64,000 bases of DNA from an uncultured Anaerolineaceae bacterium. Lineage in GTDB: Bacteria > Chloroflexota > Limnocylindria > Limnocylindrales > CSP1-4. Every line of letters begins with the position of its first letter. The first letter of the stretch is position 1. The DNA lies in assembly GCA_964626755.1 (NCBI GenBank), contig CAZVGO010000050.1:203960-267959 (forward strand). Reading direction: 5' to 3'. Positions 1 to 64,000 of the stretch are shown here, one piece after another. The translations under genes were made by a program, and so were the position numbers. The notes beneath the pieces are model-generated. The model was not told the origin of the DNA. It did no database searches and saw only the letters and a list, made by a program, of their open reading frames with translations.

Positions 1-455
1 TCGCTGTCCGCAACAGCGGCGCGCACGCCGTCGTGGAGGGGATCGGCCCGCACGGCTGCGAATACATGACCGGAGGGGTCGTCGTGGTCCTCGGCCCGGT
101 CGGCGCGAATTTCGGCGCGGGAATGACCGGCGGCCGCGCCTACCTGCACGATCCTTCCGGCCGCCACGCGGCAGCGCTGCACGGCCCGAGCGTCCGCGCA
201 ATCCGCCTCGCGGAGGCCATCGCCGAGCGCGAGAACGGGGATGTGCTGGCGCAAGAACTCCGTGAGCTCGTCGAGGACCACCGCGGCGCCGGATCGGAGC
301 TGGCAGCGCGGCTACTGGCCGAGGGTGGTCTCGAGGACGCCGTCTGGCTTGTCGAGCCCATCGCCACGCCGCTACCGGCCGCCGACGCGGCGAGTCCGCG
401 CGTCGCCCAGCCGGCTGTCTCCGAGCCTGCCCGACCGTTCGTCGCCGCAGGCTGA
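1..455 (+). CDS. gltB: Glutamate synthase large subunit, C-terminal fragment (gene starts upstream of window)
   Basis: The in-frame translation from base 3 reads ...[40 protein letters not shown], the GxxGG-repeat C-terminal domain typical of GltS alpha subunit. No start codon falls inside the window. Confidence 0.75.
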
Positions 456-672
456 TCGGACGCTCTTCTCAACCGTCCTCCCGCAGGACAGAAAGCCGTC
501 CGTCGGAGGGCAGGCCAGCGCGCACAGCCCACGTCACGCACGAAGGTCTCCCCGCGAGCGAGCGTTCTCTATCAATTGTTCTGGTCGGGGACCGCTGAGA
601 AAAGGCCGCGGCGATTCGTCCCCCCGGAGGACACTTGAGAGTGAATGAGGGGCCTGGGTCTGCGGTCGGGAC

Positions 673-1371
673 CTAGGCCCCGTCCACCTCGATCCGGTAG
701 CCGACGCCGCGTACGGCGAGGATTGCCGGGCCACCCGCCGCTTCGACCTTCGAGCGGAGGCGGGCGAGGTGCGGCTTGAGCCACAGCAGGTCAGGATCGG
801 ACTCAGCCGGCCAGCCGGCGCGGGCGAGCTGGAGATGCGGGACCAGGTCGCCGCCCGCACGGACGAGCGACTCGAGCAGCCGGAACTCGGTCGGCGTCAG
901 CTGCAGCGACTTCTCGCCGACGCGGGCATCGTGGCGCCCCGGATCGAGGGCGAGCTGGCCCGCGACGACCGGCCCGGATGCCGAACCGCCGGCCGCGCGA
1001 TCGGCACGCCGCATGATCGCCGCGATCCGGGCGAGCAGCTCCGCCTTGCCGAACGGCTTGACGAGGTAGTCGTCCGCACCGATGCCGAGTGCCTTGACCT
1101 TGGCCGCCTCGGCGCTCTCGCCCGAGACGACGAGAATCGGCGCCGAGCCGGCCGCCCGCATCTGGCCCGCGACCGTGAACCCGTCCGGACCCGGCATGGC
1201 GAGATCCAAGAGCACGAGGTCGGGCGACTCCTCGCGGAACCGCTTGACCGCGGTGAGCCCGTCGTACGCGGTGATCACCTGGTGGCCCTCGGTGCCGACG
1301 AGCGCGGTGATCGCCCCGACCATCGCCGGGTCGTCGTCGACGACGAGGATCCGAAGGGGCCGCTGCGTCAT
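673..1371 (-). CDS. OmpR/PhoB-family response regulator (receiver plus winged-helix)
   Basis: LRILVVDDDP...DLVLLDLAMPGPDG...ADDYLVKPF receiver motifs and a C-terminal LTPTEFRLLE...GYRI winged helix. It sits immediately downstream of the kinase with a 3-bp gap. Confidence 0.85.
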   Translation of the reverse strand: MTQRPLRILVVDDDPAMVGAITALVGTEGHQVITAYDGLTAVKRFREESPDLVLLDLAMPGPDGFTVAGQMRAAGSAPILVVSGESAEAAKVKALGIGADDYLVKPFGKAELLARIAAIMRRADRAAGGSASGPVVAGQLALDPGRHDARVGEKSLQLTPTEFRLLESLVRAGGDLVPHLQLARAGWPAESDPDLLWLKPHLARLRSKVEAAGGPAILAVRGVGYRIEVDGA

Positions 1372-1374
1372 CGC

Positions 1375-2652
1375 CTAGACCGCCACGACCGCCGGCAGCG
1401 CGACGACGAACCGCGTCCCGGCTGGCTCCGCCGGCTCGCACCAAAGACGGGCGCCCATCGACTCGCCGAGCCGCTTCGCCGCATACAGCCCGATGCCCGA
1501 GCCGCGAGCGGTATGCGTGTCGCGTCGGGCGTACGGCTCGAAAATGCGGTGCCGCCACTCCTCGGGGATGCCGGGTCCCTCGTCCGCCACAGCCAGGCGC
1601 ACCACGCCCTCCACGAGCCGCCAATCGATCGTGATCGACGTATCGGGCGGAGCGTACTTCACCGCGTTCTCGACGAGGTGCTCGACGATCTGGCGCAGCC
1701 GCGGCGGATCGGCGATGACCTGGAGCCGGACGGACGGAAGGATGTCGAGGCGGTGGCGGTCGAGGAGCGGCGCGAGTCCGGCGACGACGCCCGCGACGAG
1801 GGTCCCGACGTCGGTCGGCTCAAGGGTCGGGGGCCGGTCCGGGACGATCCGGACCGAGGCGAGGATCGAGTCGACGAGCCGGTCGAGCCGCTCGATCTGC
1901 TCGAGGGTGCCGCGATGCCACTCCGCGCGCTGGGCGCGCCGCTCCGGGTTGCGTGAGGCACGCCCCTCGAGCGGCGGGTCGTCGGCCAGCAGGTCGGCGT
2001 ACGCCCGGACGATCGCGAGCGGCGTGCGCAGCTCATGGGTCACGAGCGCGATCAGCTCGCTCCGCGCCTGGTCGATTGCCTGAAGCTCGGCGGCCAGGGC
2101 CTCCGCCTCGCGCTGCTGGCGCCCCTTTTCGACGATCCCGGCGAGCAGATCCGCGATCGCCCGGAGCTGCGCGACGTCCACGTCGCTGAACGCGCGGTGC
2201 CGTTCGGTCTGGACGTTGAGCACTCCGACGGTCTGGTCGTGCCAGCTCAGCGGCACGGACAGCATCGACGCGACGAACCGCTTCTGGTCGATGCCGCGGA
2301 CCCACAGGAAGCGCGGGTCGCTCGGCACGTCCGGGATGACGAGCGGCTCGCGCGTGGCGGCAACCCGACCCGTGACGCCTTCGCCGTACGGCACCCGCGC
2401 CCGGCCGATCTGGTACCGGTCGAGGCCGTTCGTCGTGGCGAGCGTCAGGTACGCTCCATCCCGATCGAGGAGGTAGAGCGAGGAGACGTCCGCGTGGAGC
2501 GCGTCCCGGGTGCCGTCGACGACCGTCTCGAGCAGCTCGTCCCACGTCCGCGCGGTCGTCGCGAGGCGCGCGACCCGGTGGAGAAATCGGAGCTCCTCGA
2601 GCTGATCGGCGCCGGCCGGCTGGACCGCATCGGTGGTGGTCACGGGATTCAC
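1375..2652 (-). CDS. GAF-domain sensor histidine kinase
   Basis: N-terminal GAF-like region, then an H-box (LVTHELRTPL) and HATPase_c (GSGIGLYAAKRLGESMGARLW). GTG start. Forms a two-component pair with 673..1371. Confidence 0.8.
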   Translation of the reverse strand: MNPVTTTDAVQPAGADQLEELRFLHRVARLATTARTWDELLETVVDGTRDALHADVSSLYLLDRDGAYLTLATTNGLDRYQIGRARVPYGEGVTGRVAATREPLVIPDVPSDPRFLWVRGIDQKRFVASMLSVPLSWHDQTVGVLNVQTERHRAFSDVDVAQLRAIADLLAGIVEKGRQQREAEALAAELQAIDQARSELIALVTHELRTPLAIVRAYADLLADDPPLEGRASRNPERRAQRAEWHRGTLEQIERLDRLVDSILASVRIVPDRPPTLEPTDVGTLVAGVVAGLAPLLDRHRLDILPSVRLQVIADPPRLRQIVEHLVENAVKYAPPDTSITIDWRLVEGVVRLAVADEGPGIPEEWRHRIFEPYARRDTHTARGSGIGLYAAKRLGESMGARLWCEPAEPAGTRFVVALPAVVAV

Positions 2653-2687
2653 GATACAAGCGTAGGCACCGACGGGCGGCCGAATGG

Positions 2688-5522
2688 TTGCGGCGGAGTG
2701 GCGGCAAGGTGACGACTGGCCGCCGCGGGCGGACCCCGAATGCCGCCGTCCGGGCCGAGCCGAGGGGGATCGGCAGCGCCGGCGCCCGCGACCCGCTCGC
2801 GCGCGAGGTCAAGCTCCTCGGCGCGCTCCTTGGCCAGGTGATCGTCGAGCAGGCCGGGCTCGAGCTGTTCGAGGAGGTCGAGCGAATCCGGCGGGCCGCG
2901 ATCGCGGCCCGGCTGGGCGAGGACCCCTCGGCGGCCGACGGCCTCGACGCCGCGTTCACCGCCCTCGACGTCGATCGGGTCGAGGCGGTCGTCCGCGCGT
3001 TCGCGTTGTACTTCCAGCTCGTGAACCTCGCCGAGGAACGGCATCGCGTGCGGACGATCGCCAGACGGCGGCGGGCGGCCCGGGGAGGGGTGGTCGACGA
3101 CTCGATCGCCGGCGCGGTCGCGACACTCCGTCGACGGGGGCACGCCCGGGATCTCGATGCGCTCGTCGGCCGGCTTTCGATCGTGCCGGTCCTCACCGCC
3201 CACCCGACCGAGGCGCGCCGGCGGACGCTGCTACTCGCACTCCGCAGGTGCGCGGGGTTGCTCGAGCGCCTCGACGATCAGCGCCTGACGCCCGAGGACG
3301 ACGCCGACATCCGGCGCCGCCTGCGCGAGGAGGTGAGCGTCTTGTGGCGGACCGCCGAGCTCCGGGCCGACGCTCCGACGCCGCTCGACGAGGTCCGGAC
3401 CGCGCTCGTGTTCTTCGACGAGACGCTGTTCAGCCTCGTCCCGCGGGTCTATCGGGCGCTCGACGTGGCGCTCGATGCGCCACCCGGGCGAGCGGCGCGG
3501 CCGGGCGATCCGGCCGGCGACAGCGGTCGATCGGGCACGCGCCCGGCCCGGGTACCGGCGTTTCTGCGCTGGGGATCGTGGATCGGGGGCGACCGCGACG
3601 GCCACCCGAGCGTGACGGCCGATCTCACCGAACGAACGCTCCGGATCCACGCCGATCACGTCCTTCGGGGCCACGAGGCGGTCGCGACCCGGCTGATGCA
3701 GACAATCGCGGCACACATGCCGGCAGGGGGCATGGCGCGGGCGGTGTCGTCGCGGCTCGGGCGAGACGCCGAGGAGCTGCCGGAGACCGACCGGATGCTC
3801 CGACGGCGCTTTCCCGACGAGCCGTACCGGCGGCGGTTCGGGTTCATCGCCGAGCGGCTCCGTCGCACGCGCGCCCACCTCACCGGCGTTGCGGCCCCGC
3901 TCGCCGGTCGCTACGAGTCGCCGGACGAGGTCGTTGCCGAAGTCGAAGAGCTCCAGGCGGCACTCGACGCCGACGGCCTCGCGCGGGTCGCCTGGGGCGA
4001 GGTCCAGGATTTTCGATGGCAGCTCGAGACATTCGGGTTCCACCTCGCATCCCTCGAGATCCGGCAACACGCGATTGTTCATCGCGCGGCGGTCGCCGCG
4101 CTGCGGGCCGACGCCGGCGACGATCACGAGGTGTCGCCGGGCGTTCCGCTCGGCGAGGTCCTCGCGACATTCGATGCGATTCATGGGGTGCAGGCACGGT
4201 TCGGCGTCGCGGCCGTGCACAGGTTCGTGGTGAGCTTCACGGCCGCGGCGTCGGACGCGACCGATGTCCTGCACCTTGCCCGCGTCGCCGCGGAGCGCGC
4301 GGGCACGGATCCGCCGGTCATCGACGTCGTGCCGCTGTTCGAGTCCGCGGAGGCCCTCGAGTCCGCCGGCCCGATCCTCGACGCGCTTCTCGGCGACGAG
4401 GACTACCGGCGGCACCTCGAGATCCGCGGCGACCGCCAGGAGGTGATGCTCGGGTACTCCGACTCGAACAAGGAATCCGGGTTCCTCGCCGCGAACTGGC
4501 TCCTTCACCGGGCCCAGGCGGCGCTCGTCGCGGCGGCGCGGGGGCGGGCCGTCGAGCTGACGCTGTTCCACGGGCGCGGTGGCGCGATCGGCCGGGGCGG
4601 CGGCCCCAGCCACCGGGCGATCCGCGGCCAGGCTCCCGGATCGGTGGACGGGCGGCTCAAGCTGACCGAGCAGGGTGAAGTCGTCGCGGCCCGCTACGCG
4701 AACCCGGAGATTGCCCGGCGCGAGCTGGAGCTCCTGACCGGAGCGGTCCTCCTTGCCTCGACCGCCGAGCACGATGCGGCGCTCACGGCCGCCGTCGAGG
4801 ACGGGACGCCGGTTCTCGACGACCTTGCCGCCACGGCACGCGAGGCGTACCGGGCCCTCGTCTACGACGACCCGGGCTTTCCTGCGTTCTTCCGCTCGGT
4901 CACGCCGATCGCCGAGATCTCGGGCCTCCGCTTTGGCTCGCGGCCGGCCGGCCGCGCCCGGCCGGGCCAGCAGGAGGAGGCGCCGCCCATCGACGACCTC
5001 CGGGCGATCCCCTGGGTGTTCGCCTGGTCACAGGCCCGGATCGACCTGCCGGGCTGGTACGGCCTCGGAACCGCGCTCGACGCCTATCGCGAGCGTCATG
5101 GTGAGGCCGGGCTCGACCGGATCGCGGCCCTCTACCGGGGCTGGCCGTTCCTCGCCAGCGTCCTCGACAACGCCGAGCTGAGCCTTGCGCGCGCGGACAT
5201 GGGCGTGGCTCGGCGGTACGCGGCGCTGGCGCGCGGCGCGGGCGACGAACGGCGCTGGCGGGCGATCGAGGCGGAGCACGGCCGGACCGTCCGCCTGCTC
5301 CTCCGGGTCACCGGGCGCGATCGCCTCCTCGACGGCAGCCCGGTCCTCCAGCGCGCGATCTCGCTGCGCAATCCGTACGTCGACTCGCTGTCGGGCATCC
5401 AGGTCGGGCTCCTCGGCCGTCTCCGGGCTCGCACCGCGGACGACCCGGAGCACGACCGGCTCCTCCGGCTCGTCCAGCTCACGGTCAGCGGCGTGGCGGC
5501 GGGCCTTCAGTCGACGGGCTGA
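2688..5522 (+). CDS. ppc: Phosphoenolpyruvate carboxylase
   Basis: Canonical PEPC motifs: VLTAHPTEARR, GYSDSNKESGFLAANW and FHGRGGAIGRGGGP. Length is about 944 aa. The exact start could be a few codons downstream. Confidence 0.9.
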   Translation: MRRSGGKVTTGRRGRTPNAAVRAEPRGIGSAGARDPLAREVKLLGALLGQVIVEQAGLELFEEVERIRRAAIAARLGEDPSAADGLDAAFTALDVDRVEAVVRAFALYFQLVNLAEERHRVRTIARRRRAARGGVVDDSIAGAVATLRRRGHARDLDALVGRLSIVPVLTAHPTEARRRTLLLALRRCAGLLERLDDQRLTPEDDADIRRRLREEVSVLWRTAELRADAPTPLDEVRTALVFFDETLFSLVPRVYRALDVALDAPPGRAARPGDPAGDSGRSGTRPARVPAFLRWGSWIGGDRDGHPSVTADLTERTLRIHADHVLRGHEAVATRLMQTIAAHMPAGGMARAVSSRLGRDAEELPETDRMLRRRFPDEPYRRRFGFIAERLRRTRAHLTGVAAPLAGRYESPDEVVAEVEELQAALDADGLARVAWGEVQDFRWQLETFGFHLASLEIRQHAIVHRAAVAALRADAGDDHEVSPGVPLGEVLATFDAIHGVQARFGVAAVHRFVVSFTAAASDATDVLHLARVAAERAGTDPPVIDVVPLFESAEALESAGPILDALLGDEDYRRHLEIRGDRQEVMLGYSDSNKESGFLAANWLLHRAQAALVAAARGRAVELTLFHGRGGAIGRGGGPSHRAIRGQAPGSVDGRLKLTEQGEVVAARYANPEIARRELELLTGAVLLASTAEHDAALTAAVEDGTPVLDDLAATAREAYRALVYDDPGFPAFFRSVTPIAEISGLRFGSRPAGRARPGQQEEAPPIDDLRAIPWVFAWSQARIDLPGWYGLGTALDAYRERHGEAGLDRIAALYRGWPFLASVLDNAELSLARADMGVARRYAALARGAGDERRWRAIEAEHGRTVRLLLRVTGRDRLLDGSPVLQRAISLRNPYVDSLSGIQVGLLGRLRARTADDPEHDRLLRLVQLTVSGVAAGLQSTG

Positions 5523-6727
5523 ACGGGGCTGAGGCGGCGGACGAGCGCATCGGCGAGTGCGTCGAAGTCTGACGGCTCGTTGTAGAGGTGGGCGGAGATC
5601 CGGAGGAGCATCGCGCGCGGGCCATTCGTCGACCTCGCCGCGAGGACCGGCCACGCTCCGACCGGGACTTCGATCCGGTCCTCCCCGGCCAGCGTGTGGG
5701 TTAGCGCGACGGCCGTTTCGTCCGACGGCGACAGCGGCAGCTCGAGCGAGGCTATCGACCCGAGCAGGTTCTCCGGCACGGACTGCTCGATCCCGAGCGC
5801 TTCCGCGAGCCGCCTCCGACCCCCCACCGCAAGCTCGTGGTTCGCGGCCCGGATCGCCGGCCAGCCGCCACCGTCCGGGGCGAGGTCCGCGACGAGGCTC
5901 ACGGCGTCGGCGGCGGCGAGGTAGGGCGTCGGGTCCACGGTGCCGGGCCAATCGAACTCGAGCCGGAATCGCGATCGCTCACCAATGTCCGCCCGCGGGT
6001 CGTTCGCGCCGTGCGACACGACGAGCGGATGGATCGCGGCCCGCCGGTCCGCGCGGACCCACAGGATCGCGGAGCCCTTCGGCCCGCACAGCCATTTGTG
6101 ACCGTTGCCCGTCCAGTACGCGGCGCCGAGGGTGTCGATCTCGACCTGGACCATCCCCGGCGCATGAGCCGCGTCGACGAGCGTGTCGACGCCGCGCTGT
6201 TCGAGTTCGTGGACGATCTGGGCGATCGGGAAGACCAGCGCAGTCGGGCTCGTGACGTGGCTGATCAGCGCGAGCACAGTCCTCGATGTGACCGCCGCGA
6301 GGATCGCCTCGACGATCTCGCCCGCATCGGCGACGGGAAACGGAACACGCGCGATGACGACACGCGCTTCGTCGCGGCGGGCCGCCGCGGCAAGCGCATT
6401 GAGAGTCGCGTTGTACTCGTGATCCGTCGTCAGCAGCTGGTCACCTGGAGCGAACCGGAGTGATCCGAGGACCGCCGACACGGCGCTCGTCGCGTTGGGG
6501 ACGAACGCGATCCCGTCCGGGTCACCGCGGAGGAACGCGCCGAACGTCGTCCGAGCCGCGTCGAGACACCCCTCCAGCTCGCGGCTGAAGAACCGGACCG
6601 GGTCGGCCTCGATCCGGTCGCGCCAGGCGGCCTGGGCCGCCAGCACCGGCTCCGGGCAGGCACCGAACGAGCCGTGGTTGAGGAACGTGACGGTCGGGTC
6701 GAGGCGCCACGCGCCCGTGGTCCGCAC
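5507..6727 (-). CDS. Class V PLP-dependent aminotransferase (isopenicillin-N epimerase / cysteine desulfurase-like)
   Basis: FLNHGSFGACP...TTDHEYNA...SHVTSPTALVFPI...GNGHKWLCGPKGSAILWV, a fold-type I class V signature. GTG start directly abutting the stop of the upstream gene. Confidence 0.75.
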   Translation of the reverse strand: MRTTGAWRLDPTVTFLNHGSFGACPEPVLAAQAAWRDRIEADPVRFFSRELEGCLDAARTTFGAFLRGDPDGIAFVPNATSAVSAVLGSLRFAPGDQLLTTDHEYNATLNALAAAARRDEARVVIARVPFPVADAGEIVEAILAAVTSRTVLALISHVTSPTALVFPIAQIVHELEQRGVDTLVDAAHAPGMVQVEIDTLGAAYWTGNGHKWLCGPKGSAILWVRADRRAAIHPLVVSHGANDPRADIGERSRFRLEFDWPGTVDPTPYLAAADAVSLVADLAPDGGGWPAIRAANHELAVGGRRRLAEALGIEQSVPENLLGSIASLELPLSPSDETAVALTHTLAGEDRIEVPVGAWPVLAARSTNGPRAMLLRISAHLYNEPSDFDALADALVRRLSPVQPVD

Positions 6728-7528
6728 TCAGGCAGGCGACGTTCGGGGAAGCAGGTCCAGCGTCTCGCCGTGGACGGCGACGACCCGTCCGCCGCCGACC
6801 GGATGCCAGTGGGCCCGGCCCTCCCCGAAGACGTGCCATGGCCCGTCCGCGCCGTCTGTCGAGATGACCCCCGTCCGCTCGTCGAGTCCGAGGCGCCCGA
6901 AGCCTGCCGTCTCGAGCTCATCGATCGCCGTCGCCCACGCGTCCAGGTTCGCCTCGAACATCGCGAAGTGCGGCGCGACGAAGACTCCCGGCACAAGGTT
7001 GAGCGCGGGCAGCCAGCCGGTCGGCGTCCAGGTCCGCCCGGCGAGGCCCATCGCGCCGGCGCTCGCACCGGCGAGGACCGCGCCCCGTGCATGTGCGGCG
7101 AGGATCGACCCCCAGGCGAGGGTCCCCTCGAGGAGCCCCGGGACCGTGTCGGGATGGCCGCCCGGCAGGTAGATGAGGTCGGCCGCGCTCAGCCTCGCGG
7201 CGAGCACCGGATCCTCGGCAGTGTCGCGATCGACGACGAGGGCGGCCTCGACCCGCGCCGGGACGCCGACCCGCGCCGCCGCTCGCTTCAGCCCGGCGAT
7301 CGCCTGCTTCGCCGACGCGCTCGGGCGCTCCCGGGCGGCCGCGGCCGGGACGACGACGATCCGCAAGACACCGTCCGATTCCGGGCCGCCGCGGCGTGCC
7401 TGCGCCGCGGACGACGGCAGCGCCGCCACCACGAGTGCGTCGAGGAACGGCTCGTCGCCCGGCTCGAATTCCCCGCCGCCATGGAGCGCGATGCGGCCGG
7501 GCGGCGTCGCGGCCCCGAGGCTCGTCAT
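6728..7528 (-). CDS. Peptidase S51 family (cyanophycinase / dipeptidase E-like)
   Basis: IALHGGGEF...LIYLPGGHPD...LAGASAGAMG, the Ser-nucleophile GxSAG motif. The longer 335-aa ORF is a low-complexity upstream extension; the start is placed at the internal Met of MTSLGAA. Confidence 0.6.
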   Translation of the reverse strand: MTSLGAATPPGRIALHGGGEFEPGDEPFLDALVVAALPSSAAQARRGGPESDGVLRIVVVPAAAARERPSASAKQAIAGLKRAAARVGVPARVEAALVVDRDTAEDPVLAARLSAADLIYLPGGHPDTVPGLLEGTLAWGSILAAHARGAVLAGASAGAMGLAGRTWTPTGWLPALNLVPGVFVAPHFAMFEANLDAWATAIDELETAGFGRLGLDERTGVISTDGADGPWHVFGEGRAHWHPVGGGRVVAVHGETLDLLPRTSPA

Positions 7529-7863
7529 CGCGACCCGCCCCCGGCCTGGCGGACCTCGTCCTCCGGCGGCGTGACGTTCTTGATCGGCGGCGCCACCGGC
7601 CGGGGCGGCCGTCCGAGGAGTCGATCGATCCCGTCGCGCAGGTGGAAGTAGGGCAGGACGGCGAGGACGAGGATGACCGGCAGGAGGATCCGCGCCCGCC
7701 CCCCGGTCGCGACCACGACGAACCCGATCAGCCACAGCGCAAGGAAGTAGGCGGCCACCAGGCCGGCGGACGCACCGCGCTGGAAGAGCCGGCGCGTCGG
7801 GATGAGCGCAAGCAGCGCGAGGACGAGGATCGCGGCAATGAGGGCCGGCGGCAGGAACGGCAC
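7525..7863 (-). CDS. Small hypothetical integral membrane protein (3 predicted TM helices)
   Basis: Hydrophobic segments ALIAAILVLALLALI and YFLALWLIGFVVVATG, and LLPVILVLAVLPYF. Overlaps the S51 gene start by 4 nt, consistent with an operon. Confidence 0.4.
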   Translation of the reverse strand: MPFLPPALIAAILVLALLALIPTRRLFQRGASAGLVAAYFLALWLIGFVVVATGGRARILLPVILVLAVLPYFHLRDGIDRLLGRPPRPVAPPIKNVTPPEDEVRQAGGGSR

Positions 7864-8128
7864 AGGACGAAGGATAGGTCGCGGACTACGATGCCGCCGC
7901 GCCCATGACCACCCCGGCCGGACGTTCGCCGCGCCCCTCGCGACCCGCCGCCTGGTTCGCCCGGTGGGGTCCGATCCTACCGGCGGGCAGCGGACGACCT
8001 TCTGGGTTGGGGCTGCGGTGATGTACCTCTGTCTCGCGCTTGGACTGGCGATCGGCGGCCGGATGATCAGGCGGCTTGTGCCGGCAGGACGTGCGGGCGC
8101 GGCCGGCGCAGTCAGCGCCGGCTGACGC

Positions 8129-8785
8129 CTACCACTCGCCCTCCCGGTAATTCCGGTAGCCGAGCCGGCGGAGGTGGCGGAGAAGATGGCGACGCCAGTC
8201 CTTCACCGGGATCTCGCCGAAGTCGCGCATCCACTCGGCAGCCTGCTGGGTCACCTCCTCGCCCCGCTCGGCGCGCGCCCTCAGGTCCACGTCCACCCAC
8301 GTCTCGATCCGGGCCTTCCACTCGGGAATGTGGGTCGACGACAGTTCCCGGCTCCTCAGGGCGCGCAGCTCATCGGCGATTGCGTCGAGCTCGGACTCGC
8401 GTTGGAGCTCGGCCTCGCGGATGGCCTGCCGCTCGCGAGACTCGCCCTCCTCGACGGGGATTGCAGGCCCTTCGCCGGGTGCCGGACCGGTCGCGATCGA
8501 CGCGTCTGCTTCGGCCGGCCAGAGTCCTAGTGGCTCGGACGGCGGCTTGCCGGCGTCGACGGGCGGCCCGGCGGGTGGGATGTCCTCAACCGGGCGCGGT
8601 TCGGCGGGTCGCGGTTCGGCAGATCGTGTTCGACGGCGCAGCCAGACGCCCGCGACGACGGCGAGCGCCCCCGCGAGAACAATCGATGCGGCAGCGACCG
8701 GCGGGCTCCCGAGTGCCCCGAGCAGGGCACCGAAGACTGCCAGCAGCAGGCCGAGCAGGACGACCGCGCGATGCACTGGAGTCAT
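8129..8785 (-). CDS. Hypothetical membrane-anchored protein with Pro-rich linker and charged coiled-coil C-terminus
   Basis: Two N-terminal hydrophobic helices, a PAEPRPAEPRP segment, then an E/R-rich helical region. No recognisable family. Confidence 0.4.
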   Translation of the reverse strand: MTPVHRAVVLLGLLLAVFGALLGALGSPPVAAASIVLAGALAVVAGVWLRRRTRSAEPRPAEPRPVEDIPPAGPPVDAGKPPSEPLGLWPAEADASIATGPAPGEGPAIPVEEGESRERQAIREAELQRESELDAIADELRALRSRELSSTHIPEWKARIETWVDVDLRARAERGEEVTQQAAEWMRDFGEIPVKDWRRHLLRHLRRLGYRNYREGEW

Positions 8786-8837
8786 CCTAACCGCCCCGCA
8801 ATGGCCTCAGGAGAGCACGTGAGAGCCCCTCGCCTGT

Positions 8838-8866
8838 TTGACCGAGCAGGGCAAACTGCCTAGAAT
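8838..8866 (+). promoter_or_regulatory. Sigma70-like promoter for tRNA-fMet (TTGACC-N17-TAGAAT)
   Basis: ttgacc at 8838-8843 and tagaat at 8861-8866 with a 17-bp spacer. The -10 ends 7 nt before the first tRNA nucleotide. Confidence 0.6.
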
Positions 8867-8873
8867 GTGTGGT

Positions 8874-8948
8874 CGCGGGGTGGAGCAGCGGCAGCTCGTC
8901 GGGCTCATAACCCGAAGGTCGGAGGTTCGAATCCTTCCCCCGCAACCA
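8874..8948 (+). tRNA. Initiator tRNA-fMet (anticodon CAT)
   Basis: Cloverleaf readable by eye: acceptor CGCGGGG/CCCCGCA with a C1:A72 mismatch, D-arm GAGC, anticodon stem with three consecutive G-C pairs (GGGCTCATAACCC), T-arm GGAGGTTCGAATCC, and an encoded CCA. These are the hallmarks of a bacterial initiator tRNA. Confidence 0.9.
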
Positions 8949-8963
8949 ATCGCATTCATCTCG

Positions 8964-9001
8964 AACCCCGGGTCCCGACCACCCGGGGTTCTTCCTTTTC
9001 T
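8964..9001. terminator. Bidirectional intrinsic terminator (10-bp GC stem, 7-nt loop, T-rich tail)
   Basis: aaccccgggt-cccgacc-acccggggtt followed by cttccttttct. Lies between the tRNA 3' end and the convergent stop codon (9000-9002) of the ABC permease that ends the cox operon. Confidence 0.65.
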
Positions 9002-9746
9002 AGTCCCATCGGAACGTGAACGCGGCGAGCGCCGTCGAGAGGGCGGCCCACGCGGCGAGCAACGCGAGCGGTGGACCGGGCTCGCCAACAGCCCCGAAGG
9101 CGATCCGCAACAGCTCGGTCAGCGGCGCTGCCGGGACGAACGACGCGAGCGCGGCGAGCTCGCGCGGCAGGTCGCCGATCGGGATCACGATCCCGCCGAG
9201 CAGGAGGAACACGAGGAAGAGGCCGTTTGCCAGCGCGAGCGTCGCCTCGGTGCGCAGCCGGCCGGCCATCGCGAGGCCGAGACCTGCGAACGCGATCGTG
9301 CCGAGCAGCAGCGCGACGATCGCGAGGCCGGGCGAGATGGCGGCAGCAGGCCGCCAGCCGAGGACGAACCAGGCGATCGCGAGGAGCAGTGCGATCTGGA
9401 TCAGCTCCACGAGGACGATGGCGATGACCTTCGCCCCGAGCAGCCCCCAGCGTGGGAGCGGCGAGCCACCGAGGCGCTTGAGGACGCCGTACCGGCGCTC
9501 GTAGGCGGTCGCGATCCCGAGGTTGACGAGGCTCGTCGCGATGACCGCGAGGGCGATCGATCCGGGCAGCAGGAAGTCGACGGCCCGGCCCGGAGTGCGC
9601 AGGACGTTGACCGAGGCGAAGAACTGCAGCACGGCGGCCGGAATCACGATCGTGACGAGCAGGTTCTCGCCACGCCGGGCAAGGAGGCGCAGCTCCATCG
9701 CCGTAACCGCGAGCGTCGCCCGCAATGCGGGTGCCGGAGCGCTCAT
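9000..9746 (-). CDS. ABC-2 type transporter permease
   Basis: Six hydrophobic segments typical of ABC-2 permeases. The start is placed at Met of MSAPAPALRATLAVTAMELRLL, overlapping the ATPase stop (ATGA). The longer ORF-track version overlaps the ATPase gene. Confidence 0.7.
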   Translation of the reverse strand: MSAPAPALRATLAVTAMELRLLARRGENLLVTIVIPAAVLQFFASVNVLRTPGRAVDFLLPGSIALAVIATSLVNLGIATAYERRYGVLKRLGGSPLPRWGLLGAKVIAIVLVELIQIALLLAIAWFVLGWRPAAAISPGLAIVALLLGTIAFAGLGLAMAGRLRTEATLALANGLFLVFLLLGGIVIPIGDLPRELAALASFVPAAPLTELLRIAFGAVGEPGPPLALLAAWAALSTALAAFTFRWD

Positions 9747-10726
9747 TCGTGGCTCCGGGCGACGTCGCGGTCGCCGGTAAGCTCGAGGTAACGGTCCTCC
9801 AGCCCGGCACCGGCTCGCAGCTCCGCGATCAGCGTATGGTGCTCGCCCGCCCACGCGGCCACCGCGGCGACGAGCGCGGGATCCGGGACCACGCCGGTGA
9901 TGACGACCGCCTCGCCGCTGCCGGTGTCCGCCGTGACCGAGAGCCTCGGCCAGCGGGCGGCAAGCGCGCCCTGGAGGACAGACGAGTCGATCGACCTGTC
10001 GAACCGGATCCGGAGCAGCGCCCGTCCGCTCGCCGCGACCTCGGCCGGCGTACCGAGCGCGACGATCCGGCCGCGGTGGAGGATCGCCACGCGGTCGGCG
10101 AGCCGCTCGACGTCGACGAGGTCGTGCGTGGTCAGCAGGACGGACACGCCGTCGTCCCTCAGCCCGCGGACCAGCTCCCGGGTGACCGCGCGCGCCGCCG
10201 GATCCATGCCCGCGGTCGGCTCGTCGAGGATGGCGAGCTCGGGCCGCCCCACGAGCGCCAGCGCGAGGCCGAGTCGCTGCCGCTCGCCGCCGGACAGGCG
10301 ACGGACCGGGGTCCGGGCGGCGACCCGCAGGCCGACGAGGTTGAGGAGCTCCTCCGGGTCGCGCGGATCCGCATGGAGCCGGGCGAACAACTGGAGCAGC
10401 TCGCGCGGTTTGGCGCGCGGGTCGAGACCGCCGCCCTGGAGCATGAGGCCCACCCGGGCGCGCAACACGCGGCCGCCGCGAGCCGGATCAGTGCCGAGGA
10501 CCGACACCGTCCCGCCGTCGGCCCGCCGGTAACCCTCGAGGATCTCGACGGTCGTCGTCTTGCCGGCGCCGTTCGGGCCGAGAAGCGCAAAGACCTCGCC
10601 GGCGGGGACCTGGAATGACACCCCATCCAGCACCGTTTGCTCGCCGTACCGCTTGACGAGCCCGTCGACCTTCACGGCCGGGCCGGACGTCGCCCTCGGC
10701 TCGGCCGGGCGGACCGCGGCCGTCAC
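9743..10726 (-). CDS. ABC transporter ATP-binding protein (partner of ABC-2 permease)
   Basis: Walker A GPNGAGKTT, signature LSGGERQRL, Walker B ILDEPTAGMD, H-loop. GTG start overlaps the tlpA stop (GTGA). Confidence 0.85.
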   Translation of the reverse strand: MTAAVRPAEPRATSGPAVKVDGLVKRYGEQTVLDGVSFQVPAGEVFALLGPNGAGKTTTVEILEGYRRADGGTVSVLGTDPARGGRVLRARVGLMLQGGGLDPRAKPRELLQLFARLHADPRDPEELLNLVGLRVAARTPVRRLSGGERQRLGLALALVGRPELAILDEPTAGMDPAARAVTRELVRGLRDDGVSVLLTTHDLVDVERLADRVAILHRGRIVALGTPAEVAASGRALLRIRFDRSIDSSVLQGALAARWPRLSVTADTGSGEAVVITGVVPDPALVAAVAAWAGEHHTLIAELRAGAGLEDRYLELTGDRDVARSHE

Positions 10727-11259
10727 GGCACGATCGTCGCGTACTGGCGCTCGAACACGGCCTCGGTCACCTCGCCGATCTGGATCGTCCGGAGGATCCC
10801 GTCCACGTCGATGAAGTACGTCTGTGGCCGGGCGGCGACCCGGTAGGCGGACCGGATCTTCTCACCTGGATCGATGACCGTTGGCCAGTCCGCCCCGAGG
10901 GCGGCGACGAAGTCGCGGGCCGGTTCCGGTGGGTCCCACATCAGCACGCCGACGATCGCCAGCCCGTCGGCGGCATGCTCCGCGAGCTTCGTCTTGAACA
11001 GCGGGAACTCGTCACGGCACGGGACGCAGCCCGGCCCCCAGAAGTTGACGATCACCGGGCGGCCGCGGAGGTCGGCCAGCCTGAACTCGGCTCCGTCGAG
11101 GGTGACCCCCGCGATGTCCGGGGCAGGTTGATCGCGGGCGATCACCCCTCCGGCGGCAGGGTCGGTCAGCCGGACGATCGCGACGACCAATGCCGTCGCG
11201 GCAACGGCGACGGCGAGAGCGAGGAGGATCGGGCGTCGAAGCGTGATGGCCTTCGTCAC
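10723..11259 (-). CDS. tlpA: TlpA/ResA-like membrane-anchored thiol:disulfide oxidoreductase (thioredoxin fold)
   Basis: N-terminal TM anchor (ILLALAVAVAATALVVAIV), then VIVNFWGPGCVPCRDEFP (CxxC). GTG start overlaps the stop of the upstream cupredoxin gene. Only the last 179 aa of the 499-aa ORF are real. Confidence 0.75.
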   Translation of the reverse strand: MTKAITLRRPILLALAVAVAATALVVAIVRLTDPAAGGVIARDQPAPDIAGVTLDGAEFRLADLRGRPVIVNFWGPGCVPCRDEFPLFKTKLAEHAADGLAIVGVLMWDPPEPARDFVAALGADWPTVIDPGEKIRSAYRVAARPQTYFIDVDGILRTIQIGEVTEAVFERQYATIVP

Positions 11260-12341
11260 CCGCCCGCGGTGAGCGTTCCCGTCATGTTGGCGTGGAACGT
11301 GCAGAAGAAGGTGTACGTTCCCGCCGCCAACGGCGGGACGTCCTCTACGACCTGGCCGGGACCCGTGACGTCCACACCGTTGAAGATGATCCCCGAGTCG
11401 CCCCGGATCGAGACGTCGTGGGGGACCCCGGTGTCCCGGTTGTCGAACGCGATCGTGAACGGCGCATCTGCCGGCGCGGTCACGTCGGCCTTGTCGAACT
11501 CGATGTTCTGCGCGACGAGCACGATGTCCCCCACGAGGGGCGGACCCGACTCGCCGGGCGGCGGACCCGACGCGCCGGGCGGCGGACCCGACGCGCCCGG
11601 TTCCTCGCCACCGACGACGGCCGGCCCGCGGGGTGGCAAGATGCCGAGATCGACGACGACGGCGAACAGCACGAGGACCGCGAAGACCGTCAGGACGCGT
11701 TTCGGCCAACCGGGCGCCGACAGGCTCTCGAGGTGGCCTGTCTGGTCCGCCTCGATCTGCTTGACGTACTCCTGGCGCGCATCGAACAGCCAGCCGACCA
11801 GGGTCGCGATGAGGAACAGGATCCCGACCAGCAGGAGCCAACCGCCGAACACGAGCCCGAAGAAGAAGACCATGAGGGCGAGTGACGCGAGCACGGGCCG
11901 GAACGATGGCCCCGGCAGGTGGACGCCGGGCGGCGGGGTCCCGTGGATGACCGCCGGCAGCCGCTCGGCGTGGACCACCCGATCGTAGTCGGCGAGCGCC
12001 TCGCGACCCCAGTACAGCAGCGAGATCGCGAGCGCCACGATGCCCACCCAGATCCACGAACCCCCGACCACGAGCCCGAAGAGCAGGAGGAACGTGCCGA
12101 TCGACACGAAGATCGGGGCGAATGACGGCCCGGGCAGATGGACGCCCTGCGGCGGAAGGGGAGTGACCCGCCGCTTCCCGCGCCGCGTCGGGCCGGCGGT
12201 CGCGAACTTCCGGATCGTCCACAGGAGCCAGAGCACGACGATCCCGAGGAGCCCGACCGGGAGGAGCGCGATCAACGCACCCCAGTCGGGAATGACGAAT
12301 TGGGAGATGAAGTCGAGGATCGAGTTCCAGATTTCGTTCAC
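11256..12341 (-). CDS. Membrane-anchored type-1 copper (plastocyanin/amicyanin-like) cupredoxin with duplicated N-terminal two-helix module
   Basis: C-terminal HDV...YTFFCTFHANMTG gives a His/Cys/His/Met type-1 Cu ligand set. The N-terminus carries two copies of P-x-GVHLPGPSF-x-P, each followed by two TM helices. A GASGPPPGASGPPPGESGPP linker joins the halves. GTG start. Confidence 0.7.
   Translation of the reverse strand: MNEIWNSILDFISQFVIPDWGALIALLPVGLLGIVVLWLLWTIRKFATAGPTRRGKRRVTPLPPQGVHLPGPSFAPIFVSIGTFLLLFGLVVGGSWIWVGIVALAISLLYWGREALADYDRVVHAERLPAVIHGTPPPGVHLPGPSFRPVLASLALMVFFFGLVFGGWLLLVGILFLIATLVGWLFDARQEYVKQIEADQTGHLESLSAPGWPKRVLTVFAVLVLFAVVVDLGILPPRGPAVVGGEEPGASGPPPGASGPPPGESGPPLVGDIVLVAQNIEFDKADVTAPADAPFTIAFDNRDTGVPHDVSIRGDSGIIFNGVDVTGPGQVVEDVPPLAAGTYTFFCTFHANMTGTLTAGG
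11538..11610 (-). repeat. In-frame tandem repeat (about 3 imperfect units of 24 bp) encoding GASGPPPG linker
   Basis: cggacccgac-tcgccgggcg-gcggacccga-cgcgccgggc-ggcggacccg-acgcgcccgg is directly visible. It lies inside the cupredoxin CDS. Confidence 0.6.
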
Positions 12342-12359
12342 GGGGTGGCTACTGTCGCC

Positions 12360-12554
12360 TCACTCGTTCGGCGAGCCGGCGATGAGGACGTAGGCCATGA
12401 GTGCCATCGCGATCCCGAGCGCCCCGAGCATCGTCACCCCGGCATAGTCGATGTGCCAGTCGCCCACGTACGGGACGACCCAGTACACGAAGCCGATGAC
12501 GACGAACAGGATCCCGACGAAGATCGCGTTCCGCGGGTGCCGCAGCGGGTGCAT
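12360..12554 (-). CDS. ctaF: Small two-helix membrane protein, putative cytochrome oxidase subunit IV-like
   Basis: 64 aa with two hydrophobic helices, placed between coxC and the cupredoxin gene with a strong GGGGAGA RBS. The assignment rests on position and size only. Confidence 0.45.
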   Translation of the reverse strand: MHPLRHPRNAIFVGILFVVIGFVYWVVPYVGDWHIDYAGVTMLGALGIAMALMAYVLIAGSPNE

Positions 12555-12569
12555 CCCAGGTCTCCCCGG

Positions 12570-13220
12570 CTACAGGATGTAGAGCGTCGAGAAGAGCGCG
12601 ATCCAGACCACGTCGACGAAGTGCCAGTAGATCGACGTCGCCTCGACGGCATCGTGATGGCGGGCGCTGAACTGTCCGGCCATCCCCCGGTAGAGCACCA
12701 CGCCCAGCATGATCACCCCGCCGAAGACGTGGGCGCCATGGAACCCGGTGAGCGTGTAGAAGGTCGTGCCGAACACCCCGTCGGCGAGCCCGAATCCGAG
12801 GGTCGTGTAGTCGTAGGCCTGGCCAAGCAGGAAGACGATCCCGAGGATCAGCGTCACCGCGATGTTCCGGATGAAGCCGGTCCGGTTGTTCTCCCGGATC
12901 GCCCAGATCGCGAACTGGCACGTGAAGGAGCTCAGGACGAGGATCACGGTCAGGCCGAGGGCCAGCCAGGGCTCGGCCTTGAGGTGGTGGAAATGCTCCG
13001 CGAGCTCCTCGGTGACCGCGGGCGGGCCGGGCGGCCAGCTCGCCGCGGTCGCGCGGACGTTGAAGTAGGCGGCAAACAGCCCGGCGAAGAACATGACCTC
13101 GGAGGTGATGAACAGGATCATCCCGAGGACCGGGTTGCTGATTCCGCCCCGCTCGTCGTGGGCGAGGGCCGCGACCGGGCTGTGTTCGTGGATGGCCACG
13201 GCGTGGGCGTCGCCGGTCAT
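12570..13220 (-). CDS. ctaE: Cytochrome c oxidase subunit III
   Basis: FFAGLFAAYF...TGFHGAHVFGG...SIYWHFVDVVW, conserved CoxC motifs. The start is placed at Met of MTGDAHAV, overlapping the ctaD stop (ATGA). Confidence 0.8.
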   Translation of the reverse strand: MTGDAHAVAIHEHSPVAALAHDERGGISNPVLGMILFITSEVMFFAGLFAAYFNVRATAASWPPGPPAVTEELAEHFHHLKAEPWLALGLTVILVLSSFTCQFAIWAIRENNRTGFIRNIAVTLILGIVFLLGQAYDYTTLGFGLADGVFGTTFYTLTGFHGAHVFGGVIMLGVVLYRGMAGQFSARHHDAVEATSIYWHFVDVVWIALFSTLYIL

Positions 13221-14923
13221 GGCTCCTTCCTCGTTCGCCGCGCAGGAGCCGGCTGCGCCGCGGCGGTCGGGTCGGTCGGGACGGGTAGCACAACCCGCGC
13301 GTGGGTTCGGCCGTGGCGCAGGTCGAAGAGCGGACGCTCCGAGCGGATCTCGGGCAGGCGATCGAAGTTGTACGGCGGGGGCGGCGAGGTCGTCGCCCAT
13401 TCGAGCGTGTTGCCCTCCCACGGGTCGTCGCCGGCGATCGCCCCGTTGCGGAGCGAGACGAACACGTTCCACAGGAACGGCACGGTGCTCACCGCGATGA
13501 CGAACCCGCCGATCGTCGCAGCGAGGTTCAGCTCGTTCCAGCCGGCCGTGCCCGCGTAGTCGGCGATGCGCCGGGGCATGCCCTGCAGGCCGAGGACGTG
13601 CATCGGGAAGAACGTCAGGTTGAACCCGATGAGCATCAGCACGAACTGGAGCTTGCCGAGGCCTTCGCTGAGCATCCGGCCGGTCATCTTCGGGAACCAG
13701 TAGTAGATGCCGGCAAAAACGCCGAACACGGAGCCGCCGAACAGCACGTAATGGAGATGGGCGACGACCCAGTACGTGTCATGGAGCGCAAAGTCCACCG
13801 GCACGGCCGCGCTGAATGCCCCGTTGATCCCGCCGATGAGGAACATGGTCAGGAAGCCGAGCGCGAACAGGAGCGGCGTCGACAGGGTCAGCTTGCCGCG
13901 GAACAGGGTGAAGATCCAGTTGAACATCTTCACCCCGGTCGGGACCGCGATGAGGAACGTCATCAGGCTGAAGAACGGCAGGTAGACAGCCCCGGTCGTG
14001 AACATGTGGTGGGCCCACACCGAGAACCCGAGGGCGCCGATCCCGGCGGTCGCGAAGATGAACGCCTTGTAGCCGAACAACGGCTTTCGGGAGAAGACCG
14101 GCAGGATCTCGCTGATCATCCCCATGGCGATCAGGATCATGATGTAGACCGCCGGGTGGGAGTAGAACCAGAAGACGTTCTGCCACAGGACGGCATTGCC
14201 GCCGGTCGCCGGGTCGAAGAAGTGACCGCCGTAGTTCCGGTCGATGAACAGCATGATCAGGGCGCTCGTGAGGACCGGCGTGGCCATCAGTACGAGCACG
14301 CTCGTGACGAGCGCCGTCCAGACGAGGATCGGCATCCGGAAGAGGGTCATGCCGGGCGCCCGCATCTTGAAGATCGTGACGATGAAGTTGACGGCGCCGA
14401 GGATCGAGGCGGTGCCGATGAGCATGAGCCCGACCAGCCAGAGGTCCTGGCCCGGCCCGGTCGAGGCGAGCGGGCGGTCCTGGGCCAGCGGGCTGTACGC
14501 CGTCCAGCCTGTGGACGCAGCCCCGCCGGCGAGGAAGCCCGAGCCCATGAGGATGCCGCCCAGCGGCAGCAGCCAGAACGACAGCGCGTTGATCCGGGGG
14601 AACGCCATGTCCGGCGCCCCGATCTGGAGCGGCACGATGTAGTTCGCGAAGCCGGCCAGGATCGGGATCACGAACAGGAACAGCATGAACGAGGCGTGCA
14701 TCGTGAAGGCCTGGTTGTAGAGGCCCTCATCGGACAGGAACTGCAGCCCCGGCACGGCGAGCTCCGTGCGAACGACCAGCGCGAGGATGCCGCCCAGGAA
14801 GAAGAAGACGAACGAGTTGACGATGTAGAGGATCCCGATCTTCTTGTGATCGGTCGTCGTCAACCACACGTACAGGCCGCTCCGATAGCCGGCGGCGGCG
14901 GGCGTCAGCGCAGTGGTCGCCAT
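13217..14923 (-). CDS. ctaD: Cytochrome c oxidase subunit I (heme-copper oxidase catalytic subunit)
   Basis: 568 aa with 12 TM helices. Contains WFYSHPAVY, HHMFT and the His ligands VAHLHYVLFGG. Confidence 0.9.
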   Translation of the reverse strand: MATTALTPAAAGYRSGLYVWLTTTDHKKIGILYIVNSFVFFFLGGILALVVRTELAVPGLQFLSDEGLYNQAFTMHASFMLFLFVIPILAGFANYIVPLQIGAPDMAFPRINALSFWLLPLGGILMGSGFLAGGAASTGWTAYSPLAQDRPLASTGPGQDLWLVGLMLIGTASILGAVNFIVTIFKMRAPGMTLFRMPILVWTALVTSVLVLMATPVLTSALIMLFIDRNYGGHFFDPATGGNAVLWQNVFWFYSHPAVYIMILIAMGMISEILPVFSRKPLFGYKAFIFATAGIGALGFSVWAHHMFTTGAVYLPFFSLMTFLIAVPTGVKMFNWIFTLFRGKLTLSTPLLFALGFLTMFLIGGINGAFSAAVPVDFALHDTYWVVAHLHYVLFGGSVFGVFAGIYYWFPKMTGRMLSEGLGKLQFVLMLIGFNLTFFPMHVLGLQGMPRRIADYAGTAGWNELNLAATIGGFVIAVSTVPFLWNVFVSLRNGAIAGDDPWEGNTLEWATTSPPPPYNFDRLPEIRSERPLFDLRHGRTHARVVLPVPTDPTAAAQPAPARRTRKEP

Positions 14924-14933
14924 CCGAGCTCCC

Positions 14934-16061
14934 TTACTGGACCGTCAAGATGCCGGTCATCGCCGGGTGGAAGGTGCAGAAGAACGTGTACGTGCCGGCC
15001 GCGAGCGGCGGAACGTTGTCGACGACTCTGGCGGGACCGGTCACATCCTGGCCATTGAACACCAACCCGGTGTCGTTGCGAATCGCGACGTCGTGCTGGA
15101 TCCCGGCGTCCCGGTTGTCGAAGTCGATCGCGAACGGCTCGTCCGCGGGAGCTTCCAGCGCGGCCTTGTCGAACGCGACGGCGGACGCGACAAGGACGAG
15201 GGTAACGGCGGGCGGCGCCGCGCTGCCGGACGGAGCGGGCGTGGCCCGCGCCTTGTCGACCTGCTCCTGGAGCCACGTGTCGAACTCCGCCCCGCCGAGC
15301 GCATGGACCTGGAACGTCATCGTGCGGTGGCCGACGCCGCACAGCTCGGCGCACTGACCGCCGAACGACTGACCGGCCTCGTCCTCGTTCAGGCGGAACT
15401 CGAACCGGTTGACCTGGCCGGGCACGACGTCGCGCTTGTACAGGAAGCGCGGCACGTAGAACGCGTGGATGACGTCCGGGCTCTCGAGCTGGACCTGGAC
15501 GTTTCGCCCGACCGGCACGCTCAGCCCTCCGCCGGGACCCTCCGGGATGACCTGGGTGAACGCCTCCGTGACGCCATCCTCCGCGAGGTAGACGAACTGC
15601 CAGTTGAACTGGCCGGCGATCGCCTTCACTCTCAGGTCCGGCGTCGCCGAGACGGCCTCGACGGTGTTGAGGCTTTGCCACGAGATGTAGAACAGGAATG
15701 CCACGATGATCGTCGGGATGAGCGTCCACGAGATCTCGGCGATGTTGTTGCCGTGGGTCTGGGGCGGCAGCTCGTTGTCGCCCGGCTTGCGCCGGTAGCG
15801 AATGACGCTCCAGACGATGAGCCCCTCGACGAGGAGGAAGATCGCGGCCGCGAACCAGAAGACGATGTCGTAGAGGTTCCGGATCTCCTGCCCCTGCGAG
15901 GTCGCGGCCTTGAGCGGGAACATGCTATCGAGCGCTCTCCGGAGGCCGCCCAGCACGTCAGTCCCGAGGACGACGATCAGCGCGATGAGCGCCAGGGCAG
16001 CGACCACGAGCCCGATCGCGATTGCGCCGGGCGCGGGTCTTGACCGTGGGCGACTCGACAT
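14934..16061 (-). CDS. ctaC: Cytochrome c oxidase subunit II (CuA) fused to a C-terminal type-1 copper cupredoxin domain
   Basis: Two N-terminal TM helices and the CuA site H...CAELCGVGHRTM. After an Ala/Pro linker comes a plastocyanin-like domain ending YTFFCTFHPAMTG. There is no CxxCH heme-c motif. ATG start with an AGGAC RBS. Confidence 0.8.
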   Translation of the reverse strand: MSSRPRSRPAPGAIAIGLVVAALALIALIVVLGTDVLGGLRRALDSMFPLKAATSQGQEIRNLYDIVFWFAAAIFLLVEGLIVWSVIRYRRKPGDNELPPQTHGNNIAEISWTLIPTIIVAFLFYISWQSLNTVEAVSATPDLRVKAIAGQFNWQFVYLAEDGVTEAFTQVIPEGPGGGLSVPVGRNVQVQLESPDVIHAFYVPRFLYKRDVVPGQVNRFEFRLNEDEAGQSFGGQCAELCGVGHRTMTFQVHALGGAEFDTWLQEQVDKARATPAPSGSAAPPAVTLVLVASAVAFDKAALEAPADEPFAIDFDNRDAGIQHDVAIRNDTGLVFNGQDVTGPARVVDNVPPLAAGTYTFFCTFHPAMTGILTVQ

Positions 16062-16223
16062 CGGGTGTCCTCGGTGATCTCGGCGCCGCCAGGACCAGGC
16101 GGGCCTCCGGGGAGTTCGTCAGGGCGTCCGGCGGGACGGCCGGACGCGGGCATTCTACCCGGACGGCGTGGCCGGCGCGCGCGTCGGCCGGTGATCGGAC
16201 TCACACAGCGGGTTCGGGAGACA

Positions 16224-17270
16224 ATGCGGCCGATGGCCGTTCTCCGAACCCTCGCCGCGTCCGCGGCCGCAGCCCTGCTGGCGATCGCCTGCAGCGCGCC
16301 GGTTTGGGCCCATGGGACGGCCGACGTCGGGCCACCGGACGCGGCCGCATTCCTGTTCGGCTGGACGTTCGAGCCGCTCGTCGCGATACCGTTGCTCGTG
16401 GCCGCGCTGGCCTGGATCGCGGCGGTCCGGAGGGTGAACGCGGCGCACCCGGCGAACCCGGTGCCGCGCGCGCGGAATGTCGCGTTCCTCGGGGGCCTGT
16501 TCGCGATCGCCGTTGCGTTGCTCTCCGGCATCGAGCGCTACGACACCGTGCTCTTCTCGGTCCACATGGTCCAGCACATCATCCTCACCCTGGTCGCGCC
16601 ACCGCTCATCGCCCTCGGTGCCCCGATTACCCTGCTCCTCCGCCTCGCGCGACCCGAGACGCGGCGGCGGTGGATCCTGCCCGTGCTCCACAGCCGGGTC
16701 GTCCGGGCGCTCTCCTTCCCGGTCGTCGCCTGGGTGCTGTTCGCGGGCGTCATGTGGGCGACCCACTTCTCGGCGGTGTTCGACCGCGCGCTGGAGGACC
16801 CGCTCGTCCACTACGTAGAACACGCGGCATACCTCGGAGCCGGGTTCCTCTTCTGGTGGCCGGCCATCGGCCTCGACCCGACGCCGTGGCGGATGAGCCA
16901 CCCCGTGCGGGCGCTGTACGTGTTCCTCCAGATGCCCCAGAACACGTTCCTCGCGGTCGCGATCCTCTCGGCGACCACCCCGTTGTATGCGCATTACGCG
17001 ACGCTCGCGCGATCGTGGGGCCCGAGCCCGCTCGCGGATCAGCAGGCGGCGGCCGGGATCATGTGGTTCGTGGGCGATCTGCTGTTCCTTGCCGCGATCC
17101 TCGGCCTTGTGGCGGCGTGGATGCGCCACGAGGAGCGCTCCACGGCTATCGCTGACCGGCGGGCGGACACGGCCCGCGCCGGAATGACGGCACGCGAGGC
17201 GCGCCAAGCGGAGCGGCTGGCCGAGGAGCGGGGGAGCGCGGCTTCCCCCAGCGAGCCCCAATCGAGGTAG
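16224..17270 (+). CDS. ctaG: Caa3-type cytochrome oxidase assembly factor CtaG-like polytopic membrane protein
   Basis: Multi-TM protein with conserved His-containing segments (HMVQHIILT, VHYVEHAAY). Divergent from ctaC. The upstream ORF-track extension (from 16065) overlaps the ctaC start and promoter and is rejected. Confidence 0.55.
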   Translation: MRPMAVLRTLAASAAAALLAIACSAPVWAHGTADVGPPDAAAFLFGWTFEPLVAIPLLVAALAWIAAVRRVNAAHPANPVPRARNVAFLGGLFAIAVALLSGIERYDTVLFSVHMVQHIILTLVAPPLIALGAPITLLLRLARPETRRRWILPVLHSRVVRALSFPVVAWVLFAGVMWATHFSAVFDRALEDPLVHYVEHAAYLGAGFLFWWPAIGLDPTPWRMSHPVRALYVFLQMPQNTFLAVAILSATTPLYAHYATLARSWGPSPLADQQAAAGIMWFVGDLLFLAAILGLVAAWMRHEERSTAIADRRADTARAGMTAREARQAERLAEERGSAASPSEPQSR

Positions 17271-17335
17271 TTCGAAGCAAGCGCAACAACCCGCTCGCTG
17301 GGCGGGCCACCGGGCGAGCTGGCGGGGGCTGCGCG

Positions 17336-18337
17336 TCAGCCCGGGATCGGCGCCGCCAGGTACTCCCGGTAGCGTTCCGGATCGACGTTCCCGCCGCTGA
17401 CGATCCCGACGACGGGTCCGCCGGCGGCGTCCAGCCCGGCCTCGCGCGAGCGGAACCGCATCACTGCCACGGCCAGCGCCCCGGACGGCTCGGCGACGAG
17501 CCGGCTCTCCTCGGCCGCCAACCGGACCCCGGCCGCGATCTCCTCCTCCGTCACGGTGACGATCGCGTCGAGCAGCGCGGACAGGTGGGCGAACGTCCGT
17601 AGGCCCAGGGAGGTCGTTCGGGTGCCATCGGAGATCGTCCGTCCCACCTTCTCGGCGGGCCACGCGACGATCCGGCCGGCCGCGAGCGAGTCGCGTGCGT
17701 CGGCCGCGAGCTCCGGCTCGACACCGATGATCCGCGCCTTCGGCACCAGTGCCCGGACCGCCACTGCAACACCGCTCGCCAGCCCGCCCCCGCCGACGGG
17801 CACGACCACCGCGGCAAGGTCGGGAAGCGCCTCGGCGATCTCGAGCCCGACGGTGCCCTGCCCGGCGATGATCCGGTCGTCGTCGAACGGCGGGATGATC
17901 GCGAGGCCGTCCCGTGCCGCGCGCTCCTCGGCGACCTGCCGCCGCTCGTCGCTCGACGGCCCCACCCAGACGATCTCTGCTCCGTCCGCGGCGACCCGCG
18001 CCGCCTTGATTGCGGGCGCGTCGCTCGGCATGACGATGACCGCCGGCGCGCCGAGCAGCCGGGCGGCCCGCGCCACTCCCTGGGCGTGGTTACCGGACGA
18101 GTACGTGATGACGCCGCGGCGGCGTTCGACCTCGCTCAGCGACGCGATCGCCACGTACGCTCCCCGGATCTTGAACGCCCCGATTGGCTGAAGCGACTCG
18201 GCCTTGAGGAAGCGTCGGTCGATGGGCGGGCCGAACGGGACGAGCGGCGTCGGCGTCGCGATGCCCCGGAGGAGCGATGCGGCACGCCGGACGTCGTCGA
18301 GGCCGACGAGTCCCGCTGTCGGAGGGGCATCGGTCAC
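17336..18337 (-). CDS. Threonine/serine dehydratase (PLP-dependent, fold type II, short catabolic form)
   Basis: LKAESLQPIGAFKIRGA (PLP-binding Lys), YSSGNHAQG, GGGGL. GTG start at VTDAPP. The upstream 140 aa of the ORF are Arg/Pro-rich and low-complexity. Confidence 0.8.
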   Translation of the reverse strand: MTDAPPTAGLVGLDDVRRAASLLRGIATPTPLVPFGPPIDRRFLKAESLQPIGAFKIRGAYVAIASLSEVERRRGVITYSSGNHAQGVARAARLLGAPAVIVMPSDAPAIKAARVAADGAEIVWVGPSSDERRQVAEERAARDGLAIIPPFDDDRIIAGQGTVGLEIAEALPDLAAVVVPVGGGGLASGVAVAVRALVPKARIIGVEPELAADARDSLAAGRIVAWPAEKVGRTISDGTRTTSLGLRTFAHLSALLDAIVTVTEEEIAAGVRLAAEESRLVAEPSGALAVAVMRFRSREAGLDAAGGPVVGIVSGGNVDPERYREYLAAPIPG

Positions 18338-18678
18338 CGCGCGCCCCGTCCGATCTCGCGCTGGCAGTCGATGCAGTGGGCCGCCCAGGGCAGTGCTTCG
18401 AGCCGTTCGGGCGAGATCGGTCGGCCGCAGCGCCGGCACGTCCCGAACGTGCCGTCGTCGAGCCGGCCGAGGGCGGCGTCGACCAGCTCGAGCTGCTGGC
18501 GAGCCCGGTCGCGGAGGGCGAGGTCGCGCTGCTGCTCGAATACCTGGCTCGCGGCGGCGGCCTGCGAGCCGTAGGTCATCGTGCCGGGCGGCGTGATCGT
18601 CTCGGCCACCTCGGCCTCGAGGCGTGACCGCTCGGCGAGCAGGGCGGCGCGTGCGGAGTCGAGGTCGAGGGCGGGCAC
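18334..18678 (-). CDS. DksA/TraR-family C4 zinc-finger protein
   Basis: C-terminal CRRCGRPI...CIDCQ four-Cys finger after a coiled-coil region. Overlaps the dehydratase start by 4 nt. Confidence 0.6.
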   Translation of the reverse strand: MPALDLDSARAALLAERSRLEAEVAETITPPGTMTYGSQAAAASQVFEQQRDLALRDRARQQLELVDAALGRLDDGTFGTCRRCGRPISPERLEALPWAAHCIDCQREIGRGAR

Positions 18679-18762
18679 GGTGCGATCGTACGCCGACCGG
18701 GGCCAGCGCCGAAACGGGCAGATCGCCGTATCCTCGGGCCGACGACATCGCAGGAGGACTCA

Positions 18763-18933
18763 ATGGCGCTCGAAACCGATCCGGTGTGCGGAATGCAGGT
18801 CGACACAGATACGTCCGACCTGAAGACCGAGCACGACGGCAAGACGTACTGGTTCTGCGGGCGGGGCTGCCTGCTCGAGTTCCGCGACGACCCGGAGAAA
18901 TACCTCGACCCGAGCCATCAGCCGTCGATGTGA
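18763..18933 (+). CDS. YHS/TRASH-domain metal-binding protein (56 aa; missing from ORF track because it is under 60 aa)
   Basis: MALETDPVCGMQVDTDTSDLKTEHDGKTYWFCGRGCLLEFRDDPEKYL is a near-canonical YHS domain. AGGAGG RBS 5 nt upstream of the ATG. Confidence 0.7.
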   Translation: MALETDPVCGMQVDTDTSDLKTEHDGKTYWFCGRGCLLEFRDDPEKYLDPSHQPSM

Positions 18934-18949
18934 CGCGCAGAGCTGGGAC

Positions 18950-19310
18950 TCAGCTGACTCCCGGCCGGAGGGGCCTGGGCGTGGTTCTCCGGTTCACTTC
19001 GGTCTCGGGTGTGTCCTCGTCGCTGCTGCGGGCGGCTTCCCAGATCTCTGCGGCGATGTCCTGGGTGTCCCGCGCAGCGACGTGAAACGGCAGGGTGGAC
19101 GGAGTGGCTTGTGCGCGTCGGCCCTCCGCCTCGTGGAGCTTGGCGATCCATTCGACCATGTGCTCGGCCGAGAGTCGCTGGAACTCGTCCCGGTAGACGT
19201 CGGCTTCGCGCTTCAGCGCGGGGGTTTCACCGTCGACCGCGCCTGCTAGCCGCCTCTCCGCATCGCGCCACGACGCAAGGGCGGCCTCGATGGCCTGTCT
19301 CCGTGCCATG
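18950..19310 (-). CDS. Hypothetical helical protein (120 aa)
   Basis: Start at MARRQAIEAAL. The long 541-aa ORF upstream of it is low-complexity and runs through the 19311-19923 gene-free stretch. Confidence 0.4.
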
Positions 19311-19923
19311 TTGGCCCTTCTTTCGGGGCCTCGGGTCGGAGGAGACGGGACAGGTGCCCGCTTGACGGCTTCGGCCTGAGGGTCGCGCTCCGATAGCCTA
19401 CTCCACCCCCGCAAGTCACGGGCAACACCCAGGCAACACGCTGGCGGCCCGCCCATCGCCAGATAACTCGCAGCTAAGCGCCGACTGTGAGACTGGGCGA
19501 CTACGGCGGTCCCACGACCGGGCACTCCGCGTTGGGGTCGGCCCGCCGTCGAATGCCGGTGCCGGGAGCCGGGGAGGACCTGTCCGTGTCGTCGCTCCGC
19601 CTCCGCCTGATTGCGTGTCTGCGCGTCCTCGCCTCCGTCGGACTGCTCTTCGCGATCGCCGCCGTCGACTCCGCCGGCCGCCGCTGGCTTATGACCTGAG
19701 GCGCTGGCGCGGCTACGGTCCGGGGCCATTGCCACTTTCCCGCCGGATGGGACTGGGACGCGAAGCCCTGCGTGTCGTCCGCGCGCTCTTCCGCACGGAT
19801 CGGGGCAGGAGGCGCGGTTTTTCCATTGCCGCACATCCTGGCCATGGGCAGCTGGTGAAGAAAGCGTGGCCGACTCCCGGCCGGTGAGAATCCGGCGAAC
19901 AACGACCCGCCCTGACCGTCGCC

Positions 19924-20724
19924 TCAGGTTCGCCCGCCCGCGACCCCCGTGTCGGAGCTCAGCCGCGTGGCGAGATAGACCGGGATCGCGGACAGGAGGA
20001 TCACGACGATCGCCACGACGTTGACCGCCGGCGACGGGTCGCGCGACAGCAGCTTGAGGATGTAGATCGGCAGCGTCTGGTCGCCGCCGGTCGTGAACGT
20101 CGTGACGATGACCTCGTCGAACGACAGCGCGAACGCGAGGAGTCCGCCGGCGAGGAGTGCCGTCCGGATCACCGGGAACGTCACGTAGCGGAACGTCTGC
20201 CACGTGTCGGCGCCGAGGTCCATCGACGCCTCCTCGATCGACCGCGACGTCCGCCGTAGCCGGGCGAGGACGTTGTTGTAGACGATGACCACGCAGAAGG
20301 TCGCGTGGCCGACGATGATCGTGAACAGGCTCAGGTCGATCCCGAACGTCCGGAACGTCGAGTTCAGCGCCATCCCGGTGACGATGCCCGGCAGGGCGAT
20401 CGGGAGGATGACGACGAACGAGACCGCTTCGCGGCCGAAGAACCGGTAGCGCTGGACCGCGAACGAGAGGAGGGTGCCGAGGCCGAGCGCGATCCCGGTC
20501 GCGCCGAGGGCGGCCTGGACCGACGTGAGGAGCGCATCGATTGCCTCCGGGTCCGACAGGGCCTGCTCCCACCACCGGAGGCTGAGCCCGCGGATCGGCC
20601 AGGCGAGGGCCCGCGCCTCGCTGAACGCGTAGACGAAGATGATCAGCAGCGGCAGGTAGATGAATCCGAGGCCGAGCGCGGTCGCCACGCGGAGGCCGAT
20701 CCGGGTGGCCCTGGACGCCTGCAT
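19924..20724 (-). CDS. potC: Spermidine/putrescine-type ABC transporter permease
   Basis: Binding-protein-dependent transport permease with the EAA-like loop SIEEASMDLGADTWQTFRYVTFP. Confidence 0.85.
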   Translation of the reverse strand: MQASRATRIGLRVATALGLGFIYLPLLIIFVYAFSEARALAWPIRGLSLRWWEQALSDPEAIDALLTSVQAALGATGIALGLGTLLSFAVQRYRFFGREAVSFVVILPIALPGIVTGMALNSTFRTFGIDLSLFTIIVGHATFCVVIVYNNVLARLRRTSRSIEEASMDLGADTWQTFRYVTFPVIRTALLAGGLLAFALSFDEVIVTTFTTGGDQTLPIYILKLLSRDPSPAVNVVAIVVILLSAIPVYLATRLSSDTGVAGGRT

Positions 20725-21638
20725 CAGAGCGAGTCGAACGCGCCGAGCCGGCGGGCGACGGCGAGGTAGGCGAGCATCACGGCGACCGGCACGAGAGCGA
20801 ATGCCGCGGCGAACGGCAGGTCGCCGGCCACGCCGACGTTGGCCTGGACGACGTTGCCGATGAACTGCACGCTCGACAGCTGGTTCGGCGCGATGTAATC
20901 GCCCATCGTGAGCGAGAACGTGAAGATCGAGCCCGCGACCACGGCCGGAAACGCGAGCGGCAGCACGACCCGACGGAACGTCGACCAGCCGCGCGCGCCG
21001 AGGTCACCGGATGCCTCCAGCAAGGAGTTCGGGATCCGCTCGAGGCCGGCAAAGATCGGGAGGATCATGTATGGCAGCCAGAGATACGAGAAACACAGCC
21101 ACAGCCGGATCTCGCCCTCGGTGAACCCGGGTGCCTCGAGCCCGAGGGGCCGGAGGACCGCGTTCAGGGGCCCTGCGTCCTGGAGGAGGATCCGCCAGGC
21201 GAAGACCTTGACGAGGTAGCTCGACCAGAGCGGCATGAGGATCGCGACGACGAGCCAGCCGCGGACGCGGGGCGAGGCGACCCGCGCCATGTAGTAGGCG
21301 ATCGGGAACGCGATCAGCGCGTCGGTGATCGTGACCGCCGCCGCGATGGCCAGTGTCCGGACGGTGATCGTCCGGTAGACCTCGGTCGAGGCGAGCCGCT
21401 CGAAGTTCTGAAGGCCCGGCTCGTAGACGAGCGTGCCGGTGAACGGATCGAGCCGCCAGAACGAGTTGACGAACAGGATTACGAGCGACCCGAGGTACGC
21501 AGCGACCAGCCAGCCGATCGGGGCGGAGAGGAGCAGCCCAAGCTGGGCCCTCGGTCGGCGGTAGATCGCAGCGGCGAGCCGCCGGCCCGCGGGAACGCGG
21601 ACCGGCGGTTCCAGGGGCTCCTCGACTGGCACCCTCAA
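20724..21638 (-). CDS. potB: Spermidine/putrescine-type ABC transporter permease
   Basis: Six-TM permease with the EAA loop LLEASGDLGARGWSTFRRVVLP. Start and stop are coupled with potC. Confidence 0.85.
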   Translation of the reverse strand: MRVPVEEPLEPPVRVPAGRRLAAAIYRRPRAQLGLLLSAPIGWLVAAYLGSLVILFVNSFWRLDPFTGTLVYEPGLQNFERLASTEVYRTITVRTLAIAAAVTITDALIAFPIAYYMARVASPRVRGWLVVAILMPLWSSYLVKVFAWRILLQDAGPLNAVLRPLGLEAPGFTEGEIRLWLCFSYLWLPYMILPIFAGLERIPNSLLEASGDLGARGWSTFRRVVLPLAFPAVVAGSIFTFSLTMGDYIAPNQLSSVQFIGNVVQANVGVAGDLPFAAAFALVPVAVMLAYLAVARRLGAFDSL

Positions 21639-21703
21639 TCAGGTAGTGCTGCTCGCTCTCCGAGCGCCGAGGTCAGGCGGTGCCAGCCCTCGGCGCGAGG
21701 AAC

Positions 21704-22852
21704 TCAGCCCTTGATCTCGGTCCAGGCCTGGACCCACTCGGAGAAGTCCTTGCAGACGGCCCCGCGCGAGTCGCCGCAGTCCTTCTGCGGCGTCGCCCAG
21801 TAGTAGACCTTGCTGAAGTACGCCTCGTCGGTCGCGTGGAACGTGTCGCAGTGGCCGGCAGACAGCTTCTCAGCCTCGGCGCATGCCTCTGCGGAGATCG
21901 GTGCCTCGCCGAAGGACACCGTGGCCGCCGCGTTCGCCGCGGGCGAGATGATGTGGTTCATCCAGGCGTACATGCAGTTCGGGCTCTTCGCCTTCGACGA
22001 GATCATCCAGGTGTCTGACCAGCCGGTCGCCCCCTCCTTCGGGAGCGTCACCTCGACCGGGACGTCGTCGCCGTCGAGGACATTCTTGATGACCTGCCAG
22101 GTCGTTCCGACCACCGTATCGCCCGCAGAGAATGCCGCGATCTCGTCGGTGTAGAGCGACCAGTATTTGCCGATGATCGTCTTCTGCTGCTTGAGCAGGT
22201 CGACCGAGGCCTTGAACTGGGCGTCGTCGAGCTCGTACGGGTTGGTGATGTTCAGATCCGGATTCGTGGCCATGAGGTAGACGGCCGCGTCGGCGATGTA
22301 GATCGGCGCGTCGTACGCGGTGACCTTGCCCTTGTACGGCGAGTTCGGATCGAAAACGACGCTCCAGCTGTCCGGCGCGGTCGTGACGACGTCCGTCCGC
22401 CACATGAGGAGGTTCGCACCGCGTCCATGGGGCACCCCATAGGCGACGCCGTCGACCGTGTTGTGGGGCTTGTTCTTCAGGCCCTCGAACACGTTCGCGT
22501 AGTTCGGGATGAGGTTGAGGTTCACGGCAGAGACGTCGCCCGCCGCGATGAGCCGGTTCGAGGCGTCACCGGATGCAGACACGCCGTCGTAATTGCCGGT
22601 CTTCATCAGGGTCACCATCTCGTCCGACGTGTTGCCGAGCGTCGCGTTGACCTTGCAGCCGGTCGCTGCCTCGAACGGCGCAACCCAGTCAGTCTCGACG
22701 TAGCCGGCCCATGCGACGAGGTTGAGCGCGCCTTCGTTGGCCCCGAGGGCTCCCGGAACACTTGGCTTCGCGCTCGCCCCCGGCTGCGACGTACAGGCGG
22801 CCGCAAGCAGCGCCAGCGATGCCACTCCCGCGAGGATCTTCCGAGTCCGCAT
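21704..22852 (-). CDS. potD: Polyamine-type ABC transporter substrate-binding lipoprotein
   Basis: MRTRKILAGVASLALLAAAC (lipobox) followed by a PotD/PotF-like periplasmic binding fold. GGAGGAG RBS. The upstream 150 aa of the ORF are rejected. Confidence 0.8.
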   Translation of the reverse strand: MRTRKILAGVASLALLAAACTSQPGASAKPSVPGALGANEGALNLVAWAGYVETDWVAPFEAATGCKVNATLGNTSDEMVTLMKTGNYDGVSASGDASNRLIAAGDVSAVNLNLIPNYANVFEGLKNKPHNTVDGVAYGVPHGRGANLLMWRTDVVTTAPDSWSVVFDPNSPYKGKVTAYDAPIYIADAAVYLMATNPDLNITNPYELDDAQFKASVDLLKQQKTIIGKYWSLYTDEIAAFSAGDTVVGTTWQVIKNVLDGDDVPVEVTLPKEGATGWSDTWMISSKAKSPNCMYAWMNHIISPAANAAATVSFGEAPISAEACAEAEKLSAGHCDTFHATDEAYFSKVYYWATPQKDCGDSRGAVCKDFSEWVQAWTEIKG

Positions 22853-22889
22853 GCTCCTCCTTCGTCCGCGCCATCCGGCGCGGTCCCAC

Positions 22890-24014
22890 TCACGCCCCGC
22901 CGCCACCGACGGGAAAGTTGTGCTGTCGCTTCCAGACGAGGCGGACAGCCCGGCCTTGCGCGGATCGCGCGTCGATCGACGATGTCGCGAGATTCTGTTG
23001 GGTGACGACGAGCTCGCCCCCGGCGTCGAGCGCCACGTGGTAGCGCGTGTCGGGGCCGAGGTAGACGACCTGACGGATCCGCCCCGGAGCGCCGATCTCG
23101 TCGTCGGCCACCCGCTCGTCCGGCTCGCCGAGCCGGATCTTCTCGGGCCTGACAGTGAAAGTCCCGGTCCGTCCGACGATCGCCTTCGCGACCTCGCCCC
23201 GGAGCAGGTTGGACGTCCCGACGAAGCCCGCCACGAACGGGCTGGCCGGGCGCTCGTACACCTCCGCCGGGGCACCGATCTGCTGGATCCGGCCCTCATT
23301 GAACACGGCGATCCGGTCGCTCATCGTGAGCGCCTCCTCCTGGTCGTGGGTCACGTAGATGAACGTGATCCCGACCTCCTGCTGGATCGCCTTGAGTTCG
23401 ATCTGCATCTCCTCGCGGAGCTTCAGGTCGAGCGCGCCGAGCGGCTCGTCGAGGAGCACGACCCGGGGCCGGTTGATCAGCGCCCGCGCGAGCGCGACCC
23501 GCTGGCGCTGCCCGCCGGACAGCTGGCTGGGCTTGCGCCCCTCGAACCCGTCGAGACGGACCATCCGGAGCGCCTCGCGAACCCGCGACGCTCGCTCCTG
23601 GCGGCCAACCCGGCGGACCATCGGCCCGTAGCCGACGTTGTCGCCAACCGACATGTGGGGGAACAGCGCGTAGTCCTGGAAGACGGTGTTCACGTCGCGT
23701 TCGAACGGCGGTCGCCGGCTGACGTCCTCGCCGTGGAGCAGGATCCGGCCCGCGGTGGGGAGCTCGAAGCCCGCGATCATCCGGAGGGTTGTCGTCTTGC
23801 CCGACCCGGATGGTCCGAGCATCGAGAAGAACTCGCCGTCGGCGACGTCGAGGTCGATCCCGGCGACCGCGACCACGTCCCCGTACCGCTTCGCCACGCC
23901 TTCAAGGCGGACTGCTGCCGTGCCTGCCGGCGCGGTCGCGGAGTACGGACGCCCGCCCTTGCCGGTCGACGGCTCGGCGGTGTTGGGGATCGCCAAGGAC
24001 GCTCCTCGAGACAC
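22890..24014 (-). CDS. potA: Polyamine-type ABC transporter ATP-binding protein
   Basis: Walker [35 protein letters not shown], plus a C-terminal TOBE-like regulatory domain. Confidence 0.85.
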
Positions 24015-24214
24015 AGGATCCGGCGCGGGATGGCGGCACAGTGGGGCCGGGCCCCGGTGGTGTCAAGCGCCGGTGGAGCCTGTTCCGGCCAGAGCACCTA
24101 GGGCCCTCCGCCCGGACGCTCCGTCGAGCGTGGCCCGAACGGCGATCCCTGCCTGTCCGGTGTACGCTTCGGGTCCGCCGGGGTCGGGTCCGGTAAGCGC
24201 CCAGGAGGACCGGA

Positions 24215-24505
24215 ATGACGTATGTGATCGCCGAGCCGTGCATCGACCTGCTGGACCTCTCGTGCGTGTCGGTCTGCCCGGTCGATTGCATTCATTACGA
24301 GGAAGGCGTCGACCGCAAGCTCTTCATCGACCCGAACGAGTGCATCGACTGCGGCGCGTGCGAACCCGAGTGCCCGGTGACTGCGATCTTTCCCGAGGAG
24401 TCGCTGCCGCCCGAGTGGGCGAAGTACACGCCGATTGACGCGACCTGGTTTGTCGACAAGGCCGCTGCCCGGGCGTCAGTCGACGAGCTCAAACCGCGCG
24501 CCTGA
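24215..24505 (+). CDS. fdxA: 7Fe ferredoxin ([3Fe-4S][4Fe-4S], FdxA-type)
   Basis: CIDLLDLSCVSVCP (C-x7-C-x3-CP) and CIDCGACEPECP (C-x2-C-x2-C-x3-CP). Confidence 0.85.
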   Translation: MTYVIAEPCIDLLDLSCVSVCPVDCIHYEEGVDRKLFIDPNECIDCGACEPECPVTAIFPEESLPPEWAKYTPIDATWFVDKAAARASVDELKPRA

Positions 24506-24588
24506 AAGGAGGAGGCACCCTCGACAGGGTGCTGGCTTTCGCCCACCGAAGGCGGAGGCGACGCCCCTGCGAGCCGTCCGCCTGAGGT

Positions 24589-25515
24589 TTGCGAATCGTC
24601 TCCCTTCTCCCGTCGGCGACGGAGATCGTGTGCGCCATCGGCCTCGCGGACGAGCTCGTCGGGGTCACCCACGAGTGCGACTGGCCCCCATCCGCGCTTG
24701 GCCGGCCGGTGATGACGCGGAGCGTCTACGACTTCGAGGTGGCGCCCAGCCGGACGATCAACGAGATCGTCAGCGCGGCCGTCCACGGCGGCTCGTCGCT
24801 CTACGCGCTCGACGAGGAGGCCCTTGCGGCTGCCGAGCCCGACCTCATCCTCACCCAGGAGCTGTGCCAGGTCTGCGCGGTGAGCTACCGGGACGTGAAC
24901 GAGGTCGCCCGGGCGATCGACGCCGGGATCCGCGTCGTGTCCCTCGAGCCGACCTCGATCGAGGGCATCTTCAACACGATCACGACCATCGGGGCGATGA
25001 CCGAGTCCGAGGATGCCGCGGTCGACCTCGTCGAGTCGCTCCGGGCCCGGCTCGGGGCGGTGGAGCGCAAGGTCCAGAAGCGGCGTGACGGCGGGTTCGA
25101 GCCGCCTCGGATCGTCGGTCTCGAGTGGCTCGACCCGCCGTTCGCGGTGGGCCACTGGGTCCCCGAGCAGATCAGGCGGGCTGGCGGGTGGGATCTCCTC
25201 GGCGAGGCCGGCGAGCGCTCGGTCGAGACGACATGGCGCGCGGTTCGGGAGGTCGACCCGGAGATGCTCGTGCTGATGCCGTGTGGCTACGACCTGGCGG
25301 ACACGGTCGACGAGTGGGCCGCGGTTCCGCGTCCGCCGCGGTGGCACGACATCGAGGCGGTCCGGCGGGGCCAGGTCTTCGCGGTCAACGGGTCGGCGTT
25401 CTTCTCCCGGCCGGGTCCGCGGATCGTCGACGGGATCGAGCTGCTGGCGGAGATCTTCGACCCGGACGCGTTCGTCGACGTCGCGCCGCCCGGGAGCTGG
25501 ACGCCGGTCGCCTGA
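24589..25515 (+). CDS. BtuF/FhuD-like (cluster A-II) substrate-binding protein, apparently without signal peptide
   Basis: RIVSLLPSATEIVCAIGLADELVGV... is the BtuF-type N-terminal motif. TTG start immediately after an in-frame TGA, and there is no hydrophobic leader. Confidence 0.55.
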   Translation: MRIVSLLPSATEIVCAIGLADELVGVTHECDWPPSALGRPVMTRSVYDFEVAPSRTINEIVSAAVHGGSSLYALDEEALAAAEPDLILTQELCQVCAVSYRDVNEVARAIDAGIRVVSLEPTSIEGIFNTITTIGAMTESEDAAVDLVESLRARLGAVERKVQKRRDGGFEPPRIVGLEWLDPPFAVGHWVPEQIRRAGGWDLLGEAGERSVETTWRAVREVDPEMLVLMPCGYDLADTVDEWAAVPRPPRWHDIEAVRRGQVFAVNGSAFFSRPGPRIVDGIELLAEIFDPDAFVDVAPPGSWTPVA

Positions 25516-25526
25516 CCGGCACGCCA

Positions 25527-26423
25527 ATGCCGTTCCGCTCGACGTTCGACTGCCTGTGGTGCGGGACGGCCTGGTCGGTTCGCGGGCCCGACGATCTCGA
25601 GGGCTGGGCGCAGCTCTGCCCGACGTGCGTCGGCAAGGCCGGCGAGAACGGCTTCCTCCGATTCCGGTTGCGGGATGCGCTCGCCGAGCGGGGAGCGGCG
25701 AAGGCGCCCGTCGTCGACGATGCCGCGGTTGACGCGTCGGCCGACGGCGCCATCGACGTGGAGATGCGCGCGTACTACGCGGCGCGCGCGGGCGAATACG
25801 ACGACTGGTACCTCCGCCGCGGCCGCTACAGCCACGGCCCCGTCCACGACGCCGCGTGGAACGCGGAGCTCGACACGGCCGGCCGCTGGCTCGACGAACT
25901 GCCGTTCCGCGGATCGATCGTCGAGCTGGCCGCCGGGACCGGCTGGTGGTCGCCGCTGCTTGCCGGGAAGGGGGAGCTGTCGCTGTACGACGCGAACGAG
26001 GTACCCCTCGAGCGGGCACGCGAGAGGCTGGTCGCCCACCGGCTTCGCGCCCACCTCCATGTCCGTGACGCCTGGGCGGAGCCGGACCGCCAGGTCGAGG
26101 GGCTGTTCGCCGGCTTCTGGCTGAGCCATGTATCGCGTTCGCGGCTCGACGAGTTCCTCGCACTCGCCCGCCGCTGGCTCCTGCCCGCCGGCACGTTCGC
26201 CTTCATCGACTCGTTGCCGGATCCGCAGTCCGGTGCGGCCGACAACCCACCCCCCACCGGCGACGTCGCGGTCCGCCGGCTCGCCGACGGCCGGGAGTTC
26301 AGGGTCGTGAAGGTGTTCCACTCCCCCGACGAGCTCCGAGCCGCACTGCGCCGGACGGGCTTTGCCGAGGCGGAGGTGACAACGACCGGTCGGTTCTTCC
26401 TGCTCGGCCGGGCCACCGCCTGA
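25527..26423 (+). CDS. Class I SAM-dependent methyltransferase with N-terminal CxxC...CxxC zinc-ribbon
   Basis: FDCLWCG...CPTC, then VELAAGTGWW (motif I) and a Rossmann-like core. The upstream 134 aa of the ORF are rejected. Confidence 0.6.
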   Translation: MPFRSTFDCLWCGTAWSVRGPDDLEGWAQLCPTCVGKAGENGFLRFRLRDALAERGAAKAPVVDDAAVDASADGAIDVEMRAYYAARAGEYDDWYLRRGRYSHGPVHDAAWNAELDTAGRWLDELPFRGSIVELAAGTGWWSPLLAGKGELSLYDANEVPLERARERLVAHRLRAHLHVRDAWAEPDRQVEGLFAGFWLSHVSRSRLDEFLALARRWLLPAGTFAFIDSLPDPQSGAADNPPPTGDVAVRRLADGREFRVVKVFHSPDELRAALRRTGFAEAEVTTTGRFFLLGRATA

Positions 26424-26538
26424 CCGTCGCCTGCCCGCGCTTGGTCGGCGCTTGGGCCCCGACCACGGCCGTTCGGCGCGAATATCCACCGGGAACTGCC
26501 CCGGGAACGCCCGGATGCGCGGCTATACTCCCCCGGCC

Positions 26539-27408
26539 ATGTCACCCCTCGCGAGCCGCACCATCGCAACCGTGGGCTCGGGCGTCATGGCCGAGGCGAT
26601 GATCGCCGGCCTGCTCCGCGGCCAGCTCGTCGAGCCCGGCCAGGTCGTCGCGAGCCACCCGCGGGCCGAGCGCCGCGACCACCTTGCCCGGGAGTACAAG
26701 ATCCGCGCGGTCGCCGGCAATGCCGAGGCCGTCGAGGGAGCAGACGTCGTCCTGCTCGCGATCAAGCCCCAGATGCTCGCCAAGGTGGGCCGCGAGATCG
26801 GTCCGCACCTCCGGCGCGGCCAGCTCGTGCTGTCGGTGATTGCCGGGGCGACGAGCGCTGCGTTGACCGGGCTGCTGGGGCACGACCAGGTTGTCCGATC
26901 GATGCCGAACACGCCGGCACGGCTGGGCCGCGGCGTGACCGTCTGGTACGCGACCCCCGCGACGACGGCGGAGCAGCGGGCCCAGGCGGGCGCCCTCCTC
27001 GGCGCGCTCGGGATGGAGCTCGAGGTCGACGACGAAAAGCTCGTCGCGATGGCCACTGCGGTCAGCGGGACGGGTCCCACGTACGTCTTCCTCGTGATGG
27101 AGGCGCTCATCGACGCCGCCGTCCACCTCGGGTTCCCCCGCCACATCGCGCACGATCTCGTCATCGAGACAGTCGAGGGCAGCACCGTCTTCGCCAAGCA
27201 GTCCGGGCTGCACCCGGCCGAGCTGCGGAACATGGTGACTTCGCCCGGCGGAACAAGCGCCGCGGCGCTCCACGAGCTCGAGTCGGGGCGGCTCCGGACG
27301 GTCCTGTCCGAGGCGGTCTGGGCCGCGTACCGGCGAACCGTCGAGCTCGGCGAGCAGCTCGAGGCGGATGTGCAGCCGCCGCCTGGCAAGGGCGGTCGGC
27401 GCGCGTGA
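26539..27408 (+). CDS. proC: Pyrroline-5-carboxylate reductase
   Basis: IATVGSGVMAEAMIAGL (NADP-binding), LLAIKPQ, and C-terminal SPGGTSAAALHELE. Confidence 0.85.
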   Translation: MSPLASRTIATVGSGVMAEAMIAGLLRGQLVEPGQVVASHPRAERRDHLAREYKIRAVAGNAEAVEGADVVLLAIKPQMLAKVGREIGPHLRRGQLVLSVIAGATSAALTGLLGHDQVVRSMPNTPARLGRGVTVWYATPATTAEQRAQAGALLGALGMELEVDDEKLVAMATAVSGTGPTYVFLVMEALIDAAVHLGFPRHIAHDLVIETVEGSTVFAKQSGLHPAELRNMVTSPGGTSAAALHELESGRLRTVLSEAVWAAYRRTVELGEQLEADVQPPPGKGGRRA

Positions 27409-27693
27409 CGGCCGGCCCCAGTCCGGTCCGATGACCGCGGGGATAGCCGTCGGCGTCGACCTCCGGCGATCTCCGCTGGCCGGAGCCCAGGGCCGGTTCG
27501 ACGCCGGCCGGAGGCGCCTCGTGGCTGCGACCCGAGCTCTCGCTCCTGCGGATCTCGCCTCGGCCGGGGGCGGCGCCTGGGTCTACGAGTGTCTCCATGG
27601 GCACGTCCGGGCGCACCTAGCCATGGTCGGGCCGTGGTGTGCGCGGACCGGCTGGCCCGGAACGTGCGAGGACCGCGGCGAGGAGCCCGGCTG

Positions 27694-29835
27694 ATGGCGG
27701 CCCGACCGAAGCGGGTGAAACCTGCCGCCTCCGATCCCTCCGCGGAGGAGGCGGTCGGCGGGCAGGACGCCGAGGCCCCGAAGCCGGAGCAGCTCGCGGA
27801 CGTGGCCGAGCCCTCCGGCGGCGAGCGCCCCCGCCGGCGCCGCGGCCGGCCCCCGGGATCTACTGGCGCGACGAACGGGGCGCGTACCGGCCGCTCGGCA
27901 AAGGACGGGCTGACCGTCGAGCAGATCGTGGCGCTCGATTCGCCACGCGAGTTCCGGCTCCACCCGCGAGACCGCTCCGTGGCGTACACGCTCGAGGCGG
28001 CCGGAGCCCGTCAGCTGTTCGTCCTGCCCCTCCGCGGCGGCTACCCGGTCCAGCTGACGGCGTCTGAGAAGCCCATCACCGATCCGCAGTGGTCGCCCGA
28101 CGGCCGCCGGCTCGCCTACGTCCGCGACGACACGATCTGGATCGTCGAGACCGACGGGTCGCGCCAGGCTCAGGTCGCCGCCCACCCGGCGGGCACGAAC
28201 ACGCCGCGCTGGGCGCCCGACGGCCGGCGCCTCGCGTTCATCTCGCGCCGGCGGGGCTGGGCACAGGTGTGGATCGTCGACGCACCCGTTCCGCGGCGCG
28301 GACGGCCGTCGGCCAACCCCAAGCCGCCGGAGCCGCGGGCCGTCACCCGGAGCGGCATCGACGTCGAGTCGTTCGAGTGGGCCCCCGACGGCGGCCGGCT
28401 CGCCGTGATGGCCTACCTCGCCAACGATCCCGATACCTCGCAGATCGCCTTCGTCGACGTCGCAACCGGCACGGAGCAGGTGATCGCAGGGAGTCGTTCG
28501 TGGGACACGGCCGGCCATTTCATGCCGGACGGCGGCCTGCTCTACGCATCTGACGCGGACGGCTGGTTCCAGGTTCTCCGCCGGTCACCGGACGGGCGGA
28601 GCCGGACGGTCCTGACGAGCGGCCAGCGCGAGCACGGCGAGCCATCCGGCGCCTTCGGGTTCGTCCCGCTGCCGTCCGCCGACGGCTCGCGGCTCACGTA
28701 TCCGGAGTTCCGCGACGGGTTTGTCGACCTGCTGGTCGCGCCGATGGGCGGGGCGGCCCCGAAGCGTGGGCGCGGCCGTCCGCCGAAGAACCCCCGTCCC
28801 ATCGAGGACGCGGCAGCGGGCCGGAAGGTCAACCCGTGGGACGGCGTGTGGCGGGCGGTCGGCTGGCTGACGGACGGGGCGTGGGTGGCCGCGATCGGCG
28901 AGGGCGAGTCACGTCCGCAGGACCTCTGGCTCCTCCCGGTGCCGGGCGTCGCGCCGGACGGGTCGCGACCGCGCCAGGTGACCGACTCGATGCCGGCGGT
29001 CGTGGCCGCGGCGTTCATTCCCGGCCGCGCGAGCGCCGGCGAGCGGATCGTGTTCAAGGCCCGCGACGGGCTGCGGATCGAGGGGACGCTCTGGCGGCCG
29101 GCCCGGGCGACCGGGAAGCGTGGCGGCGAGCGCGTGCCGGTGATCGTCCATCCGCATGGCGGCCCGACGTCGCAGGCGCTCCGGTCGTGGACACCGTTCA
29201 AGCAGCTGGTCGTCCGGGAGGGGTTCGCGTTCCTCGATGTTGACTTCCGCGGCTCCACCGGCTACGGCCGCAAGTTCCGCCTCGCGAACCAACGCGAGTG
29301 GGGCCACGCCGACGCCCACGACATGATCGATGCGGCCCGCTGGGCCGCGGAGCAGCCGTGGTCCGACGGCCGGCTGGCGATCTACGGCGGGTCGTACGGC
29401 GGCTACCTGACGCTCTGCGCGCTCGTCGAGGAGCCCTCGATCTGGCGGGCAGGGGTCGACCTGTACGGCGACTCGGAGATCGCCGAGAGCTACCGCCACG
29501 GCGACCGGCTCGGTCGGGTCGACCTCCACCGGATGATGGGCTCACCCGACGCGCCGGACCGGGCCAAGCTCTACCGCCGCGGGTCGCCCGTCTACCGGGC
29601 CGAGCAGATCGAGGCCCCGGTGCTCCTCCTCCACGGCCGGAAGGACAAGCGGGTCGTGCCGCTCATGACCGAGCGGATGGTCGAGGCGCTCGAGATCGAG
29701 GGCAAGCACCACGAGGTCCATTGGTACGACGACGAGGGCCACGGCTGGGAGCGCCGGGAGAACCGGCGCGACGCCTACACCCGGATCCTCGCCTTCCTGA
29801 AGCGCCACGTCATGGACGAGACGCCGCCGACCTGA
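27694..29835 (+). CDS. S9 family serine peptidase (beta-propeller plus alpha/beta hydrolase; acylaminoacyl-peptidase/DPP-like)
   Basis: N-terminal TolB-like propeller repeats (WSPDGRRLAY, WAPDGRRLAF) and a C-terminal GGSYGGYL nucleophile elbow with HGRKDKRV. The start is uncertain (27589 or 27694). Confidence 0.8.
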   Translation: MAARPKRVKPAASDPSAEEAVGGQDAEAPKPEQLADVAEPSGGERPRRRRGRPPGSTGATNGARTGRSAKDGLTVEQIVALDSPREFRLHPRDRSVAYTLEAAGARQLFVLPLRGGYPVQLTASEKPITDPQWSPDGRRLAYVRDDTIWIVETDGSRQAQVAAHPAGTNTPRWAPDGRRLAFISRRRGWAQVWIVDAPVPRRGRPSANPKPPEPRAVTRSGIDVESFEWAPDGGRLAVMAYLANDPDTSQIAFVDVATGTEQVIAGSRSWDTAGHFMPDGGLLYASDADGWFQVLRRSPDGRSRTVLTSGQREHGEPSGAFGFVPLPSADGSRLTYPEFRDGFVDLLVAPMGGAAPKRGRGRPPKNPRPIEDAAAGRKVNPWDGVWRAVGWLTDGAWVAAIGEGESRPQDLWLLPVPGVAPDGSRPRQVTDSMPAVVAAAFIPGRASAGERIVFKARDGLRIEGTLWRPARATGKRGGERVPVIVHPHGGPTSQALRSWTPFKQLVVREGFAFLDVDFRGSTGYGRKFRLANQREWGHADAHDMIDAARWAAEQPWSDGRLAIYGGSYGGYLTLCALVEEPSIWRAGVDLYGDSEIAESYRHGDRLGRVDLHRMMGSPDAPDRAKLYRRGSPVYRAEQIEAPVLLLHGRKDKRVVPLMTERMVEALEIEGKHHEVHWYDDEGHGWERRENRRDAYTRILAFLKRHVMDETPPT

Positions 29836-29847
29836 CCGGGAATCGAA

Positions 29848-29876
29848 TGAGCCGTCCGGTCAGGACGGCTCATCGG
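29848..29876. terminator. Perfect 11-bp inverted repeat hairpin (atgagccgtcc-ggtca-ggacggctcat) downstream of the S9 peptidase
   Basis: The palindrome sits 13 nt after the stop at 29835. There is no U-tract, so it may act as a factor-dependent or structural terminator. Confidence 0.45.
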
Positions 29877-30124
29877 TCGATCGTCCGGCCGCGACGGGCC
29901 GGGGTGCTTCGTCGGTCAGCCGACCCAGCGCCGGCCTGCTTCGAGCGCCAGGCCGGAGGCGGCCAGGGCGCCGAGCGCGAGCAGGACGCGGACCGCCTGC
30001 AGCTTCAGCATCTTCATTCCGGATTCCCTTCGGATTCGGCCTCTCGAGGGAGGCTCCCTCGTGCGAGCACGCTATCCCGGCACTCGGGTGGGCGGGTATG
30101 ACCCATCGGTACCCGCCCCACGGG

Positions 30125-30715
30125 TCAGTCGGGGGAGTGAGCGCCGGGGGCCGGCGTAGGACCTTTGGTCATCGCCGTCCCCGCGGTCTCCCCGGCCGGC
30201 CGGGCCATGCCGGCCGCGATCGCGACGACGATCCCGGCGCCGATCAGGACGTCGCCGATGCTGAACACGTTCGCGAACGGCATCCAGTCGGGCATCGCGA
30301 AGACGTCCGTGAGGGGCCCGAGCACCGCCCGGTTGGTCACGATGCTGTTCGAAAAGCCGGTCGCCGGGTCCAGTCCCGCGAACGCCAGGGCGGCCGCGTC
30401 TGCCGGCATGTAGCCGCCGTTGGCGACGATCGCCAGCAGGTTGGAGATGGCCCCCACGGCAATCAGCTTGAGACCCGGCAGCCGCCAGTTCCGGAGCACA
30501 GCCGCGAGCACGACGAGCGACGAGGCGACGTACAGAATCGGGCCGGCCCCCCCGACCGCGGCCCCGACGGGCTCGCTGAACAGGACGACCTGGGCGGCCA
30601 GGCCGGCGAGCGCGAGCCAGGCCCACTCGAACCGCAGCTCGGCCAGGTTGGCCACGCGCCCGCCCCGGACGAGCCCGACGATGATCCCGAGCGGGATCGC
30701 GTAGAGGATGAACAC
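30125..30715 (-). CDS. Hypothetical polytopic membrane protein
   Basis: The C-terminal 196 aa of the 335-aa ORF are strongly hydrophobic with 5-6 TM helices. GTG start at VFILYAIP. Confidence 0.45.
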   Translation of the reverse strand: MFILYAIPLGIIVGLVRGGRVANLAELRFEWAWLALAGLAAQVVLFSEPVGAAVGGAGPILYVASSLVVLAAVLRNWRLPGLKLIAVGAISNLLAIVANGGYMPADAAALAFAGLDPATGFSNSIVTNRAVLGPLTDVFAMPDWMPFANVFSIGDVLIGAGIVVAIAAGMARPAGETAGTAMTKGPTPAPGAHSPD

Positions 30716-30717
30716 CC

Positions 30718-31212
30718 TCAGCCGCCCCGGGCGTCGAGGATCGCGGCGATCTGGGCCACGTGCTCCTCGAGGTGAGCGGCCACGAAACGTTCCGCCGACT
30801 GGCTGACCGTCAGGACGCCCCGGGTCGGGTGGACGCCGGTTCGCTCGGTCTCCGCCGGCGACAACTCGCGGAGCCGGCGCGTCAGGCGGCCCGCGTCCGC
30901 CTCGATCCGATCGAACAGCTCGCGCAGCGGCAGGCTTCGGTCGCGCTCGATGACCCCGATCCGGAGCTCGTTGTCGGCCACCCGGCCGAAGGGGGCAGGC
31001 TGGTCCTGCCCGGCGAGGATCCGCTCGATCTCGCCGAGCCAGAAGGGCAGCATCTCGGTGACGTGGGCCAGCGTCTCCCGAGGCCCCCAGCTCGCCTCCG
31101 GCTCGGTCCCGAACCGCTCGCTGAGTGGCCACGGCTCGCCGGCCTCGACCCGGGCCCGCTGGCCCGCGAGGCCCTCAGCCGCCCCGTCGATCCGCCCAAT
31201 CAGCTCGTCCAT
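30718..31212 (-). CDS. DinB_2 / maleylpyruvate-isomerase-N-terminal-domain family protein (metal-dependent, mycothiol-type)
   Basis: 164 aa with a WGPRETLAHVTEM...HLEEH four-helix-bundle-type signature. Divergent from hppD. Confidence 0.5.
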   Translation of the reverse strand: MDELIGRIDGAAEGLAGQRARVEAGEPWPLSERFGTEPEASWGPRETLAHVTEMLPFWLGEIERILAGQDQPAPFGRVADNELRIGVIERDRSLPLRELFDRIEADAGRLTRRLRELSPAETERTGVHPTRGVLTVSQSAERFVAAHLEEHVAQIAAILDARGG

Positions 31213-31308
31213 GGGCCCCAGTTTCCCACCCCGGACGGCCGTCTGGATTGGGCAACAGGTTTACGATGAGGGCCATTTCGTTCCGAGTCACGCAGCGGAG
31301 CAAGACCG

Positions 31309-32490
31309 ATGACCGACACTGCCGCCCGACCGGCGGGCACGCCCGCCGCGAACCAGGCTGGCGCCCGCGTCAACCAGGACGCCTACGCGGAAGCCAAGGA
31401 CTTCCTGCCGCTCAACGGCATCGACCACGTCGAGTTCTGGGTCGGCAACGCCCGGCAGGCCTCGGCGTACTACCGCGCCCTTTGGGGCTTCACCCCGGTT
31501 GCCTTCTCCGGGCTCGAGACCGGCGTCCGGGACCGGGCGAGCTACGTCATGCGCCAGAACGACATCACGTTCGTGTTCACGGCGCCACTCACGCCCGATG
31601 GGGAGATCGCCGAGCACGTCCGCGAGCACGGTGACGGGGTCCACGACATCGCCTTCGCCGTCGACGATGTCGAGTCGGCGTTCCGGGAGACGACGAGTCG
31701 CGGCGCCCATCCCGCCCAGGAGCCGGCCGAGCTCGACGGCGGCGAGGACGGAATCCTCCGCCGCGGTGCCGTCGGCACGTACGGCGAGACGCTCCACTCG
31801 TTCGTCGATCGGCGCGACTACCACGGCGCGTTCGCCCCCGGGTACCGGAAGGTGAAGAAGCCGGCCAGGGCCGCCGGCGGCCTGTCGCTCCTCGAGGTCG
31901 ATCACTGCGTCGGCAACGTGGCCCTCGGCGAGATGAACAAATTCGTTGACTTCTACCGCGACGTGTTCGGGTTCAGCCAGCTCATCCATTACGACGACAA
32001 AGTCATCCACACCGAGTACTCCGCGCTCATGTCGAAGGTCATGACCAACGGCAACGGCCGGATCAAGTTCCCGATCAACGAGCCCGCGACCGCGAAGAAG
32101 AAGAGCCAGATCCAGGAGTACCTCGACTGGTACCGCTCGCCGGGCTGCCAGCACATCGCGCTCCGGACGGAGAAGATCGTCGAGACTGTCGGCCGGCTGC
32201 GCGAGAACGGGGTCGAGTTCCTCGGCCTGCCGCACGAGTATTACGCGACGCTCGCGGACCGGGTGGGCGATGTCGGCGTGCCGATCGATACGCTCGAGGA
32301 GCTCGGGATCGAGGCCGACCGGGACGAGGAGGGCTACCTCCTCCAGATCTTCACGCGCCCCGTCCAGGACCGCCCGACGTTCTTCTTCGAGATCATCGAA
32401 CGGCACGGCTCGCGCGGCTTCGGGGTCGGTAACTTCAAGGCGCTGTTCGAGGCGATCGAGCGGGAGCAGGCGAAGCGCGGGAACCTCTGA
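31309..32490 (+). CDS. hppD: 4-hydroxyphenylpyruvate dioxygenase
   Basis: Two VOC modules, IDHVEFWV, HIALRT, and the C-terminal FFFEIIERHGSRGFGVGNFKALFEAIE signature. Confidence 0.9.
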   Translation: MTDTAARPAGTPAANQAGARVNQDAYAEAKDFLPLNGIDHVEFWVGNARQASAYYRALWGFTPVAFSGLETGVRDRASYVMRQNDITFVFTAPLTPDGEIAEHVREHGDGVHDIAFAVDDVESAFRETTSRGAHPAQEPAELDGGEDGILRRGAVGTYGETLHSFVDRRDYHGAFAPGYRKVKKPARAAGGLSLLEVDHCVGNVALGEMNKFVDFYRDVFGFSQLIHYDDKVIHTEYSALMSKVMTNGNGRIKFPINEPATAKKKSQIQEYLDWYRSPGCQHIALRTEKIVETVGRLRENGVEFLGLPHEYYATLADRVGDVGVPIDTLEELGIEADRDEEGYLLQIFTRPVQDRPTFFFEIIERHGSRGFGVGNFKALFEAIEREQAKRGNL

Positions 32491-32566
32491 GCTCTGTTAC
32501 GGCCGCTTCCTTCGCTAACTCCAAACCCTGTGCCAGTACGCAGGGTGGCGCGGCCACTCTCTCACC

Positions 32567-33040
32567 GTGCATCACGTCACCGACACCCCGGCGCCGGCGC
32601 CTTCACTGAACCGGCTCGCGGCATCGGCTACGACCCACTGCCTCACGGGCTGCGCGATCGGAGAGGTTCTCGGTCTCGTCGTCGCGTCCGCCCTCGGCTG
32701 GCCGGTCGCGGCCTCGATCGCCCTTGCTATCGTCCTGGCGTTCGCCTTCGGGTATTTGCTGACGCTGCGGCCGCTCGTCGTCGGCGGGCTCGCCCTCGGC
32801 GACGCCGCACGCCTCGCGTTTGCCGCCGACACGCTCTCGATCACAGTGATCGAGATCACAGACAACGCGGTGATCCTGGCGGTTCCGGGAGCGATGGACG
32901 CGGGCCTCGAGGCACCACTGTTCTGGGGTGCGCTCGCCTTCTCGTTGCTGATTGCCTGGATCGTGGCGTTCCCCGTAAACCGCTGGCTGATCGCCCGAGG
33001 CCGCGGCCACGCCGTCGTGCATGGCCGCGGCCATCAGTGA
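32567..33040 (+). CDS. Small membrane protein with HCLTGCAIGE motif (DUF4396-like)
   Basis: Four hydrophobic helices and a conserved Cys pair near the N-terminus. The family assignment is from memory. Confidence 0.4.
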   Translation: MHHVTDTPAPAPSLNRLAASATTHCLTGCAIGEVLGLVVASALGWPVAASIALAIVLAFAFGYLLTLRPLVVGGLALGDAARLAFAADTLSITVIEITDNAVILAVPGAMDAGLEAPLFWGALAFSLLIAWIVAFPVNRWLIARGRGHAVVHGRGHQ

Positions 33041-33058
33041 GCCGGTCCCCGGGCGCGG

Positions 33059-33874
33059 CTATTGAGCCCCGACGAACTCGAGGGTGGCGAGCAGCCGATC
33101 GAGGGACGCAACGGCGGCGTCGAATTTGTCCGGCGTCGCGGCGACCACCACGTTGATGCCCTGTCCCGGGCCCGTCCGGACCTCGACGAATCGCCAGCGC
33201 TCCGGGAACGGCTGCCGATCCCACGAGCCCCCGCTCCAGCGAAATACCCTGTCCGGAGGGCCCGGATCCACGTCCATGTCGATGACGGTTGCCGGGTATC
33301 CTCCGACAGTCGTCGACCGTGGCTGCCCTACCGTGAGGAAGGTCTTGGTCCGCAGCCAGGCCACAAGATCCGCTGGCCAGGGCTCGGGTGGGTCTGCGAC
33401 TCCCGCGCCGGAGACTTGCAACGACGCAATGCTTCCGACACCTCCGACGTACGGATAACTCCACCCGATCCCGTCGTTGACGTCGAAGTCCAAACGGAAG
33501 CCGTCAACGAGCAGGAAGGAAATCGGGACCTCCATCGCCTTGGACGTGTAGACGATCTCCGTCGGCGCCGGTGATGGCGGTGTCGTGTCCGGAACCGGGG
33601 ATGGGGAAGCCGTGGGAGTGCCGATCCCGGAATCGGTCGGTCGGCCGGCAATGGCCAGGGCAACGACCGCAACGAGGATGACGGCTGCCGCGGCGGCAAT
33701 CATGCGCTGCGTGGTGTTCACGTGGATGTCCTTCCAGTTGAGGCGCCACGCGGGTCGCTGAGGCTGTCGCCCGATCCGGTCCGCGACCACGTCGATGACG
33801 CGATCGGGGACCTCCGTCGGACCGTCGGCGAACCAGCGGTCGAGGAGTCGTTCGATGTCGCGATCGGGCTTCAT
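33059..33874 (-). CDS. Anti-sigma factor-like single-pass membrane protein
   Basis: Cytoplasmic N-terminus, a TM helix (MIAAAAAVILVAVVALAIAG), a Pro/Thr-rich linker and an extracytoplasmic domain. Its start overlaps the stop of the ECF sigma gene. Confidence 0.55.
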   Translation of the reverse strand: MKPDRDIERLLDRWFADGPTEVPDRVIDVVADRIGRQPQRPAWRLNWKDIHVNTTQRMIAAAAAVILVAVVALAIAGRPTDSGIGTPTASPSPVPDTTPPSPAPTEIVYTSKAMEVPISFLLVDGFRLDFDVNDGIGWSYPYVGGVGSIASLQVSGAGVADPPEPWPADLVAWLRTKTFLTVGQPRSTTVGGYPATVIDMDVDPGPPDRVFRWSGGSWDRQPFPERWRFVEVRTGPGQGINVVVAATPDKFDAAVASLDRLLATLEFVGAQ

Positions 33875-34497
33875 GCCGAACGACCTCCCGGGATGGCAAC
33901 TCGGGCGTCCGCCTCGAGGGCGGCCCGCATGGCGCGATGGGCGTGATGGAGTCGAGAGCGGGCGGTGCCCGCGGGAATGCCGAGCGTCTCGGCGATCTCG
34001 GCCGGGGCGAGGCCCACGAAGTGATGGAGCACGAGGATGGCCCGCTGTTCGGGCGGGAGCCGCCGGAAGCCACGCTCCAGCTGGTCCCGGTCGGCGATCG
34101 TGAGCAGTTCGTCCGGCGCGGCCGGCCCGTCGACCGGCAGCACGCGGAGGTTCATGACCCGACGTCGCTCGCGCGTCGCCTGGGAGATGCAGACGTTGAC
34201 CAGGAGGCGGTGCAGCCATGCGTCGAATCGGTCCGGATCGCGGAGTCCCTTCAGGTCGCGCCAGGCGATCACCAGTGCGTCCTGGAGGGCATCCTCGGCC
34301 CGATCGGCATCGCGGAGGATCCGCTGTGCGATTGCGAAGAGCCTGTCACTTCGAACGCGGATCAGGTCGACGTATGCCTCCCGATCCCCGTTTCGCGCAG
34401 AGTCGACGAGATCGCGATCCACCTGCTCTGCCCCTCGTGCGCCCAGCGGGGGGCGCCGTCCAACCCTAATGGTGGGACGCCGGCCGGCAGCGTTCAT
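33871..34497 (-). CDS. ECF-type RNA polymerase sigma-70 factor
   Basis: Region 2 (DALQDALVIAWRDL) and region 4 HTH (ILVLHHFVGLAPAEIAETLGIPAGTARSRL). The true start is probably an internal GTG near 34425. Confidence 0.75.
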   Translation of the reverse strand: MNAAGRRPTIRVGRRPPLGARGAEQVDRDLVDSARNGDREAYVDLIRVRSDRLFAIAQRILRDADRAEDALQDALVIAWRDLKGLRDPDRFDAWLHRLLVNVCISQATRERRRVMNLRVLPVDGPAAPDELLTIADRDQLERGFRRLPPEQRAILVLHHFVGLAPAEIAETLGIPAGTARSRLHHAHRAMRAALEADARVAIPGGRSA

Positions 34498-34553
34498 TCA
34501 TTACAAAGAGGGCTGGACCCTGCGGCTAGACTCGCGGCGGGAAGGAGGGTGCG

Positions 34554-35048
34554 ATGGAGTGGTACCCGTGGGTCGTGTTCGTCCACGTGGCGGCGTCATT
34601 CCTGTTCTTCATGGGCCACGGAGCCTCGATGTGGGTGTCCGACCAGGTCCGCCGGGAGCGTGACCCGGTGCGGATCCGGTCGCTGCTCGAGCTGTCCAGC
34701 CGCAGCCTGGGGCTCGTCTACGCATCGCTCGTGGTCCTTCTCGTTGCGGGGATCGCGGCCGGAATCATGGGCGGGCACTTCGGCCGGGGGTGGATCTGGG
34801 CGGCGATCGTCGTCCTCGTCGCTCTCATCGTGCTGATGTACGTGCTCGCGTCGCGCTACTACGGGCGCGTCCGCGAAGCCGTCGGGATCCGCTCGTACCT
34901 GACGCCGAAGGGCGCCCCTGACCCCACGCCGGCCGCCCCACAGGAGCTCGCCGCCCTGCTCGATTCGCGGCGGTCGGACGTCATCGGGCTCGTCGGGATC
35001 CTCGGGCTCCTGGTCATCCTCTGGCTGATGTACTTCAAGCCGTTCTGA
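34554..35048 (+). CDS. Hypothetical 4-TM membrane protein (possibly DUF2269-like)
   Basis: Four hydrophobic helices. Divergent from the sigma factor gene. Confidence 0.4.
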   Translation: MEWYPWVVFVHVAASFLFFMGHGASMWVSDQVRRERDPVRIRSLLELSSRSLGLVYASLVVLLVAGIAAGIMGGHFGRGWIWAAIVVLVALIVLMYVLASRYYGRVREAVGIRSYLTPKGAPDPTPAAPQELAALLDSRRSDVIGLVGILGLLVILWLMYFKPF

Positions 35049-35138
35049 CGGGCACCGAGAAACCGGGGCGCTGATCCGGGCGTATCGATGGGTGTCGCCA
35101 CGCGACACACACCCCCGATTTGCCAGAGGAGATTCACC

Positions 35139-35654
35139 GTGCGCATCCGGTTGTTCCTTCCCATTGTCGCGGCGGTCGCGCTGGCCGCCTGCGCGGGCAC
35201 CGCGGCGTCGCCGTCGGTGGCCGCGCCGACAGTGGCCCCGCCGACTGTGGCCCCGCCGACTGTCGCCCCGCCGACCGAGGCTCCGTCGGCCACCGTCGCC
35301 GCCGGTGCGACCACGGTGATGGTCGCCACATCCGACCTGGGCCAGATCCTCGTCGACGGGCAGGGCCGGACGCTGTACCTCTTCACCCCCGACGAGGCCG
35401 GCACTCCCACCTGCTATGACGACTGCGCCCTCGCGTGGCCGCCGCTCCTCACCGAAGGCGACATCACGGTCGGGGCGGGCCTCGACGACTCCGACTTCAG
35501 CACCGCCACCCGGACCGACGGCGGCGACCAGGTGAAGACCGGCACCTGGCCGCTCTACTACTACGCGGGCGACGAAGCCCCTGGCGATACGAACGGTCAA
35601 GGCCTCCAGGGGATCTGGTACGTCGTCAGCCCGAGCGGTGAGGCCATCCGGTAG
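35139..35654 (+). CDS. Secreted lipoprotein with Y-x-(F/W/Y)-x-x-D repeat family fold and PTVAP tandem repeats
   Basis: Lipobox LAACAG, then (PTVAP)x3, then LYLFTPDE...PLYYYAGDEAPGDTNGQG. GTG start with a GAGGA RBS. Confidence 0.65.
   Translation: MRIRLFLPIVAAVALAACAGTAASPSVAAPTVAPPTVAPPTVAPPTEAPSATVAAGATTVMVATSDLGQILVDGQGRTLYLFTPDEAGTPTCYDDCALAWPPLLTEGDITVGAGLDDSDFSTATRTDGGDQVKTGTWPLYYYAGDEAPGDTNGQGLQGIWYVVSPSGEAIR
35226..35285 (+). repeat. In-frame 15-bp tandem repeat x4 (ccgacWgtSgccccg) encoding PTVAP units
   Basis: Read directly at 35226-35285. Confidence 0.6.
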
Positions 35655-35679
35655 GTCCACTCCCGGACGCGCTTCAATC

Positions 35680-35714
35680 CGGCGCCCCGACGGCGGGGCG
35701 CCGGCCCTTTCTGC
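35680..35714 (+). terminator. Intrinsic terminator (10-bp GC stem ccggcgcccc/ggggcgccgg, then ccctttctg)
   Basis: Lies 25 nt after the lipoprotein stop. Confidence 0.55.
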
Positions 35715-35743
35715 CCGGATCGCCCCGGGGCTAGACTCGGGGC

Positions 35744-36775
35744 GTGAAGATCGCCCATGTCCGCGAGCGGCACGGACCCGCCGGCGCTCCGTGGCGGCTG
35801 GCGGCGGCGCTGGACAACCCGCCGACCAGATGGCTCGATCTCGAGGTCGCCCGGCGGCGGCTCGCCGCGGCGGATCCCGGTCGGACCCACAACAGCGTCC
35901 TGTTCCGCTCGCCGCTCACGACGCTCGACGACCACCTCGCGGCCGGCCTGAGCGTTGAGGCGCTCGCCGAGCTCGTCGACGGATTCGAGCCCCGCGGCGG
36001 ACCGGACGAGGACGACGCCGTCGTCGACGGAGCGGACCTGCGCTTCGGGCCGCCGATCCTCCGGCCGCCGTCGTTCCGCGACTTCTACGCGTTCGAGCGG
36101 CACGTCAAGACGATGTGGGAGCGACGCGGCGGGGAGGTGCCCGAGGCCTGGTATCGCCTGCCGATCTTCTACTTCAGCAATGCATCGGAGATCCGGGGTC
36201 CGGACGAGCCGGTCAACCCACCGCGCGGCTCGGCGGAGCTCGACTTCGAGCTGGAGGTCGCGGCCATCGTCGACACCCCGGCCGCGGACCTGCCGGCCGG
36301 CCGGGCGGAGGAGGCGATCGGCGGCTACACGATCCTCAACGACTGGTCGGCGCGCGACCTCCAGCGCGAGGAGACCGCCGTCCGCCTCGGGCCGGCGAAG
36401 GGCAAGGACTTCGCGTCGACGATCGGGCCGTGGCTCGTCACGCCTGACGAGCTGGCCTCGGCGCGCCGCGGCAAGGGCTACGACCTCGCCATGACGGCCA
36501 CGGTGTGCGGCCCATCGGGCGTGACCGTGGAGGTCAGCCACGGGACATGGGCGGACATCCAGTTCAGCTTCGGCGAGATGCTCGAGCGGGCCTCGGCGGA
36601 TGTCCGCGTCCGGCCGGGCGACCTCGTTGGCAGCGGGACCGTGGGGACCGGCTGCCTTCTCGAGGTGAAGGACTCGACCCTGGGGAGGTGGCTCGAGCCG
36701 GGCGACGAGGTCGTGTTGTCGATCGAGCGGCTCGGCGAGCTGCGGAGCCCGGTCGTCGCGCGGGGGCCCGGATGA
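35744..36775 (+). CDS. fahA: Fumarylacetoacetate hydrolase family protein
   Basis: FAH-fold motifs including PIFYFSN...DFELEVAAIV and YTILNDWSARDLQ. Confidence 0.75.
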   Translation: MKIAHVRERHGPAGAPWRLAAALDNPPTRWLDLEVARRRLAAADPGRTHNSVLFRSPLTTLDDHLAAGLSVEALAELVDGFEPRGGPDEDDAVVDGADLRFGPPILRPPSFRDFYAFERHVKTMWERRGGEVPEAWYRLPIFYFSNASEIRGPDEPVNPPRGSAELDFELEVAAIVDTPAADLPAGRAEEAIGGYTILNDWSARDLQREETAVRLGPAKGKDFASTIGPWLVTPDELASARRGKGYDLAMTATVCGPSGVTVEVSHGTWADIQFSFGEMLERASADVRVRPGDLVGSGTVGTGCLLEVKDSTLGRWLEPGDEVVLSIERLGELRSPVVARGPG

Positions 36776-37890
36776 CCTCAATCACAGGTGCCCGGGTCGT
36801 TCCGCCGGTCATCCCGGCCGGCCTCGACACCCCCTGCCTGGTCGTCTACGTCGACGCGGTCGAGGCGAACGCCCGGCGCCTGGGCGGCGAGCTCGATGCC
36901 CGTGGGGTGCGACTCAGGCCACACGTGAAGACCCACAAGAGCATCCGGCTCGCGCGGATCCAGCTCGAGACCGGCGCGGCCGGTATCACCGTCGGCAACC
37001 TCGGCGAGGCGGAGGTCATGGCGGCGGGGGGGATCGACGACATCTTCGTCGCCTATCCAGTCTGGGCGGAAGGCCCGAAGGCGCCCCGACTGCGTGCGCT
37101 CCACGACGCCGTCCGCCGGTTTGCCGTCGGCGTCGACTCGGTCCCCGGAGCAGAGCGGCTGGCCGTTGCTGTCCGCGGGTCGTCCCGGCGTCTCGACGTG
37201 CTCGTCGAGATCGACCCGGGCAACGGGCGGACGGGCGTCGCCCCGGGTCGCGCGGTGGATGTCGCACTCGCGGCGCAATCCCTCGGTCTCAGGGTCGCCG
37301 GGGTCTTCGCTCACGGCGGCCACGCGTACGGCGGCCGGGACGCGGCCGGCGCGGCTGCCGACGAGGTCGCGACGCTCGGCGCGGCCGCGGCAGCGCTGCG
37401 TCGAGCCGGGCTCGAAACCCCGATCGTGTCCGCCGGCTCGACGCCGACCGCGGTCCTCGCGGCGCGTGGCGAGGTCAATGAGATTCGCGCCGGGACCTAC
37501 CTGCTCGGGGACCGGCAGCAGCTCGCGCTGGGCTCGGCACAAGCAGACAGCCTTGCCCTGTGGGTGGCCGCCACGGTCGTGTCGACCGCCGTCCCCGGCC
37601 AGGTCGTACTCGACGCCGGCGCCAAGAGCCTGACGAAGGACCGCCCGGAATACCTAACGGGCCATGGTCTTCTGCCTGCCTATCCCGACGCGGTCATCGA
37701 TCGACTGTCGGACTACCACGGGGTCGTGCGGATTCCACCCAACACGGCCGCGCCCGGGCTCGGCGACGTCGTCGCGATCCTCCCGAACCACGCCTGCCCG
37801 GTAGTCGACCTGTTCGACTCGTTCGTCGCCGTCCGGGCCGGGGAGATCGTCGGGGTGTGGCCGGTCGACGCCCGCGGACGGAGCGGCTGA
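36772..37890 (+). CDS. Alanine-racemase-fold PLP enzyme, D-serine dehydratase-like / D-threonine aldolase (DSD1) family
   Basis: HVKTHKS with the PLP Lys, an N-terminal TIM-barrel and the characteristic C-terminal domain. Start overlaps the fahA stop (ATGA). The upstream 89 aa of the ORF are rejected. Confidence 0.7.
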   Translation: MTSITGARVVPPVIPAGLDTPCLVVYVDAVEANARRLGGELDARGVRLRPHVKTHKSIRLARIQLETGAAGITVGNLGEAEVMAAGGIDDIFVAYPVWAEGPKAPRLRALHDAVRRFAVGVDSVPGAERLAVAVRGSSRRLDVLVEIDPGNGRTGVAPGRAVDVALAAQSLGLRVAGVFAHGGHAYGGRDAAGAAADEVATLGAAAAALRRAGLETPIVSAGSTPTAVLAARGEVNEIRAGTYLLGDRQQLALGSAQADSLALWVAATVVSTAVPGQVVLDAGAKSLTKDRPEYLTGHGLLPAYPDAVIDRLSDYHGVVRIPPNTAAPGLGDVVAILPNHACPVVDLFDSFVAVRAGEIVGVWPVDARGRSG

Positions 37891-37893
37891 CCC

Positions 37894-38415
37894 GTGGCCG
37901 CCCCGACCCATCCCGCCGCCCTGACGATCGACGCGCTGACCGAGGCCGATTGGCCGGCGGTCCGGCGGATCTTCGAGGAGGGGATTGCCACCGACATCGC
38001 CACGCTCGAGATCGAGGCGCCCGGCTGGCCGGAATGGGACGCCTCGCACCGGAACGGCTGCCGGTTTGTCGCCCGGCGCGGCAGCGAGGTCGTCGGCTGG
38101 ATCGCCCTGAGCGCCCCGCCGCCGCGACGCGTCTATGCCGGCGTCGCCTGGCTGAGCGTCTATGTCGCGGCCGTGGAACGGAATCGTGGCGTCGGGCGGG
38201 CGCTGTTCGATGCGCTCATCCCGGCGTCGGAGGCCGAAGGGCTGTGGACGATCCAGGCCGGGGTCATCGCCGAGAACCTGGCGAGCCTCGCCCTCCACGA
38301 GCGGGCGGGCTTCCGGCGGATCGGCGTCCAGGAGCGGCTCGGGCGGGACCGCGGCGGCCGGTGGCGCGACGTCGTGCTCCTCGAGCGCCGCAGCCGAACC
38401 GTCGGCGGACCGTGA
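37894..38415 (+). CDS. GNAT family N-acetyltransferase
   Basis: VGWIALS...RNRGVGRALFDAL...ENLASLALHERAGF acetyl-CoA binding motifs. GTG start. Confidence 0.75.
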   Translation: MAAPTHPAALTIDALTEADWPAVRRIFEEGIATDIATLEIEAPGWPEWDASHRNGCRFVARRGSEVVGWIALSAPPPRRVYAGVAWLSVYVAAVERNRGVGRALFDALIPASEAEGLWTIQAGVIAENLASLALHERAGFRRIGVQERLGRDRGGRWRDVVLLERRSRTVGGP

Positions 38416-38447
38416 TGCCCGGGTAGGATTGCCCCGGAGGAGCGCCG

Positions 38448-39671
38448 ATGTTCTACCTGTCGCTCGGCAGTGTGCCCCACAAGCGCCATACGCAGCACCG
38501 CGCTCCCGACGGCTCGCTCTACGCCGAGGAGCTATTCGGGGTCGAGGGCTTCACCGGGCGCAGCTCGCTGCTCTACCACCTCGTGCCGCCGACCCGGACG
38601 CACAAGGTCGAGGCGGTCCGCCGGGTCAAGCTCGACGAGGCCGACGACGACGCCCATCGTCACCGCCTGATCAACACGAAGGAGCTCGCGCCGAAGGGCG
38701 ATGCGATCTCCGGCCGCGTCCCGCTGTTCTACAACGCCGACGTCGTCATGGGCGTCGTCCGGCCCTCGACCGAGATGCCGAGGAACACGTTCTACCGGAA
38801 CGGCCAGGCGGACGAGATGGTCTTTGTCCACGAGGGCACCGGCACCTGGGACACGGTGTTCGGCCGGTTCCGGTATGGCCCGGGGGACTACCTCGTGAGT
38901 CCCATCGGGACGACCTGGCGGCTCGAGCCCGACAAGGGCAGCGCCCAGCGAATGCTCTGGCTCGAGGCCCCCTCGGAGCTGGAGCCGCCGAAGCGCTATC
39001 GGAACGACTACGGCCAGCTCCTCGAACACTCGCCGTACAGCCAGCGCGACATCCGGGCCCCGGAGTGGATCGACGCCCGGACGGACAGCGGGGAGTTCGT
39101 CGTCCACGTGAAGGTCCGCGACCGGATCACGGCCTACCACTACCGGCATCACCCGTTCGACGTCGTCGGCTGGGACGGCTACCTGTGGCCCTACGTCTTC
39201 AACATCGGCGACTTCGAGCCGATCACCGGGCGGGTCCACCAGCCGCCACCGGTCCACCAGACATTCCAGGCCCGGAACTTCGTCGTCTGTTCGTTCGTGC
39301 CGCGCAAGTTCGACTATCACCCGCTCGCGATCCCGGCACCCTACAACCACTCGAACATCAACAGCGACGAGGTCATCTACTACGTGGCCGGCAACTTCAT
39401 GAGCCGGCGCGGCGTGGAAATCAGCTCGTTCACGCTGCATCCCGCGGGCATTCCCCACGGCCCGCATCCGGGCACAGCCGAGGCGTCAATCGGCAAGGAG
39501 AGGACCGAGGAGCTCGCGGTCATGGTCGACACGTTCCATCCGCTCCGCCTGACCAGGCAGGCCAAGGAGATGGACGACCACCGCTACCCGTACAGCTGGC
39601 TGCCGCCGGAGGACGCCGGGGCCGAGGCGGCGGAGCTGGCCCAACGCGGCCCCGAGGCGTTCCCGGACTGA
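38448..39671 (+). CDS. hmgA: Homogentisate 1,2-dioxygenase
   Basis: About 407 aa with an HGD cupin signature (YRNGQADEMVFVHEGTGT...HPAGIPHGPHPG). Confidence 0.85.
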   Translation: MFYLSLGSVPHKRHTQHRAPDGSLYAEELFGVEGFTGRSSLLYHLVPPTRTHKVEAVRRVKLDEADDDAHRHRLINTKELAPKGDAISGRVPLFYNADVVMGVVRPSTEMPRNTFYRNGQADEMVFVHEGTGTWDTVFGRFRYGPGDYLVSPIGTTWRLEPDKGSAQRMLWLEAPSELEPPKRYRNDYGQLLEHSPYSQRDIRAPEWIDARTDSGEFVVHVKVRDRITAYHYRHHPFDVVGWDGYLWPYVFNIGDFEPITGRVHQPPPVHQTFQARNFVVCSFVPRKFDYHPLAIPAPYNHSNINSDEVIYYVAGNFMSRRGVEISSFTLHPAGIPHGPHPGTAEASIGKERTEELAVMVDTFHPLRLTRQAKEMDDHRYPYSWLPPEDAGAEAAELAQRGPEAFPD

Positions 39672-39673
39672 TC

Positions 39674-40261
39674 ATGGCCTCGTTCTTCCGGCCCATTCCC
39701 GACAGTCCGAAACCCCCGCGGCGCCGCTCAGTTCCCCGGCTCGACCATGCCCTCCTCGTCGCCGGGGCGGCGATCATGATCGTCGCCGCGCGGTTGCCGT
39801 GGATGCGCGGCCAGACCCGGGCAAGCGGATACGTCGACTGGACAGGGATCGACGACACGGGCGAGGGAGGGATGCTCCTCGTGCTCGGGCTGCTCGTCCT
39901 GGCATTCGTTCGCTGGCGGGGATCGTTCGAGGAGATCGAGCCGCGATCACGCTGGCTGCCGATCGGCCTGGGGTTCGCCGCGGGGTGCCTCTGGGTGATC
40001 TCGTTCCGGAGGCTCGTCACGATGTCGTTCGACACCCCGGGCGGAGCACGGCTGGAAATCGGCGTATTCCTCGCCGGCATCGGCGTACTCGTGATGCTCG
40101 CCGGGGCCCTGCTGGCCGCCCGCCGCTGGGCGGACCCGCAGGCCCCGCCCCACCGCCGCCCGGACCGCCACGATGCCGCGCCACTCTCACTCGAGCCCGG
40201 CAGCGACGGGTACATGACCCGCGCCCGGGTCGAGCGGCGGGATCCGCCCCCCGACGGCTGA
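39674..40261 (+). CDS. Hypothetical 4-TM membrane protein
   Basis: Starts 3 nt after the hmgA stop. Hydrophobic helices with a charged C-terminal tail. Confidence 0.4.
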   Translation: MASFFRPIPDSPKPPRRRSVPRLDHALLVAGAAIMIVAARLPWMRGQTRASGYVDWTGIDDTGEGGMLLVLGLLVLAFVRWRGSFEEIEPRSRWLPIGLGFAAGCLWVISFRRLVTMSFDTPGGARLEIGVFLAGIGVLVMLAGALLAARRWADPQAPPHRRPDRHDAAPLSLEPGSDGYMTRARVERRDPPPDG

Positions 40262-40283
40262 TCGCGGGCCGCATGATACGGAC

Positions 40284-41063
40284 GTGATCGCCGCCGACCC
40301 TCGCCCGCTCCGCGACCGCATCCTCGCCGGGGAGACCCTGTTCGGCCTGTTCCTCGACCTGGGCTCGCCGATCGCCGCGGAGCTCGCGTCGCGGGCCGGC
40401 TACGACTGGCTCGTCATCGACCTCGAGCACGGCGCCGCGACGGAGGGGGATCTCCTCCTCCTGCTCCACGCGGTCGAGGCCGGCGGCGCGTCGGCCCTCG
40501 TCCGCCCGCAGTCCGGCGAACGATTGCGAATCGGCCGGGCCCTCGACATGGGCGCCCGCGGGATCGTCGTCCCGCGGCTGAACTCGGTGAACGAGGCACG
40601 CGAGGCGGTGACGTTCCTCCGTTACCCGCCGGAGGGGGGCCGCGGCGTCGCGCTGCGCTCCCGAGGCGCGGACCTCGGGGCGATCACCCACGACCGGGTC
40701 GGGGAGGTCAACCAGCGGATCGTCGGCCTCGTCCAGATCGAGTCGGTCGGCGCCCTCGCGGACGCCGACCGGATTGCCGCGATCGACGGAGTGGACGTCC
40801 TGTTCGTCGGGCCCGCGGACCTGACCCACTCCCTCGGGGTCCCCGGCCGGTTCACCGACCCGGCGTACCGCGACGCCCTCCGCACGGTCGTGGCGGCCTG
40901 CCGGGCCCACGGCAAGGCGGCCGGGATCCTGCTCTACGACACATCCGTCGTGCCGGAGTACCTCGAGCTCGGCTTCCGGTTCATGGGAATCGGGTCCGAT
41001 GGCGCATTCGTCGCCGACGCCGCCGCCCGGGCCCTGGCCTCCGTGCGCGCGACCGCGAAGTAG
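40284..41063 (+). CDS. HpcH/HpaI family 2-keto-3-deoxy-acid aldolase
   Basis: GYDWLVIDLEHG and the RPQSGE...RALDMGARGIVVP signature. GTG start. Confidence 0.75.
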   Translation: MIAADPRPLRDRILAGETLFGLFLDLGSPIAAELASRAGYDWLVIDLEHGAATEGDLLLLLHAVEAGGASALVRPQSGERLRIGRALDMGARGIVVPRLNSVNEAREAVTFLRYPPEGGRGVALRSRGADLGAITHDRVGEVNQRIVGLVQIESVGALADADRIAAIDGVDVLFVGPADLTHSLGVPGRFTDPAYRDALRTVVAACRAHGKAAGILLYDTSVVPEYLELGFRFMGIGSDGAFVADAAARALASVRATAK

Positions 41064-41074
41064 CCCGCCCGCGG

Positions 41075-42055
41075 TCACTCGTCGGCGATGCGGACCGCCG
41101 GCTGCGGTGGCCGGAAGGCGGCCGGCCCGGTCTGGGCGATGACGACGCCGAGGAGGATGAGCGCTCCTCCCACCAGCTGGATCGGCTGGAGTGATTCGCC
41201 AAGGAGGATCGCCGCCAGGGTGATCGTCCAGACCGGCTCGATCGTGCTGAGCAGGGCCGCCTGTGCCGCACCCACCCGCTGCGTCCCCGCGTAGAACGAC
41301 TGGATCGCGACGAACGTCGAGACGACACCCACGCCGACGAGGCCGAACCATGCGCCGGCCGGCACGTCGCCCGGGCCGACCGGCTCGCCGAGCGCGATCG
41401 CCGACAGCCAGTAGGTCACAGCCGTGGCGGTCATCATCAACGCCGTCGCCGCGCTCGCCGCCGCTCCGCCCCGATCGCTGCCACCGGCGCGGCCGTCACC
41501 GGCCTCGCCCCGCTCGCCGGACAGCCGGGCCGCGAGGACGATCCAGATCGCATAGATCAGCGGCGACACGATGACCAGCAGCACGCCGTCGAGCGGCGGA
41601 GCGTCGGTCGTATCGATCCCGCCGACGGCGAGGACCACCCCGACGAGCGCGAGCCCGAGCGCACCCCACGCCCGGGCCCCCCGGAGGCGCCGACCGAACC
41701 GGAGGGTGAGGACTGCCACGAGGGCCGGGTAGACGTAGACGATCAGGGCGGCCAGCGACGCGTCGACTGTCTCGAGGCCGGCGAAGTAGGTCGCGGAGTT
41801 GCCGACGTAGAGGACGCCGAGCGCGAGCGACCCGACGACGAGGCGCCGGTCGAGCGACCGGAGCGCCCGCCGGTGGGCCGGCCAGGCGAGCAGCCACAGC
41901 CAGGCGAGGGACGCCCCGAACAGGAACCGCCACGAGCTCAGGACGTGCCAGCCGACCCCGGCCTCGTAGGCCGGCTTGGCGAACAGGGCCCCGGAGCCGA
42001 AGGCACAGGCGGAGAGGAGGACGAGGGCGACCCCGAGGGCGCGGCGGCGATCCAC
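41075..42055 (-). CDS. DMT superfamily (EamA-like) transporter
   Basis: Ten TM helices and two EamA-type repeats. Confidence 0.7.
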   Translation of the reverse strand: MDRRRALGVALVLLSACAFGSGALFAKPAYEAGVGWHVLSSWRFLFGASLAWLWLLAWPAHRRALRSLDRRLVVGSLALGVLYVGNSATYFAGLETVDASLAALIVYVYPALVAVLTLRFGRRLRGARAWGALGLALVGVVLAVGGIDTTDAPPLDGVLLVIVSPLIYAIWIVLAARLSGERGEAGDGRAGGSDRGGAAASAATALMMTATAVTYWLSAIALGEPVGPGDVPAGAWFGLVGVGVVSTFVAIQSFYAGTQRVGAAQAALLSTIEPVWTITLAAILLGESLQPIQLVGGALILLGVVIAQTGPAAFRPPQPAVRIADE

Positions 42056-42112
42056 CGCGGGAGGCTAGCAGCCCCGGCGGCTGGGCCGGGGCCGACGGGC
42101 TACACTCGTGCG

Positions 42113-42613
42113 GTGAGTGATCTCTCCGAGCGACGCGTGGCGACGCGCGTTCCCAACCTCGTCGACAGCCGGCTCAAGCTGGTAAGCCGGCGGGAGCCCG
42201 TGACCGTTCCGCCGGGCACGAGCCTGGCCGACTGCGTCGGTGCGATCCAGCGCTCGGGGACGGGCGATTCGGTCTTCGTCACGGCACCCGACGGGCGCCT
42301 GGCCGGCATCCTCACCGAGCGCGACATCTTCGCCCGGCTCGTCGGCGGGGACGTCGACCTGGGCCGGCCCGTCGAGACGCTCATGACGACCAGGCCCCAG
42401 CACCTCCATCTGGACGAGACGGTCCGGGACGCAATCGAGCTGATGCAGACCGGACGCTATCGGAACGTGCCGTTACTCGATGACGACGACATGCTCGTCG
42501 GCGTCGTCCGCCCGCAGGACATCCTCAAGTACCTCGCCGAGGCCTTCCCGGAGGAGCTCCTCAACCTTCCTCCGCGGCCGCACCAGCTGATGAGGAAGCC
42601 CGAGGGCGGATGA
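42113..42613 (+). CDS. CBS-domain pair protein
   Basis: Two CBS motifs (VFVTAPDGRLAGILTERDI and VPLLDDDDMLVGVVRPQDIL). GTG start. Its stop overlaps the korA start. Confidence 0.65.
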   Translation: MSDLSERRVATRVPNLVDSRLKLVSRREPVTVPPGTSLADCVGAIQRSGTGDSVFVTAPDGRLAGILTERDIFARLVGGDVDLGRPVETLMTTRPQHLHLDETVRDAIELMQTGRYRNVPLLDDDDMLVGVVRPQDILKYLAEAFPEELLNLPPRPHQLMRKPEGG

Positions 42614-44466
42614 CGACCGAGACCAGGCCGCCCGAGATCGAGGTCCGTGACCTCGAGCGGGTCACGATCCGTTTCGCGGGTGATTCCGGCGACGGGATGC
42701 AGCTGACGGGAACCCAGTTCACCCGGACCGCCGCCGTCTTCGGCAACGACATCAGCACCCTGCCGGACTTCCCGGCGGAGATCCGCGCCCCGGCGGGCTC
42801 GCTGCCTGGCGTGTCGGGGTTCCAGATCAGCTTCTCGAGCACGGACATCCATACGCCGGGCGACGAGCCGGATGTGCTGGTGGCGATGAACCCGGCGGCG
42901 CTCAAGACGAACATCGGCGACCTGCCGGCAGGCGGTGCATTGATCGTCAACAGCGACGCGTTCGGCCCGCAGAACCTGAAGAAGGCCGCGTACGCATCGA
43001 ACCCGCTGACCGACGGCTCGCTCAAGCACGTCACGGTCTTCGAGGTCCCGATCTCGACCCTCAATGCGCGGGCCCTCGAGGGCCTCGACATGACCTCGAA
43101 GCAGGTCGACCTGACGAAGAACTTCTTCGCCCTCGGGCTGATGTTCTGGCTCTACGAGCGGTCGATGGACCCGACGCTCCGCTGGATCGACGAGAAGTTC
43201 TCGAAGCGGCAGGTGGTCGCGGAGGCGAACAAGCGGGCGCTCAAGGCGGGCTACGCGTTCGGTGAGACGACCGAGATCTTCCACACTCACTACCGGGTCG
43301 CCCCCGCGAAGCTGGGCCCGGGCACATACCGCAACATCACCGGCAACGAGGCCACCGCGCTCGGCTTCCTCGCTGCCTCGAAGCTCGCCCACCGCCCCCT
43401 GTTCTACGGCAGCTATCCGATCACCCCCGCCTCGGACATCCTCCACCAGCTCTCGGGGTACAAGAACTTCGGGGTCAAGACGTTCCAGGCGGAGGACGAG
43501 ATCGCGGCGATCGGGGCGGCGATCGGGGCGAGCTACGGCGGCGCGCTCGGGATGACCGCCAGCTCCGGCCCGGGGATCGCCCTGAAGAGCGAAGCTCTCG
43601 GCCTGGCGATCATGGTGGAGCTGCCGCTCGTCGTCGTCGACGTCCAGCGGGCCGGCCCATCGACCGGGATGCCGACGAAGAACGAGCAGGCGGACCTCCT
43701 CCAGGTGATGTTCGGGCGCAACTCGGACTCGCCCGTCCCGATCGTCGCGCCGGCGACACCCGGCGAGTGCTTCGATTACGCGATCGAGGCCTGGCGCATC
43801 GCCCTCAAGTACGTCACCCCGGTCGTCTACCTGTCCGACGCGTTCCTCGCCACTGGTGCCGAGCCGTGGCGGATCCCGGCGCTCGCCGACCTGCCCGACA
43901 TCGGGGTTGACAACTGGACGGACAAGGCGACGTTCCAGCCGTACGACCGCGACCCGGTGACGCTCGCCCGGAAGTGGGCGATCCCAGGCACGCCAGGGCT
44001 GGAGCACCGGATCGGCGGGCTCGAGAAGGCCGACATCAGCGGCAACGTCAGCTACGACCCGGACAATCACCACCGGATGCAGCTCCTCCGCGCCGCCAAG
44101 GTGGCAGGGATCGCCAACGACATCCCGGACCTCGTCGCGCACGGCCCGGCCCGGGGTGACCTGCTGGTCCTCGGCTGGGGTTCGACCTACGGGGCGCTCC
44201 GTTCGGCGGTCGAACGGCTGCAGGCCGACGGCCGGAGTGTCGCCCACGCCCACATCCGTCACCTGAACCCGTTTCCGCGGAACCTCGGCGAGGTCCTCGA
44301 GAGCTATCGCCGGGTGCTCATCCCGGAGGTCAACCTGGGCCAGCTCTCGATGCTCATCCGGGCCCGCTTCCTCGTCGACGCGGTCGGCTACAACCGTGTC
44401 CGGGGAAAGCCGTTCCGGATCTCCGAGATCGAGGCCGAGGCCGTCCGGCTGCTGGAGACTCCATGA
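42610..44466 (+). CDS. korA: 2-oxoglutarate:ferredoxin oxidoreductase alpha subunit (KorA/KGOR large subunit)
   Basis: IRFAGDSGDGMQLTG (PFOR gamma/alpha fused architecture), YPITPAS and GMTASSGPG. Same organisation as the mycobacterial KorAB. Confidence 0.85.
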   Translation: MTTETRPPEIEVRDLERVTIRFAGDSGDGMQLTGTQFTRTAAVFGNDISTLPDFPAEIRAPAGSLPGVSGFQISFSSTDIHTPGDEPDVLVAMNPAALKTNIGDLPAGGALIVNSDAFGPQNLKKAAYASNPLTDGSLKHVTVFEVPISTLNARALEGLDMTSKQVDLTKNFFALGLMFWLYERSMDPTLRWIDEKFSKRQVVAEANKRALKAGYAFGETTEIFHTHYRVAPAKLGPGTYRNITGNEATALGFLAASKLAHRPLFYGSYPITPASDILHQLSGYKNFGVKTFQAEDEIAAIGAAIGASYGGALGMTASSGPGIALKSEALGLAIMVELPLVVVDVQRAGPSTGMPTKNEQADLLQVMFGRNSDSPVPIVAPATPGECFDYAIEAWRIALKYVTPVVYLSDAFLATGAEPWRIPALADLPDIGVDNWTDKATFQPYDRDPVTLARKWAIPGTPGLEHRIGGLEKADISGNVSYDPDNHHRMQLLRAAKVAGIANDIPDLVAHGPARGDLLVLGWGSTYGALRSAVERLQADGRSVAHAHIRHLNPFPRNLGEVLESYRRVLIPEVNLGQLSMLIRARFLVDAVGYNRVRGKPFRISEIEAEAVRLLETP

Positions 44467-45530
44467 CCGAATCGACCAACAACGGAGCGGTGCAACCAGC
44501 TCTCAGCCCCGAGAACGCGGAGGTCATCCAGCTCACCCGGAAGGACTTCGTGTCCGACCAGGAGGTCCGCTGGTGCCCCGGCTGCGGCGACTACTCGATC
44601 CTCGCCCAGACGCAGAAGGTCATGCCGGACTTCGGCTACCCGAAAGAGAAGATCGTCTTCGTCTCCGGGATCGGCTGCTCGGGCCGGCTGCCGTACTACA
44701 TGAACACGTACGGGTTCCACACGATCCACGGGCGGGCCCCGACGCTCGCGACGGGCCTCAAGGCGGCACGGCCCGACCTGATGGTCTGGGTGATCACCGG
44801 CGACGGCGACGCGCTGTCGATCGGTGGCAACCACGTCCTCCACTCGATGCGCCGCAACGTCGACTTCAAGATGATCATGTTCAACAACCGGATCTACGGC
44901 CTCACCAAGGGCCAGGCGTCACCGACGTCGGAGTTCGGGAAGCGCACGAAATCGACGCCGGCCGGGACGGTCGACACGCCGATCCAGCCGCTGACCGTCG
45001 CCCTCGCAGCCGAGGCGTCCTTCGTCGCCCGCGCGGTCGACACGCACACGGAACACCTGCAAGGGACGCTCAACCGGGCTGGCTTCCACAAGGGCTCCGC
45101 GTTCGTCGAGGTCCTCCAGAACTGCAACATCTTCAACGACGGGGCGTGGCGGGACTTCACCGACCGCGAAGTCCGCGAGGACCGGATGCTCGTGCTCGAG
45201 CACGGCAAGCCGATGATCTTCGGCAAGGACCGCGACAAGGGGATCCGGTTGTCCGGACTCCATCCGGAGGTCGTCCAGCTGGGCGTTGGCGGGGTGACCG
45301 AGGCCGACCTGCTGGTCCACGACGAAAAGGCCGCGGAGCCGTACCTCGCGCTCATGCTCTCGCGGATGTTCTGGCCAGACTTCCCGGTTCCGGTCGGCGT
45401 GCTTCGGGCGGTCCCGCGCCCGACCCACGACCAGCTCATCGAGGCTCAGCTCAGCGAGGCTGTCCTCGGGTCGGGTGAGGGAGACCTGGCGGCGGCGCTC
45501 AACAGCGGGGAGACCTGGACGGTCGAGTAG
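44463..45530 (+). CDS. korB: 2-oxoglutarate:ferredoxin oxidoreductase beta subunit (TPP-binding)
   Basis: WCPGCGDY, GIGCSGR and the GDGD TPP motif. Overlaps the korA stop. Confidence 0.85.
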   Translation: MTESTNNGAVQPALSPENAEVIQLTRKDFVSDQEVRWCPGCGDYSILAQTQKVMPDFGYPKEKIVFVSGIGCSGRLPYYMNTYGFHTIHGRAPTLATGLKAARPDLMVWVITGDGDALSIGGNHVLHSMRRNVDFKMIMFNNRIYGLTKGQASPTSEFGKRTKSTPAGTVDTPIQPLTVALAAEASFVARAVDTHTEHLQGTLNRAGFHKGSAFVEVLQNCNIFNDGAWRDFTDREVREDRMLVLEHGKPMIFGKDRDKGIRLSGLHPEVVQLGVGGVTEADLLVHDEKAAEPYLALMLSRMFWPDFPVPVGVLRAVPRPTHDQLIEAQLSEAVLGSGEGDLAAALNSGETWTVE

Positions 45531-45568
45531 GGGACCGGCCGCTGCGGCCGGCGTGCGAGGAGGCGTCG

Positions 45569-46072
45569 ATGCTCTGCCCGGTCTGCCGGCATGACAACTT
45601 CGAAGGCGAGGACAACTGCGACAACTGCGGTGCCGACCTCCGCACGGCCGACATTCCGTCGGCGGCGGTCGACTATCGCGGCCGGCTCCTCGGCGAGCAC
45701 CTCGACGACCTCGGTGCGTCGACCCCGGAGACGATCGATGCGAGGGCCGATGCCGGCGAAGCGATTCGCCGGATGCACGAGACGGGCATCGACTGCGTGC
45801 TCGTGACCGATGGCGGCCGGCTCGTCGGGATCTTCACGGACCGGGACGCTGTCCTCAAGGTCGCCGGCCGGCCGGCCGGTCCGTGCCCGATCACGGACGT
45901 CATGACCCGCGACCCGGTGGTCCTCCGGCACGACGATCCGATCGCCGTGGCAATCCACAAGATGGCGGTCGGCGGCTTTCGCCATATCCCGATCGTCGAC
46001 GGCCTCGGACTGCCGACCGGCGTCGTCTCCGCCCGCGACGTCTTCCGACATATCGCGTCGGAGCTGCGGTGA
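45569..46072 (+). CDS. Zinc-ribbon plus CBS-domain pair protein
   Basis: N-terminal CPVCRHDNFEGEDNCDNCG (C4) and then two CBS motifs. Confidence 0.65.
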   Translation: MLCPVCRHDNFEGEDNCDNCGADLRTADIPSAAVDYRGRLLGEHLDDLGASTPETIDARADAGEAIRRMHETGIDCVLVTDGGRLVGIFTDRDAVLKVAGRPAGPCPITDVMTRDPVVLRHDDPIAVAIHKMAVGGFRHIPIVDGLGLPTGVVSARDVFRHIASELR

Positions 46073-46452
46073 CGGTGTCCTCGGTGGCGCCGACCGTCGT
46101 GGTGCTGGCCGACGACCTGATCTGGGGCACGCGGTTGACCGCCCAACTCGGCGCCGCCGGCGCGGCGCCGGTCCACGTCCGGGGATCCGCCGAGTTCGAA
46201 GCTGCCCTCGGCGACGCCCGCTTCGCAGTCGTTGACCTCACGGCCCGTGGATATGACGGGATCGCGGAGATCCAGAGGGCGGTGAGTTCGGGCGCCCGAA
46301 CTCTCGCAGTTGGACAACACGATGACCGCGAGAGCCGGGATCGGGCGCTCGCAGCAGGCGCCGAGGCCGTGGTCGCCTACGCGAAGCTGTTCCGCACGGG
46401 CGAGAAGACGCTCAGGCTGTGGATGGCCAGCAGTCCACCCGCCCGGTCGTGA
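46069..46452 (+). CDS. Receiver-domain-like small protein (no output domain)
   Basis: VVVLADD, AVVDL and TLAVGQHDD spacing is reminiscent of a CheY-like fold. GTG start overlaps the upstream stop. Tentative. Confidence 0.35.
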   Translation: MTVSSVAPTVVVLADDLIWGTRLTAQLGAAGAAPVHVRGSAEFEAALGDARFAVVDLTARGYDGIAEIQRAVSSGARTLAVGQHDDRESRDRALAAGAEAVVAYAKLFRTGEKTLRLWMASSPPARS

Positions 46453-47573
46453 TCCCCGCCGAGCGCTACGCCGACCGGATCGCGCGAGCGGCGAAGGCCA
46501 CGACGGAGCAGGGCTTCGATGCACTGCTCGTTGGCGTCGGGCCGGACCTGCGCTATCTCACCGGCTACGAGGCACTTCCGCTCGAACGCCTGACGATGCT
46601 CGTCATACCGTCCGGGGCGGCCGCTCCCCGGCTCCTTGCACCCCGGCTGGAGCTGGCCGCGGCGAGGGCCGGCGTCCGGCCGGACCTGGCGATCGCCACC
46701 TGGGAGGAAACCGAGGATCCCCATGCGCTCGTCGCGTCGCTCGTCGGAGCGGGGCGCCGCGTCGGCGTGTCTGATCGGCTCTGGGCAAGCCACCTGCTCC
46801 GCCTCCAGGCGGAGTTGCCTGGCGTGCATTTCGAGTCCGCGACCGCCGTGTTGCGCGACCTGCGTATGGTCAAGGATCCGGACGAGATCGAGCTTCTTCG
46901 CCTCGCTGCCCACGCCGCCGACCGGGTCATCGCGCAGATCGCGGCTGGGCCGCTCGTCGGCCGGACCGAGGCGGATGTCGCGCACGAGGTCCGCGAGCGC
47001 CTCATCGCCGAGGGCCACGAGCTGGCCGGTTTCTCGATCGTCGCCTCCGGCCCGAACTCGGCGTCGCCTCATCACGAGGCATCCGAGCGCGTGATCCGCG
47101 CCGGCGAACCGATCGTCCTCGACATCGGCGGCACGCTCGGCGGCTATGGGAGCGACATCACGCGGATGGTCTGGGTGACCGGCGGCGATCCCGCGAAGGG
47201 CCCGGTTTCCGAGTATCTCCGCTTGTATGGCGTCCTCCAGAGCGCGCAGGACGAGGCGACCGGCAGCGTTCGCGCGGGGGTTGCCTGTGAACGGATCGAC
47301 GCGGTGGCTCGCGGCATCATCGAGACCGGCGGGTACGGCCCGAACTTCATCCACCGGACCGGCCACGGAATCGGGCTCGAGGGGCACGAAGACCCGTATC
47401 TCATCGCCGGCAACGCCGAGGCACTCCGGGAGGGGTCGGCGTTCAGCGTCGAGCCTGGGATCTACCTCGAGGGCCGCTATGGCGCCCGGATCGAGGACAT
47501 CGTGGTGTGCGGCCGAGATGGGCCCATCGTCCTGAATCAGGCCCCGCGCGACCTCCTCGTCGTGGAAGGCTAG
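46419..47573 (+). CDS. M24 family metallopeptidase (Xaa-Pro aminopeptidase/prolidase-like)
   Basis: Creatinase-like N-terminal domain plus pita-bread metal ligands (DIGG...D, HRTGHGIGLEGHE, EPG..E). The start may instead be the GTG at 46449 overlapping the upstream stop (GTGA). Confidence 0.8.
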   Translation: MDGQQSTRPVVIPAERYADRIARAAKATTEQGFDALLVGVGPDLRYLTGYEALPLERLTMLVIPSGAAAPRLLAPRLELAAARAGVRPDLAIATWEETEDPHALVASLVGAGRRVGVSDRLWASHLLRLQAELPGVHFESATAVLRDLRMVKDPDEIELLRLAAHAADRVIAQIAAGPLVGRTEADVAHEVRERLIAEGHELAGFSIVASGPNSASPHHEASERVIRAGEPIVLDIGGTLGGYGSDITRMVWVTGGDPAKGPVSEYLRLYGVLQSAQDEATGSVRAGVACERIDAVARGIIETGGYGPNFIHRTGHGIGLEGHEDPYLIAGNAEALREGSAFSVEPGIYLEGRYGARIEDIVVCGRDGPIVLNQAPRDLLVVEG

Positions 47574-47868
47574 AGGAACTGGCACCCTCCCAGCCGGCGG
47601 GCCTGGGCCGAGTCTGAGGTATCATCGCCGATAACGGTGACCCCTCGGTCGCCCGCCCAAGCGGCTCGGACATGCATTTGATCTACCCGCGGCGCACCGT
47701 CGCCGCCGCTCGCTCCGGGGACGGCGATTCCCGCGGGGCCGGCCGATGAGCCGGCGCCAGCACCACGGCCACGGGCCACGCGGCCCGCGGCAGGCTGCCG
47801 GACGCGGCCCGCGGCCGGCCCAGCCCGCCCAATCGGGACCGGCTGATCGGCCAGAACCTCGACAATCG

Positions 47869-48315
47869 ATGCCCGTGCCGGATACTTCGGTCGCGTCGTT
47901 CGCCACGGTTCGCCCGCCGATCGCGGCTGCTCCACCGCGCCCCATCGAATGGGTCGCGGATCCGCCGCCCGCGCCCCGGGCCCTGAACGGCAACGGAGTC
48001 GCTCCCGACGGGCCCCAGAACGGCGATAGCGCGACCGCCGGCGCCACCGCGCCGCAGTTCCGACGGTTCATCAAGAGCCGGGCTTACGTACCGATGCACG
48101 AGCTCCGCCGGCGGTTCGGGATCAACGGCATGGAGGACGACGTCACACCGGTCGAGCTGAACGGAGGATGGATCTACGTCGGCCTGCCGGCCCGCGAGGG
48201 CCAGCTTCTCGGCGAGCTGCTCCGCGCCGGCGACGTCGGCTACGAGCTGTCCCTCGACCCCTGCACGCCCATCGTCATCGGCGTCTATCCCATGAGGCCG
48301 GTCCCGCGGCACTAA
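47869..48315 (+). CDS. Hypothetical protein (Pro/Arg-rich N-terminus, structured C-terminus)
   Basis: The ORF is open from 47746. The C-terminal 90 aa (FRRFIKSRAYVPMHELRRRFGINGMEDD...) look globular. No family recognised. Confidence 0.3.
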   Translation: MPVPDTSVASFATVRPPIAAAPPRPIEWVADPPPAPRALNGNGVAPDGPQNGDSATAGATAPQFRRFIKSRAYVPMHELRRRFGINGMEDDVTPVELNGGWIYVGLPAREGQLLGELLRAGDVGYELSLDPCTPIVIGVYPMRPVPRH

Positions 48316-48321
48316 CCCGAC

Positions 48322-48891
48322 TCAATCGAACAGGCGGGTTATTGGGAGCTCGATCCCCTCGAGGCGGAGCAGTTCTCGCTTGACCTCGAGCAGCGCTTCG
48401 CGGGACCCCCACCAGCCTCCGCCGTAGCCGCCGAGCGAGCCGTCCCCGGCGAGCACGCGATGGCACGGGATGACGATCCCGACCGGGTTGCGCCCGACCG
48501 CTCCGCCGACCGCACGAGCAGCGCCTGGCCGACCGATCCGGCGCGCGACGCGGCCGTAGCTCGTCGCCTCGCCCCACGGGACGGCCGCGACGCCCGCGAG
48601 GACCGCCACGTCCCACGCCGCGCGCGGTCCAAGCTCGAGTGGCAGATCGAACGTCCGTCGCCGGCCGGCGAGGTACTCCGCGACCTGGTCCGCCGCGGCC
48701 CGGGCCACGCGGCCATCGGCACCGTCGCGTGCGGGTCCGGCCTTGCCGAAGCGCCGCTCGAGCGACGCCACGAATTGCTCCGTCGGTACGAGGTGGCTCA
48801 GCGCAACGACGGCGGTTGCTGTCGCTGCGAGGTGGACAGGGCCCCACGGCGCGTCGACGATCTCGTACGCGGCGTCCTGCATGACCCGCAT
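48322..48891 (-). CDS. ogt: Methylated-DNA--protein-cysteine methyltransferase
   Basis: Active-site IPCHRV, an HTH and an N-terminal Ada-like domain. Confidence 0.85.
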   Translation of the reverse strand: MRVMQDAAYEIVDAPWGPVHLAATATAVVALSHLVPTEQFVASLERRFGKAGPARDGADGRVARAAADQVAEYLAGRRRTFDLPLELGPRAAWDVAVLAGVAAVPWGEATSYGRVARRIGRPGAARAVGGAVGRNPVGIVIPCHRVLAGDGSLGGYGGGWWGSREALLEVKRELLRLEGIELPITRLFD

Positions 48892-48902
48892 AGTGGGGTC
48901 TG

Positions 48903-51368
48903 TCAGGTGCCCGCGCTGGCGACCCGCCCCTCCATCGGGCGCGTCGGTGTCGTGCCGAATCTCGGCGGGCGGAATCCGCGAAGACGGAGAGCGTTCGAGA
49001 CGACCGTGACCGACGAGAGAGCCATGGCCGCTGCCGCGATGATCGGATCGAGCAAGACCCCTGTGAATGGGTACAAGGCCCCGGCAGCGAGTGGGATGAG
49101 CGCGACGTTGTAGGCAAAGGCCCAGAACAGGTTCTGCTTGATGTTCCGCATCGTCGCTCGCGACAGCGATATCGCAGTAACGAGAGCACGAAGGTCGCCG
49201 CTCATGAGCGTTACGGCGCCTGACTCGATCGCCACATCCGTGCCCGTCCCGATCGCGATCCCGACGTCGGCCTGGGCGAGGGCGGGGGCGTCGTTGATGC
49301 CGTCCCCGACCATGGCCACGAGCTTGCCCTCGCCCTGGAGCCTGCGGACCTGGGCCGCCTTCTCGTCCGGTCGCACGTCGGCAAGCACCCGCTCGACGCC
49401 CGCCTGGCGGGCGATCGCCCGCGCGGTCGCCTCGTTGTCGCCGGTCATCATCGCGACCTTGAGTCCGAGCCGGCGGAGCTCCGCGACGGCTTCCACCGAT
49501 CCGGCCTTGAGCGTGTCGGCGATGGCGATGACTCCCGCGGGCCGACCGTCGACGGCGACGATCACCGGTGTCTTTCCGGCGGCGGCGAGCTCGTCCGCCG
49601 CGGCGACCAGTGGGCCGGGATCGATATTCCGGCTCTCGAGAAAGCCGGGCCGGCCGATGAGGACGTCGCGCCCCCCGACAGTCGCGGCGATCCCCTGGCC
49701 GAAGACCGCCTCGAATCGGGTTGCCTCTCCGACGTTTTGCCCCCGTTCGTCACGGGCGAACCGGACGATAGCCTCCCCGAGCGGATGCTCGGAGCCTCGC
49801 TCGGCCGCAGCGGCGAGGCCGATCAGCTCCTCCTCGCCCGGTGCGTCGGGCGCCCGAATGACGTCGGTGACCCGGGGCTCGCCCTCGGTCAGCGTGCCGG
49901 TCTTGTCGAGGACGACGGCCCGGACGTTGTGGAGCCGCTCGAGCGCCTCGGCGTTTCGGAACAGGACGCCGTTCTCGGCCCCCTTGCCCGTCCCGACCAT
50001 GATCGACGTCGGCGTGGCCAGCCCGAGCGCACACGGGCAGGCGATGATGAGAACCGCCACGGTGTTGAGCAGCGCCAGGTTGAAGGCCGGCTCCGGCCCG
50101 AAGACGAACCAGCTGACGAACGTCAGCGCTGCGATCCCGAGAACCGCCGGAACGAAGTAGCTCGTGACGAGATCGGCGAGGCGCTGGATCGGGGCCTTCG
50201 ATCCCTGCGCGTCCTGGACGAGCCGGACGATCTGGGCGAGCACCGTGTCGCGACCGACCCGTGTCGCCTCGAAGCGGAAGCTGCCCGACGTGTTGATCGT
50301 CCCGCCGATGACCTCCTCGCCCGGCTCCTTTGTGACGGGGATCGACTCCCCGGTGACCATGCTCTCGTCGACCGCGGAGCGGCCATCCCGGACGATGCCG
50401 TCGACCGCGATCTTCTCGCCAGGCCGGACGATGACGACGTCGCCTCGCACGACCTGCTCGATCGGGACGTCCCGTTCGTTGCCTCCTCGAAGGACGCGCG
50501 CGGTCCGCGGCTGCAGACCGATCAGCTTCTTGATCGCGTCGGACGTGTGGCTCCGGGCCCGGGCCTCGAGGAACCGGCCCAGGAGGATGAGGGTGATGAT
50601 CACAGCCGATGTGTCGAAATAGAGCGGCAGCTGCGCCCCCGTCGCGACCCCGGCGGCGCGGAAGAAACCCGGGAACAGGATCGCGGCGAGGCTGTAGAAG
50701 TAGGCGGCCGAGGTGCCTACGGCAATGAGCGTGTTCATGTCCGTCGCCCGATGGCGAGCGACGTTCCAGGCGCCCTTGTAGAACGGCCAGCCGGCGTAGA
50801 ACTGGACCGGGGTGGCGAGCGCGAGCTGGAGCCACGGGTTCGTGAGGAAAGCCGGGAGGAACGGCGCGATCGTCATCGAGGCGAGCCCAGCGACCAGCGG
50901 AATTGTGAGGGCGGCGGCCACCATCAACCGCCGGCGGGTCTCGACGAGGTGGCGCTGCTGGTAGCTCGTCTCGGGCGTGCGCGCCGCCTCATGATAGTCG
51001 GCATGGGGCTCGGCCCCGACGGCTTCACCGGCTCTCACCGGCGTGGCGTCGACGAGCAGCTTCGCCTCGTAGCCCGCGGCCTCGACGGCGCCGATCAGCT
51101 GCTCGCTCGTGACGTCCGGACGGGCGACGACCGAGGCGCGCTCGGTGGCGAGATTGACGTTCGCCTCTTCGACGCCGTCAACCTTGCGGAGATAGCGCTC
51201 GATGCGGTTGACGCACGAGGCGCAGGTCATGCCCTCGATGTCGAGAGCCAGCGTCCGCGGCCCGGCAAGGCGGCTTTCCGGCGTCCGGAAGACGATCTCG
51301 ACCGACTGATTGGCGGTACCACCCGACGTCGTCATCGGTCGGGTGTCACCAGCGCAGGGATGCGTCAC
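48903..51368 (-). CDS. copA: Copper(I)-translocating P1B-type ATPase
   Basis: HMA domain GMTCASC, a CPC transmembrane motif ([13 protein letters not shown]), [15 protein letters not shown], and a C-terminal second metal-binding region. Start is the GTG at 51368 or the ATG at 51335. Confidence 0.9.
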
Positions 51369-51416
51369 TGGTCTCGAGAAGGACCAATTGCACCTTCAAA
51401 CCTCGGCAGCAGGTTG

Positions 51417-51433
51417 ATACTCCCCATGAGTAT
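51417..51433 (-). promoter_or_regulatory. Palindromic operator-like site ATACTC-N5-GAGTAT overlapping an extended -10 (TGcTATACT) upstream of copA
   Basis: The inverted repeat reads identically on both strands. On the minus strand tgcTATACT gives a TGn-extended -10 about 45 nt upstream of the copA start. The architecture resembles CsoR-type operators (ATAC-C-rich-GTAT). Confidence 0.5.
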
Positions 51434-51472
51434 AGCAACGTTCGGACCGCGCCCCCACCGCGGAGGGCGCGA

Positions 51473-51967
51473 TCAGCCCGCAAGGGCGATCGCCGCGATG
51501 ACCGCGCCCGCTCCGAGAGCCGCCGTGAACGCCGCGATCGCGCCGGCCCGCCGTCCGAATCCGAACGGTGTCAGGATCTCCCCGCAGAGCAGGCCGATGA
51601 GCGCGGGTCCCGCAGCGAGCGTCCCGACGAGCAAGCCGCTCGCGATGTCCGGCCCGCCGGGCGCCAGGACGACGCGGGCGCCCGCGAACACGATCGTCAG
51701 GTCGGACGCAACGAGGAACGCGGCCACCGCCCCGAGGATCGCATCCCCCCGGGTCGCGGCCATCGCCACGGGATAGGCGACGGGCAGCACGGCAAGAGCG
51801 AAGATTGCCGGCGCGAGGAGGAGTGCGCCGGGCACGCCGGGCGGCAGCGCGTAGGGCCCACCTGTCACCAGGCCGGCCCCGGCGAGCGCTCCGATGGCGA
51901 CCACCCCGGATACGGCGGCGGCCACGAGGGCGCGCCGCAGCCAGGGTGGAACGAGCTGTTGTGGCAT
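51473..51967 (-). CDS. Hypothetical membrane protein (4-5 TM helices)
   Basis: Starts at MPQQLVPPW. The longer ORF version is a low-complexity extension. Located immediately upstream of the copA promoter. Confidence 0.4.
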   Translation of the reverse strand: MPQQLVPPWLRRALVAAAVSGVVAIGALAGAGLVTGGPYALPPGVPGALLLAPAIFALAVLPVAYPVAMAATRGDAILGAVAAFLVASDLTIVFAGARVVLAPGGPDIASGLLVGTLAAGPALIGLLCGEILTPFGFGRRAGAIAAFTAALGAGAVIAAIALAG

Positions 51968-51991
51968 CCCTTCGCATCCTACACTCGCCAC

Positions 51992-52498
51992 GTGGCCACG
52001 CCTGATCGCCACTCGCGGATCGACCTGCCGCCGGACCCGCGCGACCTGGCGGGCGACTTTGCGTTCCGGCGCGACGTCGAGGTCCGGTTCGCCGACACGG
52101 ACGCGATGGGTCACGTCAACAACGCCGCGTACCTCACGTACTGCGAGATCGCCCGGGCGGCCTACTACGAGGCGGTGACCGGCCGGCCGCTCGCGCTCGG
52201 CGTCCACGGCGCGGAGGAGGGGATGATCCTCGCCGAGGTGCGGGTGACGTTCCGCGCGCCGGCCTTCTACGGGGAGACGTTCGCGGTGGAGACGCGCGTT
52301 GTGCGGATCGGCCGGTCGAGCTTCACGATGGAGCACCGGATCTCCGCGCCGGACAGCCGCTACGGCTCGCGCAGACTCGTTGCGGTGGCCGAGTCCGTTC
52401 TCGTCACGTACGACTACACCGCCGGACGGCCGGTCCCCGTGCCTGACTCGCTCGTCACCGGGATCGAGTCGTTCGAGGGGCTCTCGCTGCGCGCCTGA
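51992..52498 (+). CDS. Hotdog-fold acyl-CoA thioesterase (4HBT/YbgC-like)
   Basis: DTDAMGHVNNAAYLTY catalytic-Asp motif. The start is moved to the GTG at VATPDRH to avoid a 5'-5' overlap with the divergent membrane gene. Confidence 0.7.
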   Translation: MATPDRHSRIDLPPDPRDLAGDFAFRRDVEVRFADTDAMGHVNNAAYLTYCEIARAAYYEAVTGRPLALGVHGAEEGMILAEVRVTFRAPAFYGETFAVETRVVRIGRSSFTMEHRISAPDSRYGSRRLVAVAESVLVTYDYTAGRPVPVPDSLVTGIESFEGLSLRA

Positions 52499-52507
52499 GA
52501 CGGTGGC

Positions 52508-53773
52508 TCAGGAATCGAAGCGACGGAACACTGCGACCGCGTTCTGGCCGCCGAACCCGAAGCCGTTGACCATTGCGGTGTCGACCCGCGCCTCGCGTTT
52601 CACGAGCGGGACGTAGTCGAGGTCGCACTCCGGGTCCGGGTGCTCGAGGTTGATCGTCGGCGGGATGCAGCCCTCGCGGATCGCGCCCACCGCGGTCACC
52701 GCGGCGACCGCTCCAGCGCCTCCGAGCAGGTGGCCGATCATCGACTTCGGCGACGAGATCGGAACGCGGTACGCCTGCTCCCCGAACGCGGCCTTGATCG
52801 CTCGCGTCTCAGTGACGTCGTTGAGGGGGGTCGAGGTGCCGTGGGCCACGATGTAGTCGATCCCCTCGGGCGTCACGCCGGCGTCCAGCATCGCCCGGGT
52901 CATCGCCATCGCCGCCCCGCGGCCGGTCGGCTCCGGGGCGCTGATGTGGAACGCGTCGGCGGTGAGCGCCGCACCGAGGACCTCGGCGTGGATCGTGGCT
53001 CCGCGCGCCCGGGCGTGCTCGGCGGACTCGACGACGCACACCGCCGCGCCCTCGCCGAAGAGGAAGCCGTCCCGATCACGGTCGAATGGGCGCGAGGCGT
53101 GGACCGGGTCGTCGTTCCGCTTCGAGAGCGCGCCCATGTTGCCGAGCGCGGCAAAGGCCATCGGCAGAAGCGGGGCCTCGGAGCCGCCGGCGAGGACGAC
53201 ATCGCACTCTCCCGAGCGGATGAGCCGCAGCGCGTCCTGGAACGCGATCACGCCGCTGGCGCAGGCGGCGACCTGGGTGATGAGCGGCCCCGTCAGCCCG
53301 TACTTCATCGACACCTGTGCCGCGGCCATCGACCCGGACAGTGCGGGGATCGCGAACGGCGAGACCTGTCCGGGCCCCCGGGTCCGCAGGACGTCGGCGC
53401 CCTCGGTGACCTGCTCCATCCCGCCGCCGCCCGTGTTGATCGCCACCCCAACGCGGTCGCGCTTCTCGATCGGCCAGGCTTCGAAGTCGAGCCCCGCGTC
53501 CGCGACTGCCTCCGCTGCCGCGGCCACGCCGAAGTGGATGAACCGGCTCATCCGGCGGGCCATCTTCCGGTCCATCACCGCCGTCGGATCGAAGTCCTTG
53601 ACCTCCGCGGCGATCCGAACGTCGAACTCGGCCGGATCGAACGAGGTGATCGGGCCCGCCCCGGACACGCCGGCCAGGAGGTTCCGCCAGAACGTTGGCG
53701 CGTCATTGCCGATCGGCGTGATGGCGCCCATGCCGGTGATGACGGCCCGGCGGGACAGATCACGATCGGGCAA
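52508..53773 (-). CDS. fabF: Beta-ketoacyl-ACP synthase II (elongating KAS, second of a tandem pair)
   Basis: Cys-His-His triad: VAACASGVI, HGTSTPLND, GHLLGGAGA. Confidence 0.9.
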   Translation of the reverse strand: MPDRDLSRRAVITGMGAITPIGNDAPTFWRNLLAGVSGAGPITSFDPAEFDVRIAAEVKDFDPTAVMDRKMARRMSRFIHFGVAAAAEAVADAGLDFEAWPIEKRDRVGVAINTGGGGMEQVTEGADVLRTRGPGQVSPFAIPALSGSMAAAQVSMKYGLTGPLITQVAACASGVIAFQDALRLIRSGECDVVLAGGSEAPLLPMAFAALGNMGALSKRNDDPVHASRPFDRDRDGFLFGEGAAVCVVESAEHARARGATIHAEVLGAALTADAFHISAPEPTGRGAAMAMTRAMLDAGVTPEGIDYIVAHGTSTPLNDVTETRAIKAAFGEQAYRVPISSPKSMIGHLLGGAGAVAAVTAVGAIREGCIPPTINLEHPDPECDLDYVPLVKREARVDTAMVNGFGFGGQNAVAVFRRFDS

Positions 53774-53844
53774 GGTGGATCACCTCGGAGTGGTCAAGGT
53801 CGCGATTGTATCGGGCCGTCCGAAAGACTCAGCCAGCCGAGGCC

Positions 53845-55119
53845 TCAATCCCCGTCGTAGCGCTTGAAGATGACGGCGCCGTTGTGGCCTCCCAGCCCGA
53901 TGTTGTTGGACAGCGCGTGGCGAATCGGCATCGGAGTCGCCTCGGTCACGACCCACAGGTCGCACTCGGGGTCGAAGTCGCGATAGTTGAGCGTCGGCGG
54001 GACGCACTGCTGGTCGACGGCCATCACGGTCGCGAACGCCTCGAACGCGCCGGCCGCGCCCATCATGTGGCCGGTCATCGACTTCGTGCCGCTGATCGCG
54101 AGCGCCTTCGCCTTCGCCGACGCCCGCTCGCCGAACACGGCCCAGATCGCCTCGGCCTCGCGCTTGTCGCCCATCGGGGTCGATGTCCCGTGGGGATTGA
54201 TCAGGTCGACCTCGTCGGCCGGCACGCCGCGCCGCTCGAGGGCCATGTTCATTGCCCGCGAGGACCCGGCGCCCTGCTCGATCGGCTGGATCATGTCCCA
54301 GCCGTCGGCCGCAGACCCGTACCCGACCACCTCCGCGTAGATGTGCGCGCCGCGTGCCTTGGCGTGGTCGAGATCCTCGAGGAACAGGCCCGCCGCGCCC
54401 TCGCCGAGGACGAACCCGTCGCGGGTCGCATCGAACGGCCGGGCGACCGACGAGATCGGCTCGCCGGGCCGCGGGTTGCCGAGGCCGCGCATGTTGCCGA
54501 ATCCCGCGTGGGCGACCTCGAGGAGGGGCGCCTCGGTCGAGCCCGAGATGACCGCGATGCAATCGCCCCGCCGGATCGCCTCGGCTGCCTCGCCGACGTT
54601 GTGGGTGCCGGTCGCGCAGGCCGACACGACGCACATGTTGTGGCCGATGGCGCCTGTCTCGATCGCAATCATTCCCGACGGCGAATCGACGAGCGCATTC
54701 GCGATGAATGTCGGCGTGACCCGGGTGGGCCCCTTCTGCTCGAGGGTCGAGAAGTTGTCGATCATGAGCTGCTGGCCACCCGCCCCGGATCCGAAGACGA
54801 CCCCGACGTCGGTCCGATTCGCATCGTCGATCTCGAAGCCCGAATCGGCCAGCGCCTGCTTCGCGGCGGCGACCCCGAAATGCAGGCTGGATTCGCTGCG
54901 GCGGGCGGCCTTCGCGTCCATCCATTGCGTCGCGTCGAAGCCGCGGACCTCGCCGGCCGCCTTCTGGTCGTAACGCGACACGTCGAACTTCGTGATCTCG
55001 CCGATCCCCGACACGCCCCGAATGAGATTCGACCAGGCGGTCTCCTTGTCATTGCCGACGGGGCTGATGACGCCGAGGCCGGTGATGACGACTCGGCGGT
55101 TGTAGTCGGGTTTGCGCAC
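53845..55119 (-). CDS. fabF: Beta-ketoacyl-ACP synthase I/II (elongating KAS, first of a tandem pair)
   Basis: VSACATGTH, HGTSTPMGD, GHMMGAAGA. Confidence 0.9.
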   Translation of the reverse strand: MRKPDYNRRVVITGLGVISPVGNDKETAWSNLIRGVSGIGEITKFDVSRYDQKAAGEVRGFDATQWMDAKAARRSESSLHFGVAAAKQALADSGFEIDDANRTDVGVVFGSGAGGQQLMIDNFSTLEQKGPTRVTPTFIANALVDSPSGMIAIETGAIGHNMCVVSACATGTHNVGEAAEAIRRGDCIAVISGSTEAPLLEVAHAGFGNMRGLGNPRPGEPISSVARPFDATRDGFVLGEGAAGLFLEDLDHAKARGAHIYAEVVGYGSAADGWDMIQPIEQGAGSSRAMNMALERRGVPADEVDLINPHGTSTPMGDKREAEAIWAVFGERASAKAKALAISGTKSMTGHMMGAAGAFEAFATVMAVDQQCVPPTLNYRDFDPECDLWVVTEATPMPIRHALSNNIGLGGHNGAVIFKRYDGD

Positions 55120-55167
55120 GGGACTGGCTCCTTGGGGCTGCGGGCGGCCGTGACGGGCCGCGAGAGT

Positions 55168-56133
55168 TCAGGCGGGGGCAGGGAGGAACGGCGCGGTGAG
55201 GCGATCGGCGGCCGACGGGTCGTCGAGCGCGATGGCCTCCGCGTCCGGGGCGATTCGCTTGATGAGGCCGGTGAGGACGCGCCCGGGTCCCACCTCGACG
55301 AACGTTGTCACGCCGTCGGCGGCCATCCGTTGCACGGCGGCGACCCAGTCGACGCCGGTCGTGAGGTGCTCGACGAGCTCCCGGCGGCAATCGTCGCCGC
55401 CGGTCAGGGGCCGGGCGTCGGCGTTCGCAAGGAGCGGCGGCACCGGGTCCGCGAACGCGATGTCGGTCATCGCCGCCCGCATGCCTTCGGCCGCCTCGGC
55501 CATGAGCGGCGAGTGCGCCGCGACCGACACTGGCAGGACGATCGCCCGGCGGGCCCCGAGGCGCGTCGCCGCTTGCACACCCGCCTCGATCGCAGCTCTT
55601 TCGCCGGACACGACCACCTGGCCCGGTGCGTTGCGGTTCGCGACGCCGAAGACACCGGCGGTCGACGCGTCCGCGATGAGCTCCGGCAGCCGCGCATCGT
55701 CGAGCCCGATGATCGCGGCCATCGCCCCGGGACGCCCGGAGCCGGAGGCCTGCATCAGGCGCCCGCGCTCCCGCACGAGGCGGATGGCGACGTCGAGCGG
55801 CAGGACGCCGGCCGCGACGAGCGCCGAGTACTGACCCATCGAGTGGCCGGCCGCGAACGCGGGTTCCGGGAGCGGCGCGCCCGCGGCCGCGAATCGCTCA
55901 CGGAGCGCGGCGAGGTAGGCGATCGAGGTGGCGAGCAGCGCCGGCTGGGCGTTCTCCGTCCGATCGAGATCCTCGGGCGGGCCCTCCCAGGCCAGGCGGC
56001 TGATCGGCTCGCCAAGGGCGCCATCCGCAGTGTCGAACACGGCCGCGGCCGCAGGCGAAGCGGCGGCCAGCGCCTGGCCCATCCCGACCGACTGGGAACC
56101 CTGACCCGGGAACACGAAAGCGACGCGGCTCAT
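55168..56133 (-). CDS. fabD: Malonyl-CoA:ACP transacylase
   Basis: FVFPGQGSQ and GHSMGQYSA (the GHSxG nucleophile). Start at MSRVAFVF. The upstream 29 aa of the ORF are rejected. Confidence 0.9.
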   Translation of the reverse strand: MSRVAFVFPGQGSQSVGMGQALAAASPAAAAVFDTADGALGEPISRLAWEGPPEDLDRTENAQPALLATSIAYLAALRERFAAAGAPLPEPAFAAGHSMGQYSALVAAGVLPLDVAIRLVRERGRLMQASGSGRPGAMAAIIGLDDARLPELIADASTAGVFGVANRNAPGQVVVSGERAAIEAGVQAATRLGARRAIVLPVSVAAHSPLMAEAAEGMRAAMTDIAFADPVPPLLANADARPLTGGDDCRRELVEHLTTGVDWVAAVQRMAADGVTTFVEVGPGRVLTGLIKRIAPDAEAIALDDPSAADRLTAPFLPAPA

Positions 56134-56390
56134 CAGTCGCGCCTGCACGTCTGCAGCACGGGCGGATTGTCGACCGAATCGTGCTCGGTGAGCGTGAGAT
56201 GTGTGCGCGATTGCACGCAACCGTCCCTAGCCGTACCCTTCTGCCCGTGACCCTCCGACCCCCGACGCGCTCGCGCAAGGCTCCCCCCGGTCGGGCGATC
56301 GCCCGGCGCTTCGAGGCGGACCTCTCACCGGCCGTTGTTGCGGCGGGCAGCAGAATTCAGAACGTCCGCCAGATCTCCGAGCGGGTGGCG

Positions 56391-56825
56391 ATGGGCCGGG
56401 CATTGTGGCGCGAGCTCGTGACCGGCTTCGCGTCGCAGCTCGGCGAGCTGCGGCTCGGCTTCACCCAGCTCGCCGCGCTGTACGTCCTCGCCGACGGTCA
56501 AACGACGACGGTCGCGGACCTCGCGGAGGCGATCGGTCGCTCCCCGTCGGCGACGAGCCGGCTCGTCGACGGCCTCGTCCGTCGCCGCCTCGTGGAGCGC
56601 CGATCGGAGACCGAGGATCGTCGCCAGCGGACGCTCTGGCTCACCCAGCGCGGCCACGCCCTGCTGCGGGTCGTCGACCGGGCCCGTGCCGGCCAGTTTC
56701 TTTCTGCCGTCCGGCCGATGCCCACTGCCGAGCGGGCGCTGATCGCGATGGGCGTCGCCGCGCTCGCCACGCACGCGATCTCCCGTCGCGGCCGGCTGAT
56801 CAGGACATCCCGTCCCGCGGATTGA
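56391..56825 (+). CDS. MarR family transcriptional regulator
   Basis: Winged HTH (TTVADLAEAIGRSPSATSRLVDGLVRRRLVER). Divergent from fabD with a 257-bp intergenic region. Confidence 0.75.
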   Translation: MGRALWRELVTGFASQLGELRLGFTQLAALYVLADGQTTTVADLAEAIGRSPSATSRLVDGLVRRRLVERRSETEDRRQRTLWLTQRGHALLRVVDRARAGQFLSAVRPMPTAERALIAMGVAALATHAISRRGRLIRTSRPAD

Positions 56826-56868
56826 CCGGCCGGGCGCGATCCCCGACCGGCTCGGGGCCGTCAGCGGG

Positions 56869-58296
56869 TCAGCCGCAGAAACGGCGCGTCACGTCGTAGA
56901 GGACGGGTAGGCCCCAACGGAGCGCGTCGAGTCCCACACGTTCGTCGACGCCGTGGAACCGTTCGAGGAACCGCTCCTCGGGCTCCAGGCGAAGGGGCGA
57001 GAAGCCGTAGGTCGGCACGCCGAGCCGGGCGAGGTGCTTGGCATCGGTCGCGAAGGGCGGCATCCCAGGCAGCGGAACGCCATCGGGATCATGGTCGCGG
57101 ACTGTGTCCTCGAGCAGTGCGTAGAGCGGTGAGTCGATCGTCGACTCGACCGGCGCCCCGAAGATCACGAGCTCGATCTCGCAGACGGCGGCAAGCTCGG
57201 GCCCGAGCCGCCGGACGATCTCGTCGCGCATCGCCGGCTCGGTCGTGTCCGGCAGCACCCGGCAGTCGACGATGAGCTCGGCCTCGCCCGGGATGACGTT
57301 GTACTTCAGTCCTCCATGAATGACGTCCGGTGAGATCGTGTCGCGCAGGAGCGCCCGCGCTGCCCGCCCGTACATCGGATCGCACAGGGCGCCGAGCGCG
57401 GTCTCGCTCGCCCGCGCGTCTGGGTCAGCGGCCGCCCGCAGCAGGCGGGCCTGGTCCGCGGGCAGGGCCGCGGCGGCGGCCTCGAAGAACCGGGCCGTGA
57501 CCCTCGTCGGACGGGGCGGTCCCGGCTCGGCGAGCCGCGTCACGACCTGGGCCGCGAGGACCACGGCGTTGTCGGGCCGCGGCATCGACCCGTGGCCCCA
57601 CGCACCTTTCACGACGATCCGGTAGACCGCGTAGCCCTTCTCGGCGACCTGGATCGGGTACAGCCGGCGACCACCGATCGTCAGGCTGACCGCGCCGCAC
57701 TCGGTCAGCGCGCCGGCGCCCCGAAGCCAATCGGGGCGGTTGTCGACGAGCCAGCCAACGCCCGCGTTGCCGCCCGCCTCCTCGTCGGCCGTGGCCGCGA
57801 ACAGGAGGTCGCGGGTCAGGCCGGGGACCGGATCGCCTGCCGGATCGCGACCGGCCGCGCGTGCCTCGTCGGCAAGCAGCCGGACGACGGCGAGCTGCAT
57901 CGCCAGAGTGCTCTTCATGTCGACCGCGCCGCGGCCCCACACGTAGCCGTCGGCGACGTCCCCGGAGAACGGGTCGTGCGTCCAGCCGTCCGGTGGGGCG
58001 GGCACGACATCGAGATGGGACAGGAGGAGCAGCGGCTCGCCGCCCGTGCCGTCGCCGCGCAGCCGGACGCCGACCGAGCCCCGCCCAGGGAACGGTTCGA
58101 CGACCTCCGGTCGCAGGCCGGCGTCGCGGAGGGCGTCCGCGATGTACGTCGCCGCGGCCAGCTCCCCACCGGGTGGATCAGGTGGGTTGACCGACCGGAT
58201 GCGGATCAGGTCGCGGAGCGTCTCGACGAGCCGTCCGTGGGCCCGCTCGAGGACGTCCCGTGCCATGGCGTCCGACGGCCGGACGGAGACGGTCAC
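56869..58296 (-). CDS. M20 family metallopeptidase (dipeptidase/deacylase)
   Basis: LLLSHLDVVP and GRGAVDMKS metal-binding motifs plus a dimerisation domain. Confidence 0.8.
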   Translation of the reverse strand: MTVSVRPSDAMARDVLERAHGRLVETLRDLIRIRSVNPPDPPGGELAAATYIADALRDAGLRPEVVEPFPGRGSVGVRLRGDGTGGEPLLLLSHLDVVPAPPDGWTHDPFSGDVADGYVWGRGAVDMKSTLAMQLAVVRLLADEARAAGRDPAGDPVPGLTRDLLFAATADEEAGGNAGVGWLVDNRPDWLRGAGALTECGAVSLTIGGRRLYPIQVAEKGYAVYRIVVKGAWGHGSMPRPDNAVVLAAQVVTRLAEPGPPRPTRVTARFFEAAAAALPADQARLLRAAADPDARASETALGALCDPMYGRAARALLRDTISPDVIHGGLKYNVIPGEAELIVDCRVLPDTTEPAMRDEIVRRLGPELAAVCEIELVIFGAPVESTIDSPLYALLEDTVRDHDPDGVPLPGMPPFATDAKHLARLGVPTYGFSPLRLEPEERFLERFHGVDERVGLDALRWGLPVLYDVTRRFCG

Positions 58297-58550
58297 CGAC
58301 CCACCCCGGCGAGAGTCGTGACGATCCCGAGGACGAAGCCGCTCAGGACGATGATCACGATCATCGCGAGGAGGAGCCGCCCGTAGAAGCGCTCCTCGCG
58401 GCGTGCACCCTCGGCATCGGGATCACGTCCGCCCGGGATGTACGGGGCCGCCAGGCCGCGCGCCCGGGCGTGGGCGGCGCGCGGGGAGTCGTACGCGGCG
58501 GGATCGGGTGGGAGCGGCTCCTCCTCGGCCCGAGTCTGGTCGTCGGTCAT
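58293..58550 (-). CDS. Small membrane protein (85 aa, single C-terminal TM)
   Basis: [11 protein letters not shown]...LLLAMIVIIVLSGFVLGIVTTLAG. Overlaps the M20 start by 4 nt. The long ORF-track version is rejected. Confidence 0.35.
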   Translation of the reverse strand: MTDDQTRAEEEPLPPDPAAYDSPRAAHARARGLAAPYIPGGRDPDAEGARREERFYGRLLLAMIVIIVLSGFVLGIVTTLAGVGR

Positions 58551-59503
58551 CCGATCGCCTGGCGGAGTGGTTCCGCCACCTCTCGTGCCACGGCATCGAC
58601 CCCGTCGCCGCCGAGCGACGGCGGCATCCCAAGGATGATGTGGGTCGCGCCGAGCCGATGTGCCTCGACGGCCTGTCCGAGCGCCCACTTCCGGTCCTTG
58701 GCCGATCGGCCGGTCCCGACCTGGGCCGCGATGTCGAATATCGCGCGATCGCGACCGGCAGCGTCGAGCGCCGCGAGCAGGGCGTCTCTCCGGCCGGCGA
58801 AGTAGCCCATGTCCGCCGGCTGGTCCGGGGCCACGATGGCCGGCAGGATCCAGCCATCGGCGACAGTCGCCGCGAGGGCGATCCCACGTCGTTTCTGACC
58901 GCCCAGCCAGAGCGGAGGTCCGCCTGGAGTGAACGGCGGCGGCTCGTTCGTCGCCTCGGCGAGGGGGTAGTAGCGGTCCGATCGGGTAACCCCCGGTGGC
59001 GCCGCTGCCGCGGTGGACCAGAGCGCCTTCAGGACATGGACGCCGGACTCGAACCGATCGAACCGCTCCGGCATCGGCGGCATCGGGATGCTGAACGGCA
59101 GGTGCTCTCCCGGGTGCCAGCCGGCCCCGTACCCGACGATGAAGCGCCCGCGGCTGGCATGGTCCAGGACCGTCGCCGCCTTGGCGAGGACCGACGGGTG
59201 GCGGAAGGTGTGCGACAGCACCGCATGGCCGATCGACCTGCCCACGACGTGATGGAGGAGCGCGGCGATTGCCGTCAGCGACTCGAAGCTCGGCCCGTGG
59301 GTCGGCGCGGCGATGTCCGTGAGGTGGTCGTTCATCCAGACCGAGTCGAAGACATCGTGCTCGCCGATTCGTGCCCACGCCTCCTCGAGCGTCGTCCAGT
59401 CGACCGCCTGGGGCGACGTCTTGATGCCGATCGCTGCGCGGCGAGCCACGATGGTTGGGTCAGCCGGCCGAGCGGGCCAGGAGCTGCGCGAGCCGGTCGC
59501 CAC
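58547..59503 (-). CDS. Luciferase-like monooxygenase (LLM) class, probably F420-dependent oxidoreductase
   Basis: An IGIKTSPQ N-terminus and a TIM-barrel LLM signature. The true start is probably the GTG at 59449 just downstream of the ilvD stop. Confidence 0.7.
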
Positions 59504-61199
59504 CCGTCACCGCCCCTTCCGACGCGGAGCTGACGAGCGCCGCGTACTTCGCGAGCACCCCGGTTGCGTAGTGCGGCGCGGGCGGCGTCCATCGCTTGGC
59601 GCGCGCGGCAAGGGTCTTCGCGTCGACGTTGAGGTCGAGCGCCCTGCGATCGACGTCGATGACGATCTCGTCGCCCTCCTCGACCAAGGCGATCGGTCCG
59701 CCGAGCGCGGCCTCCGGGGCGACGTGGCCGATCATCAACCCGTGCGTCCCGCCGCTGAACCGGCCGTCGGTCAGAAGGGCGACCGAGTCGCCAAGGCCCT
59801 CGCCGACGAGCGCGCTCGTGACGCTCAGCATCTCCTGCATCCCGGGCCCGCCGACTGGCCCCTCGTACCGGATCACCACGACATCGCCGGGCACGATCCG
59901 GCGCGCCGTGACTGCGTCGTGGCACTGCTTCTCCGAGTCGAACACCCGGGCCGGGCCACGATGGTGCCGCCGTTCGTGGCCGGCCAGCTTGACAACGCAT
60001 CCGTCAGGCGCGAGCGAGCCGCGCAGGATCGACAGCCCGCCGACCGGTTTGAGCGGCCGCTCCAGCGGTACGACAACCTCCTGGCCCGGCGTCTCGACTG
60101 CGGCGGCCGCGATCTCGGCGAGAGTCCGGCCGTCGACATTGGGGGTCTGGCCGTGGATGAGGCCGCCCTTCAGGAGCTCGCGCGCGACAAGCCCAACGCC
60201 GCCGGCCTCGTACATGTCGGTCGCGGCGAAGCGTCCGCCGGGCATCATGTCGGCGACGATCGGAGTCCGGTCGGCGATGTCGCCGAACTCGTCGATCGAG
60301 AGCGGGACGCCATACTCGTGGGCGATCGCGAGCAGGTGGAGGACGCCGTTCGTCGACCCGCCGGTCGCCGCGACCGACGCGATCGCGTTCTCGATGGATG
60401 CGCGCGTCACGATCGCCGATGGGCGGACGTCCCGCCGCACGAGATCCATCACCAGCTCGCCACTCTGCCTGGCGGCGTCGTCCTTCGCCGGGTCCTCCGC
60501 CGGGATCCCGTTGAGCCCGGCGGGGCTGAGCCCGATGAACTCCATGACCGTGCTCATCGTGTTCGCGGTGTACTGCCCGCCGCAGGCTCCGGGGCCGGGA
60601 CACGCGACGTTCTCGATCTCGTAGAGCTCCTCGAGGCCGATCTTTCCGGCCCGGTACGCGCCGATCGCCTCGTACACGGTCACGACGGTCGCGTTGCGGC
60701 GGCCTTTGTAGACCCCCGGATGGATCGTCCCGTTGTAGAGGACGAGCCCCGGGACGTCGAGCCGGCCCAGCGCCATCGCCGCGGCGGGGATCGTCTTGTC
60801 GCAGCCGACGAGGCACACGACGGCGTCGAGCAGGTGGCCGCGAACGACGAGCTCGATCGAGTCGGCGATGACCTCGCGGCTCACGAGCGACGACTTCATC
60901 CCCTCGGTGCCCATCGACACGCCGTCCGACACTGCGACCGTGTTGAACTCCATCGGGGTGCCGCCCGCCGCCCGCACGCCCTCCTTGACGAACTCGGCGA
61001 GGCGTCGCTGGTTGTAATTGCACGGCATCGTCTCGATCCACGTCGTCGCGACGCCGACGAGCGGGCGAGCGAGATCTTCGTCGGTGAAGCCGATCGCCTT
61101 GAGCATCGACCGCGCGCCGGCCCGATCGGGGCCGTCGGTCAATGCCGCGGAATGGCGCTTCAGCGGATTGCTGGGACGGCTGTAGGGGAGATCAGTCAC
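59460..61199 (-). CDS. ilvD: Dihydroxy-acid dehydratase
   Basis: [11 protein letters not shown], the Fe-S ligands CPGPGACGG, and SGGTHG. Confidence 0.9.
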
Positions 61200-62884
61200 C
61201 TGGCAACCTTAACGATCTCCGCCAAGGTCTCGAGTCCGACGGCTCCCTGGCCGAGTACGGCGTCGTGGAAGGCCCGGATGTCGAACCTCGCGCCGGCGGC
61301 CGCCCGAGACTCCGCCCGGAGGCGCAGGATCTCGAGCTGGCCGATCTTGTAGGCGAGCGCCTGTCCCGGCCAGACGATATAGCGGTCGATCTCGTTGGCG
61401 ATGTTGTTCGGGGCGAGGGCCGTGTGCGCGGTCATGAAGTCGATCGCCTGCCGGCGCGTCCAGCCGAGCGCGTGGATCCCGGTGTCGACGACCAGCCGGC
61501 ATGCGCGCCAGCCGTCGAACGACAGGATCCCGATCCGGTCCAGGTCGCCCGAGTACAGGCCCATCTCGTCGGACAGGCGCTCCGTGTAGAGGCCCCAACC
61601 TTCGAAGAACGCGGTCGGGCCGAGGTGCTTCCGGAACTCGGGCAGGTCCGTCAGCTCCTGGGCGATCGCGATCTGGAGGTGGTGGCCGGGGATCGACTCG
61701 TGGTAGGCGAGCGCCTCCGCCTCGTAGCGCGGTCGTGTCTCGGGCGCGTACGTATTGACGTAGTACTGGCCCGGCCGGGAGCCGTCGACGGCCGGCTGGC
61801 GGTAGTAGGCGATCGTCGAGTGCTTCTCCTCGTGCTCGCTCATCCGGACGACGGTGCAGTCGGCTTTGGGCAGCAGCCCGAACCACTTCGGGATCGCGGT
61901 TCGGGCGCGGGCGAGCGCTTCCTCGGCCGTCGCGAAGACCTCGTCCCGGGTCGTGAAGTGAAGCGCGGGGTCGGATCGCAGCCGGCCACGAATCGCCTCC
62001 GGATCGGTCGTGCTGAGGACGCGGCCGCCGAACTCCGCCAGCTCCGAATCGATCCGGGCGACCTCGTCGAGCCCGAGCCGGTGGATCTCGTCCGCCGTGA
62101 GATCGAGCGACGTGTGGAGCCGGATGAGCCTGGTATAGGCATCCGATCCGCCGTCGACGTGCAGGATCCCGGCTCGCTCATCCGGCCGGGCAGCCGGCAG
62201 GATCTCGTCCCGGACCACGGCGCCAAACCGCTCGAGGGCGGGTCGGACGACCTCGCGGACGGCCGCGCGCAGGCCATCGGCGAATGCCTCGCGTTCCGCG
62301 GCCGGCCAGTCCGGATGCTCCGTTTCGAGTGGCTTGAGGAGCGGCAGCTCGGCGTCCGGCCGGGCGAGGACGCCGCTGATCTGGTCGACCGCTCGCTCGA
62401 CAGGGGTCCGGACGGCGACGCGGCCCGAGGCGAGCCCGCGGCGGAGGTTCGCAGCTCCCTGGTCGAACCACGGCCCGAGAGCCCGCCAGCGGGCGACCAT
62501 TGCCCGGGCCTGATCGGGGGTCGAGACGGGCTGGATCGCCTCGAGGTCGAGCGCCACGACCTGCGGTCCCTCGAGCGGGTCGACCGTCCACTCCTCGAGG
62601 CCGGTCTCGAGCGCGGCGACGTCGCTTGCCATCTGGGCGATGAGCGCCGACCGCGTGACGGGGTCGGCTCCGTCGAGCGCCCCGGGCTCGATCGCCTCGG
62701 CCCGGCCCCGAAACGCGGCCAGCCGCTGCCGCTGGGCCTGAAGCGCTTCCGGCGACGCGTCGTCCATCCGATCGTCGAACCGGCGATCGCCGATCGCCGT
62801 GGCAGAAACGGGGCTGAATGCGAGGTACGCCTGCCAGTACTCGTCGGCAAGCTCGGCCAGGGAAGAGGTGACCGTGGTCATCGC
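61196..62884 (-). CDS. DUF885 family protein (zincin-like, HExxH-like HESIPGHH)
   Basis: About 560 aa with an [12 protein letters not shown]-terminus and [11 protein letters not shown]. The upstream 97 aa of the ORF are low-complexity and rejected. Confidence 0.6.
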
Positions 62885-62906
62885 CGGGTGATGGTATCGG
62901 CCGCGC

Positions 62907-64000
62907 CTACCTGATGCAGTCGCCGAGGGCAACCTCACTCGTTCGCCCGATGCCCGGCCGGATTCGGCCGGCGACCGACAGAGGCGAGAGCGCATAGCCG
63001 ACGTCCTCGTCCGTGCGGGCCTCGGCGAACACGATCCCGCCCACCGTCCCGTCGGCGAGCACGAACGGACCGCCGCTGTCGCCTCGATCGATCGCCGCCC
63101 GCAACTCGAGGATCTGCCGGATGACCAGGTCCTCGCCATAGATGTCCCGGCCGCGCGCCTCGTATCGGTCTGCAACCGCTGCCGGCACGATCACCATCCC
63201 GCCGCCGCCCGGAAATCCCAGCGCCGCCCCTGTGTCTCCCCGTTGCGGTTCCGTCGCCGCGAACCGCAAGGGAGGCGCCGGGAGGCGAGGAACCCACAGG
63301 AGCGCGACGTCGAGGTCCGGGTCGAACAGGACCACCGCGGCGTCGAACAGCGACCCGGCCAGCGACACGCGGACTGTCCGGCCACCGGCAACGACGTGGG
63401 CGTTCGTCACGACGTAGTCGGTTGCGACCGCGAACCCGGTCCCGGTCGACAGAGCGCCGCAGGTCTGGGCCGTGACCTTGACAGTGCTCGCCTCGGCCGC
63501 GGCCGCGATCGCCCGCGCCCGTGGGTCATCCGGCCGGTCGACCGGCAGAGCCGGGATTGGCTCGAGGCCGACGAAGAGCTCGGGGAGTCCGGTGTCGTCG
63601 AGCAGGGCACCGAGCCCGACCGCGATCTCCGTGGGAGCGGGAAGCACCGCGGAGAGTGCCCGGAGGGTGGTGGACGTCTGGGCCTGCGCGGCGGCACGGG
63701 GGACCGGGCCGGCGGCGAGCAGGCCGCCGGCGAGCCACACGACGAGGATCGCCTGGGCCGCTCCGAGCAATCCGCCCGCCAGGCGATCCATGCCACCCAA
63801 CAGCCCGGTGCCGAGCCGGTAGGCCCCGTACCGCCCGATGCTCGAGCCGATCGCCTCGCCGATACCCACGGCCAGGAGCAGCCAGAGGAGCACCATCACC
63901 GCGCGCAGGCCCGGGTCAAGCGTCCTGAGCAGCCCTTCGGCCGGGGTCAGCGCGAGGATTGCGAGCACGCCACCGAGGATTGCTCCGGTCAGGCCACCCA
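62907..64000 (-). CDS. MarP-like membrane serine protease (CvpA-type membrane domain plus trypsin-like S1 domain), N-terminus may lie beyond the window
   Basis: Hydrophobic N-terminal region, then the catalytic triad motifs TNAHVV, DVALL and GDSGGP. Confidence 0.7.
   Translation of the reverse strand, partial: GGLTGAILGGVLAILALTPAEGLLRTLDPGLRAVMVLLWLLLAVGIGEAIGSSIGRYGAYRLGTGLLGGMDRLAGGLLGAAQAILVVWLAGGLLAAGPVPRAAAQAQTSTTLRALSAVLPAPTEIAVGLGALLDDTGLPELFVGLEPIPALPVDRPDDPRARAIAAAAEASTVKVTAQTCGALSTGTGFAVATDYVVTNAHVVAGGRTVRVSLAGSLFDAAVVLFDPDLDVALLWVPRLPAPPLRFAATEPQRGDTGAALGFPGGGGMVIVPAAVADRYEARGRDIYGEDLVIRQILELRAAIDRGDSGGPFVLADGTVGGIVFAEARTDEDVGYALSPLSVAGRIRPGIGRTSEVALGDCIR

Follow-up and report, generated by a model that had tools for sequence, protein, structure and literature searches.

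A conserved Limnocylindria operon probably encoding an A2-type haem-copper oxidase with two fused type-1 copper domains

The window (the whole stretch of DNA that was analysed, 64 kb) carries on its minus strand an eight-gene cluster that probably specifies an A2-type haem-copper oxygen reductase whose electron entrance bears two type-1 copper domains in covalent linkage, one fused to subunit II and the other to a CtaF-like protein, here designated F. This architecture is not described in the literature searched. The cluster and its surroundings comprise the following features:

16191..17270, plus strand: ctaG, divergent Caa3_CtaG-type assembly factor (Pfam Caa3_CtaG, E = 6.5e-76)
16152..16157, minus strand: candidate -10-like hexamer TAGAAT, 96 nt upstream of the ctaC start, conserved in related loci
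14934..16061, minus strand: ctaC, subunit II with a predicted C-terminal type-1 copper cupredoxin (Pfam COX2_TM, COX2, Cupredoxin_1)
13217..14923, minus strand: ctaD, subunit I, A2-type (Pfam COX1, E = 3e-162)
12570..13220, minus strand: ctaE, five-helix subunit III without TM1-2 (Pfam COX3)
12360..12554, minus strand: 64-aa two-TM protein, conserved operon member
11256..12341, minus strand: CtaF-like/cupredoxin fusion F, 361 aa (Pfam Cyt_c_ox_IV and Cupredoxin_1)
10723..11259, minus strand: membrane-anchored thioredoxin-fold thiol-disulfide oxidoreductase, TlpA/ResA-like (Pfam AhpC-TSA, Redoxin; active site CVPC)
9743..10726, minus strand: ABC ATPase, DrrA-like (Pfam ABC_tran; NCBIfam TIGR01188 drrA, 200 bits, under the cut-off)
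9000..9746, minus strand: ABC-2 permease, DrrB-like (Pfam ABC2_membrane)
8963..8991, either strand: GC-rich hairpin between the permease stop and the tRNA (11-bp stem, 8 GC pairs)

Organization and conservation of the operon

The eight open reading frames span 16061-9000 on the minus strand with the coordinates of the preliminary description, and Pfam backs the assignments of seven of them, the exception being the 64-aa frame. Read 5' to 3', the junctions are a 10-nt gap (ctaC/ctaD), an ATGA overlap (ctaD/ctaE), gaps of 15 nt (ctaE/64-aa gene) and 18 nt (64-aa gene/F gene), two GTGA overlaps (F gene/tlpA-like gene and tlpA-like gene/ATPase) and a second ATGA overlap (ATPase/permease), hence four overlaps of 4 nt and no gap above 18 nt. 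The same order, that is ctaG facing away from ctaC-cupredoxin, ctaD, ctaE, the 64-aa gene, CtaF-cupredoxin, the tlpA-like gene, the ABC ATPase, and the ABC-2 permease, is found in approximately 80 species-level genomes, all of them MAGs and nearly all from Chloroflexota/Limnocylindrales, with median junction gaps of 10, 10, 13, 14, 10, -4, and -4 nt across the related loci. Both the tight operon proposed at the outset and the conservation of its gene order in relatives are borne out, and the operon design is conserved across the Limnocylindria. This uncultured lineage inhabits soil and freshwater.

The TAGAAT hexamer at 16152..16157 is the probable promoter of the operon. Specifically, among 61 related loci that include ctaC, a hexamer of the TAGAAT/TATCAT/TATGAT class lies 96-121 nt upstream of this gene in 56 and elsewhere (-15 to -66 from ctaC) in four, and is absent upstream of ctaC in locus L055. 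Only 10 hexamers of this class occur in the whole 64 kb, with none on the minus strand between 15927 and 9000, and a terminator scan of the same strand returned no terminator-like site inside the cluster; the check for internal promoters and terminators that had been proposed reveals no recognizable signal. The cluster displays the attributes of a single operon: its genes share one strand, adjoin closely or overlap, and no terminator or promoter was found between them. The spacing, the conservation, and the absence of recognizable internal signals point to co-transcription of the eight genes.

The hairpin at 8963..8991 had been described as a strong intrinsic terminator shared by the operon and the neighbouring tRNA, which is of the initiator type (C1:A72 mismatch, GGG/CCC anticodon stem). 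Its T-run, however, lies on the plus strand, on the side of the tRNA. On the minus strand the structure reaches -23.5 kcal/mol (z = -3.0) and has no U-tail, because CGAGAUGAAUG comes next on the operon strand; it is a canonical terminator for the plus strand only and a tail-less hairpin for the operon. Similarly, the designation of the locus as an "island" does not hold in the mobile sense: GC3 of the operon is 0.91-0.94, the same as in the rest of the window, the GC dip of the operon is traced to the first and second codon positions in the genes for membrane proteins, no integrase is present although a tRNA adjoins the operon, and a genomic island is rejected because synteny across the lineage extends to the flanking housekeeping genes (PEP carboxylase, aminotransferase, PALP enzyme, ABC importer, ferredoxin). 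The divergent ctaG and the nearby YHS ORF are both present as previously noted, and ctaG is divergent from ctaC in 63 loci; its start is most likely at 16191 and not at 16065, since with the latter start ctaG and ctaC would be just 3 bp apart.

Subunits I, II, and III and the 64-aa protein

Subunit II has three predicted TM helices, a CuA domain at residues 143-255, and a short linker that precedes the C-terminal domain:

residues 287-374, nt 15203-14940, minus strand: ctaC cupredoxin domain (Pfam Cupredoxin_1)

The CuA ligand set (His, then Cys-x-Glu-x-Cys-x3-His-x2-Met) separates cytochrome c oxidase from quinol oxidase. In ctaC it is found as H199 and the motif CAELCGVGHRTM, as in CuA-containing cytochrome c oxidases, and none of the ligands H199, C237, E239, C241, H245, and M248 varies among 52 homologues; moreover, the protein scores 167.9 bits against TIGR02866 CoxB (cut-off 147.7). 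Its AF2 model has a mean pLDDT of 82.9, rising to ~93 in the cupredoxin, and its best PDB match is the Thermus caa3 subunit II (2yev_B), in an alignment that ends where the cytochrome c domain of the latter starts. The caa3 type is defined by a C-terminal CxxCH cytochrome c domain on subunit II; neither ctaC nor 78 homologues contain CxxCH, the C-terminal domain is Cupredoxin_1, and a caa3-type oxidase is rejected. The fusion of subunit II to a cupredoxin, as first read, is confirmed by Pfam and by the invariant ligands.

Subunit I contains the motifs PDMAFPR, PTGVK, HHMF, and HLHYV, with WFYSHPAVY where GHPEVY would stand, and FYSHPAVY recurs in all 65 related loci in which the motif was found. 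The marks of subtype A2, a definition reportedly due to the classification of Pereira and colleagues, are the haem/CuB histidines, the cross-linked tyrosine in HPxVY, the D- and K-channel residues, and a Tyr-Ser pair replacing the helix-VI glutamate. By its motifs, the enzyme is an A-family haem-copper oxidase of subtype A2. The name aa3, here only putative, implies haem A in subunit I and a genome that encodes the enzymes for haem O and haem A synthesis (ctaB, ctaA); neither a COX15-CtaA nor a UbiA domain occurs within the 64-kb window.

The Pfam COX3 match of ctaE spans only profile positions 78-255 of 258, and the closest NCBIfam model is the actinobacterial aa3 CtaE, with a score under the cut-off. 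The 64-aa ORF sits between ctaE and the following gene in 77 loci. Profile searches against Pfam, NCBIfam, and PDB returned nothing for it, and it does not match the missing N-terminal half of the CtaF profile. The gene list drawn up earlier agrees with Pfam for all the other genes, but the label "subunit IV-like" was placed on the wrong gene, since the 64-aa protein matches no family and the Cyt_c_ox_IV/CtaF homology lies in the next gene.

The CtaF-like/cupredoxin protein and its copper domain

F is organized as TM1, hairpin A, hairpin B, TM6 (six TM helices in all), a Pro/Gly-rich tether, and a cupredoxin, with the following parts on the minus strand:

residues 68-123, nt 12140-11973: hairpin A
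residues 141-201, nt 11921-11739: hairpin B
residues 232-272, nt 11648-11526: Pro/Gly-rich tether, ~40 residues
residues 273-359, nt 11525-11265: predicted type-1 copper cupredoxin

The match to Pfam PF12270 Cyt_c_ox_IV (34.9 bits, gathering cut-off 26.9) involves residues 145-187 and covers only profile positions 83-125 of 132; the same family is on record for most F homologues. Hairpins A and B are 44% identical (E = 4e-17), and in a profile search hairpin B matches residues 9-65 of the R. sphaeroides subunit III (E = 5e-4). A full CtaF architecture, with four helices, ~130-140 aa, and no extra domain, is rejected for F in view of the duplicated hairpin, the two additional helices, and the cupredoxin. 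The AF2 model likewise shows six helices, a disordered segment at 240-260, and a cupredoxin with pLDDT ~97. Positively charged loops stand before each HxPGPS hairpin, and the cupredoxin is therefore placed on the outside, an orientation with which the predicted topology is consistent. Because the Cyt_c_ox_IV/CtaF homology sits in F, the protein is probably an integral oxidase subunit, carrying a split subunit-III hairpin twice, and not a free carrier. The second membrane-bound cupredoxin announced by the preliminary description is present, and its character is that of a likely oxidase subunit with CtaF-like hairpins.

A type-1 cupredoxin is a Greek-key beta-sandwich whose ligands are a His further upstream and those of a Cys-xn-His-xn-Met loop at the C-terminal end. 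Both domains of the operon conform to this pattern, with H323, C362, H365, and M368 of subunit II invariant in 52 homologues, H308, C347, H350, and M353 of F invariant in 53, and AF2 pLDDT of 93-97; the ligands are near-universal across 62 loci for subunit II and 75 loci for F. From these ligand sets, both domains are expected to bind copper. By profile they match auracyanin A (E = 3e-8) and amicyanin (1e-7), which are also the best Foldseek matches; the Foldseek matches further include FtrB/EfeO-type domains, Cupredoxin_1 members that do not carry electrons. The two domains of the operon are 69% identical to each other. Across genomes, the two cupredoxins of one genome are a median of 60% identical, against 49-52% to their orthologues in other genomes, a pattern of apparent co-evolution as expected of domains that share partners. 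Arrays of this type of cupredoxin, two to four domains long, are also present on anchored proteins.

The TlpA-like protein and the ABC-2 pair

The thioredoxin-fold protein has a hydrophobic anchor at its N-terminus and bears the motif WGPGCVPC; the CxxC is kept in homologues. Its scores stay under the NCBIfam cut-offs (ResA 92 vs. 170, DsbE 56 vs. 123, TlpA 41 vs. 230); it has the CxxC and the anchor and is TlpA-like by context only. The ABC pair directly follows the tlpA-like gene in 68 of the 70 loci in which this could be tested, and the model nearest to the permease is TIGR00025 (Mtu_efflux, DrrB family), again with a score under the cut-off. Of the copper-maturation unit that TlpA and the exporter were supposed to form within the same transcript, both genes are present, but the ABC pair is DrrAB-like and not NosFY- or CcmAB-like; a copper-maturation role of the pair is no more than hinted at by the conserved linkage.

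Electron entry and proposed mechanism

As the preliminary description had stated for the cluster, c-type cytochrome domains and qcr genes are missing, and the proposed search of the surrounding DNA gives the same outcome: the 67 called genes of the 64-kb window contain no CxxCH motif, no Rieske, cytochrome b, or ACIII domain, and no qcr gene. CxxCH is also absent from the operon proteins in 54-79 homologues per family, and no upstream donor was found in the window or within 10 kb on either side of the cluster in related loci. Since a cupredoxin takes the place that the cytochrome c domain has in caa3 subunit II and the ligands of both cupredoxins are invariant, the blue-copper entry predicted earlier is the most economical account, and entry of electrons into CuA through blue copper is the best reading of the sequences.

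Subunit II would keep a normal CuA, with an auracyanin/amicyanin-like cupredoxin at the position of the caa3 cytochrome c domain. Subunit III would be split as in actinobacteria, with CtaE providing TM3-7 and F the TM1-2-type hairpin twice, and F would present the second cupredoxin on the outer side, where the ~40-residue flexible Pro/Gly tether ends. A donor that is not among the genes found here would reduce this tethered T1Cu, from which electrons would pass to the T1Cu of subunit II, or straight to CuA, and then to haem a and haem a3-CuB. The CVPC protein would most likely maintain the cysteines of CuA, and perhaps those of T1Cu, in a reduced state for metallation, CtaG would serve CuB, and the DrrAB-like ABC-2 exporter would be a conserved operon member. 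The order of electron transfer and the subunit assembly are those that the domain arrangement suggests.

The copper domains could still receive their electrons from a complex that contains cytochrome c (ACIII or bc), and cupredoxins in cox operons do not by themselves mean that cytochrome c is missing, because one actinomycetotal locus (L087) has both. A bolder and rather doubtful extension is that the last steps of the Limnocylindria chain are cytochrome c-free, with a quinol-oxidising complex docking on the extra hairpin of F to form an obligate supercomplex, with a copper-to-copper relay from the tethered domain through the subunit II cupredoxin to CuA, and with the TlpA-like protein and the ABC-2 exporter as a dedicated system that matures the four copper sites. 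If true, this chain would represent the first all-copper entry module described in bacteria.

Alternative readings

The distal DrrAB-like pair may instead be an ordinary efflux or lipid exporter that shares the transcript or the neighbourhood, in which case the maturation link would be wrong for the ABC pair. This reading carries appreciable, though less than even, weight: the best NCBIfam matches are generic DrrA/DrrB and NodI-type exporters, all under cut-offs, no NosY- or CcmB-type signature was found in the pair, and lineages L003/L013 and L004 lack the pair yet have the full oxidase part and the tlpA-like gene. Against this, the adjacency to the tlpA-like gene, counted in species-level loci and with median 4-nt overlaps, holds down to ~43% identity of the neighbouring F, a stability that would be unusual for genes without a relation to the oxidase.

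Two further readings concern the cupredoxins, which could serve in the capture, storage, or delivery of copper for CuA and CuB, like PCuAC- or Sco-type chaperones. The cluster is indeed rich in assembly functions (CtaG, the TlpA-like protein, the nearby YHS protein), no Sco or PCuAC gene was found in the window, and Cupredoxin_1 includes copper-binding domains that are not carriers; nevertheless, the classical T1 ligand set (His, then Cys-x2-His-x2-Met), the bona fide electron carriers that are the nearest relatives by sequence and fold, and a fusion point in subunit II that is exactly that of the caa3 cytochrome c domain make a copper-handling role quite improbable. Likewise, it is highly improbable that the copper domains take electrons from an extracytoplasmic inorganic or high-potential donor at the end of a lithotrophic chain, as rusticyanin/AcoP of the Acidithiobacillus rus operon. 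Cupredoxin genes do occur inside the cox operons of iron oxidizers (bioRxiv 10.1101/2020.03.01.968255; PMC8239418), and arrays of two to four cupredoxin domains would suit a wire-like role, but the window holds no outer-membrane or multihaem component, Cyc2-like or other lithotrophy gene, descriptions of the lineage give an aerobic or facultatively aerobic way of life and report no lithotrophy trait, and the operon lies in a core, syntenic genome context. An oxidase with two attached type-1 copper domains at its electron entrance remains the preferred reading.

Comparison with known systems

Among solved proteins, the one closest to the domains in both sequence and fold comes from the same phylum. 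This is auracyanin, the acceptor of alternative complex III and a free-standing anchored protein with only ~20% identity to the domains of the operon; no ACIII gene is present in the window. In Chloroflexus and Roseiflexus, auracyanin carries electrons as a periplasmic T1Cu protein tethered to the membrane (PMC10873879; PMC7439408). Blue copper proteins replace cytochrome c as oxidase donors in two archaeal systems, the SoxM supercomplex with sulfocyanin (Sulfolobus acidocaldarius) and the pair of halocyanin and ba3 oxidase (Natronomonas pharaonis) (PMC3062577; PMC3750248), where they are separate polypeptides of other cupredoxin subfamilies, whereas the operon is bacterial and has two domains fused to oxidase subunits.

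The NCBIfam models that come nearest to subunits I, II, and III are those of the actinobacterial aa3 oxidase, a part of the bcc-aa3 supercomplex in M. smegmatis, M. tuberculosis, and C. glutamicum, although the operon scores are all under the cut-offs and its subunit I is of the A2 type. The two systems share a five-helix CtaE and a separate protein with TM1-2 of subunit III (Pfam PF12270); in M. smegmatis, CtaE and CtaF together form subunit III, with CtaF giving TM1-2 (PMC8361435). In contrast, the CtaF-like part of the operon corresponds to the C-terminal hairpin only, duplicated, with two additional helices and fused to a cupredoxin, and the operon has no visible QcrC-type dihaem cytochrome c partner.

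Membrane-anchored cupredoxin genes lie inside the cox operon also in Acidithiobacillus (rus "cup"/AcoP) and in L087, a caa3 operon of Actinomycetota that encodes a cytochrome c-fused subunit II and a triple-cupredoxin membrane protein, whose domains are 49% identical to those of the window. The order in L087 is CtaG, cupredoxin protein, and TlpA-like redoxin, with the cupredoxin followed by the redoxin as in the present operon. In both cases, however, the cupredoxins are fused neither to subunit II nor to a subunit-III-like hairpin, and they are accompanied by cytochrome c domains and by genes for cytochrome c maturation.

Lastly, the caa3 oxidases of Thermus thermophilus (PDB 2YEV) and Rhodothermus marinus likewise have an A2-type subunit I with the YS motif and no helix-VI glutamate, and the Thermus subunit II is the best match to ctaC in fold as well as in sequence. 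In caa3, too, CuA is fed by an additional redox domain that extends subunit II at its C-terminus, but this domain is a CxxCH cytochrome c, while that of the operon is a predicted type-1 copper cupredoxin. Moreover, the Thermus subunit III is fused to subunit I, whereas that of the operon is separate and split, and the operon differs from caa3 in placing a second redox domain on another subunit.

Operon organization and gene assignments

The oxidase genes lie in a window with a G+C content of 72%, whose proteins have their nearest relatives in metagenome-assembled genomes (MAGs) labelled Chloroflexota or Candidatus Limnocylindrales. The preliminary description had outlined an operon of eight genes on the minus strand (16061-9000), and both the gene positions and the junctions bear this out: from ctaC to the permease gene, the latter are, in order, a 10-nt gap, ATGA, a 15-nt gap, an 18-nt gap, GTGA, GTGA, and ATGA.

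Genes of the operon, from ctaC onwards, and the divergent gene, with their Pfam matches
Minus strand, ctaC: COX2_TM, COX2 and Cupredoxin_1
Minus strand, ctaD: COX1 (E = 3e-162)
Minus strand, ctaE: COX3, only profile positions 78-255 of 258
Minus strand, 64-aa ORF: no Pfam match
12341-11256, minus strand, 361-aa protein: Cyt_c_ox_IV and Cupredoxin_1
Minus strand, thioredoxin-fold (tlpA-like) gene: AhpC-TSA / Redoxin
Minus strand, ABC ATPase: ABC_tran
Minus strand, ABC-2 permease: ABC2_membrane
16191-17270, plus strand, divergent gene ctaG: Caa3_CtaG

The oxidase core and its copper-binding extension

Subunit I displays the motifs PDMAFPR, PTGVK, HHMF, and HLHYV, and carries WFYSHPAVY in place of the canonical GHPEVY, which is the A2 signature and recurs in all 65 of the 65 related loci in which the motif was found. 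Subunit II scores above the NCBIfam CoxB equivalog cut-off, and its CuA ligand set is complete (H199, CAELCGVGHRTM) and invariant across 52 homologues; since CuA is intact, a quinol oxidase is ruled out. The best solved relative of subunit II, by both sequence and fold, is that of the Thermus thermophilus caa3 oxidase. Specifically, the alignment stops where the Thermus protein runs on into its cytochrome c domain, and an 88-residue cupredoxin occupies this position in the window's protein. The 64-kb window has no gene for a haem A or haem O synthase, and the label "aa3" that had been given to the enzyme is therefore not established.

Two paralogous cupredoxin domains

The domain of subunit II (15200-14943) and that at the C-terminus of the 361-aa protein (11525-11268) are 69% identical over 86 residues and share the ligand pattern of type-1 copper (T1Cu) sites, an upstream His followed by Cys-x2-His-x2-Met. 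These ligands are invariant in alignments of 52 (subunit II) and 53 (361-aa protein) homologues and near-universal in 62 and 75 domains, respectively, from species-level genomes. The closest solved relatives are electron carriers, namely auracyanin A (E = 3e-8) and amicyanin (1e-7) in profile searches, and the Roseiflexus and Chloroflexus auracyanins and amicyanin in Foldseek.

The two domains appear to evolve in concert. Across 60 genomes, their identity within a genome has a median of 60%, as against 49-52% to orthologues or paralogues elsewhere; moreover, a neighbour-joining tree of the domains (loci L001-L085) resolves into 26 interleaved clades and not into two, and one group of three genomes (L015, L020, L021) brings the two domain types together in all 25 bootstrap replicates, so that what looks like homogenisation of the two segments is visible at the level of lineages. 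A recent gene conversion in this genome was considered and rejected: the segments share 72% of their nucleotides and 57% of third positions, with a longest identical run of 15 nt. Their synonymous sites are saturated and, therefore, any homogenisation here would be old, or the likeness would reflect shared docking partners.

The same cupredoxin type is widespread, with 1,884 cluster representatives at E <= 0.001, and also occurs as anchored single domains with 58-62% identity and in arrays of two to four domains. Among the related proteins listed as P0241-P0390, many hold two to four tandem copies; P0253 and P0273 are of lipoprotein type, with a large N-terminal domain, and P0247 and P0252, with four cupredoxin domains, come from low-GC organisms.

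The 361-aa protein as a candidate oxidase subunit

The preliminary description referred to the 361-aa protein as a "membrane cupredoxin", which is right as to its membrane location and its cupredoxin but falls short of its architecture. The AlphaFold model shows six helices, a disordered Pro/Gly-rich segment (~232-272), and a cupredoxin with a pLDDT of ~97. The membrane part contains a tandem duplication (residues 61-124 versus 137-200, 44% identity, E = 4e-17), and each copy starts with PPxGVHxPGPSF and continues into two helices. The second hairpin copy exceeds the gathering threshold of Pfam Cyt_c_ox_IV, the actinobacterial CtaF family, and a 53-sequence profile aligns it with residues 9-65 of Rhodobacter sphaeroides subunit III (E = 5e-4), a match also obtained in a single-sequence search, and more weakly with residues 7-64 of mouse COX3. 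The ctaE product lacks exactly the first two helices of subunit III, those to which this hairpin corresponds. In Mycobacterium smegmatis, CtaE and CtaF together make up subunit III, with TM1-2 provided by CtaF, and in that system these subunits contact complex III (PMC8361435). Basic loops sit before each hairpin; this places the loops in the cytoplasm and the cupredoxin at the C-terminus on the outer face, where CuA is. On account of the fold, the duplicated hairpin and its homology, the split subunit III, and the topology, the 361-aa protein is read as an integral oxidase subunit bearing a tethered redox domain.

The Cyt_c_ox_IV match thus falls in the 361-aa protein, and the designation "subunit-IV-like" given to the 64-aa protein does not hold, as the latter has no detectable family in Pfam, NCBIfam, or PDB profile searches. 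It is kept in 77 loci; the possibility that it represents the N-terminal half of CtaF returned only noise, both with a 27-homologue profile against the PDB and against Pfam at E up to 10.

Transcription signals

A -10-like hexamer, TAGAAT, is found at 16157-16152 on the minus strand and appears as TATCAT or TATGAT in relatives. Of 61 loci, 56 have it 96-121 nt upstream of ctaC and four at other positions (-15 to -66), while locus L055 is devoid of it. Hexamers of this class number only ten in the whole 64 kb. The preliminary description had named internal promoters or terminators as evidence against one transcriptional unit: no terminator-like site was detected on the minus strand within the cluster, and no such hexamer on the operon strand between 15927 and 9000. 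The hexamer is followed by a GC-rich hairpin, GTCCGGCCGTCCCGCCGGAC, which opens a 5' leader of ~90 nt (16062-16151), and the Rfam search over 8700-16400 returned the tRNA alone, with no family for the leader. At the distal end, the operon was thought to share a strong terminator with tRNA-fMet. The hairpin past the permease gene is indeed strong, at -23.5 kcal/mol, yet it is for the convergent tRNA and not for the operon that it carries a T-run. This tRNA-Met (8838-8948, plus strand) is of the initiator type, with a C1:A72 mismatch and a GGG/CCC anticodon stem, and owns the only full sigma-70-like promoter match of the region (TTGACC, 17-nt spacer, TAGAAT). Taken as DNA signals, these elements fit the operon being a single transcript, a fit that is not proof.

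Conservation and genomic context

When 185,579 species were scanned, each represented by one genome, 91 genomes proved to encode the 361-aa protein; the best 80 loci among these are nearly all from Chloroflexota/Limnocylindrales MAGs. Gene order in these 80 loci is essentially invariant (YHS, DksA-type zinc finger, PALP enzyme, ctaG, then ctaC through the ABC-2 permease), so that the eight operon genes and the ctaG side are kept together in related genomes, with median junctions of 10, 10, 13, 14, 10, -4, and -4 nt. Three genes accompany ctaG, in an order kept in 41-58 related species:

17336-18337, minus strand, PALP-dependent enzyme
18334-18678, minus strand, DksA/TraR-type zinc-finger protein
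18763-18933, plus strand, 56-aa YHS-domain protein

The ABC pair could be taken as accessory from loci L003 and L004, a view overturned by the 80-genome survey: it directly follows the tlpA-like gene in 68 of the 70 loci that extend far enough, among which it is missing only from L003/L013 and L004. In metagenomic families, the relatives of subunit II number at least 120, with the same architecture throughout save one truncated fragment, and those of the 361-aa protein 1,673. The source annotations of both fusion families read only "cytochrome c oxidase subunit II", "plastocyanin", "cytochrome c oxidase subunit 4", or "cupredoxin domain-containing protein".

The term "island", previously applied to this region, is not appropriate. 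The dip in G+C over the operon stems from the first and second codon positions in the membrane-protein genes, GC3 stays at 0.91-0.94, and the flanks consist of housekeeping genes that are syntenic across the lineage; the steady GC3 and the syntenic flanks thus assign the operon to the core genome. One further copper-related gene is located 33 kb away:

48903-51335, minus strand, P1B-type heavy-metal ATPase of copper type with an N-terminal HMA domain

It probably exports copper or supplies it to cuproproteins. The window also holds a cluster resembling aromatic amino-acid (homogentisate) catabolism (31309-39671, plus strand), with a 4-hydroxyphenylpyruvate-dioxygenase-like glyoxalase-fold protein, a fumarylacetoacetate hydrolase, and a homogentisate dioxygenase N-terminal domain protein; inside it lie, on the minus strand, an ECF sigma factor gene (33871-34422) and then a family-less gene (33059-33874). 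A two-subunit 2-oxoacid:ferredoxin oxidoreductase (POR/POR_N, then TPP_enzyme_C; 42610-45530, plus strand), with CBS-domain proteins on either side, shares the organism with the aerobic oxidase.

The electron donor

The absence of cytochrome c and qcr genes noted in the preliminary description extends to all 67 called genes of the window: none contains a CxxCH motif, and a Pfam survey of the same set detected no cytochrome c, Rieske, cytochrome b, ACIII, Sco, PCuAC, or haem A synthase, and no respiratory complex that could act as donor. An organism-wide absence of cytochrome c reaches beyond what the window supports, and cannot be claimed. Two relatives were also searched for a donor in their surroundings, the single-domain P0288 (locus L086) and the two-domain lipoprotein P0253 (L088, between uvrA and uvrC), and the context of neither gave a pointer.

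Locus L087, from an Actinomycetota MAG (GCA_040880465.1, contig JBBDIK010000007.1), bears on the same question. It is a caa3-type operon with the order DsbD_TM, ResB, CcsA, CoxB-cytochrome c, COX1-Cyt_c_ox_IV fusion, COX3, COX4_pro, CtaG, P0241, and TlpA-like redoxin, with a fused CtaA-CtaB gene nearby and cytochrome c maturation genes alongside. P0241, between ctaG and the TlpA-like gene, is membrane-bound and carries three cupredoxins of the window type in tandem; operons of this kind can thus contain both copper and cytochrome c.

Proposed mechanism

The best-supported reading of the encoded proteins is an A2-type oxidase in which CuA would receive its electrons directly from T1Cu and not from cytochrome c. 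A linker of ~15 residues would keep the first copper domain close by on subunit II, while the ~40-residue tether of the second, which starts from the split subunit III module, could bring it within range of a donor complex. Keeping the cysteine ligands of copper in the reduced state would fall to the TlpA-like CVPC protein, and CtaG would serve CuB. The DrrAB-like exporter, which belongs to neither the NosFY nor the CcmAB type, appears linked to the oxidase through the conservation of its position. In Corynebacterineae, DrrAB-like transporters may be linked to haem A synthase, a link that carries no weight in the present argument.

Significance and comparison with known systems

Soils, sediments, and lakes harbour abundant Limnocylindria (Ellin6529, RIF-CHLX), a lineage with, to our knowledge, no cultured member; a metabolic survey credited it only with a "cytochrome c terminal oxidase". 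Should the copper domains prove to be the entry point, "T1Cu to CuA" would replace the textbook "cytochrome c to CuA" across a bacterial class, and a metagenomic "cytochrome c oxidase" annotation need not mean a cytochrome c. This would bear on the copper demand of Limnocylindria and on the variation of subunits III/IV, with a split-off subunit III hairpin that here anchors a redox domain. The covalent tether further makes this a simplified natural system in which intermolecular electron transfer between T1Cu and CuA can be studied. The interest is moderate, and would be greater if whole-genome analysis showed a cytochrome c-free respiratory chain. The literature searched on cupredoxin-fused subunit II and on Limnocylindria respiration yielded no description; many subscription papers lay outside the search, and a prior mention is possible.

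The T1Cu-to-CuA solution has until now been documented mainly in archaea, where terminal oxidases are fed by halocyanin in Natronomonas and by sulfocyanin in the Sulfolobus SoxM supercomplex (PMC3062577, PMC3750248). In phototrophic Chloroflexota, the copper carrier is auracyanin (PMC10873879, PMC7439408), and the cox operons of iron oxidisers hold cupredoxin genes as well (bioRxiv 10.1101/2020.03.01.968255, PMC8239418). Three features set the present system apart: a T1Cu domain covalently fused to subunit II, where the Thermus caa3 protein instead has its C-terminal cytochrome c domain; a second, paralogous T1Cu domain on a duplicated CtaF-like/subunit III hairpin; and the conservation of both fusions across a whole uncultured bacterial class.

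Follow-up and report, generated by a model that had tools for sequence, protein, structure and literature searches.

A duplicated subunit III-type hairpin joined to a blue-copper domain in the heme-copper oxidase operon of Limnocylindria

A minus-strand gene in the 64,000-nucleotide stretch analyzed here (the window) encodes a fusion protein that is probably an integral accessory subunit ('subunit III-N/IV') of the A-type (aa3-like) heme-copper oxidase of Limnocylindria, tethering a blue-copper electron-entry domain near CuA. The protein comprises six transmembrane (TM) helices with two tandem hairpin modules, a Pro/Gly/Ser tether and a C-terminal cupredoxin. Its domain identities and homologies, their conservation, the structure of the operon and the predicted topology were established by computation.

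The oxidase operon and its distribution

The fusion gene lies in an operon ordered ctaC-ctaD-ctaE-orf64-fusion gene-tlpA, with a divergent ctaG and with junctions that either overlap or span 15-18 nt. The same gene order is found in about 80 species-level genomes of Limnocylindria (Chloroflexota), and the fusion gene comes second after ctaE, again in about 80 genomes. The genes are as follows.

10723..11259, minus strand: tlpA-like membrane-anchored thioredoxin (CVPC; Pfam AhpC-TSA, Redoxin)
11256..12341, minus strand: fusion gene (ORF list and translation; stop codon 11256-11258)
12360..12554, minus strand: orf64, 64 aa, two TM helices, between ctaE and the fusion gene
12570..13220, minus strand: ctaE, five-helix subunit III, 216 aa (Pfam COX3 positions 78-255 of 258 only)
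13217..14923, minus strand: ctaD, subunit I, 12 TM helices (PF00115, 540.9 bits, residues 28-475)
14934..16061, minus strand: ctaC, subunit II (Pfam COX2_TM, COX2, Cupredoxin_1)
16065..17270, plus strand: Caa3_CtaG copper-insertion assembly factor (PF09678, 255 bits), divergently transcribed

The ATG of ctaE overlaps the ctaD stop (ATGA), and the GTG start of tlpA overlaps the TGA stop of the fusion gene (GTGA); in related loci tlpA is kept downstream and the position of ctaG is conserved. Around the operon, a scan for promoters and terminators returned nothing above chance. CtaC has an intact CuA motif (H199...C-x-E-x-C-x3-H-x2-M) followed by a C-terminal type-1 cupredoxin (residues 288-375, at 14937-15200), which stands where caa3 enzymes bear a cytochrome c domain, and its only cysteines are the CuA pair and that of the cupredoxin. 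CtaD is without the TM13-14 extension, and its C-terminal tail has no hydrophobic stretch. CtaE, whose homologues are 216-223 aa long, is without TM1-2, exactly the two helices matched by the modules of the fusion protein.

More than 1673 full-length homologues of the fusion protein were found, and the arrangement is conserved in at least 284 species-level genomes of Limnocylindria. This class is abundant in soil and freshwater and uncultured. Databases label the family variously as 'cytochrome c oxidase subunit 4', 'plastocyanin' or 'cupredoxin domain-containing protein'; the latter two labels miss the oxidase-subunit part, and the first misses the copper domain.

The duplicated hairpin and its kinship with subunit III

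The fusion gene (GTG start, GC3 of 0.91) specifies 361 residues, laid out on the minus strand as listed here.

12213..12341: N-terminal amphipathic helix and TM1, residues 1-43 (hydropathy/charge scan; AF2; conservation)
11970..12161: module 1, residues 61-124 (self-alignment; conservation; COX3 TM1-2 profile matches)
12114-12146: module 1 motif PPQGVHLPGPSFAP, then the TM2-TM3 hairpin and W111-GRE-x3-DYD
11724..11942: module 2, residues 134-206 (best PF12270 stretch; R. sphaeroides COX3 residues 9-65)
11895-11927: module 2 motif PPPGVHLPGPSFRP, then the TM4-TM5 hairpin and GWL-x-DAR-x-EY...ADxTGH
11637..11708: TM6, residues 212-235 (hydropathy; AF2 helix 212-231)
11532..11636: flexible Pro/Gly/Ser/Ala tether, residues 236-270 (TRF; pLDDT; orthologue comparison)
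11259..11531: type-1 copper cupredoxin domain, residues 271-361 (ligands H308, C347, H350, M353)

An internal tandem repeat at the N-terminus had been proposed in the first-pass annotation of this DNA, and self-alignment clearly bears it out. Residues 62-124 and 135-197 are identical at 28 of 63 positions (44%), with a BLOSUM62 local score of 144 against a mean of 28.1 (sd 5.6, maximum 61) in 2000 shuffles, for a z of 20.8. Both copies contain the elements described there, namely PP-x-GVHLPGPSF-x-P, a hydrophobic helix pair, and then a Trp with an acidic patch (W111-GREALADYD in module 1, W184-LFDARQEY in module 2). The motif is also conserved, as that annotation had asked: across 81 species-level orthologues of 46-86% identity, no variation occurs at H68, P70, P76, H141, P143, P145 and P149, and almost none at R148 and F147. 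Module 2 is the better-conserved copy and the closer of the two to COX3 and CtaF.

The count of six TM helices follows from one helix that precedes module 1 (TM1) and another between module 2 and the linker (TM6), where the linker had been thought to follow module 2 directly. By hydropathy TM1 spans residues 20-43 and is predicted to run from outside to inside; the AF2 model has helices at 2-16 and 20-48, and P18-D19-W20 is invariant in the 81 orthologues. An Arg/Lys-rich loop (residues 44-58), predicted to be cytoplasmic, follows. TM6 is predicted to run from inside to outside, which would place the C-terminal domain on the outer (P) side, and the positive-inside rule applied over all six helices predicts residues 236-361 to be outside. 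In this predicted topology the Arg/Lys-rich loops put both hairpin motifs on the cytoplasmic side, where COX3 has its motif, and the cupredoxin on the outer side together with CuA.

The module had seemed to belong to no characterised family, and this has been overturned by two sets of matches. The fusion protein passes the gathering score of Pfam PF12270 (Cyt_c_ox_IV, actinobacterial CtaF), reaching 34.9 bits (E 1.9e-8) where 26.9 are required. The match covers profile positions 83-125 of 132 only, the C-terminal third, and occurs twice, with the best stretch at residues 145-187 in module 2. Module 2 taken alone reaches 33.6 bits; of 38 isolated modules, 25 match the family (best E 7.6e-10). 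A module profile searched against the PDB matched R. sphaeroides subunit III (1m56_C residues 10-65, E 5.4e-5) and mouse COX3 (7o37_c residues 9-64, E 1.6e-4), as well as the equivalent hairpins of Thermus caa3 I+III (residues 543-610, E 4e-3) and B. subtilis QoxB (residues 579-620, E 5e-3).

Searches with single sequences were weaker. A search against solved COX3 gave E 0.017, and the fusion protein had no match to Pfam COX3 (PF00510). The NCBIfam scan of the protein came close to no cutoff; its weak match to the QoxB C-terminus (E 0.022, profile positions 575-630) is in hindsight the same hairpin. A divergent subfamily of relatives carries the canonical 'HLPGPSPWPF ... GWYRDA', and one of its members (P0305) reaches Pfam COX3 positions 4-70 with 19.5 bits, below the cutoff of 23.8.

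The H-x-x-x-PS-x-W-P motif has long been known as the N-terminal signature of COX3. Because the module matches COX3 TM1-2 and the equivalent hairpins, HLPGPSF is this lineage's version of that signature, and to our knowledge the signature is no metal, quinone or cofactor site. The suggestion that HLPGPSF is a metal- or quinone-binding element is thus rejected, and we read it as the form that the COX3/CtaF N-terminal signature takes here. Work on the N-terminal histidines of R. sphaeroides subunit III reportedly points to a proton-antenna role, which for the motif His we take as a lead only. Phospholipids bound by TM1-2 of COX3 modulate O2 entry, and in other lineages this hairpin has been split off or fused to other subunits (PMC4013037).

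The canonical seven-helix COX3 (R. sphaeroides 1M56 chain C, bovine, mouse) and the modules share the H-x-x-x-P-S-x-W/F-P motif, the hairpin and the W-x-x-D-x-x-x-E loop, can be aligned with one another, and agree in predicted topology, the motif lying on the cytoplasmic (N) side. Here, however, the hairpin is detached, encoded downstream of the remainder of subunit III, present in two copies and linked to further elements. The closer parallel is CtaF (PF12270; M. smegmatis and M. tuberculosis structures 6ADQ, 6HWH and 8HCR), which is likewise a separate polypeptide that gives a TM1-2 hairpin to a five-helix CtaE. In both proteins the hairpin opens with the motif (PHSWWP in CtaF, HLPGPSF-x-P in the fusion protein), both genes lie beside ctaE, and the fusion protein exceeds the gathering score of the CtaF family. 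The four-helix, ~135-aa CtaF architecture is nevertheless not that of the fusion protein, with its 361 aa, six TM helices and cupredoxin. CtaF (~139 aa, four TM helices) has a single such hairpin and no extramembrane domain, whereas here the hairpin is duplicated, with two more helices flanking it and a blue-copper domain attached.

The small neighbor orf64 has no annotation in databases. It is present in 80 of 80 related loci, at 58-73 aa, and has 2606 homologues, every one labelled 'hypothetical'. A Pfam scan of orf64 gave no match, and among the best 120 matches of a profile database search there were close relatives only. It is likely to be a further small oxidase subunit. It is possible that orf64 corresponds to the N-terminal half of CtaF, and the profile comparisons are suggestive only: an orf64 profile matches M. 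tuberculosis CtaF residues 5-48 weakly (E 0.097), and a virtual profile joining orf64 to module 2 is collinear with CtaF residues 9-128 but with E 1.1-1.7.

The tether and the copper domain

The tether is encoded in part by a tandem DNA repeat whose period is 21 bp rather than the 24 bp first read from it (TRF: 2.8 copies, 97% matches, 11539-11597), with the 7-residue unit GASGPPP. Residues 238-265 have pLDDT below 50. Among orthologues the tether varies from 11 to 39 aa and is about 87% P/G/S/A.

The sequence supports the identification of the protein as a membrane-anchored cupredoxin with a full set of type-1 copper ligands. The copper domain had been recognized at first reading, and its ligands H308, C347, H350 and M353 proved invariant in 81 of 81 orthologues. 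The copper loop is C-x2-H-x2-M, of the amicyanin type, and varies as C-x2-H-x2..4-M across orthologues; C347 is the single Cys of the protein, and the CxxCH heme-c motif is absent from its sequence and from that of CtaC. A cupredoxin beta-sandwich is predicted confidently (AF2, pLDDT 96-98). Its nearest solved folds include amicyanin, auracyanins A and B, Roseiflexus auracyanin, plastocyanin and azurin, and the structural matches extend to CupA and EfeO/FtrB-type cupredoxins. At the level of sequence auracyanin is matched only marginally (6kol, E 0.0011; 2aan, E 0.12), and Pfam SoxE did not match the protein. The domain has a paralogue in its own operon: in BLASTP, 62 of 94 positions (66%) are identical to the CtaC cupredoxin (E 4e-42).

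Several known systems also have an outer-face mononuclear copper cupredoxin linked to a heme-copper oxidase, as is predicted here: auracyanin in Chloroflexus and Roseiflexus, sulfocyanin SoxE of the Sulfolobus SoxM complex, and AcoP of Acidithiobacillus ferrooxidans, a binding partner of cytochrome c oxidase (PMC10804444). In both sequence and fold, auracyanin ranks with the best matches. These proteins differ from the fusion protein in having a single-helix or lipid anchor with no homology to an oxidase subunit, where the anchor here has six TM helices, and the copper loop here is amicyanin-like.

A proposed role in the oxidase and its alternatives

Since the protein is encoded inside an oxidase operon, feeding electrons to the oxidase is its most plausible role. 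Membership in the complex, the placement of each hairpin and electron transfer are what we infer in the following model. The five helices of CtaE would be completed by the fusion protein, which would supply the missing TM1-2 of subunit III in two tandem copies with one extra helix on either side, much as CtaE and CtaF together make a canonical subunit III in actinobacteria. At least one hairpin, most likely module 2, may pack beside CtaE and CtaD at the usual position of TM1-2, where it would help to form the lipid-filled cleft. The invariant His-Pro motif would then lie at the cytoplasmic membrane face, where subunit III residues of other oxidases are near the entrance of the D-pathway. TM6 would lead to the outer face, and the 35-residue flexible tether would hold the type-1 cupredoxin there as a built-in one-electron carrier to CuA, acting directly or via the CtaC cupredoxin. 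Such a carrier would replace the fused cytochrome c domain of caa3 oxidases, or soluble cytochrome c.

The caa3 oxidases (Thermus thermophilus 2YEV, Bacillus) offer a precedent for a covalently tethered electron-entry carrier, the function we propose here. They also have a relocated COX3-type hairpin, which in Thermus is fused between subunits I and III, and a Caa3_CtaG assembly factor like that of this operon. In contrast to those enzymes, the putative carrier is a type-1 cupredoxin with no heme-c domain, there are two such domains in the operon (on CtaC and on the fusion protein), and the second hangs from a subunit III/IV-like element rather than from subunit II.

We know of no obvious site for the second hairpin in any solved oxidase. 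It is tempting to speculate that the enzyme is a 'cupredoxin-aa3' oxidase independent of cytochrome c, in which the two type-1 domains would relay electrons into CuA while the second hairpin would lock the oxidase to a quinol-oxidizing partner and the cupredoxin would swing within an obligate supercomplex. We consider this extended scheme fairly unlikely; if true, it would make cupredoxin-aa3 a bacterial, all-copper counterpart of the actinobacterial bcc-aa3.

The first-pass annotation had pictured a membrane electron shuttle to the oxidase, comparable to auracyanin or sulfocyanin. A membrane cupredoxin in an oxidase operon is indeed what we find, and the comparison with a free shuttle is the part that we do not retain. 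A free-standing, membrane-anchored blue-copper protein that diffuses between a quinol-oxidizing complex and the oxidase, as no stoichiometric subunit, would suit a type-1 domain on a long flexible tether with auracyanins A and B and Roseiflexus auracyanin among its nearest solved relatives, and auracyanin is a known mobile carrier in Chloroflexota (PMC10873879). One helix or a lipid would do for that purpose, however, and the anchor is instead six helices that include two copies of the very element missing in CtaE. The gene order, moreover, is strictly conserved and tightly coupled among structural genes, and the orthologue alignment shows stronger conservation in the membrane part than in the linker. 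A free shuttle is thus quite improbable, and a tethered carrier on an integral oxidase subunit describes the protein better.

Alternatively, the duplicated hairpins may be mainly a supercomplex adaptor, one completing subunit III and the other binding a bc-type complex or alternative complex III, with the cupredoxin shuttling inside an obligate supercomplex. This would refine the integral-subunit reading rather than exclude it. In the mycobacterial III2IV2 supercomplex the contacts between III and IV run via CtaE and CtaF, and in the Flavobacterium ACIII-aa3 supercomplex via a five-helix subunit III without TM1-2 (PMC8361435), precedents that agree with the strong conservation of both module copies and with a tether length that fits a short-range swing. 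We think it very unlikely as the main role, as no bc complex or alternative complex III was found among the 30 neighboring ORFs scanned in the window and no quinol-oxidizing partner complex within +/-6 kb of the related loci examined.

An assembly or protection factor, whose cupredoxin metallates or stabilizes CuA or the CtaC cupredoxin while its membrane part docks to nascent oxidase, would account for tlpA adjoining with overlapping start and stop and for the nearby ctaG, both copper-centre maturation genes, for the CupA and EfeO/FtrB-type structural matches, and for the parallel with AcoP, a cupredoxin anchored in the membrane that partners cytochrome c oxidase and has a proposed chaperone-like role (PMC10804444), but it is a very improbable reading given that the invariant His/Cys/His/Met set with C-x2-H-x2-M is a redox type-1 signature (amicyanin) unlike that of Cu(I) chaperones, that a near-identical domain sits permanently on CtaC at the electron-entry position of the caa3 cytochrome c, and that the membrane modules correspond to a permanent structural part of subunit III.

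The building blocks of the integral subunit that we favor are already known: the split subunit III/CtaF hairpin, oxidase-tethered carriers and blue-copper carriers. Their combination, a duplicated subunit III N-terminal hairpin anchoring a type-1 copper domain together with a second cupredoxin on subunit II, is apparently new. Searchable literature on Limnocylindria oxidases, on cupredoxin-subunit II/IV fusions and on PF12270 yielded no description of this fusion. If the copper domains are the point of electron entry, the aerobic respiration of the class would use copper, not heme c, at its final step. Such copper entry, if true, bears on metal economy and on the evolution of the modular periphery of heme-copper oxidases.

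The oxidase operon and the layout of its fifth gene

The open reading frame marked at 11256-12341 in the first-pass annotation is a real gene, encoding 361 amino acids from a GTG start with a third-position GC of 0.91, against 71% GC for the window, and an identical protein is already on record at NCBI. It is the fifth gene of a tightly packed minus-strand operon for an A-type oxidase, with an assembly-factor gene alongside:

14934-16061, minus: ctaC (subunit II), with an intact CuA motif and without a heme-c motif
14937-15200, minus: C-terminal type-1 cupredoxin of CtaC, residues 288-375, ligands H...C-x2-H-x2-M
13217-14923, minus: ctaD (subunit I), 12 helices, without a C-terminal extension
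12570-13220, minus: ctaE (subunit III), 216 aa; Pfam COX3 match restricted to profile positions 78-255
12360-12554, minus: orf64, 64 aa, two helices, GC3 0.95, between ctaE and the membrane cupredoxin gene
12341 to 11256, minus: the membrane cupredoxin under study
10723-11259, minus: TlpA-like thioredoxin, whose GTG start overlaps the stop of the preceding gene
16065-17270, plus: Caa3_CtaG assembly factor, divergently transcribed

Searches of 82 related loci with the operon proteins (tblastn) found essentially the same gene order everywhere. An ATGA overlap joins ctaD to ctaE (13217-13220), a GTGA overlap joins the membrane cupredoxin gene to tlpA (11256-11259), and the gaps on either side of orf64 measure 15-18 nt, an arrangement that would agree with translational coupling of the operon's genes. 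One related locus (L002) carries a second, divergent copy on the opposite strand (1965-3672, minus), beside its main cluster running from ctaE to tlpA; this copy is made up of a fragment resembling CtaE, a protein with two modules, and a cupredoxin. Over the stretch covered, tblastn gave just one short C-terminal match to ctaD upstream of this copy and none to ctaC.

Hydropathy and charge scanning gives the same layout for the membrane cupredoxin as an AlphaFold2 model (mean pLDDT 78.5): an N-terminal amphipathic helix, six predicted transmembrane helices (approximately residues 20-43, 75-92, 95-112, 148-165, 168-186 and 212-235), a disordered stretch at 238-265, and a beta-sandwich at 271-361 (pLDDT 96-98 in the model). 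The positive-inside rule predicts a cytoplasmic position for both H-x-PGPS motifs and for the acidic loops, matching canonical subunit III (COX3), and an outside position, on the CuA side, for the cupredoxin.

Elsewhere in the window, a tRNA-Met (CAT) gene at 8874-8948 (plus) is overlapped by several long spurious ORFs in a GC-rich stretch. Two loci unrelated to the membrane cupredoxin are a likely aromatic amino-acid (homogentisate) catabolic cluster at 31309-39671 (plus), represented by the first three genes below, and an oxidoreductase:

31309-32490, plus: HPPD-like dioxygenase
35744-36775, plus: fumarylacetoacetate hydrolase
38448-39671, plus: homogentisate dioxygenase-like protein
42610-45530, plus: two-subunit 2-oxoacid:ferredoxin oxidoreductase

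Identity of the duplicated module

The internal tandem repeat described at first pass is clear: residues 62-124 and 135-197 align with 28 of 63 identities and a score of 144 (z = 20.8; the highest of 2000 shuffles scored 61). Either module opens with PP-x-GVHLPGPSF-x-P, continues into a helical hairpin, and ends in a tryptophan and an acidic patch. The linker had been placed straight after module 2 and ascribed to a 24-bp DNA repeat; one transmembrane helix in fact stands between them, and the measured period is 21 bp (7 codons, 2.8 copies, 11539-11597). Across orthologues the linker varies from 11 to 39 residues and is about 87% Pro/Gly/Ser/Ala, more in keeping with a tether than with a folded element.

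The family is large, with at least 1673 homologues in the protein search (nearly all full-length among the 120 matches listed) and 284 relatives in a GTDB scan of one genome per species. The best 80 of these 284 are all metagenome-assembled genomes labelled Chloroflexota, Candidatus Limnocylindria or Limnocylindrales, with a few bearing other Chloroflexota labels, and none of the 80 comes from a cultured organism. Among 81 orthologues (46-86% identity), H68, P70, P76, H141, P143, P145 and P149 never vary and F147 and R148 hardly do; W111, E114, W184, L185, D187, E191, G202, H203 and all four copper ligands (H308, C347, H350, M353) are likewise invariant. The HLPGPSF motif is thus conserved among orthologues, the point on which the first reading had asked for a check.

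That reading could assign the module to no family, a view that no longer holds. Pfam PF12270, the family of the actinobacterial subunit IV, CtaF (Cyt_c_ox_IV), matches the protein at 34.9 bits (gathering score, 26.9), in two stretches that both cover profile positions 83-125 of 132, the C-terminal hairpin; scanned singly, 25 of 38 isolated modules match it (best E 7.6e-10). A module-derived profile, run against every PDB sequence, picked up TM1-2 of canonical subunit III, in R. sphaeroides (1m56_C residues 10-65, E 5.4e-5) and mouse (residues 9-64, E 1.6e-4), with mitochondrial COX3 chains next in the ranking. It also found the equivalent hairpin fused to subunit I in Thermus caa3 I+III (residues 543-610, E 4e-3) and B. 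subtilis QoxB (residues 579-620, E 5e-3). The signature H-L-P-G-P-S-F-x-P aligns with H-I-L-P-P-S-I-W-P in Rhodobacter and H-M-V-N-P-S-P-W-P in mouse, and the loop after the hairpin, G-W-L-x-D-A-R-x-E, corresponds to W-W-x-D-V-x-x-E of COX3.

When 1.84 billion representatives were searched exhaustively by profile, 761 relatives emerged. A divergent subfamily among them has the motifs in fully canonical form, 'HLPGPSPWPF ... GWYRDA', and one of its members matches Pfam COX3 positions 4-70 below threshold. Four such proteins (P0305, P0311, P0326 and P0312; 372-428 aa) share the same architecture, with HLPGPSPWPF in module 2, HLPGPSLWP or HLPGPSRWP in module 1, GWYRDA (or GWLRDA, GWFRDA) after module 2, and a low-complexity insert of 60-70 residues separating the modules.

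The small orf64 occurs in 80 of 80 related loci (58-73 aa), its 2606 database relatives are all unnamed or 'hypothetical', and it probably encodes an unannotated small oxidase subunit. Its profile weakly matches M. tuberculosis CtaF residues 5-48 (E 0.097), the second of only two PDB matches, and a virtual profile of orf64 plus module 2 is collinear with CtaF residues 9-128 at a weak E of 1.1-1.7. That orf64 and one module make up a split CtaF is an attractive but unproven idea.

Two related copper domains

The cupredoxin of the membrane protein matches Pfam Cupredoxin_1 (38.5 bits). Its top single-sequence PDB match is Roseiflexus auracyanin (6kol, E 0.0011), and in Foldseek amicyanin comes out on top (E 1.9e-7), ahead of auracyanins and plastocyanins. 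Its ligand loop, C-T-F-H-A-N-M, has the C-x2-H-x2-M spacing of amicyanin, whose loop reads CTPHPFM.

The cupredoxin fused to CtaC stands where caa3 oxidases have cytochrome c, and is 66% identical (62/94, E 4e-42) to that of the membrane protein. The CtaC fusion is seen in nearly all related loci; at L023:2515-3306 tblastn found no cupredoxin past the CtaC core, with that of the membrane protein present, which could reflect natural loss or an assembly gap. In the window pair (11259-11531 and 14937-15200) and pairs from 66 related loci, median identity within a genome is 55%, against 48-50% between genomes for the same position and 47% across positions, and the paralogues are closer within than between genomes in 52 of 67 genomes. 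This is a hint that gene conversion has occurred or that the two domains have co-evolved towards a partner surface they share. One homologue, P0115 (488 aa), carries two tandem cupredoxins behind its membrane part, each with a full copper ligand set.

A proposed oxidase subunit

Because its COX3 match spans only positions 78-255, CtaE is a five-helix subunit III without exactly TM1-2. Most likely, the membrane cupredoxin is an integral subunit of the oxidase and would supply this hairpin. The COX3 TM1-2 hairpin binds the phospholipids located in the V-shaped cleft, and various lineages have it detached or joined to a different subunit (PMC4013037). Of the two modules, module 2 more probably fills the canonical site, as it is better conserved and closer to COX3 than module 1; the other hairpin might serve as a supercomplex adaptor, which agrees with this model, and we found no donor complex encoded nearby. 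Other oxidases have residues of subunit III close to the entrance of the D-pathway, and taking this subunit away changes their proton uptake and leads to suicide inactivation (PMC8361435). An invariant cytoplasmic histidine of the membrane cupredoxin may contribute at a similar place. Work on the N-terminal histidines of R. sphaeroides subunit III reportedly supports such a role.

The type-1 copper domain, on its 35-residue leash, would act as a built-in electron-entry carrier, much as caa3 enzymes use their cytochrome c domain, passing electrons to CuA directly or via the paralogue fused to CtaC. Computation establishes the identity of the domains, their homologies, how conserved they are, the make-up of the operon and the predicted topology; that the protein belongs to the complex, where each hairpin sits, why there are two, and the transfer of electrons are inferred. 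A copper chaperone or protector might be suspected from the tlpA and ctaG neighbors, the structural matches to CupA and EfeO, and the precedent of AcoP (PMC10804444), but the redox-type, invariant ligand set and the paralogous cupredoxin on CtaC disfavor it. A free shuttle like auracyanin is disfavored by the nature of the anchor and by the position of the gene within the oxidase operon.

Since automated pipelines already place PF12270 and PF13473 on these proteins, under names such as "cytochrome c oxidase subunit 4", "cupredoxin domain-containing protein" or "plastocyanin", the parts are known and the earlier puzzle dissolves. In the literature searched we found no description of a tandemly duplicated N-terminal hairpin of subunit III, of such a duplicated hairpin anchoring a blue-copper domain, of its pairing with a cupredoxin-bearing subunit II, or of class-wide conservation of the arrangement. 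The components are ordinary; what is moderately interesting is their use as an apparently cytochrome-c-independent wiring of an aa3 oxidase.

Follow-up and report, generated by a model that had tools for sequence, protein, structure and literature searches.

The known electron donors of heme-copper oxidases are cytochrome c, either soluble or fused, quinol, and, in some archaea and in Chloroflexus-type bacteria, separate blue-copper proteins. In the caa3 oxidases, such as those of Thermus thermophilus (2yev) and Bacillus subtilis (CtaC), subunit II continues beyond its CuA domain into a C-terminal donor domain, and this is also the arrangement found at the locus described here. A second point of likeness, a covalent link between a blue-copper donor and a membrane subunit of the heme-copper oxidase that it serves, is described for the haloarchaeal ba3-type oxidases, where halocyanin is fused to subunit IIa (CbaD) (Prunetti et al. 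2011, PMC3128077, citing Hemp & Gennis 2008). This halocyanin–subunit IIa fusion is the only close precedent found in the literature, and a full-text search found no account of a fusion of CoxB with a type-1 copper (T1) domain, or of a complex III subunit combining cytochrome c with a cupredoxin. A blue-copper donor within the CuA subunit of a bacterial A-family oxidase would occupy a place that the modular evolution of respiratory chains leads one to expect but that has not been described before, and its significance is strengthened by the copy on subunit IV and the matching copy on complex III that are discussed below.

The 64-kb window (the whole stretch of DNA that was analyzed, from an uncultured soil bacterium of the class Limnocylindria, phylum Chloroflexota) contains at 14934..16061 (minus strand, as are all features below unless stated otherwise) the gene coxB-cup, which encodes a heme-copper oxidase subunit II of 375 aa with a C-terminal type-1 cupredoxin. 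The Pfam domains COX2_TM (residues 51-127, E 9e-12), COX2 (residues 181-253, E 1.5e-13), and Cupredoxin_1 (residues 288-374, E 4.4e-10) follow one another along the protein, which scores 167.9 against the NCBIfam TIGR02866 (CoxB) cut-off of 147.7. The membrane region (residues 1-135, 15657..16061) is composed of an N-terminal signal/anchor helix (14-32) and two canonical TM helices, which appear in the AlphaFold model as helices 11-32, 55-88, and 106-135 and are also indicated by the hydropathy scan and the COX2_TM match. It is followed by the CuA domain (residues 136-273, 15243..15656) with the ligands H199, C237, E239, C241, H245, and M248 and the conserved W154; its motif, CAELCGVGHRTM, conforms to the pattern H...C-x-E-x-C-x3-H-x2-M, and the order of a TM pair and then a periplasmic-side cupredoxin is that of a subunit II. 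An Ala/Pro/Ser linker of 13 aa (residues 274-286, TPAPSGSAAPPAV, 15204..15242) leads to the cupredoxin of 89 aa (residues 287-375, 14937..15203), whose ligands are H323, C362, H365, and M368. The preliminary description had proposed a CoxB-type N-terminal part with a CuA site, which is borne out by the Pfam and TIGR02866 matches and by the invariance of the CuA ligands. Its two TM helices are present as the canonical pair, to which the N-terminal signal/anchor helix has to be added, and its Ala/Pro/Ser linker and cupredoxin are both there, with the size of the latter corrected from about 100 aa to about 89 aa after the 13-aa linker.

The full-length AlphaFold model matches solved subunit II chains, with the T. 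thermophilus caa3 subunit II (2yev_B, 35% identity) and the mycobacterial CtaC being the best Foldseek matches. In the Foldseek search of the PDB it was the subunit II part alone that was matched, with query-normalised TM-scores of at most 0.48, and the combined architecture was absent among the solved structures. The pLDDT lies at 91-97 over the cupredoxin and falls below 50 at the linker residues 277-280; the pTM is 0.58, the placement of the cupredoxin relative to the CuA domain being of low confidence.

The fold of the C-terminal domain itself is predicted with far greater certainty, as the domain-only AlphaFold model has a pLDDT of 97.9 and the 8 strands of a Greek-key beta-sandwich. Its top Foldseek match is amicyanin (E 2.9e-7), followed by auracyanins and plastocyanins, at a probability of 1.00, the auracyanin matches having TM-scores normalised to the query of 0.83-0.88. 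A profile built from 24 such domains and compared with PDB sequences likewise matched auracyanin A (2aan, 5.6e-8), in two separate pieces, and amicyanin (7.4e-8, positions 5-92), with the His, Cys, His, and Met of the amicyanin 1id2 alignment in register. The ligand loop CTFHPAM (C362-x2-H365-x2-M368) is located near the C-terminus of the protein, and the upstream ligand, His323, in the segment IQHDV. In 51 full-length homologs that are 55-86% identical, all of the CuA ligands (H199/C237/E239/C241/H245/M248) and all of the T1 ligands (H323/C362/H365/M368) are invariant, and the His, Cys, His, and Met are likewise kept in 40/40 sampled cupredoxins of three kinds (from CoxB, subunit IV, and complex III). 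The pattern H...C-T-F-H-P-A-M, with its C-x2-H-x2-M spacing, had been pointed out earlier, and all four ligands are indeed at the places given for them; the checks that had been suggested for this assignment, i.e., profile searches, superposition on amicyanin/auracyanin, and an alignment that might have revealed missing ligands, gave a cupredoxin fold (Cupredoxin_1, auracyanin A, amicyanin), a Foldseek superposition of the confidently modeled domain, and a ligand set that is complete and unvarying in the 51 sequences and 40 domains. Sequence and structure prediction hence support the assignment of the C-terminal domain as a type-1 cupredoxin of the amicyanin/auracyanin/plastocyanin kind, which would be expected to bind copper.

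Neither the fusion nor its surroundings are peculiar to this contig. It is carried by 120/120 of the best matches and was found in at least 120 protein clusters of 55-100% identity (drawn from NCBI, JGI, ENA, and Logan, the count being a lower bound), and in 14/14 full-length Limnocylindria species loci CoxB-Cup, CtaD, CtaE, SUIV-Cup (a subunit IV-like protein that also carries a cupredoxin), and TlpA follow one another beside a divergent CtaG. These 14 loci (L001-L014) come from species-representative genomes, with some of the contigs exceeding 1 Mb. A second clade with the CoxB-cupredoxin fusion occurs in uncultured Actinomycetota, where subunit IV is without a cupredoxin. It has to be noted that the source is a metagenome-assembled genome, and that one Candidatus Limnocylindrus MAG (L017) has a version of CoxB without the C-terminal domain, so that the fusion might be regarded as an artefact of frameshift, mis-assembly, or a chimeric contig, or else as a decaying, non-functional appendage. 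Such a reading is, however, given next to no weight, since the reading frame of 14934..16061 is continuous, with a uniform GC3 of 0.92, the same architecture recurs in the clusters, species genomes, and second clade just described, and the ligands are invariant even at 55% overall identity. The possibility raised in the preliminary description, that the C-terminal region is a frameshifted separate gene, is refuted by the same recurrence of a single ORF, and an origin of CoxB-Cup by frameshift or artefact can be set aside. As L017 lacks a domain that its relative L016 has, there may be lineages that can do without the fused domain. The CoxB tail of L016 gives weak matches to pseudoazurin/auracyanin (E 0.03-0.07) and probably represents another kind of fused T1 domain.

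Among CoxB proteins that lack a cupredoxin, the nearest relatives come from Thermomicrobium, Ardenticatenales, Dehalococcoidia, Thermoflexales, and Gaiellales, and where CoxB-Cup has its cupredoxin they end in a cytochrome c domain with CxxCH, which supports a reading of the domain as copper in place of heme c and sustains the analogy with caa3 oxidases that had been drawn at the outset. CoxB-Cup itself contains no CxxCH, and hence does not have the heme c on subunit II that characterizes the caa3 type, with which the locus nevertheless shares an A2-type subunit I and a caa3-type CtaG (Caa3_CtaG, E 6.5e-76). The T1 cupredoxin would then have taken the place of the caa3 cytochrome c domain on subunit II of an A-family oxygen reductase with the A2 signature.

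Subunits I and III of this A-family oxidase are encoded directly downstream of coxB-cup. The A-family subunit I, ctaD (568 aa, 13217..14923; COX1, E 3e-162), exceeds the cut-off of TIGR02891 and has YSHPAV where the aligned segment of the M. smegmatis CtaD reads FGHPEV. A2-type subunits I are defined by Tyr-Ser in place of the D-channel Glu. Subunit III, ctaE (216 aa from an ATG overlapping the ctaD stop, 12570..13220), matches COX3 (E 1.6e-37). Further downstream, and beginning with a GTG that overlaps the SUIV-Cup stop, a TlpA/ResA-like membrane-anchored thioredoxin is encoded (10723..11259; AhpC-TSA/Redoxin and ResA matches), the position of which is kept across L001-L014; it is probably the thiol reductant for the assembly of the Cys-ligated copper sites. 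The caa3-type CtaG assembly factor is divergently encoded on the plus strand (16224..17270; the ORF opens at 16065, with 16224 as the likely start), and its position is conserved in all of the related loci. Other genes of the window, recognized by eye, include those for PEP carboxylase, ABC transporters, a 2-oxoacid:ferredoxin oxidoreductase, a copper ATPase, and fatty-acid synthesis.

The remaining gene of the operon encodes the subunit IV-like SUIV-Cup (361 aa, 11256..12341; Cyt_c_ox_IV, E 1.9e-8, and Cupredoxin_1, E 1.3e-9), which ends in a type-1 cupredoxin of its own and is present in 14/14 of the Limnocylindria loci. Its membrane part is an internally duplicated CtaF-type unit with six hydrophobic segments (by eye) and two HLPGPSF motifs. 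The actinobacterial CtaF (PF12270) is a small subunit of four membrane helices with an HLPxPS motif and is encoded with ctaC/D/E; the Cyt_c_ox_IV match covers residues 145-187 with 34.9 bits (cut-off 26.9), in a protein that is both duplicated and fused to a cupredoxin. A Gly/Pro linker of about 35 aa precedes this second cupredoxin (residues 271-361, 11259..11531), which has the ligands H308, C347, H350, and M353 (CTFHANM) and is 69% identical to that of CoxB. The second fused domain had been overlooked in the preliminary description.

With an operon this rich in assembly factors (the TlpA-like thioredoxin and the caa3-type CtaG), and with no Sco or PCuAC gene noticed adjoining it, the C-terminal domain of CoxB could also be thought of as a copper-handling module, i.e., a chaperone, store, or sensor that feeds copper to CuA/CuB in the manner of PCuAC/Sco. 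The Pfam family Cupredoxin_1 includes non-redox members that handle copper or iron or take part in iron uptake (EfeO, FtrB), and FtrB and a B. anthracis Cupredoxin_1 protein are also among the fold matches of the domain. Such a role is nevertheless judged very unlikely, because the T1 ligand set is complete and the same domain is fused to the cytochrome c of complex III, where no copper centre needs assembly. An unvarying His/Cys/His/Met set with an amicyanin-type loop marks a buried, electron-transferring T1 site rather than a labile chaperone site, and the domain stands where caa3 oxidases have their donor cytochrome c.

The complex III copy just mentioned is a third cupredoxin, which in Limnocylindria relatives ends the complex III cytochrome c subunit and is attached through a long tether similar to that of SUIV. 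These proteins (P0239-type) consist of a TM helix, a mono-heme cytochrome c, and the cupredoxin, and in L081 and L082 their genes come after those for cytochrome b (N), cytochrome b (C), and Rieske. Both operons, i.e., that of the oxidase and that of complex III, are located together on one 56-kb contig (ERZ1700618 contig_EHDLDABF_35221), the co-occurrence being seen on this one contig only. When complex III, alternative complex III (ACIII), and c-type cytochromes were sought in the 64-kb window, no called gene was found to have CxxCH, so that the donor operon would lie outside the window; that this genome has the complex III cytochrome c-cupredoxin operon is what we infer by synteny with the relative, which predicts it beyond gltB, upstream of window position 1.

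On this evidence, the best explanation, which we consider likely, is that the T1 copper domain on CoxB relays electrons from complex III to CuA. Tethered through its short flexible linker at the outer face of the membrane, beside the CuA domain, the cupredoxin would take up single electrons and pass them to CuA, from where they would proceed to heme a and to heme a3/CuB in subunit I. A hydropathy scan, the sequences as read, and the positive-inside rule together predict that each of the three cupredoxins comes after an in-to-out helix and lies on the CuA/heme c side. The potentials of CuA and of amicyanin-type T1 sites are close to each other, at roughly +240 to +300 mV, so that a hop between them would be thermodynamically plausible. 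The preliminary description had placed a wire from CuT1 through CuA to heme a within one polypeptide; the first two centres do share the chain, but heme a sits in subunit I, so that the single-polypeptide part of the wire is confined to CuT1 and CuA.

The identity of the reductant may also be questioned. A T1 domain that is a genuine site of electron entry could be served by a physiological donor other than complex III, and candidates would be tandem multi-cupredoxin proteins, a stand-alone small cupredoxin, or an external/periplasmic-side donor such as Fe(II) (cf. rusticyanin/AcoP). The same cupredoxin family is in fact abundant in tandem proteins of 2-4 domains and in other fusions (2,196 representative clusters, E <= 1e-10), the actinobacterial cassette is followed about 8 kb downstream by a gene for a stand-alone Copper-bind protein, and qcr genes are absent within 10 kb in that clade. 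A different donor is still considered unlikely, as the Limnocylindria complex III cytochrome c carries a cupredoxin of the same type and occurs on one contig with the oxidase, which makes it the simplest partner, and as inspection of the 64-kb window revealed no genes for outer-membrane or extracellular electron uptake.

With complex III as the donor, the path would lead from quinol to the Rieske FeS, heme c, the T1Cu of complex III, the T1Cu of subunit IV and/or CoxB, CuA, heme a, and a3-CuB, with every one of the carriers being membrane-tethered. The Limnocylindria lineage has been reported as monoderm (bioRxiv 10.1101/2021.08.23.457424), and all-tethered carriers would fit a cell without an outer membrane to retain soluble ones. 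A more far-reaching proposal, which is tentative and in our judgment rather doubtful, is that the three near-identical T1 domains form an all-tethered copper relay from heme c to CuA within an obligate III-IV supercomplex that has no diffusible carrier, the oxidase copies being kept alike by gene conversion or co-evolution. It would apply to Limnocylindria and possibly to some Actinomycetota and, if true, would make the tethered blue-copper relay the equivalent, in copper, of the di-heme cytochrome cc bridge of actinobacteria.

Taken more generally, the cupredoxins on subunit II, subunit IV, and the complex III cytochrome c suggest that electrons are delivered to oxygen by way of copper, in a manner not previously described. 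The subunit II fusion occurs in Limnocylindria (Ellin6529), an abundant and essentially uncultured soil/freshwater lineage whose only isolate, Ellin6529, is reported to have been lost (bioRxiv 10.1101/2021.08.23.457424), and in uncultured Actinomycetota. The database names seen for the subunit II fusions all read just "cytochrome c oxidase subunit II", because of which current metabolic reconstructions overlook the fusion. The natural pairing of T1Cu and CuA in one polypeptide could be used for studies of intramolecular electron transfer, the testable replacement of heme by copper bears on iron versus copper economy, and the set of CoxB-Cup, SUIV-Cup, and complex III might form a III-IV supercomplex of a new type.

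In comparison with the known systems, the locus shares with the caa3 oxidases the caa3-type CtaG and the Tyr-Ser (A2) subunit I. It differs from them in that the fused domain is a type-1 copper cupredoxin without a CxxCH heme c site, in that a second donor-type domain is present on subunit IV, and in that subunits I and III are separate genes, with subunit I being closest overall to the actinobacterial aa3 CtaD. The halocyanin-CbaD fusion is archaeal and of the B-family, with the donor placed on a single-helix accessory subunit, N-terminal to the helix, and not on the CuA subunit; neither a second or third tethered domain nor a complex III fusion was described there.

Auracyanin, from Chloroflexus/Roseiflexus of the same phylum, resembles the CoxB-Cup domain as a tethered T1 cupredoxin that serves as a respiratory/photosynthetic carrier between ACIII and its acceptors. 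It is, however, a stand-alone protein that measures about 140 aa, brings its own anchor, and has a C-x4-H-x4-M loop, whereas the domain described here is of about 89 aa, has a C-x2-H-x2(3)-M loop, and resides within the oxidase and complex III polypeptides. The auracyanin systems use ACIII, whereas the quinol oxidoreductase here is a Rieske/cytochrome b complex. An identity of the CoxB-Cup domain with auracyanin is ruled out by ligand loop, size, and fusion. Amicyanin (Paracoccus) is the top Foldseek match and has the same C-x2-H-x2-M loop, with MPHNVAF and CTPHPFM corresponding to IQHDVAI and CTFHPAM in a nearly full-length profile alignment; it is only about 21% identical, and it is a soluble, periplasmic protein that specifically connects methylamine dehydrogenase to cytochrome c551i.

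The actinobacterial bcc-aa3 supercomplex (6hwh, 6adq; di-heme QcrC) is similar in belonging to monoderms, in having no diffusible carrier, and in using two tethered redox domains, which bridge the Rieske FeS and CuA, and its CtaD, CtaC, CtaE, and CtaF (Cyt_c_ox_IV) are the closest sequence relatives. There, the bridge is built from the two heme c domains of a single complex III subunit, whereas here it would consist of one heme c and at most three T1 coppers distributed over complexes III and IV, in a supercomplex that is hypothetical. Copper nitrite reductases that carry an additional tethered cupredoxin or cytochrome c domain, such as the Thermus scotoductus NirK (6hbe), which is among both the sequence and the fold matches, finally set a precedent for the fusion of a donor domain to the copper enzyme that accepts its electrons. 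The enzyme and the reaction are different ones, however, and the protein is soluble and not part of a proton-pumping oxidase.

The reading frame at 14934-16061 on the minus strand encodes a 375-aa oxidase subunit II with a C-terminal cupredoxin (CoxB-Cup; gene coxB-cup), and its GC3 of 0.92 shows the codon usage typical of genuine genes in the window, which has ~70% G+C. Pfam places COX2_TM at residues 51-127, COX2 at 181-253 and Cupredoxin_1 at 288-374 (E 4.4e-10), and the score against the NCBIfam CoxB equivalog TIGR02866 exceeds the curated cut-off. The CuA (binuclear copper) motif is CAELCGVGHRTM and the C-terminal end carries CTFHPAM, which confirms the preliminary description on the frame and on both motifs. 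The two canonical membrane helices that it had claimed are present in the AlphaFold model (mean pLDDT 83.8), which adds a third, an N-terminal signal/anchor helix. After these helices come the CuA beta-domain, a helix at 257-273, a low-confidence linker of 13 residues, TPAPSGSAAPPAV, and an eight-stranded beta-domain at residues 287-374 (pLDDT 91-97), with an inter-domain geometry that is not confidently predicted (pTM 0.58).

The fusion is real. The three-domain architecture is found in 120 of the 120 best database matches (55-100% identity; NCBI, JGI, ENA and Logan), the named entries among which are Chloroflexota or "Candidatus Limnocylindrales", and a scan in which each GTDB species was represented by one genome yielded 14 Limnocylindria loci matching CoxB-Cup through residue 375, some of them on contigs of more than 1 Mb. 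A reading of the fusion as an artefact is refuted by this conservation, and the concern that the C-terminal region could be a frameshifted separate gene falls with it, the protein being single and fused in all of these matches and loci. A more distant fusion, 42% identical, occurs in a MAG labelled Frankiaceae; its relatives, from Actinomycetota MAGs whose names are Mycobacteriales, Frankiaceae or Frankia sp., make up a second clade of fused CoxB. Where the databases were seen to name a subunit II fusion, the name is plainly "cytochrome c oxidase subunit II".

In the freshwater genus Ca. Limnocylindrus the CuA motif of CoxB is a variant, CSAFCG..H..M, in which Ala replaces Glu. In one of its MAGs (L016, 7791-9077) the protein ends in a domain with HEF... 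and CNIAGHYAQGM (C-x4-H-x4-M), which appears to be of another cupredoxin type than that of CoxB-Cup and has weak PDB sequence matches to pseudoazurin and auracyanin; in its relative L017 (CoxB at 1152-2132) this domain is precisely absent (...MTG|VVAQP), which weakens the case for a relay through such a domain.

In an alignment of 51 full-length CoxB-Cup homologs that share 55-86% identity with the query, the CuA ligands H199, C237, E239, C241, H245 and M248 are invariant together with W154, as are all four putative type-1 (T1) copper ligands, H323, C362, H365 and M368; some homologs have one extra loop residue (C-x2-H-x3-M). A profile of 24 CoxB-type cupredoxin domains, run against all PDB sequences, matched auracyanin A (5.6e-8), amicyanin (7.4e-8, covering profile positions 5-92) and plastocyanin (4e-7), with MPHNVAF and CTPHPFM of amicyanin aligned in register with IQHDVAI and CTFHPAM. 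When the domain modelled alone (pLDDT 97.9) was compared with the PDB in Foldseek, the leading matches were amicyanin (E 2.9e-7), the auracyanins, with TM-scores of 0.83-0.88 normalised to the query, the Nitrosopumilus purple cupredoxin and a Bacillus anthracis Cupredoxin_1 protein. Profile search, structure prediction and structural comparison thus agree on the claimed cupredoxin fold, and all computational tests say that the domain is a type-1 copper cupredoxin, with copper binding putative.

The operon runs coxB-cup, ctaD (subunit I), ctaE (subunit III), a gene for a 361-aa subunit IV-like protein (SUIV-Cup; 11256-12341, minus strand) and a TlpA/ResA-like thioredoxin gene, with overlapping start and stop codons between ctaD and ctaE and between the last two genes. 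SUIV-Cup matches Cyt_c_ox_IV, the actinobacterial oxidase subunit IV (E 1.9e-8); by eye its sequence has six hydrophobic segments in a duplicated unit with two "GVHLPGPSF" motifs, and a 35-residue Gly/Pro linker leads to a terminal cupredoxin (Cupredoxin_1, E 1.3e-9; CTFHANM). This second fused cupredoxin (11259-11531), which the preliminary description lacked, is 69% identical to that of CoxB (14937-15203), and the full cassette including it occurs in 14/14 Limnocylindria loci. The positive-inside rule, a hydropathy scan and sequence reading suggest that both cupredoxins face the outer membrane side, like CuA. In the cassette of the Actinomycetota clade CoxB is fused as well, and subunit IV, long and duplicated, has no cupredoxin. 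In this clade ctaA and ctaB (heme A synthesis) lie just upstream of the divergent CtaG and CoxB-Cup operon (L084, 5889-7735; L085, 7012-8915), and at L085 a stand-alone 167-aa Copper-bind protein is encoded ~8 kb downstream of the cassette.

The nearest cupredoxin-free CoxB relatives (Thermomicrobium, Ardenticatenales, Dehalococcoidia, Thermoflexales, Gaiellales and others) are caa3-type, since a tail of ~100-200 aa with CxxCH follows the "EFDAW" helix that they share with CoxB-Cup. Structurally, the full-length CoxB-Cup model best matches the caa3 oxidase subunit II of Thermus thermophilus (2yev_B, 35% identity), and the divergent neighbour of coxB-cup encodes a caa3-type CtaG. CtaD (13217-14923, minus strand) is closest overall to the mycobacterial aa3 CtaD (E 6e-202) and has YSHPAV where the latter has FGHPEV, so that the D-channel glutamate is absent; YSHPAV contains the Tyr-Ser pair that marks A2-type oxidases, caa3 among them. 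It is well supported by this evidence that a blue-copper centre occupies the place of the fused cytochrome c, as had been proposed by analogy with caa3. Of the proposed wire from type-1 copper through CuA to heme a within one polypeptide, the first two centres do share a chain, and heme a resides in CtaD.

No gene called within the 64-kb window contains a CxxCH motif. The domain profile, searched against a 50%-clustered protein library, retrieved 6,131 clusters at E <= 1e-3 and 2,196 at E <= 1e-10, including many tandem proteins of 2-4 cupredoxins, a COX2 with two tandem cupredoxins (P0162) and subunit IV-cupredoxin fusions (P0256, P0259). Further forms (P0222, P0121, P0127, P0129, P0255) comprise cytochrome c with two cupredoxins, stand-alone proteins of 3-5 tandem domains, one of them from an Actinomycetota MAG, and a DUF3105 fusion. 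The 366-aa P0239, a member of a large conserved family, consists of one TM helix, a mono-heme cytochrome c (CARCH), a ~35-aa Ser/Pro linker and a CoxB-type cupredoxin; its best 120 matches (64-100% identity) contain Cytochrom_C and Cupredoxin_1 in 120/120 cases, and the few that are organism-named carry the label of Chloroflexi or Acidimicrobiales MAGs. On two long contigs of relatives (L081, 1-2796; L082, 7793-11089) such a gene comes last in an operon, after genes for the N-terminal part of cytochrome b, its C-terminal part and the Rieske protein; the operon encodes a b6c-type complex III. At L082 a gene for a 611-aa Fer4/Pyr_redox_2 (GltD-like) flavoprotein (5961-7796) directly precedes cytochrome b, overlaps its start and may be co-transcribed with complex III. 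The CoxB cupredoxin might be read as a copper-handling module; this is unlikely, because it has the full T1 ligand set and because the same domain is fused to complex III, where there is no copper site in need of assembly.

The complex III operon and the CoxB-Cup/SUIV-Cup operon (L083) were found together on one contig only (ENA ERZ1700618, contig_EHDLDABF_35221, 56.5 kb), the oxidase neighbourhood of which is syntenic with the window. There the genes that follow the complex III operon, among them those for a proline dehydrogenase and an ammonium transporter, extend over ~9 kb to gltB. As the window opens with the 3' end of gltB (glutamate synthase large subunit; 1-455, plus strand, read by eye), this gene order predicts that in this genome the complex III operon lies some 15 kb upstream of position 1.

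The most likely path would run from quinol through the Rieske FeS centre and heme c to the T1 copper tethered to complex III, then to the T1 copper on subunit IV and/or CoxB, and on through CuA and heme a to a3-CuB. The CoxB cupredoxin may instead be reduced by a donor other than complex III, such as tandem cupredoxins, a stand-alone cupredoxin or an external donor, the stand-alone protein near the actinobacterial cassette being a possible example. Along the path from complex III, we infer a division of labour in which the short 13-residue tether of CoxB would hold its cupredoxin close to CuA, as the fused cytochrome c is held in caa3, and the long tethers (35-60 residues) on subunit IV and the complex III cytochrome c would permit shuttling. 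Outer-membrane genes are reported to be missing from the lineage (bioRxiv 10.1101/2021.08.23.457424), and tethering every carrier would make sense in a monoderm cell. The four T1 ligands are kept in 40/40 sampled domains of the CoxB, subunit IV and complex III kinds. In a rough neighbour-joining tree of the 90-aa domain, the complex III copies mostly form one cluster, into which some subunit IV copies fall, and the CoxB and subunit IV copies often cluster by genome rather than carrier (the window, L005, L006/L010, L007). Identity between the latter two is 69% in the window against a mean of ~50%, copies often being closer within a genome than orthologs between genomes, which suggests that the two oxidase-borne copies are homogenised by gene conversion or co-evolving.

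Elsewhere in the window, by eye, an 821-aa CopA-like heavy-metal P-type ATPase (48903-51368, minus strand) that has a metal-binding domain at its N-terminus as well as a CPC motif could supply or export copper for a copper-rich respiratory chain. Translations read by eye also show a 2-oxoacid:ferredoxin oxidoreductase-like alpha/beta pair (42610-45530, plus strand) and a small 2x[4Fe-4S] ferredoxin-like gene (24215-24505, plus strand).

Full-text literature, with most subscription journals outside the search, held no description of the CoxB-T1 copper fusion or of the complex III cytochrome c-cupredoxin subunit, and a prior mention is possible; the arrangement would represent a testable and so far undescribed rewiring of the end of the respiratory chain, widespread in abundant soil bacteria that are uncultured. 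The closest precedent for an oxidase subunit carrying a blue-copper donor comes from haloarchaeal ba3 oxidases, in which halocyanin is fused to subunit IIa; unlike CoxB-Cup, this fusion is archaeal, B-family and off the CuA subunit (PMC3128077). Auracyanin is a functional analogue from the same phylum and differs in being a separate protein with another loop. Sulfocyanin in the SoxM complex, the actinobacterial di-heme bcc-aa3 bridge and NirK enzymes with tethered donor domains are further functional analogues. The CoxB-Cup oxidase is not a caa3 oxidase, because the defining heme c domain is absent, and its likeness to caa3 lies in the way it would work.
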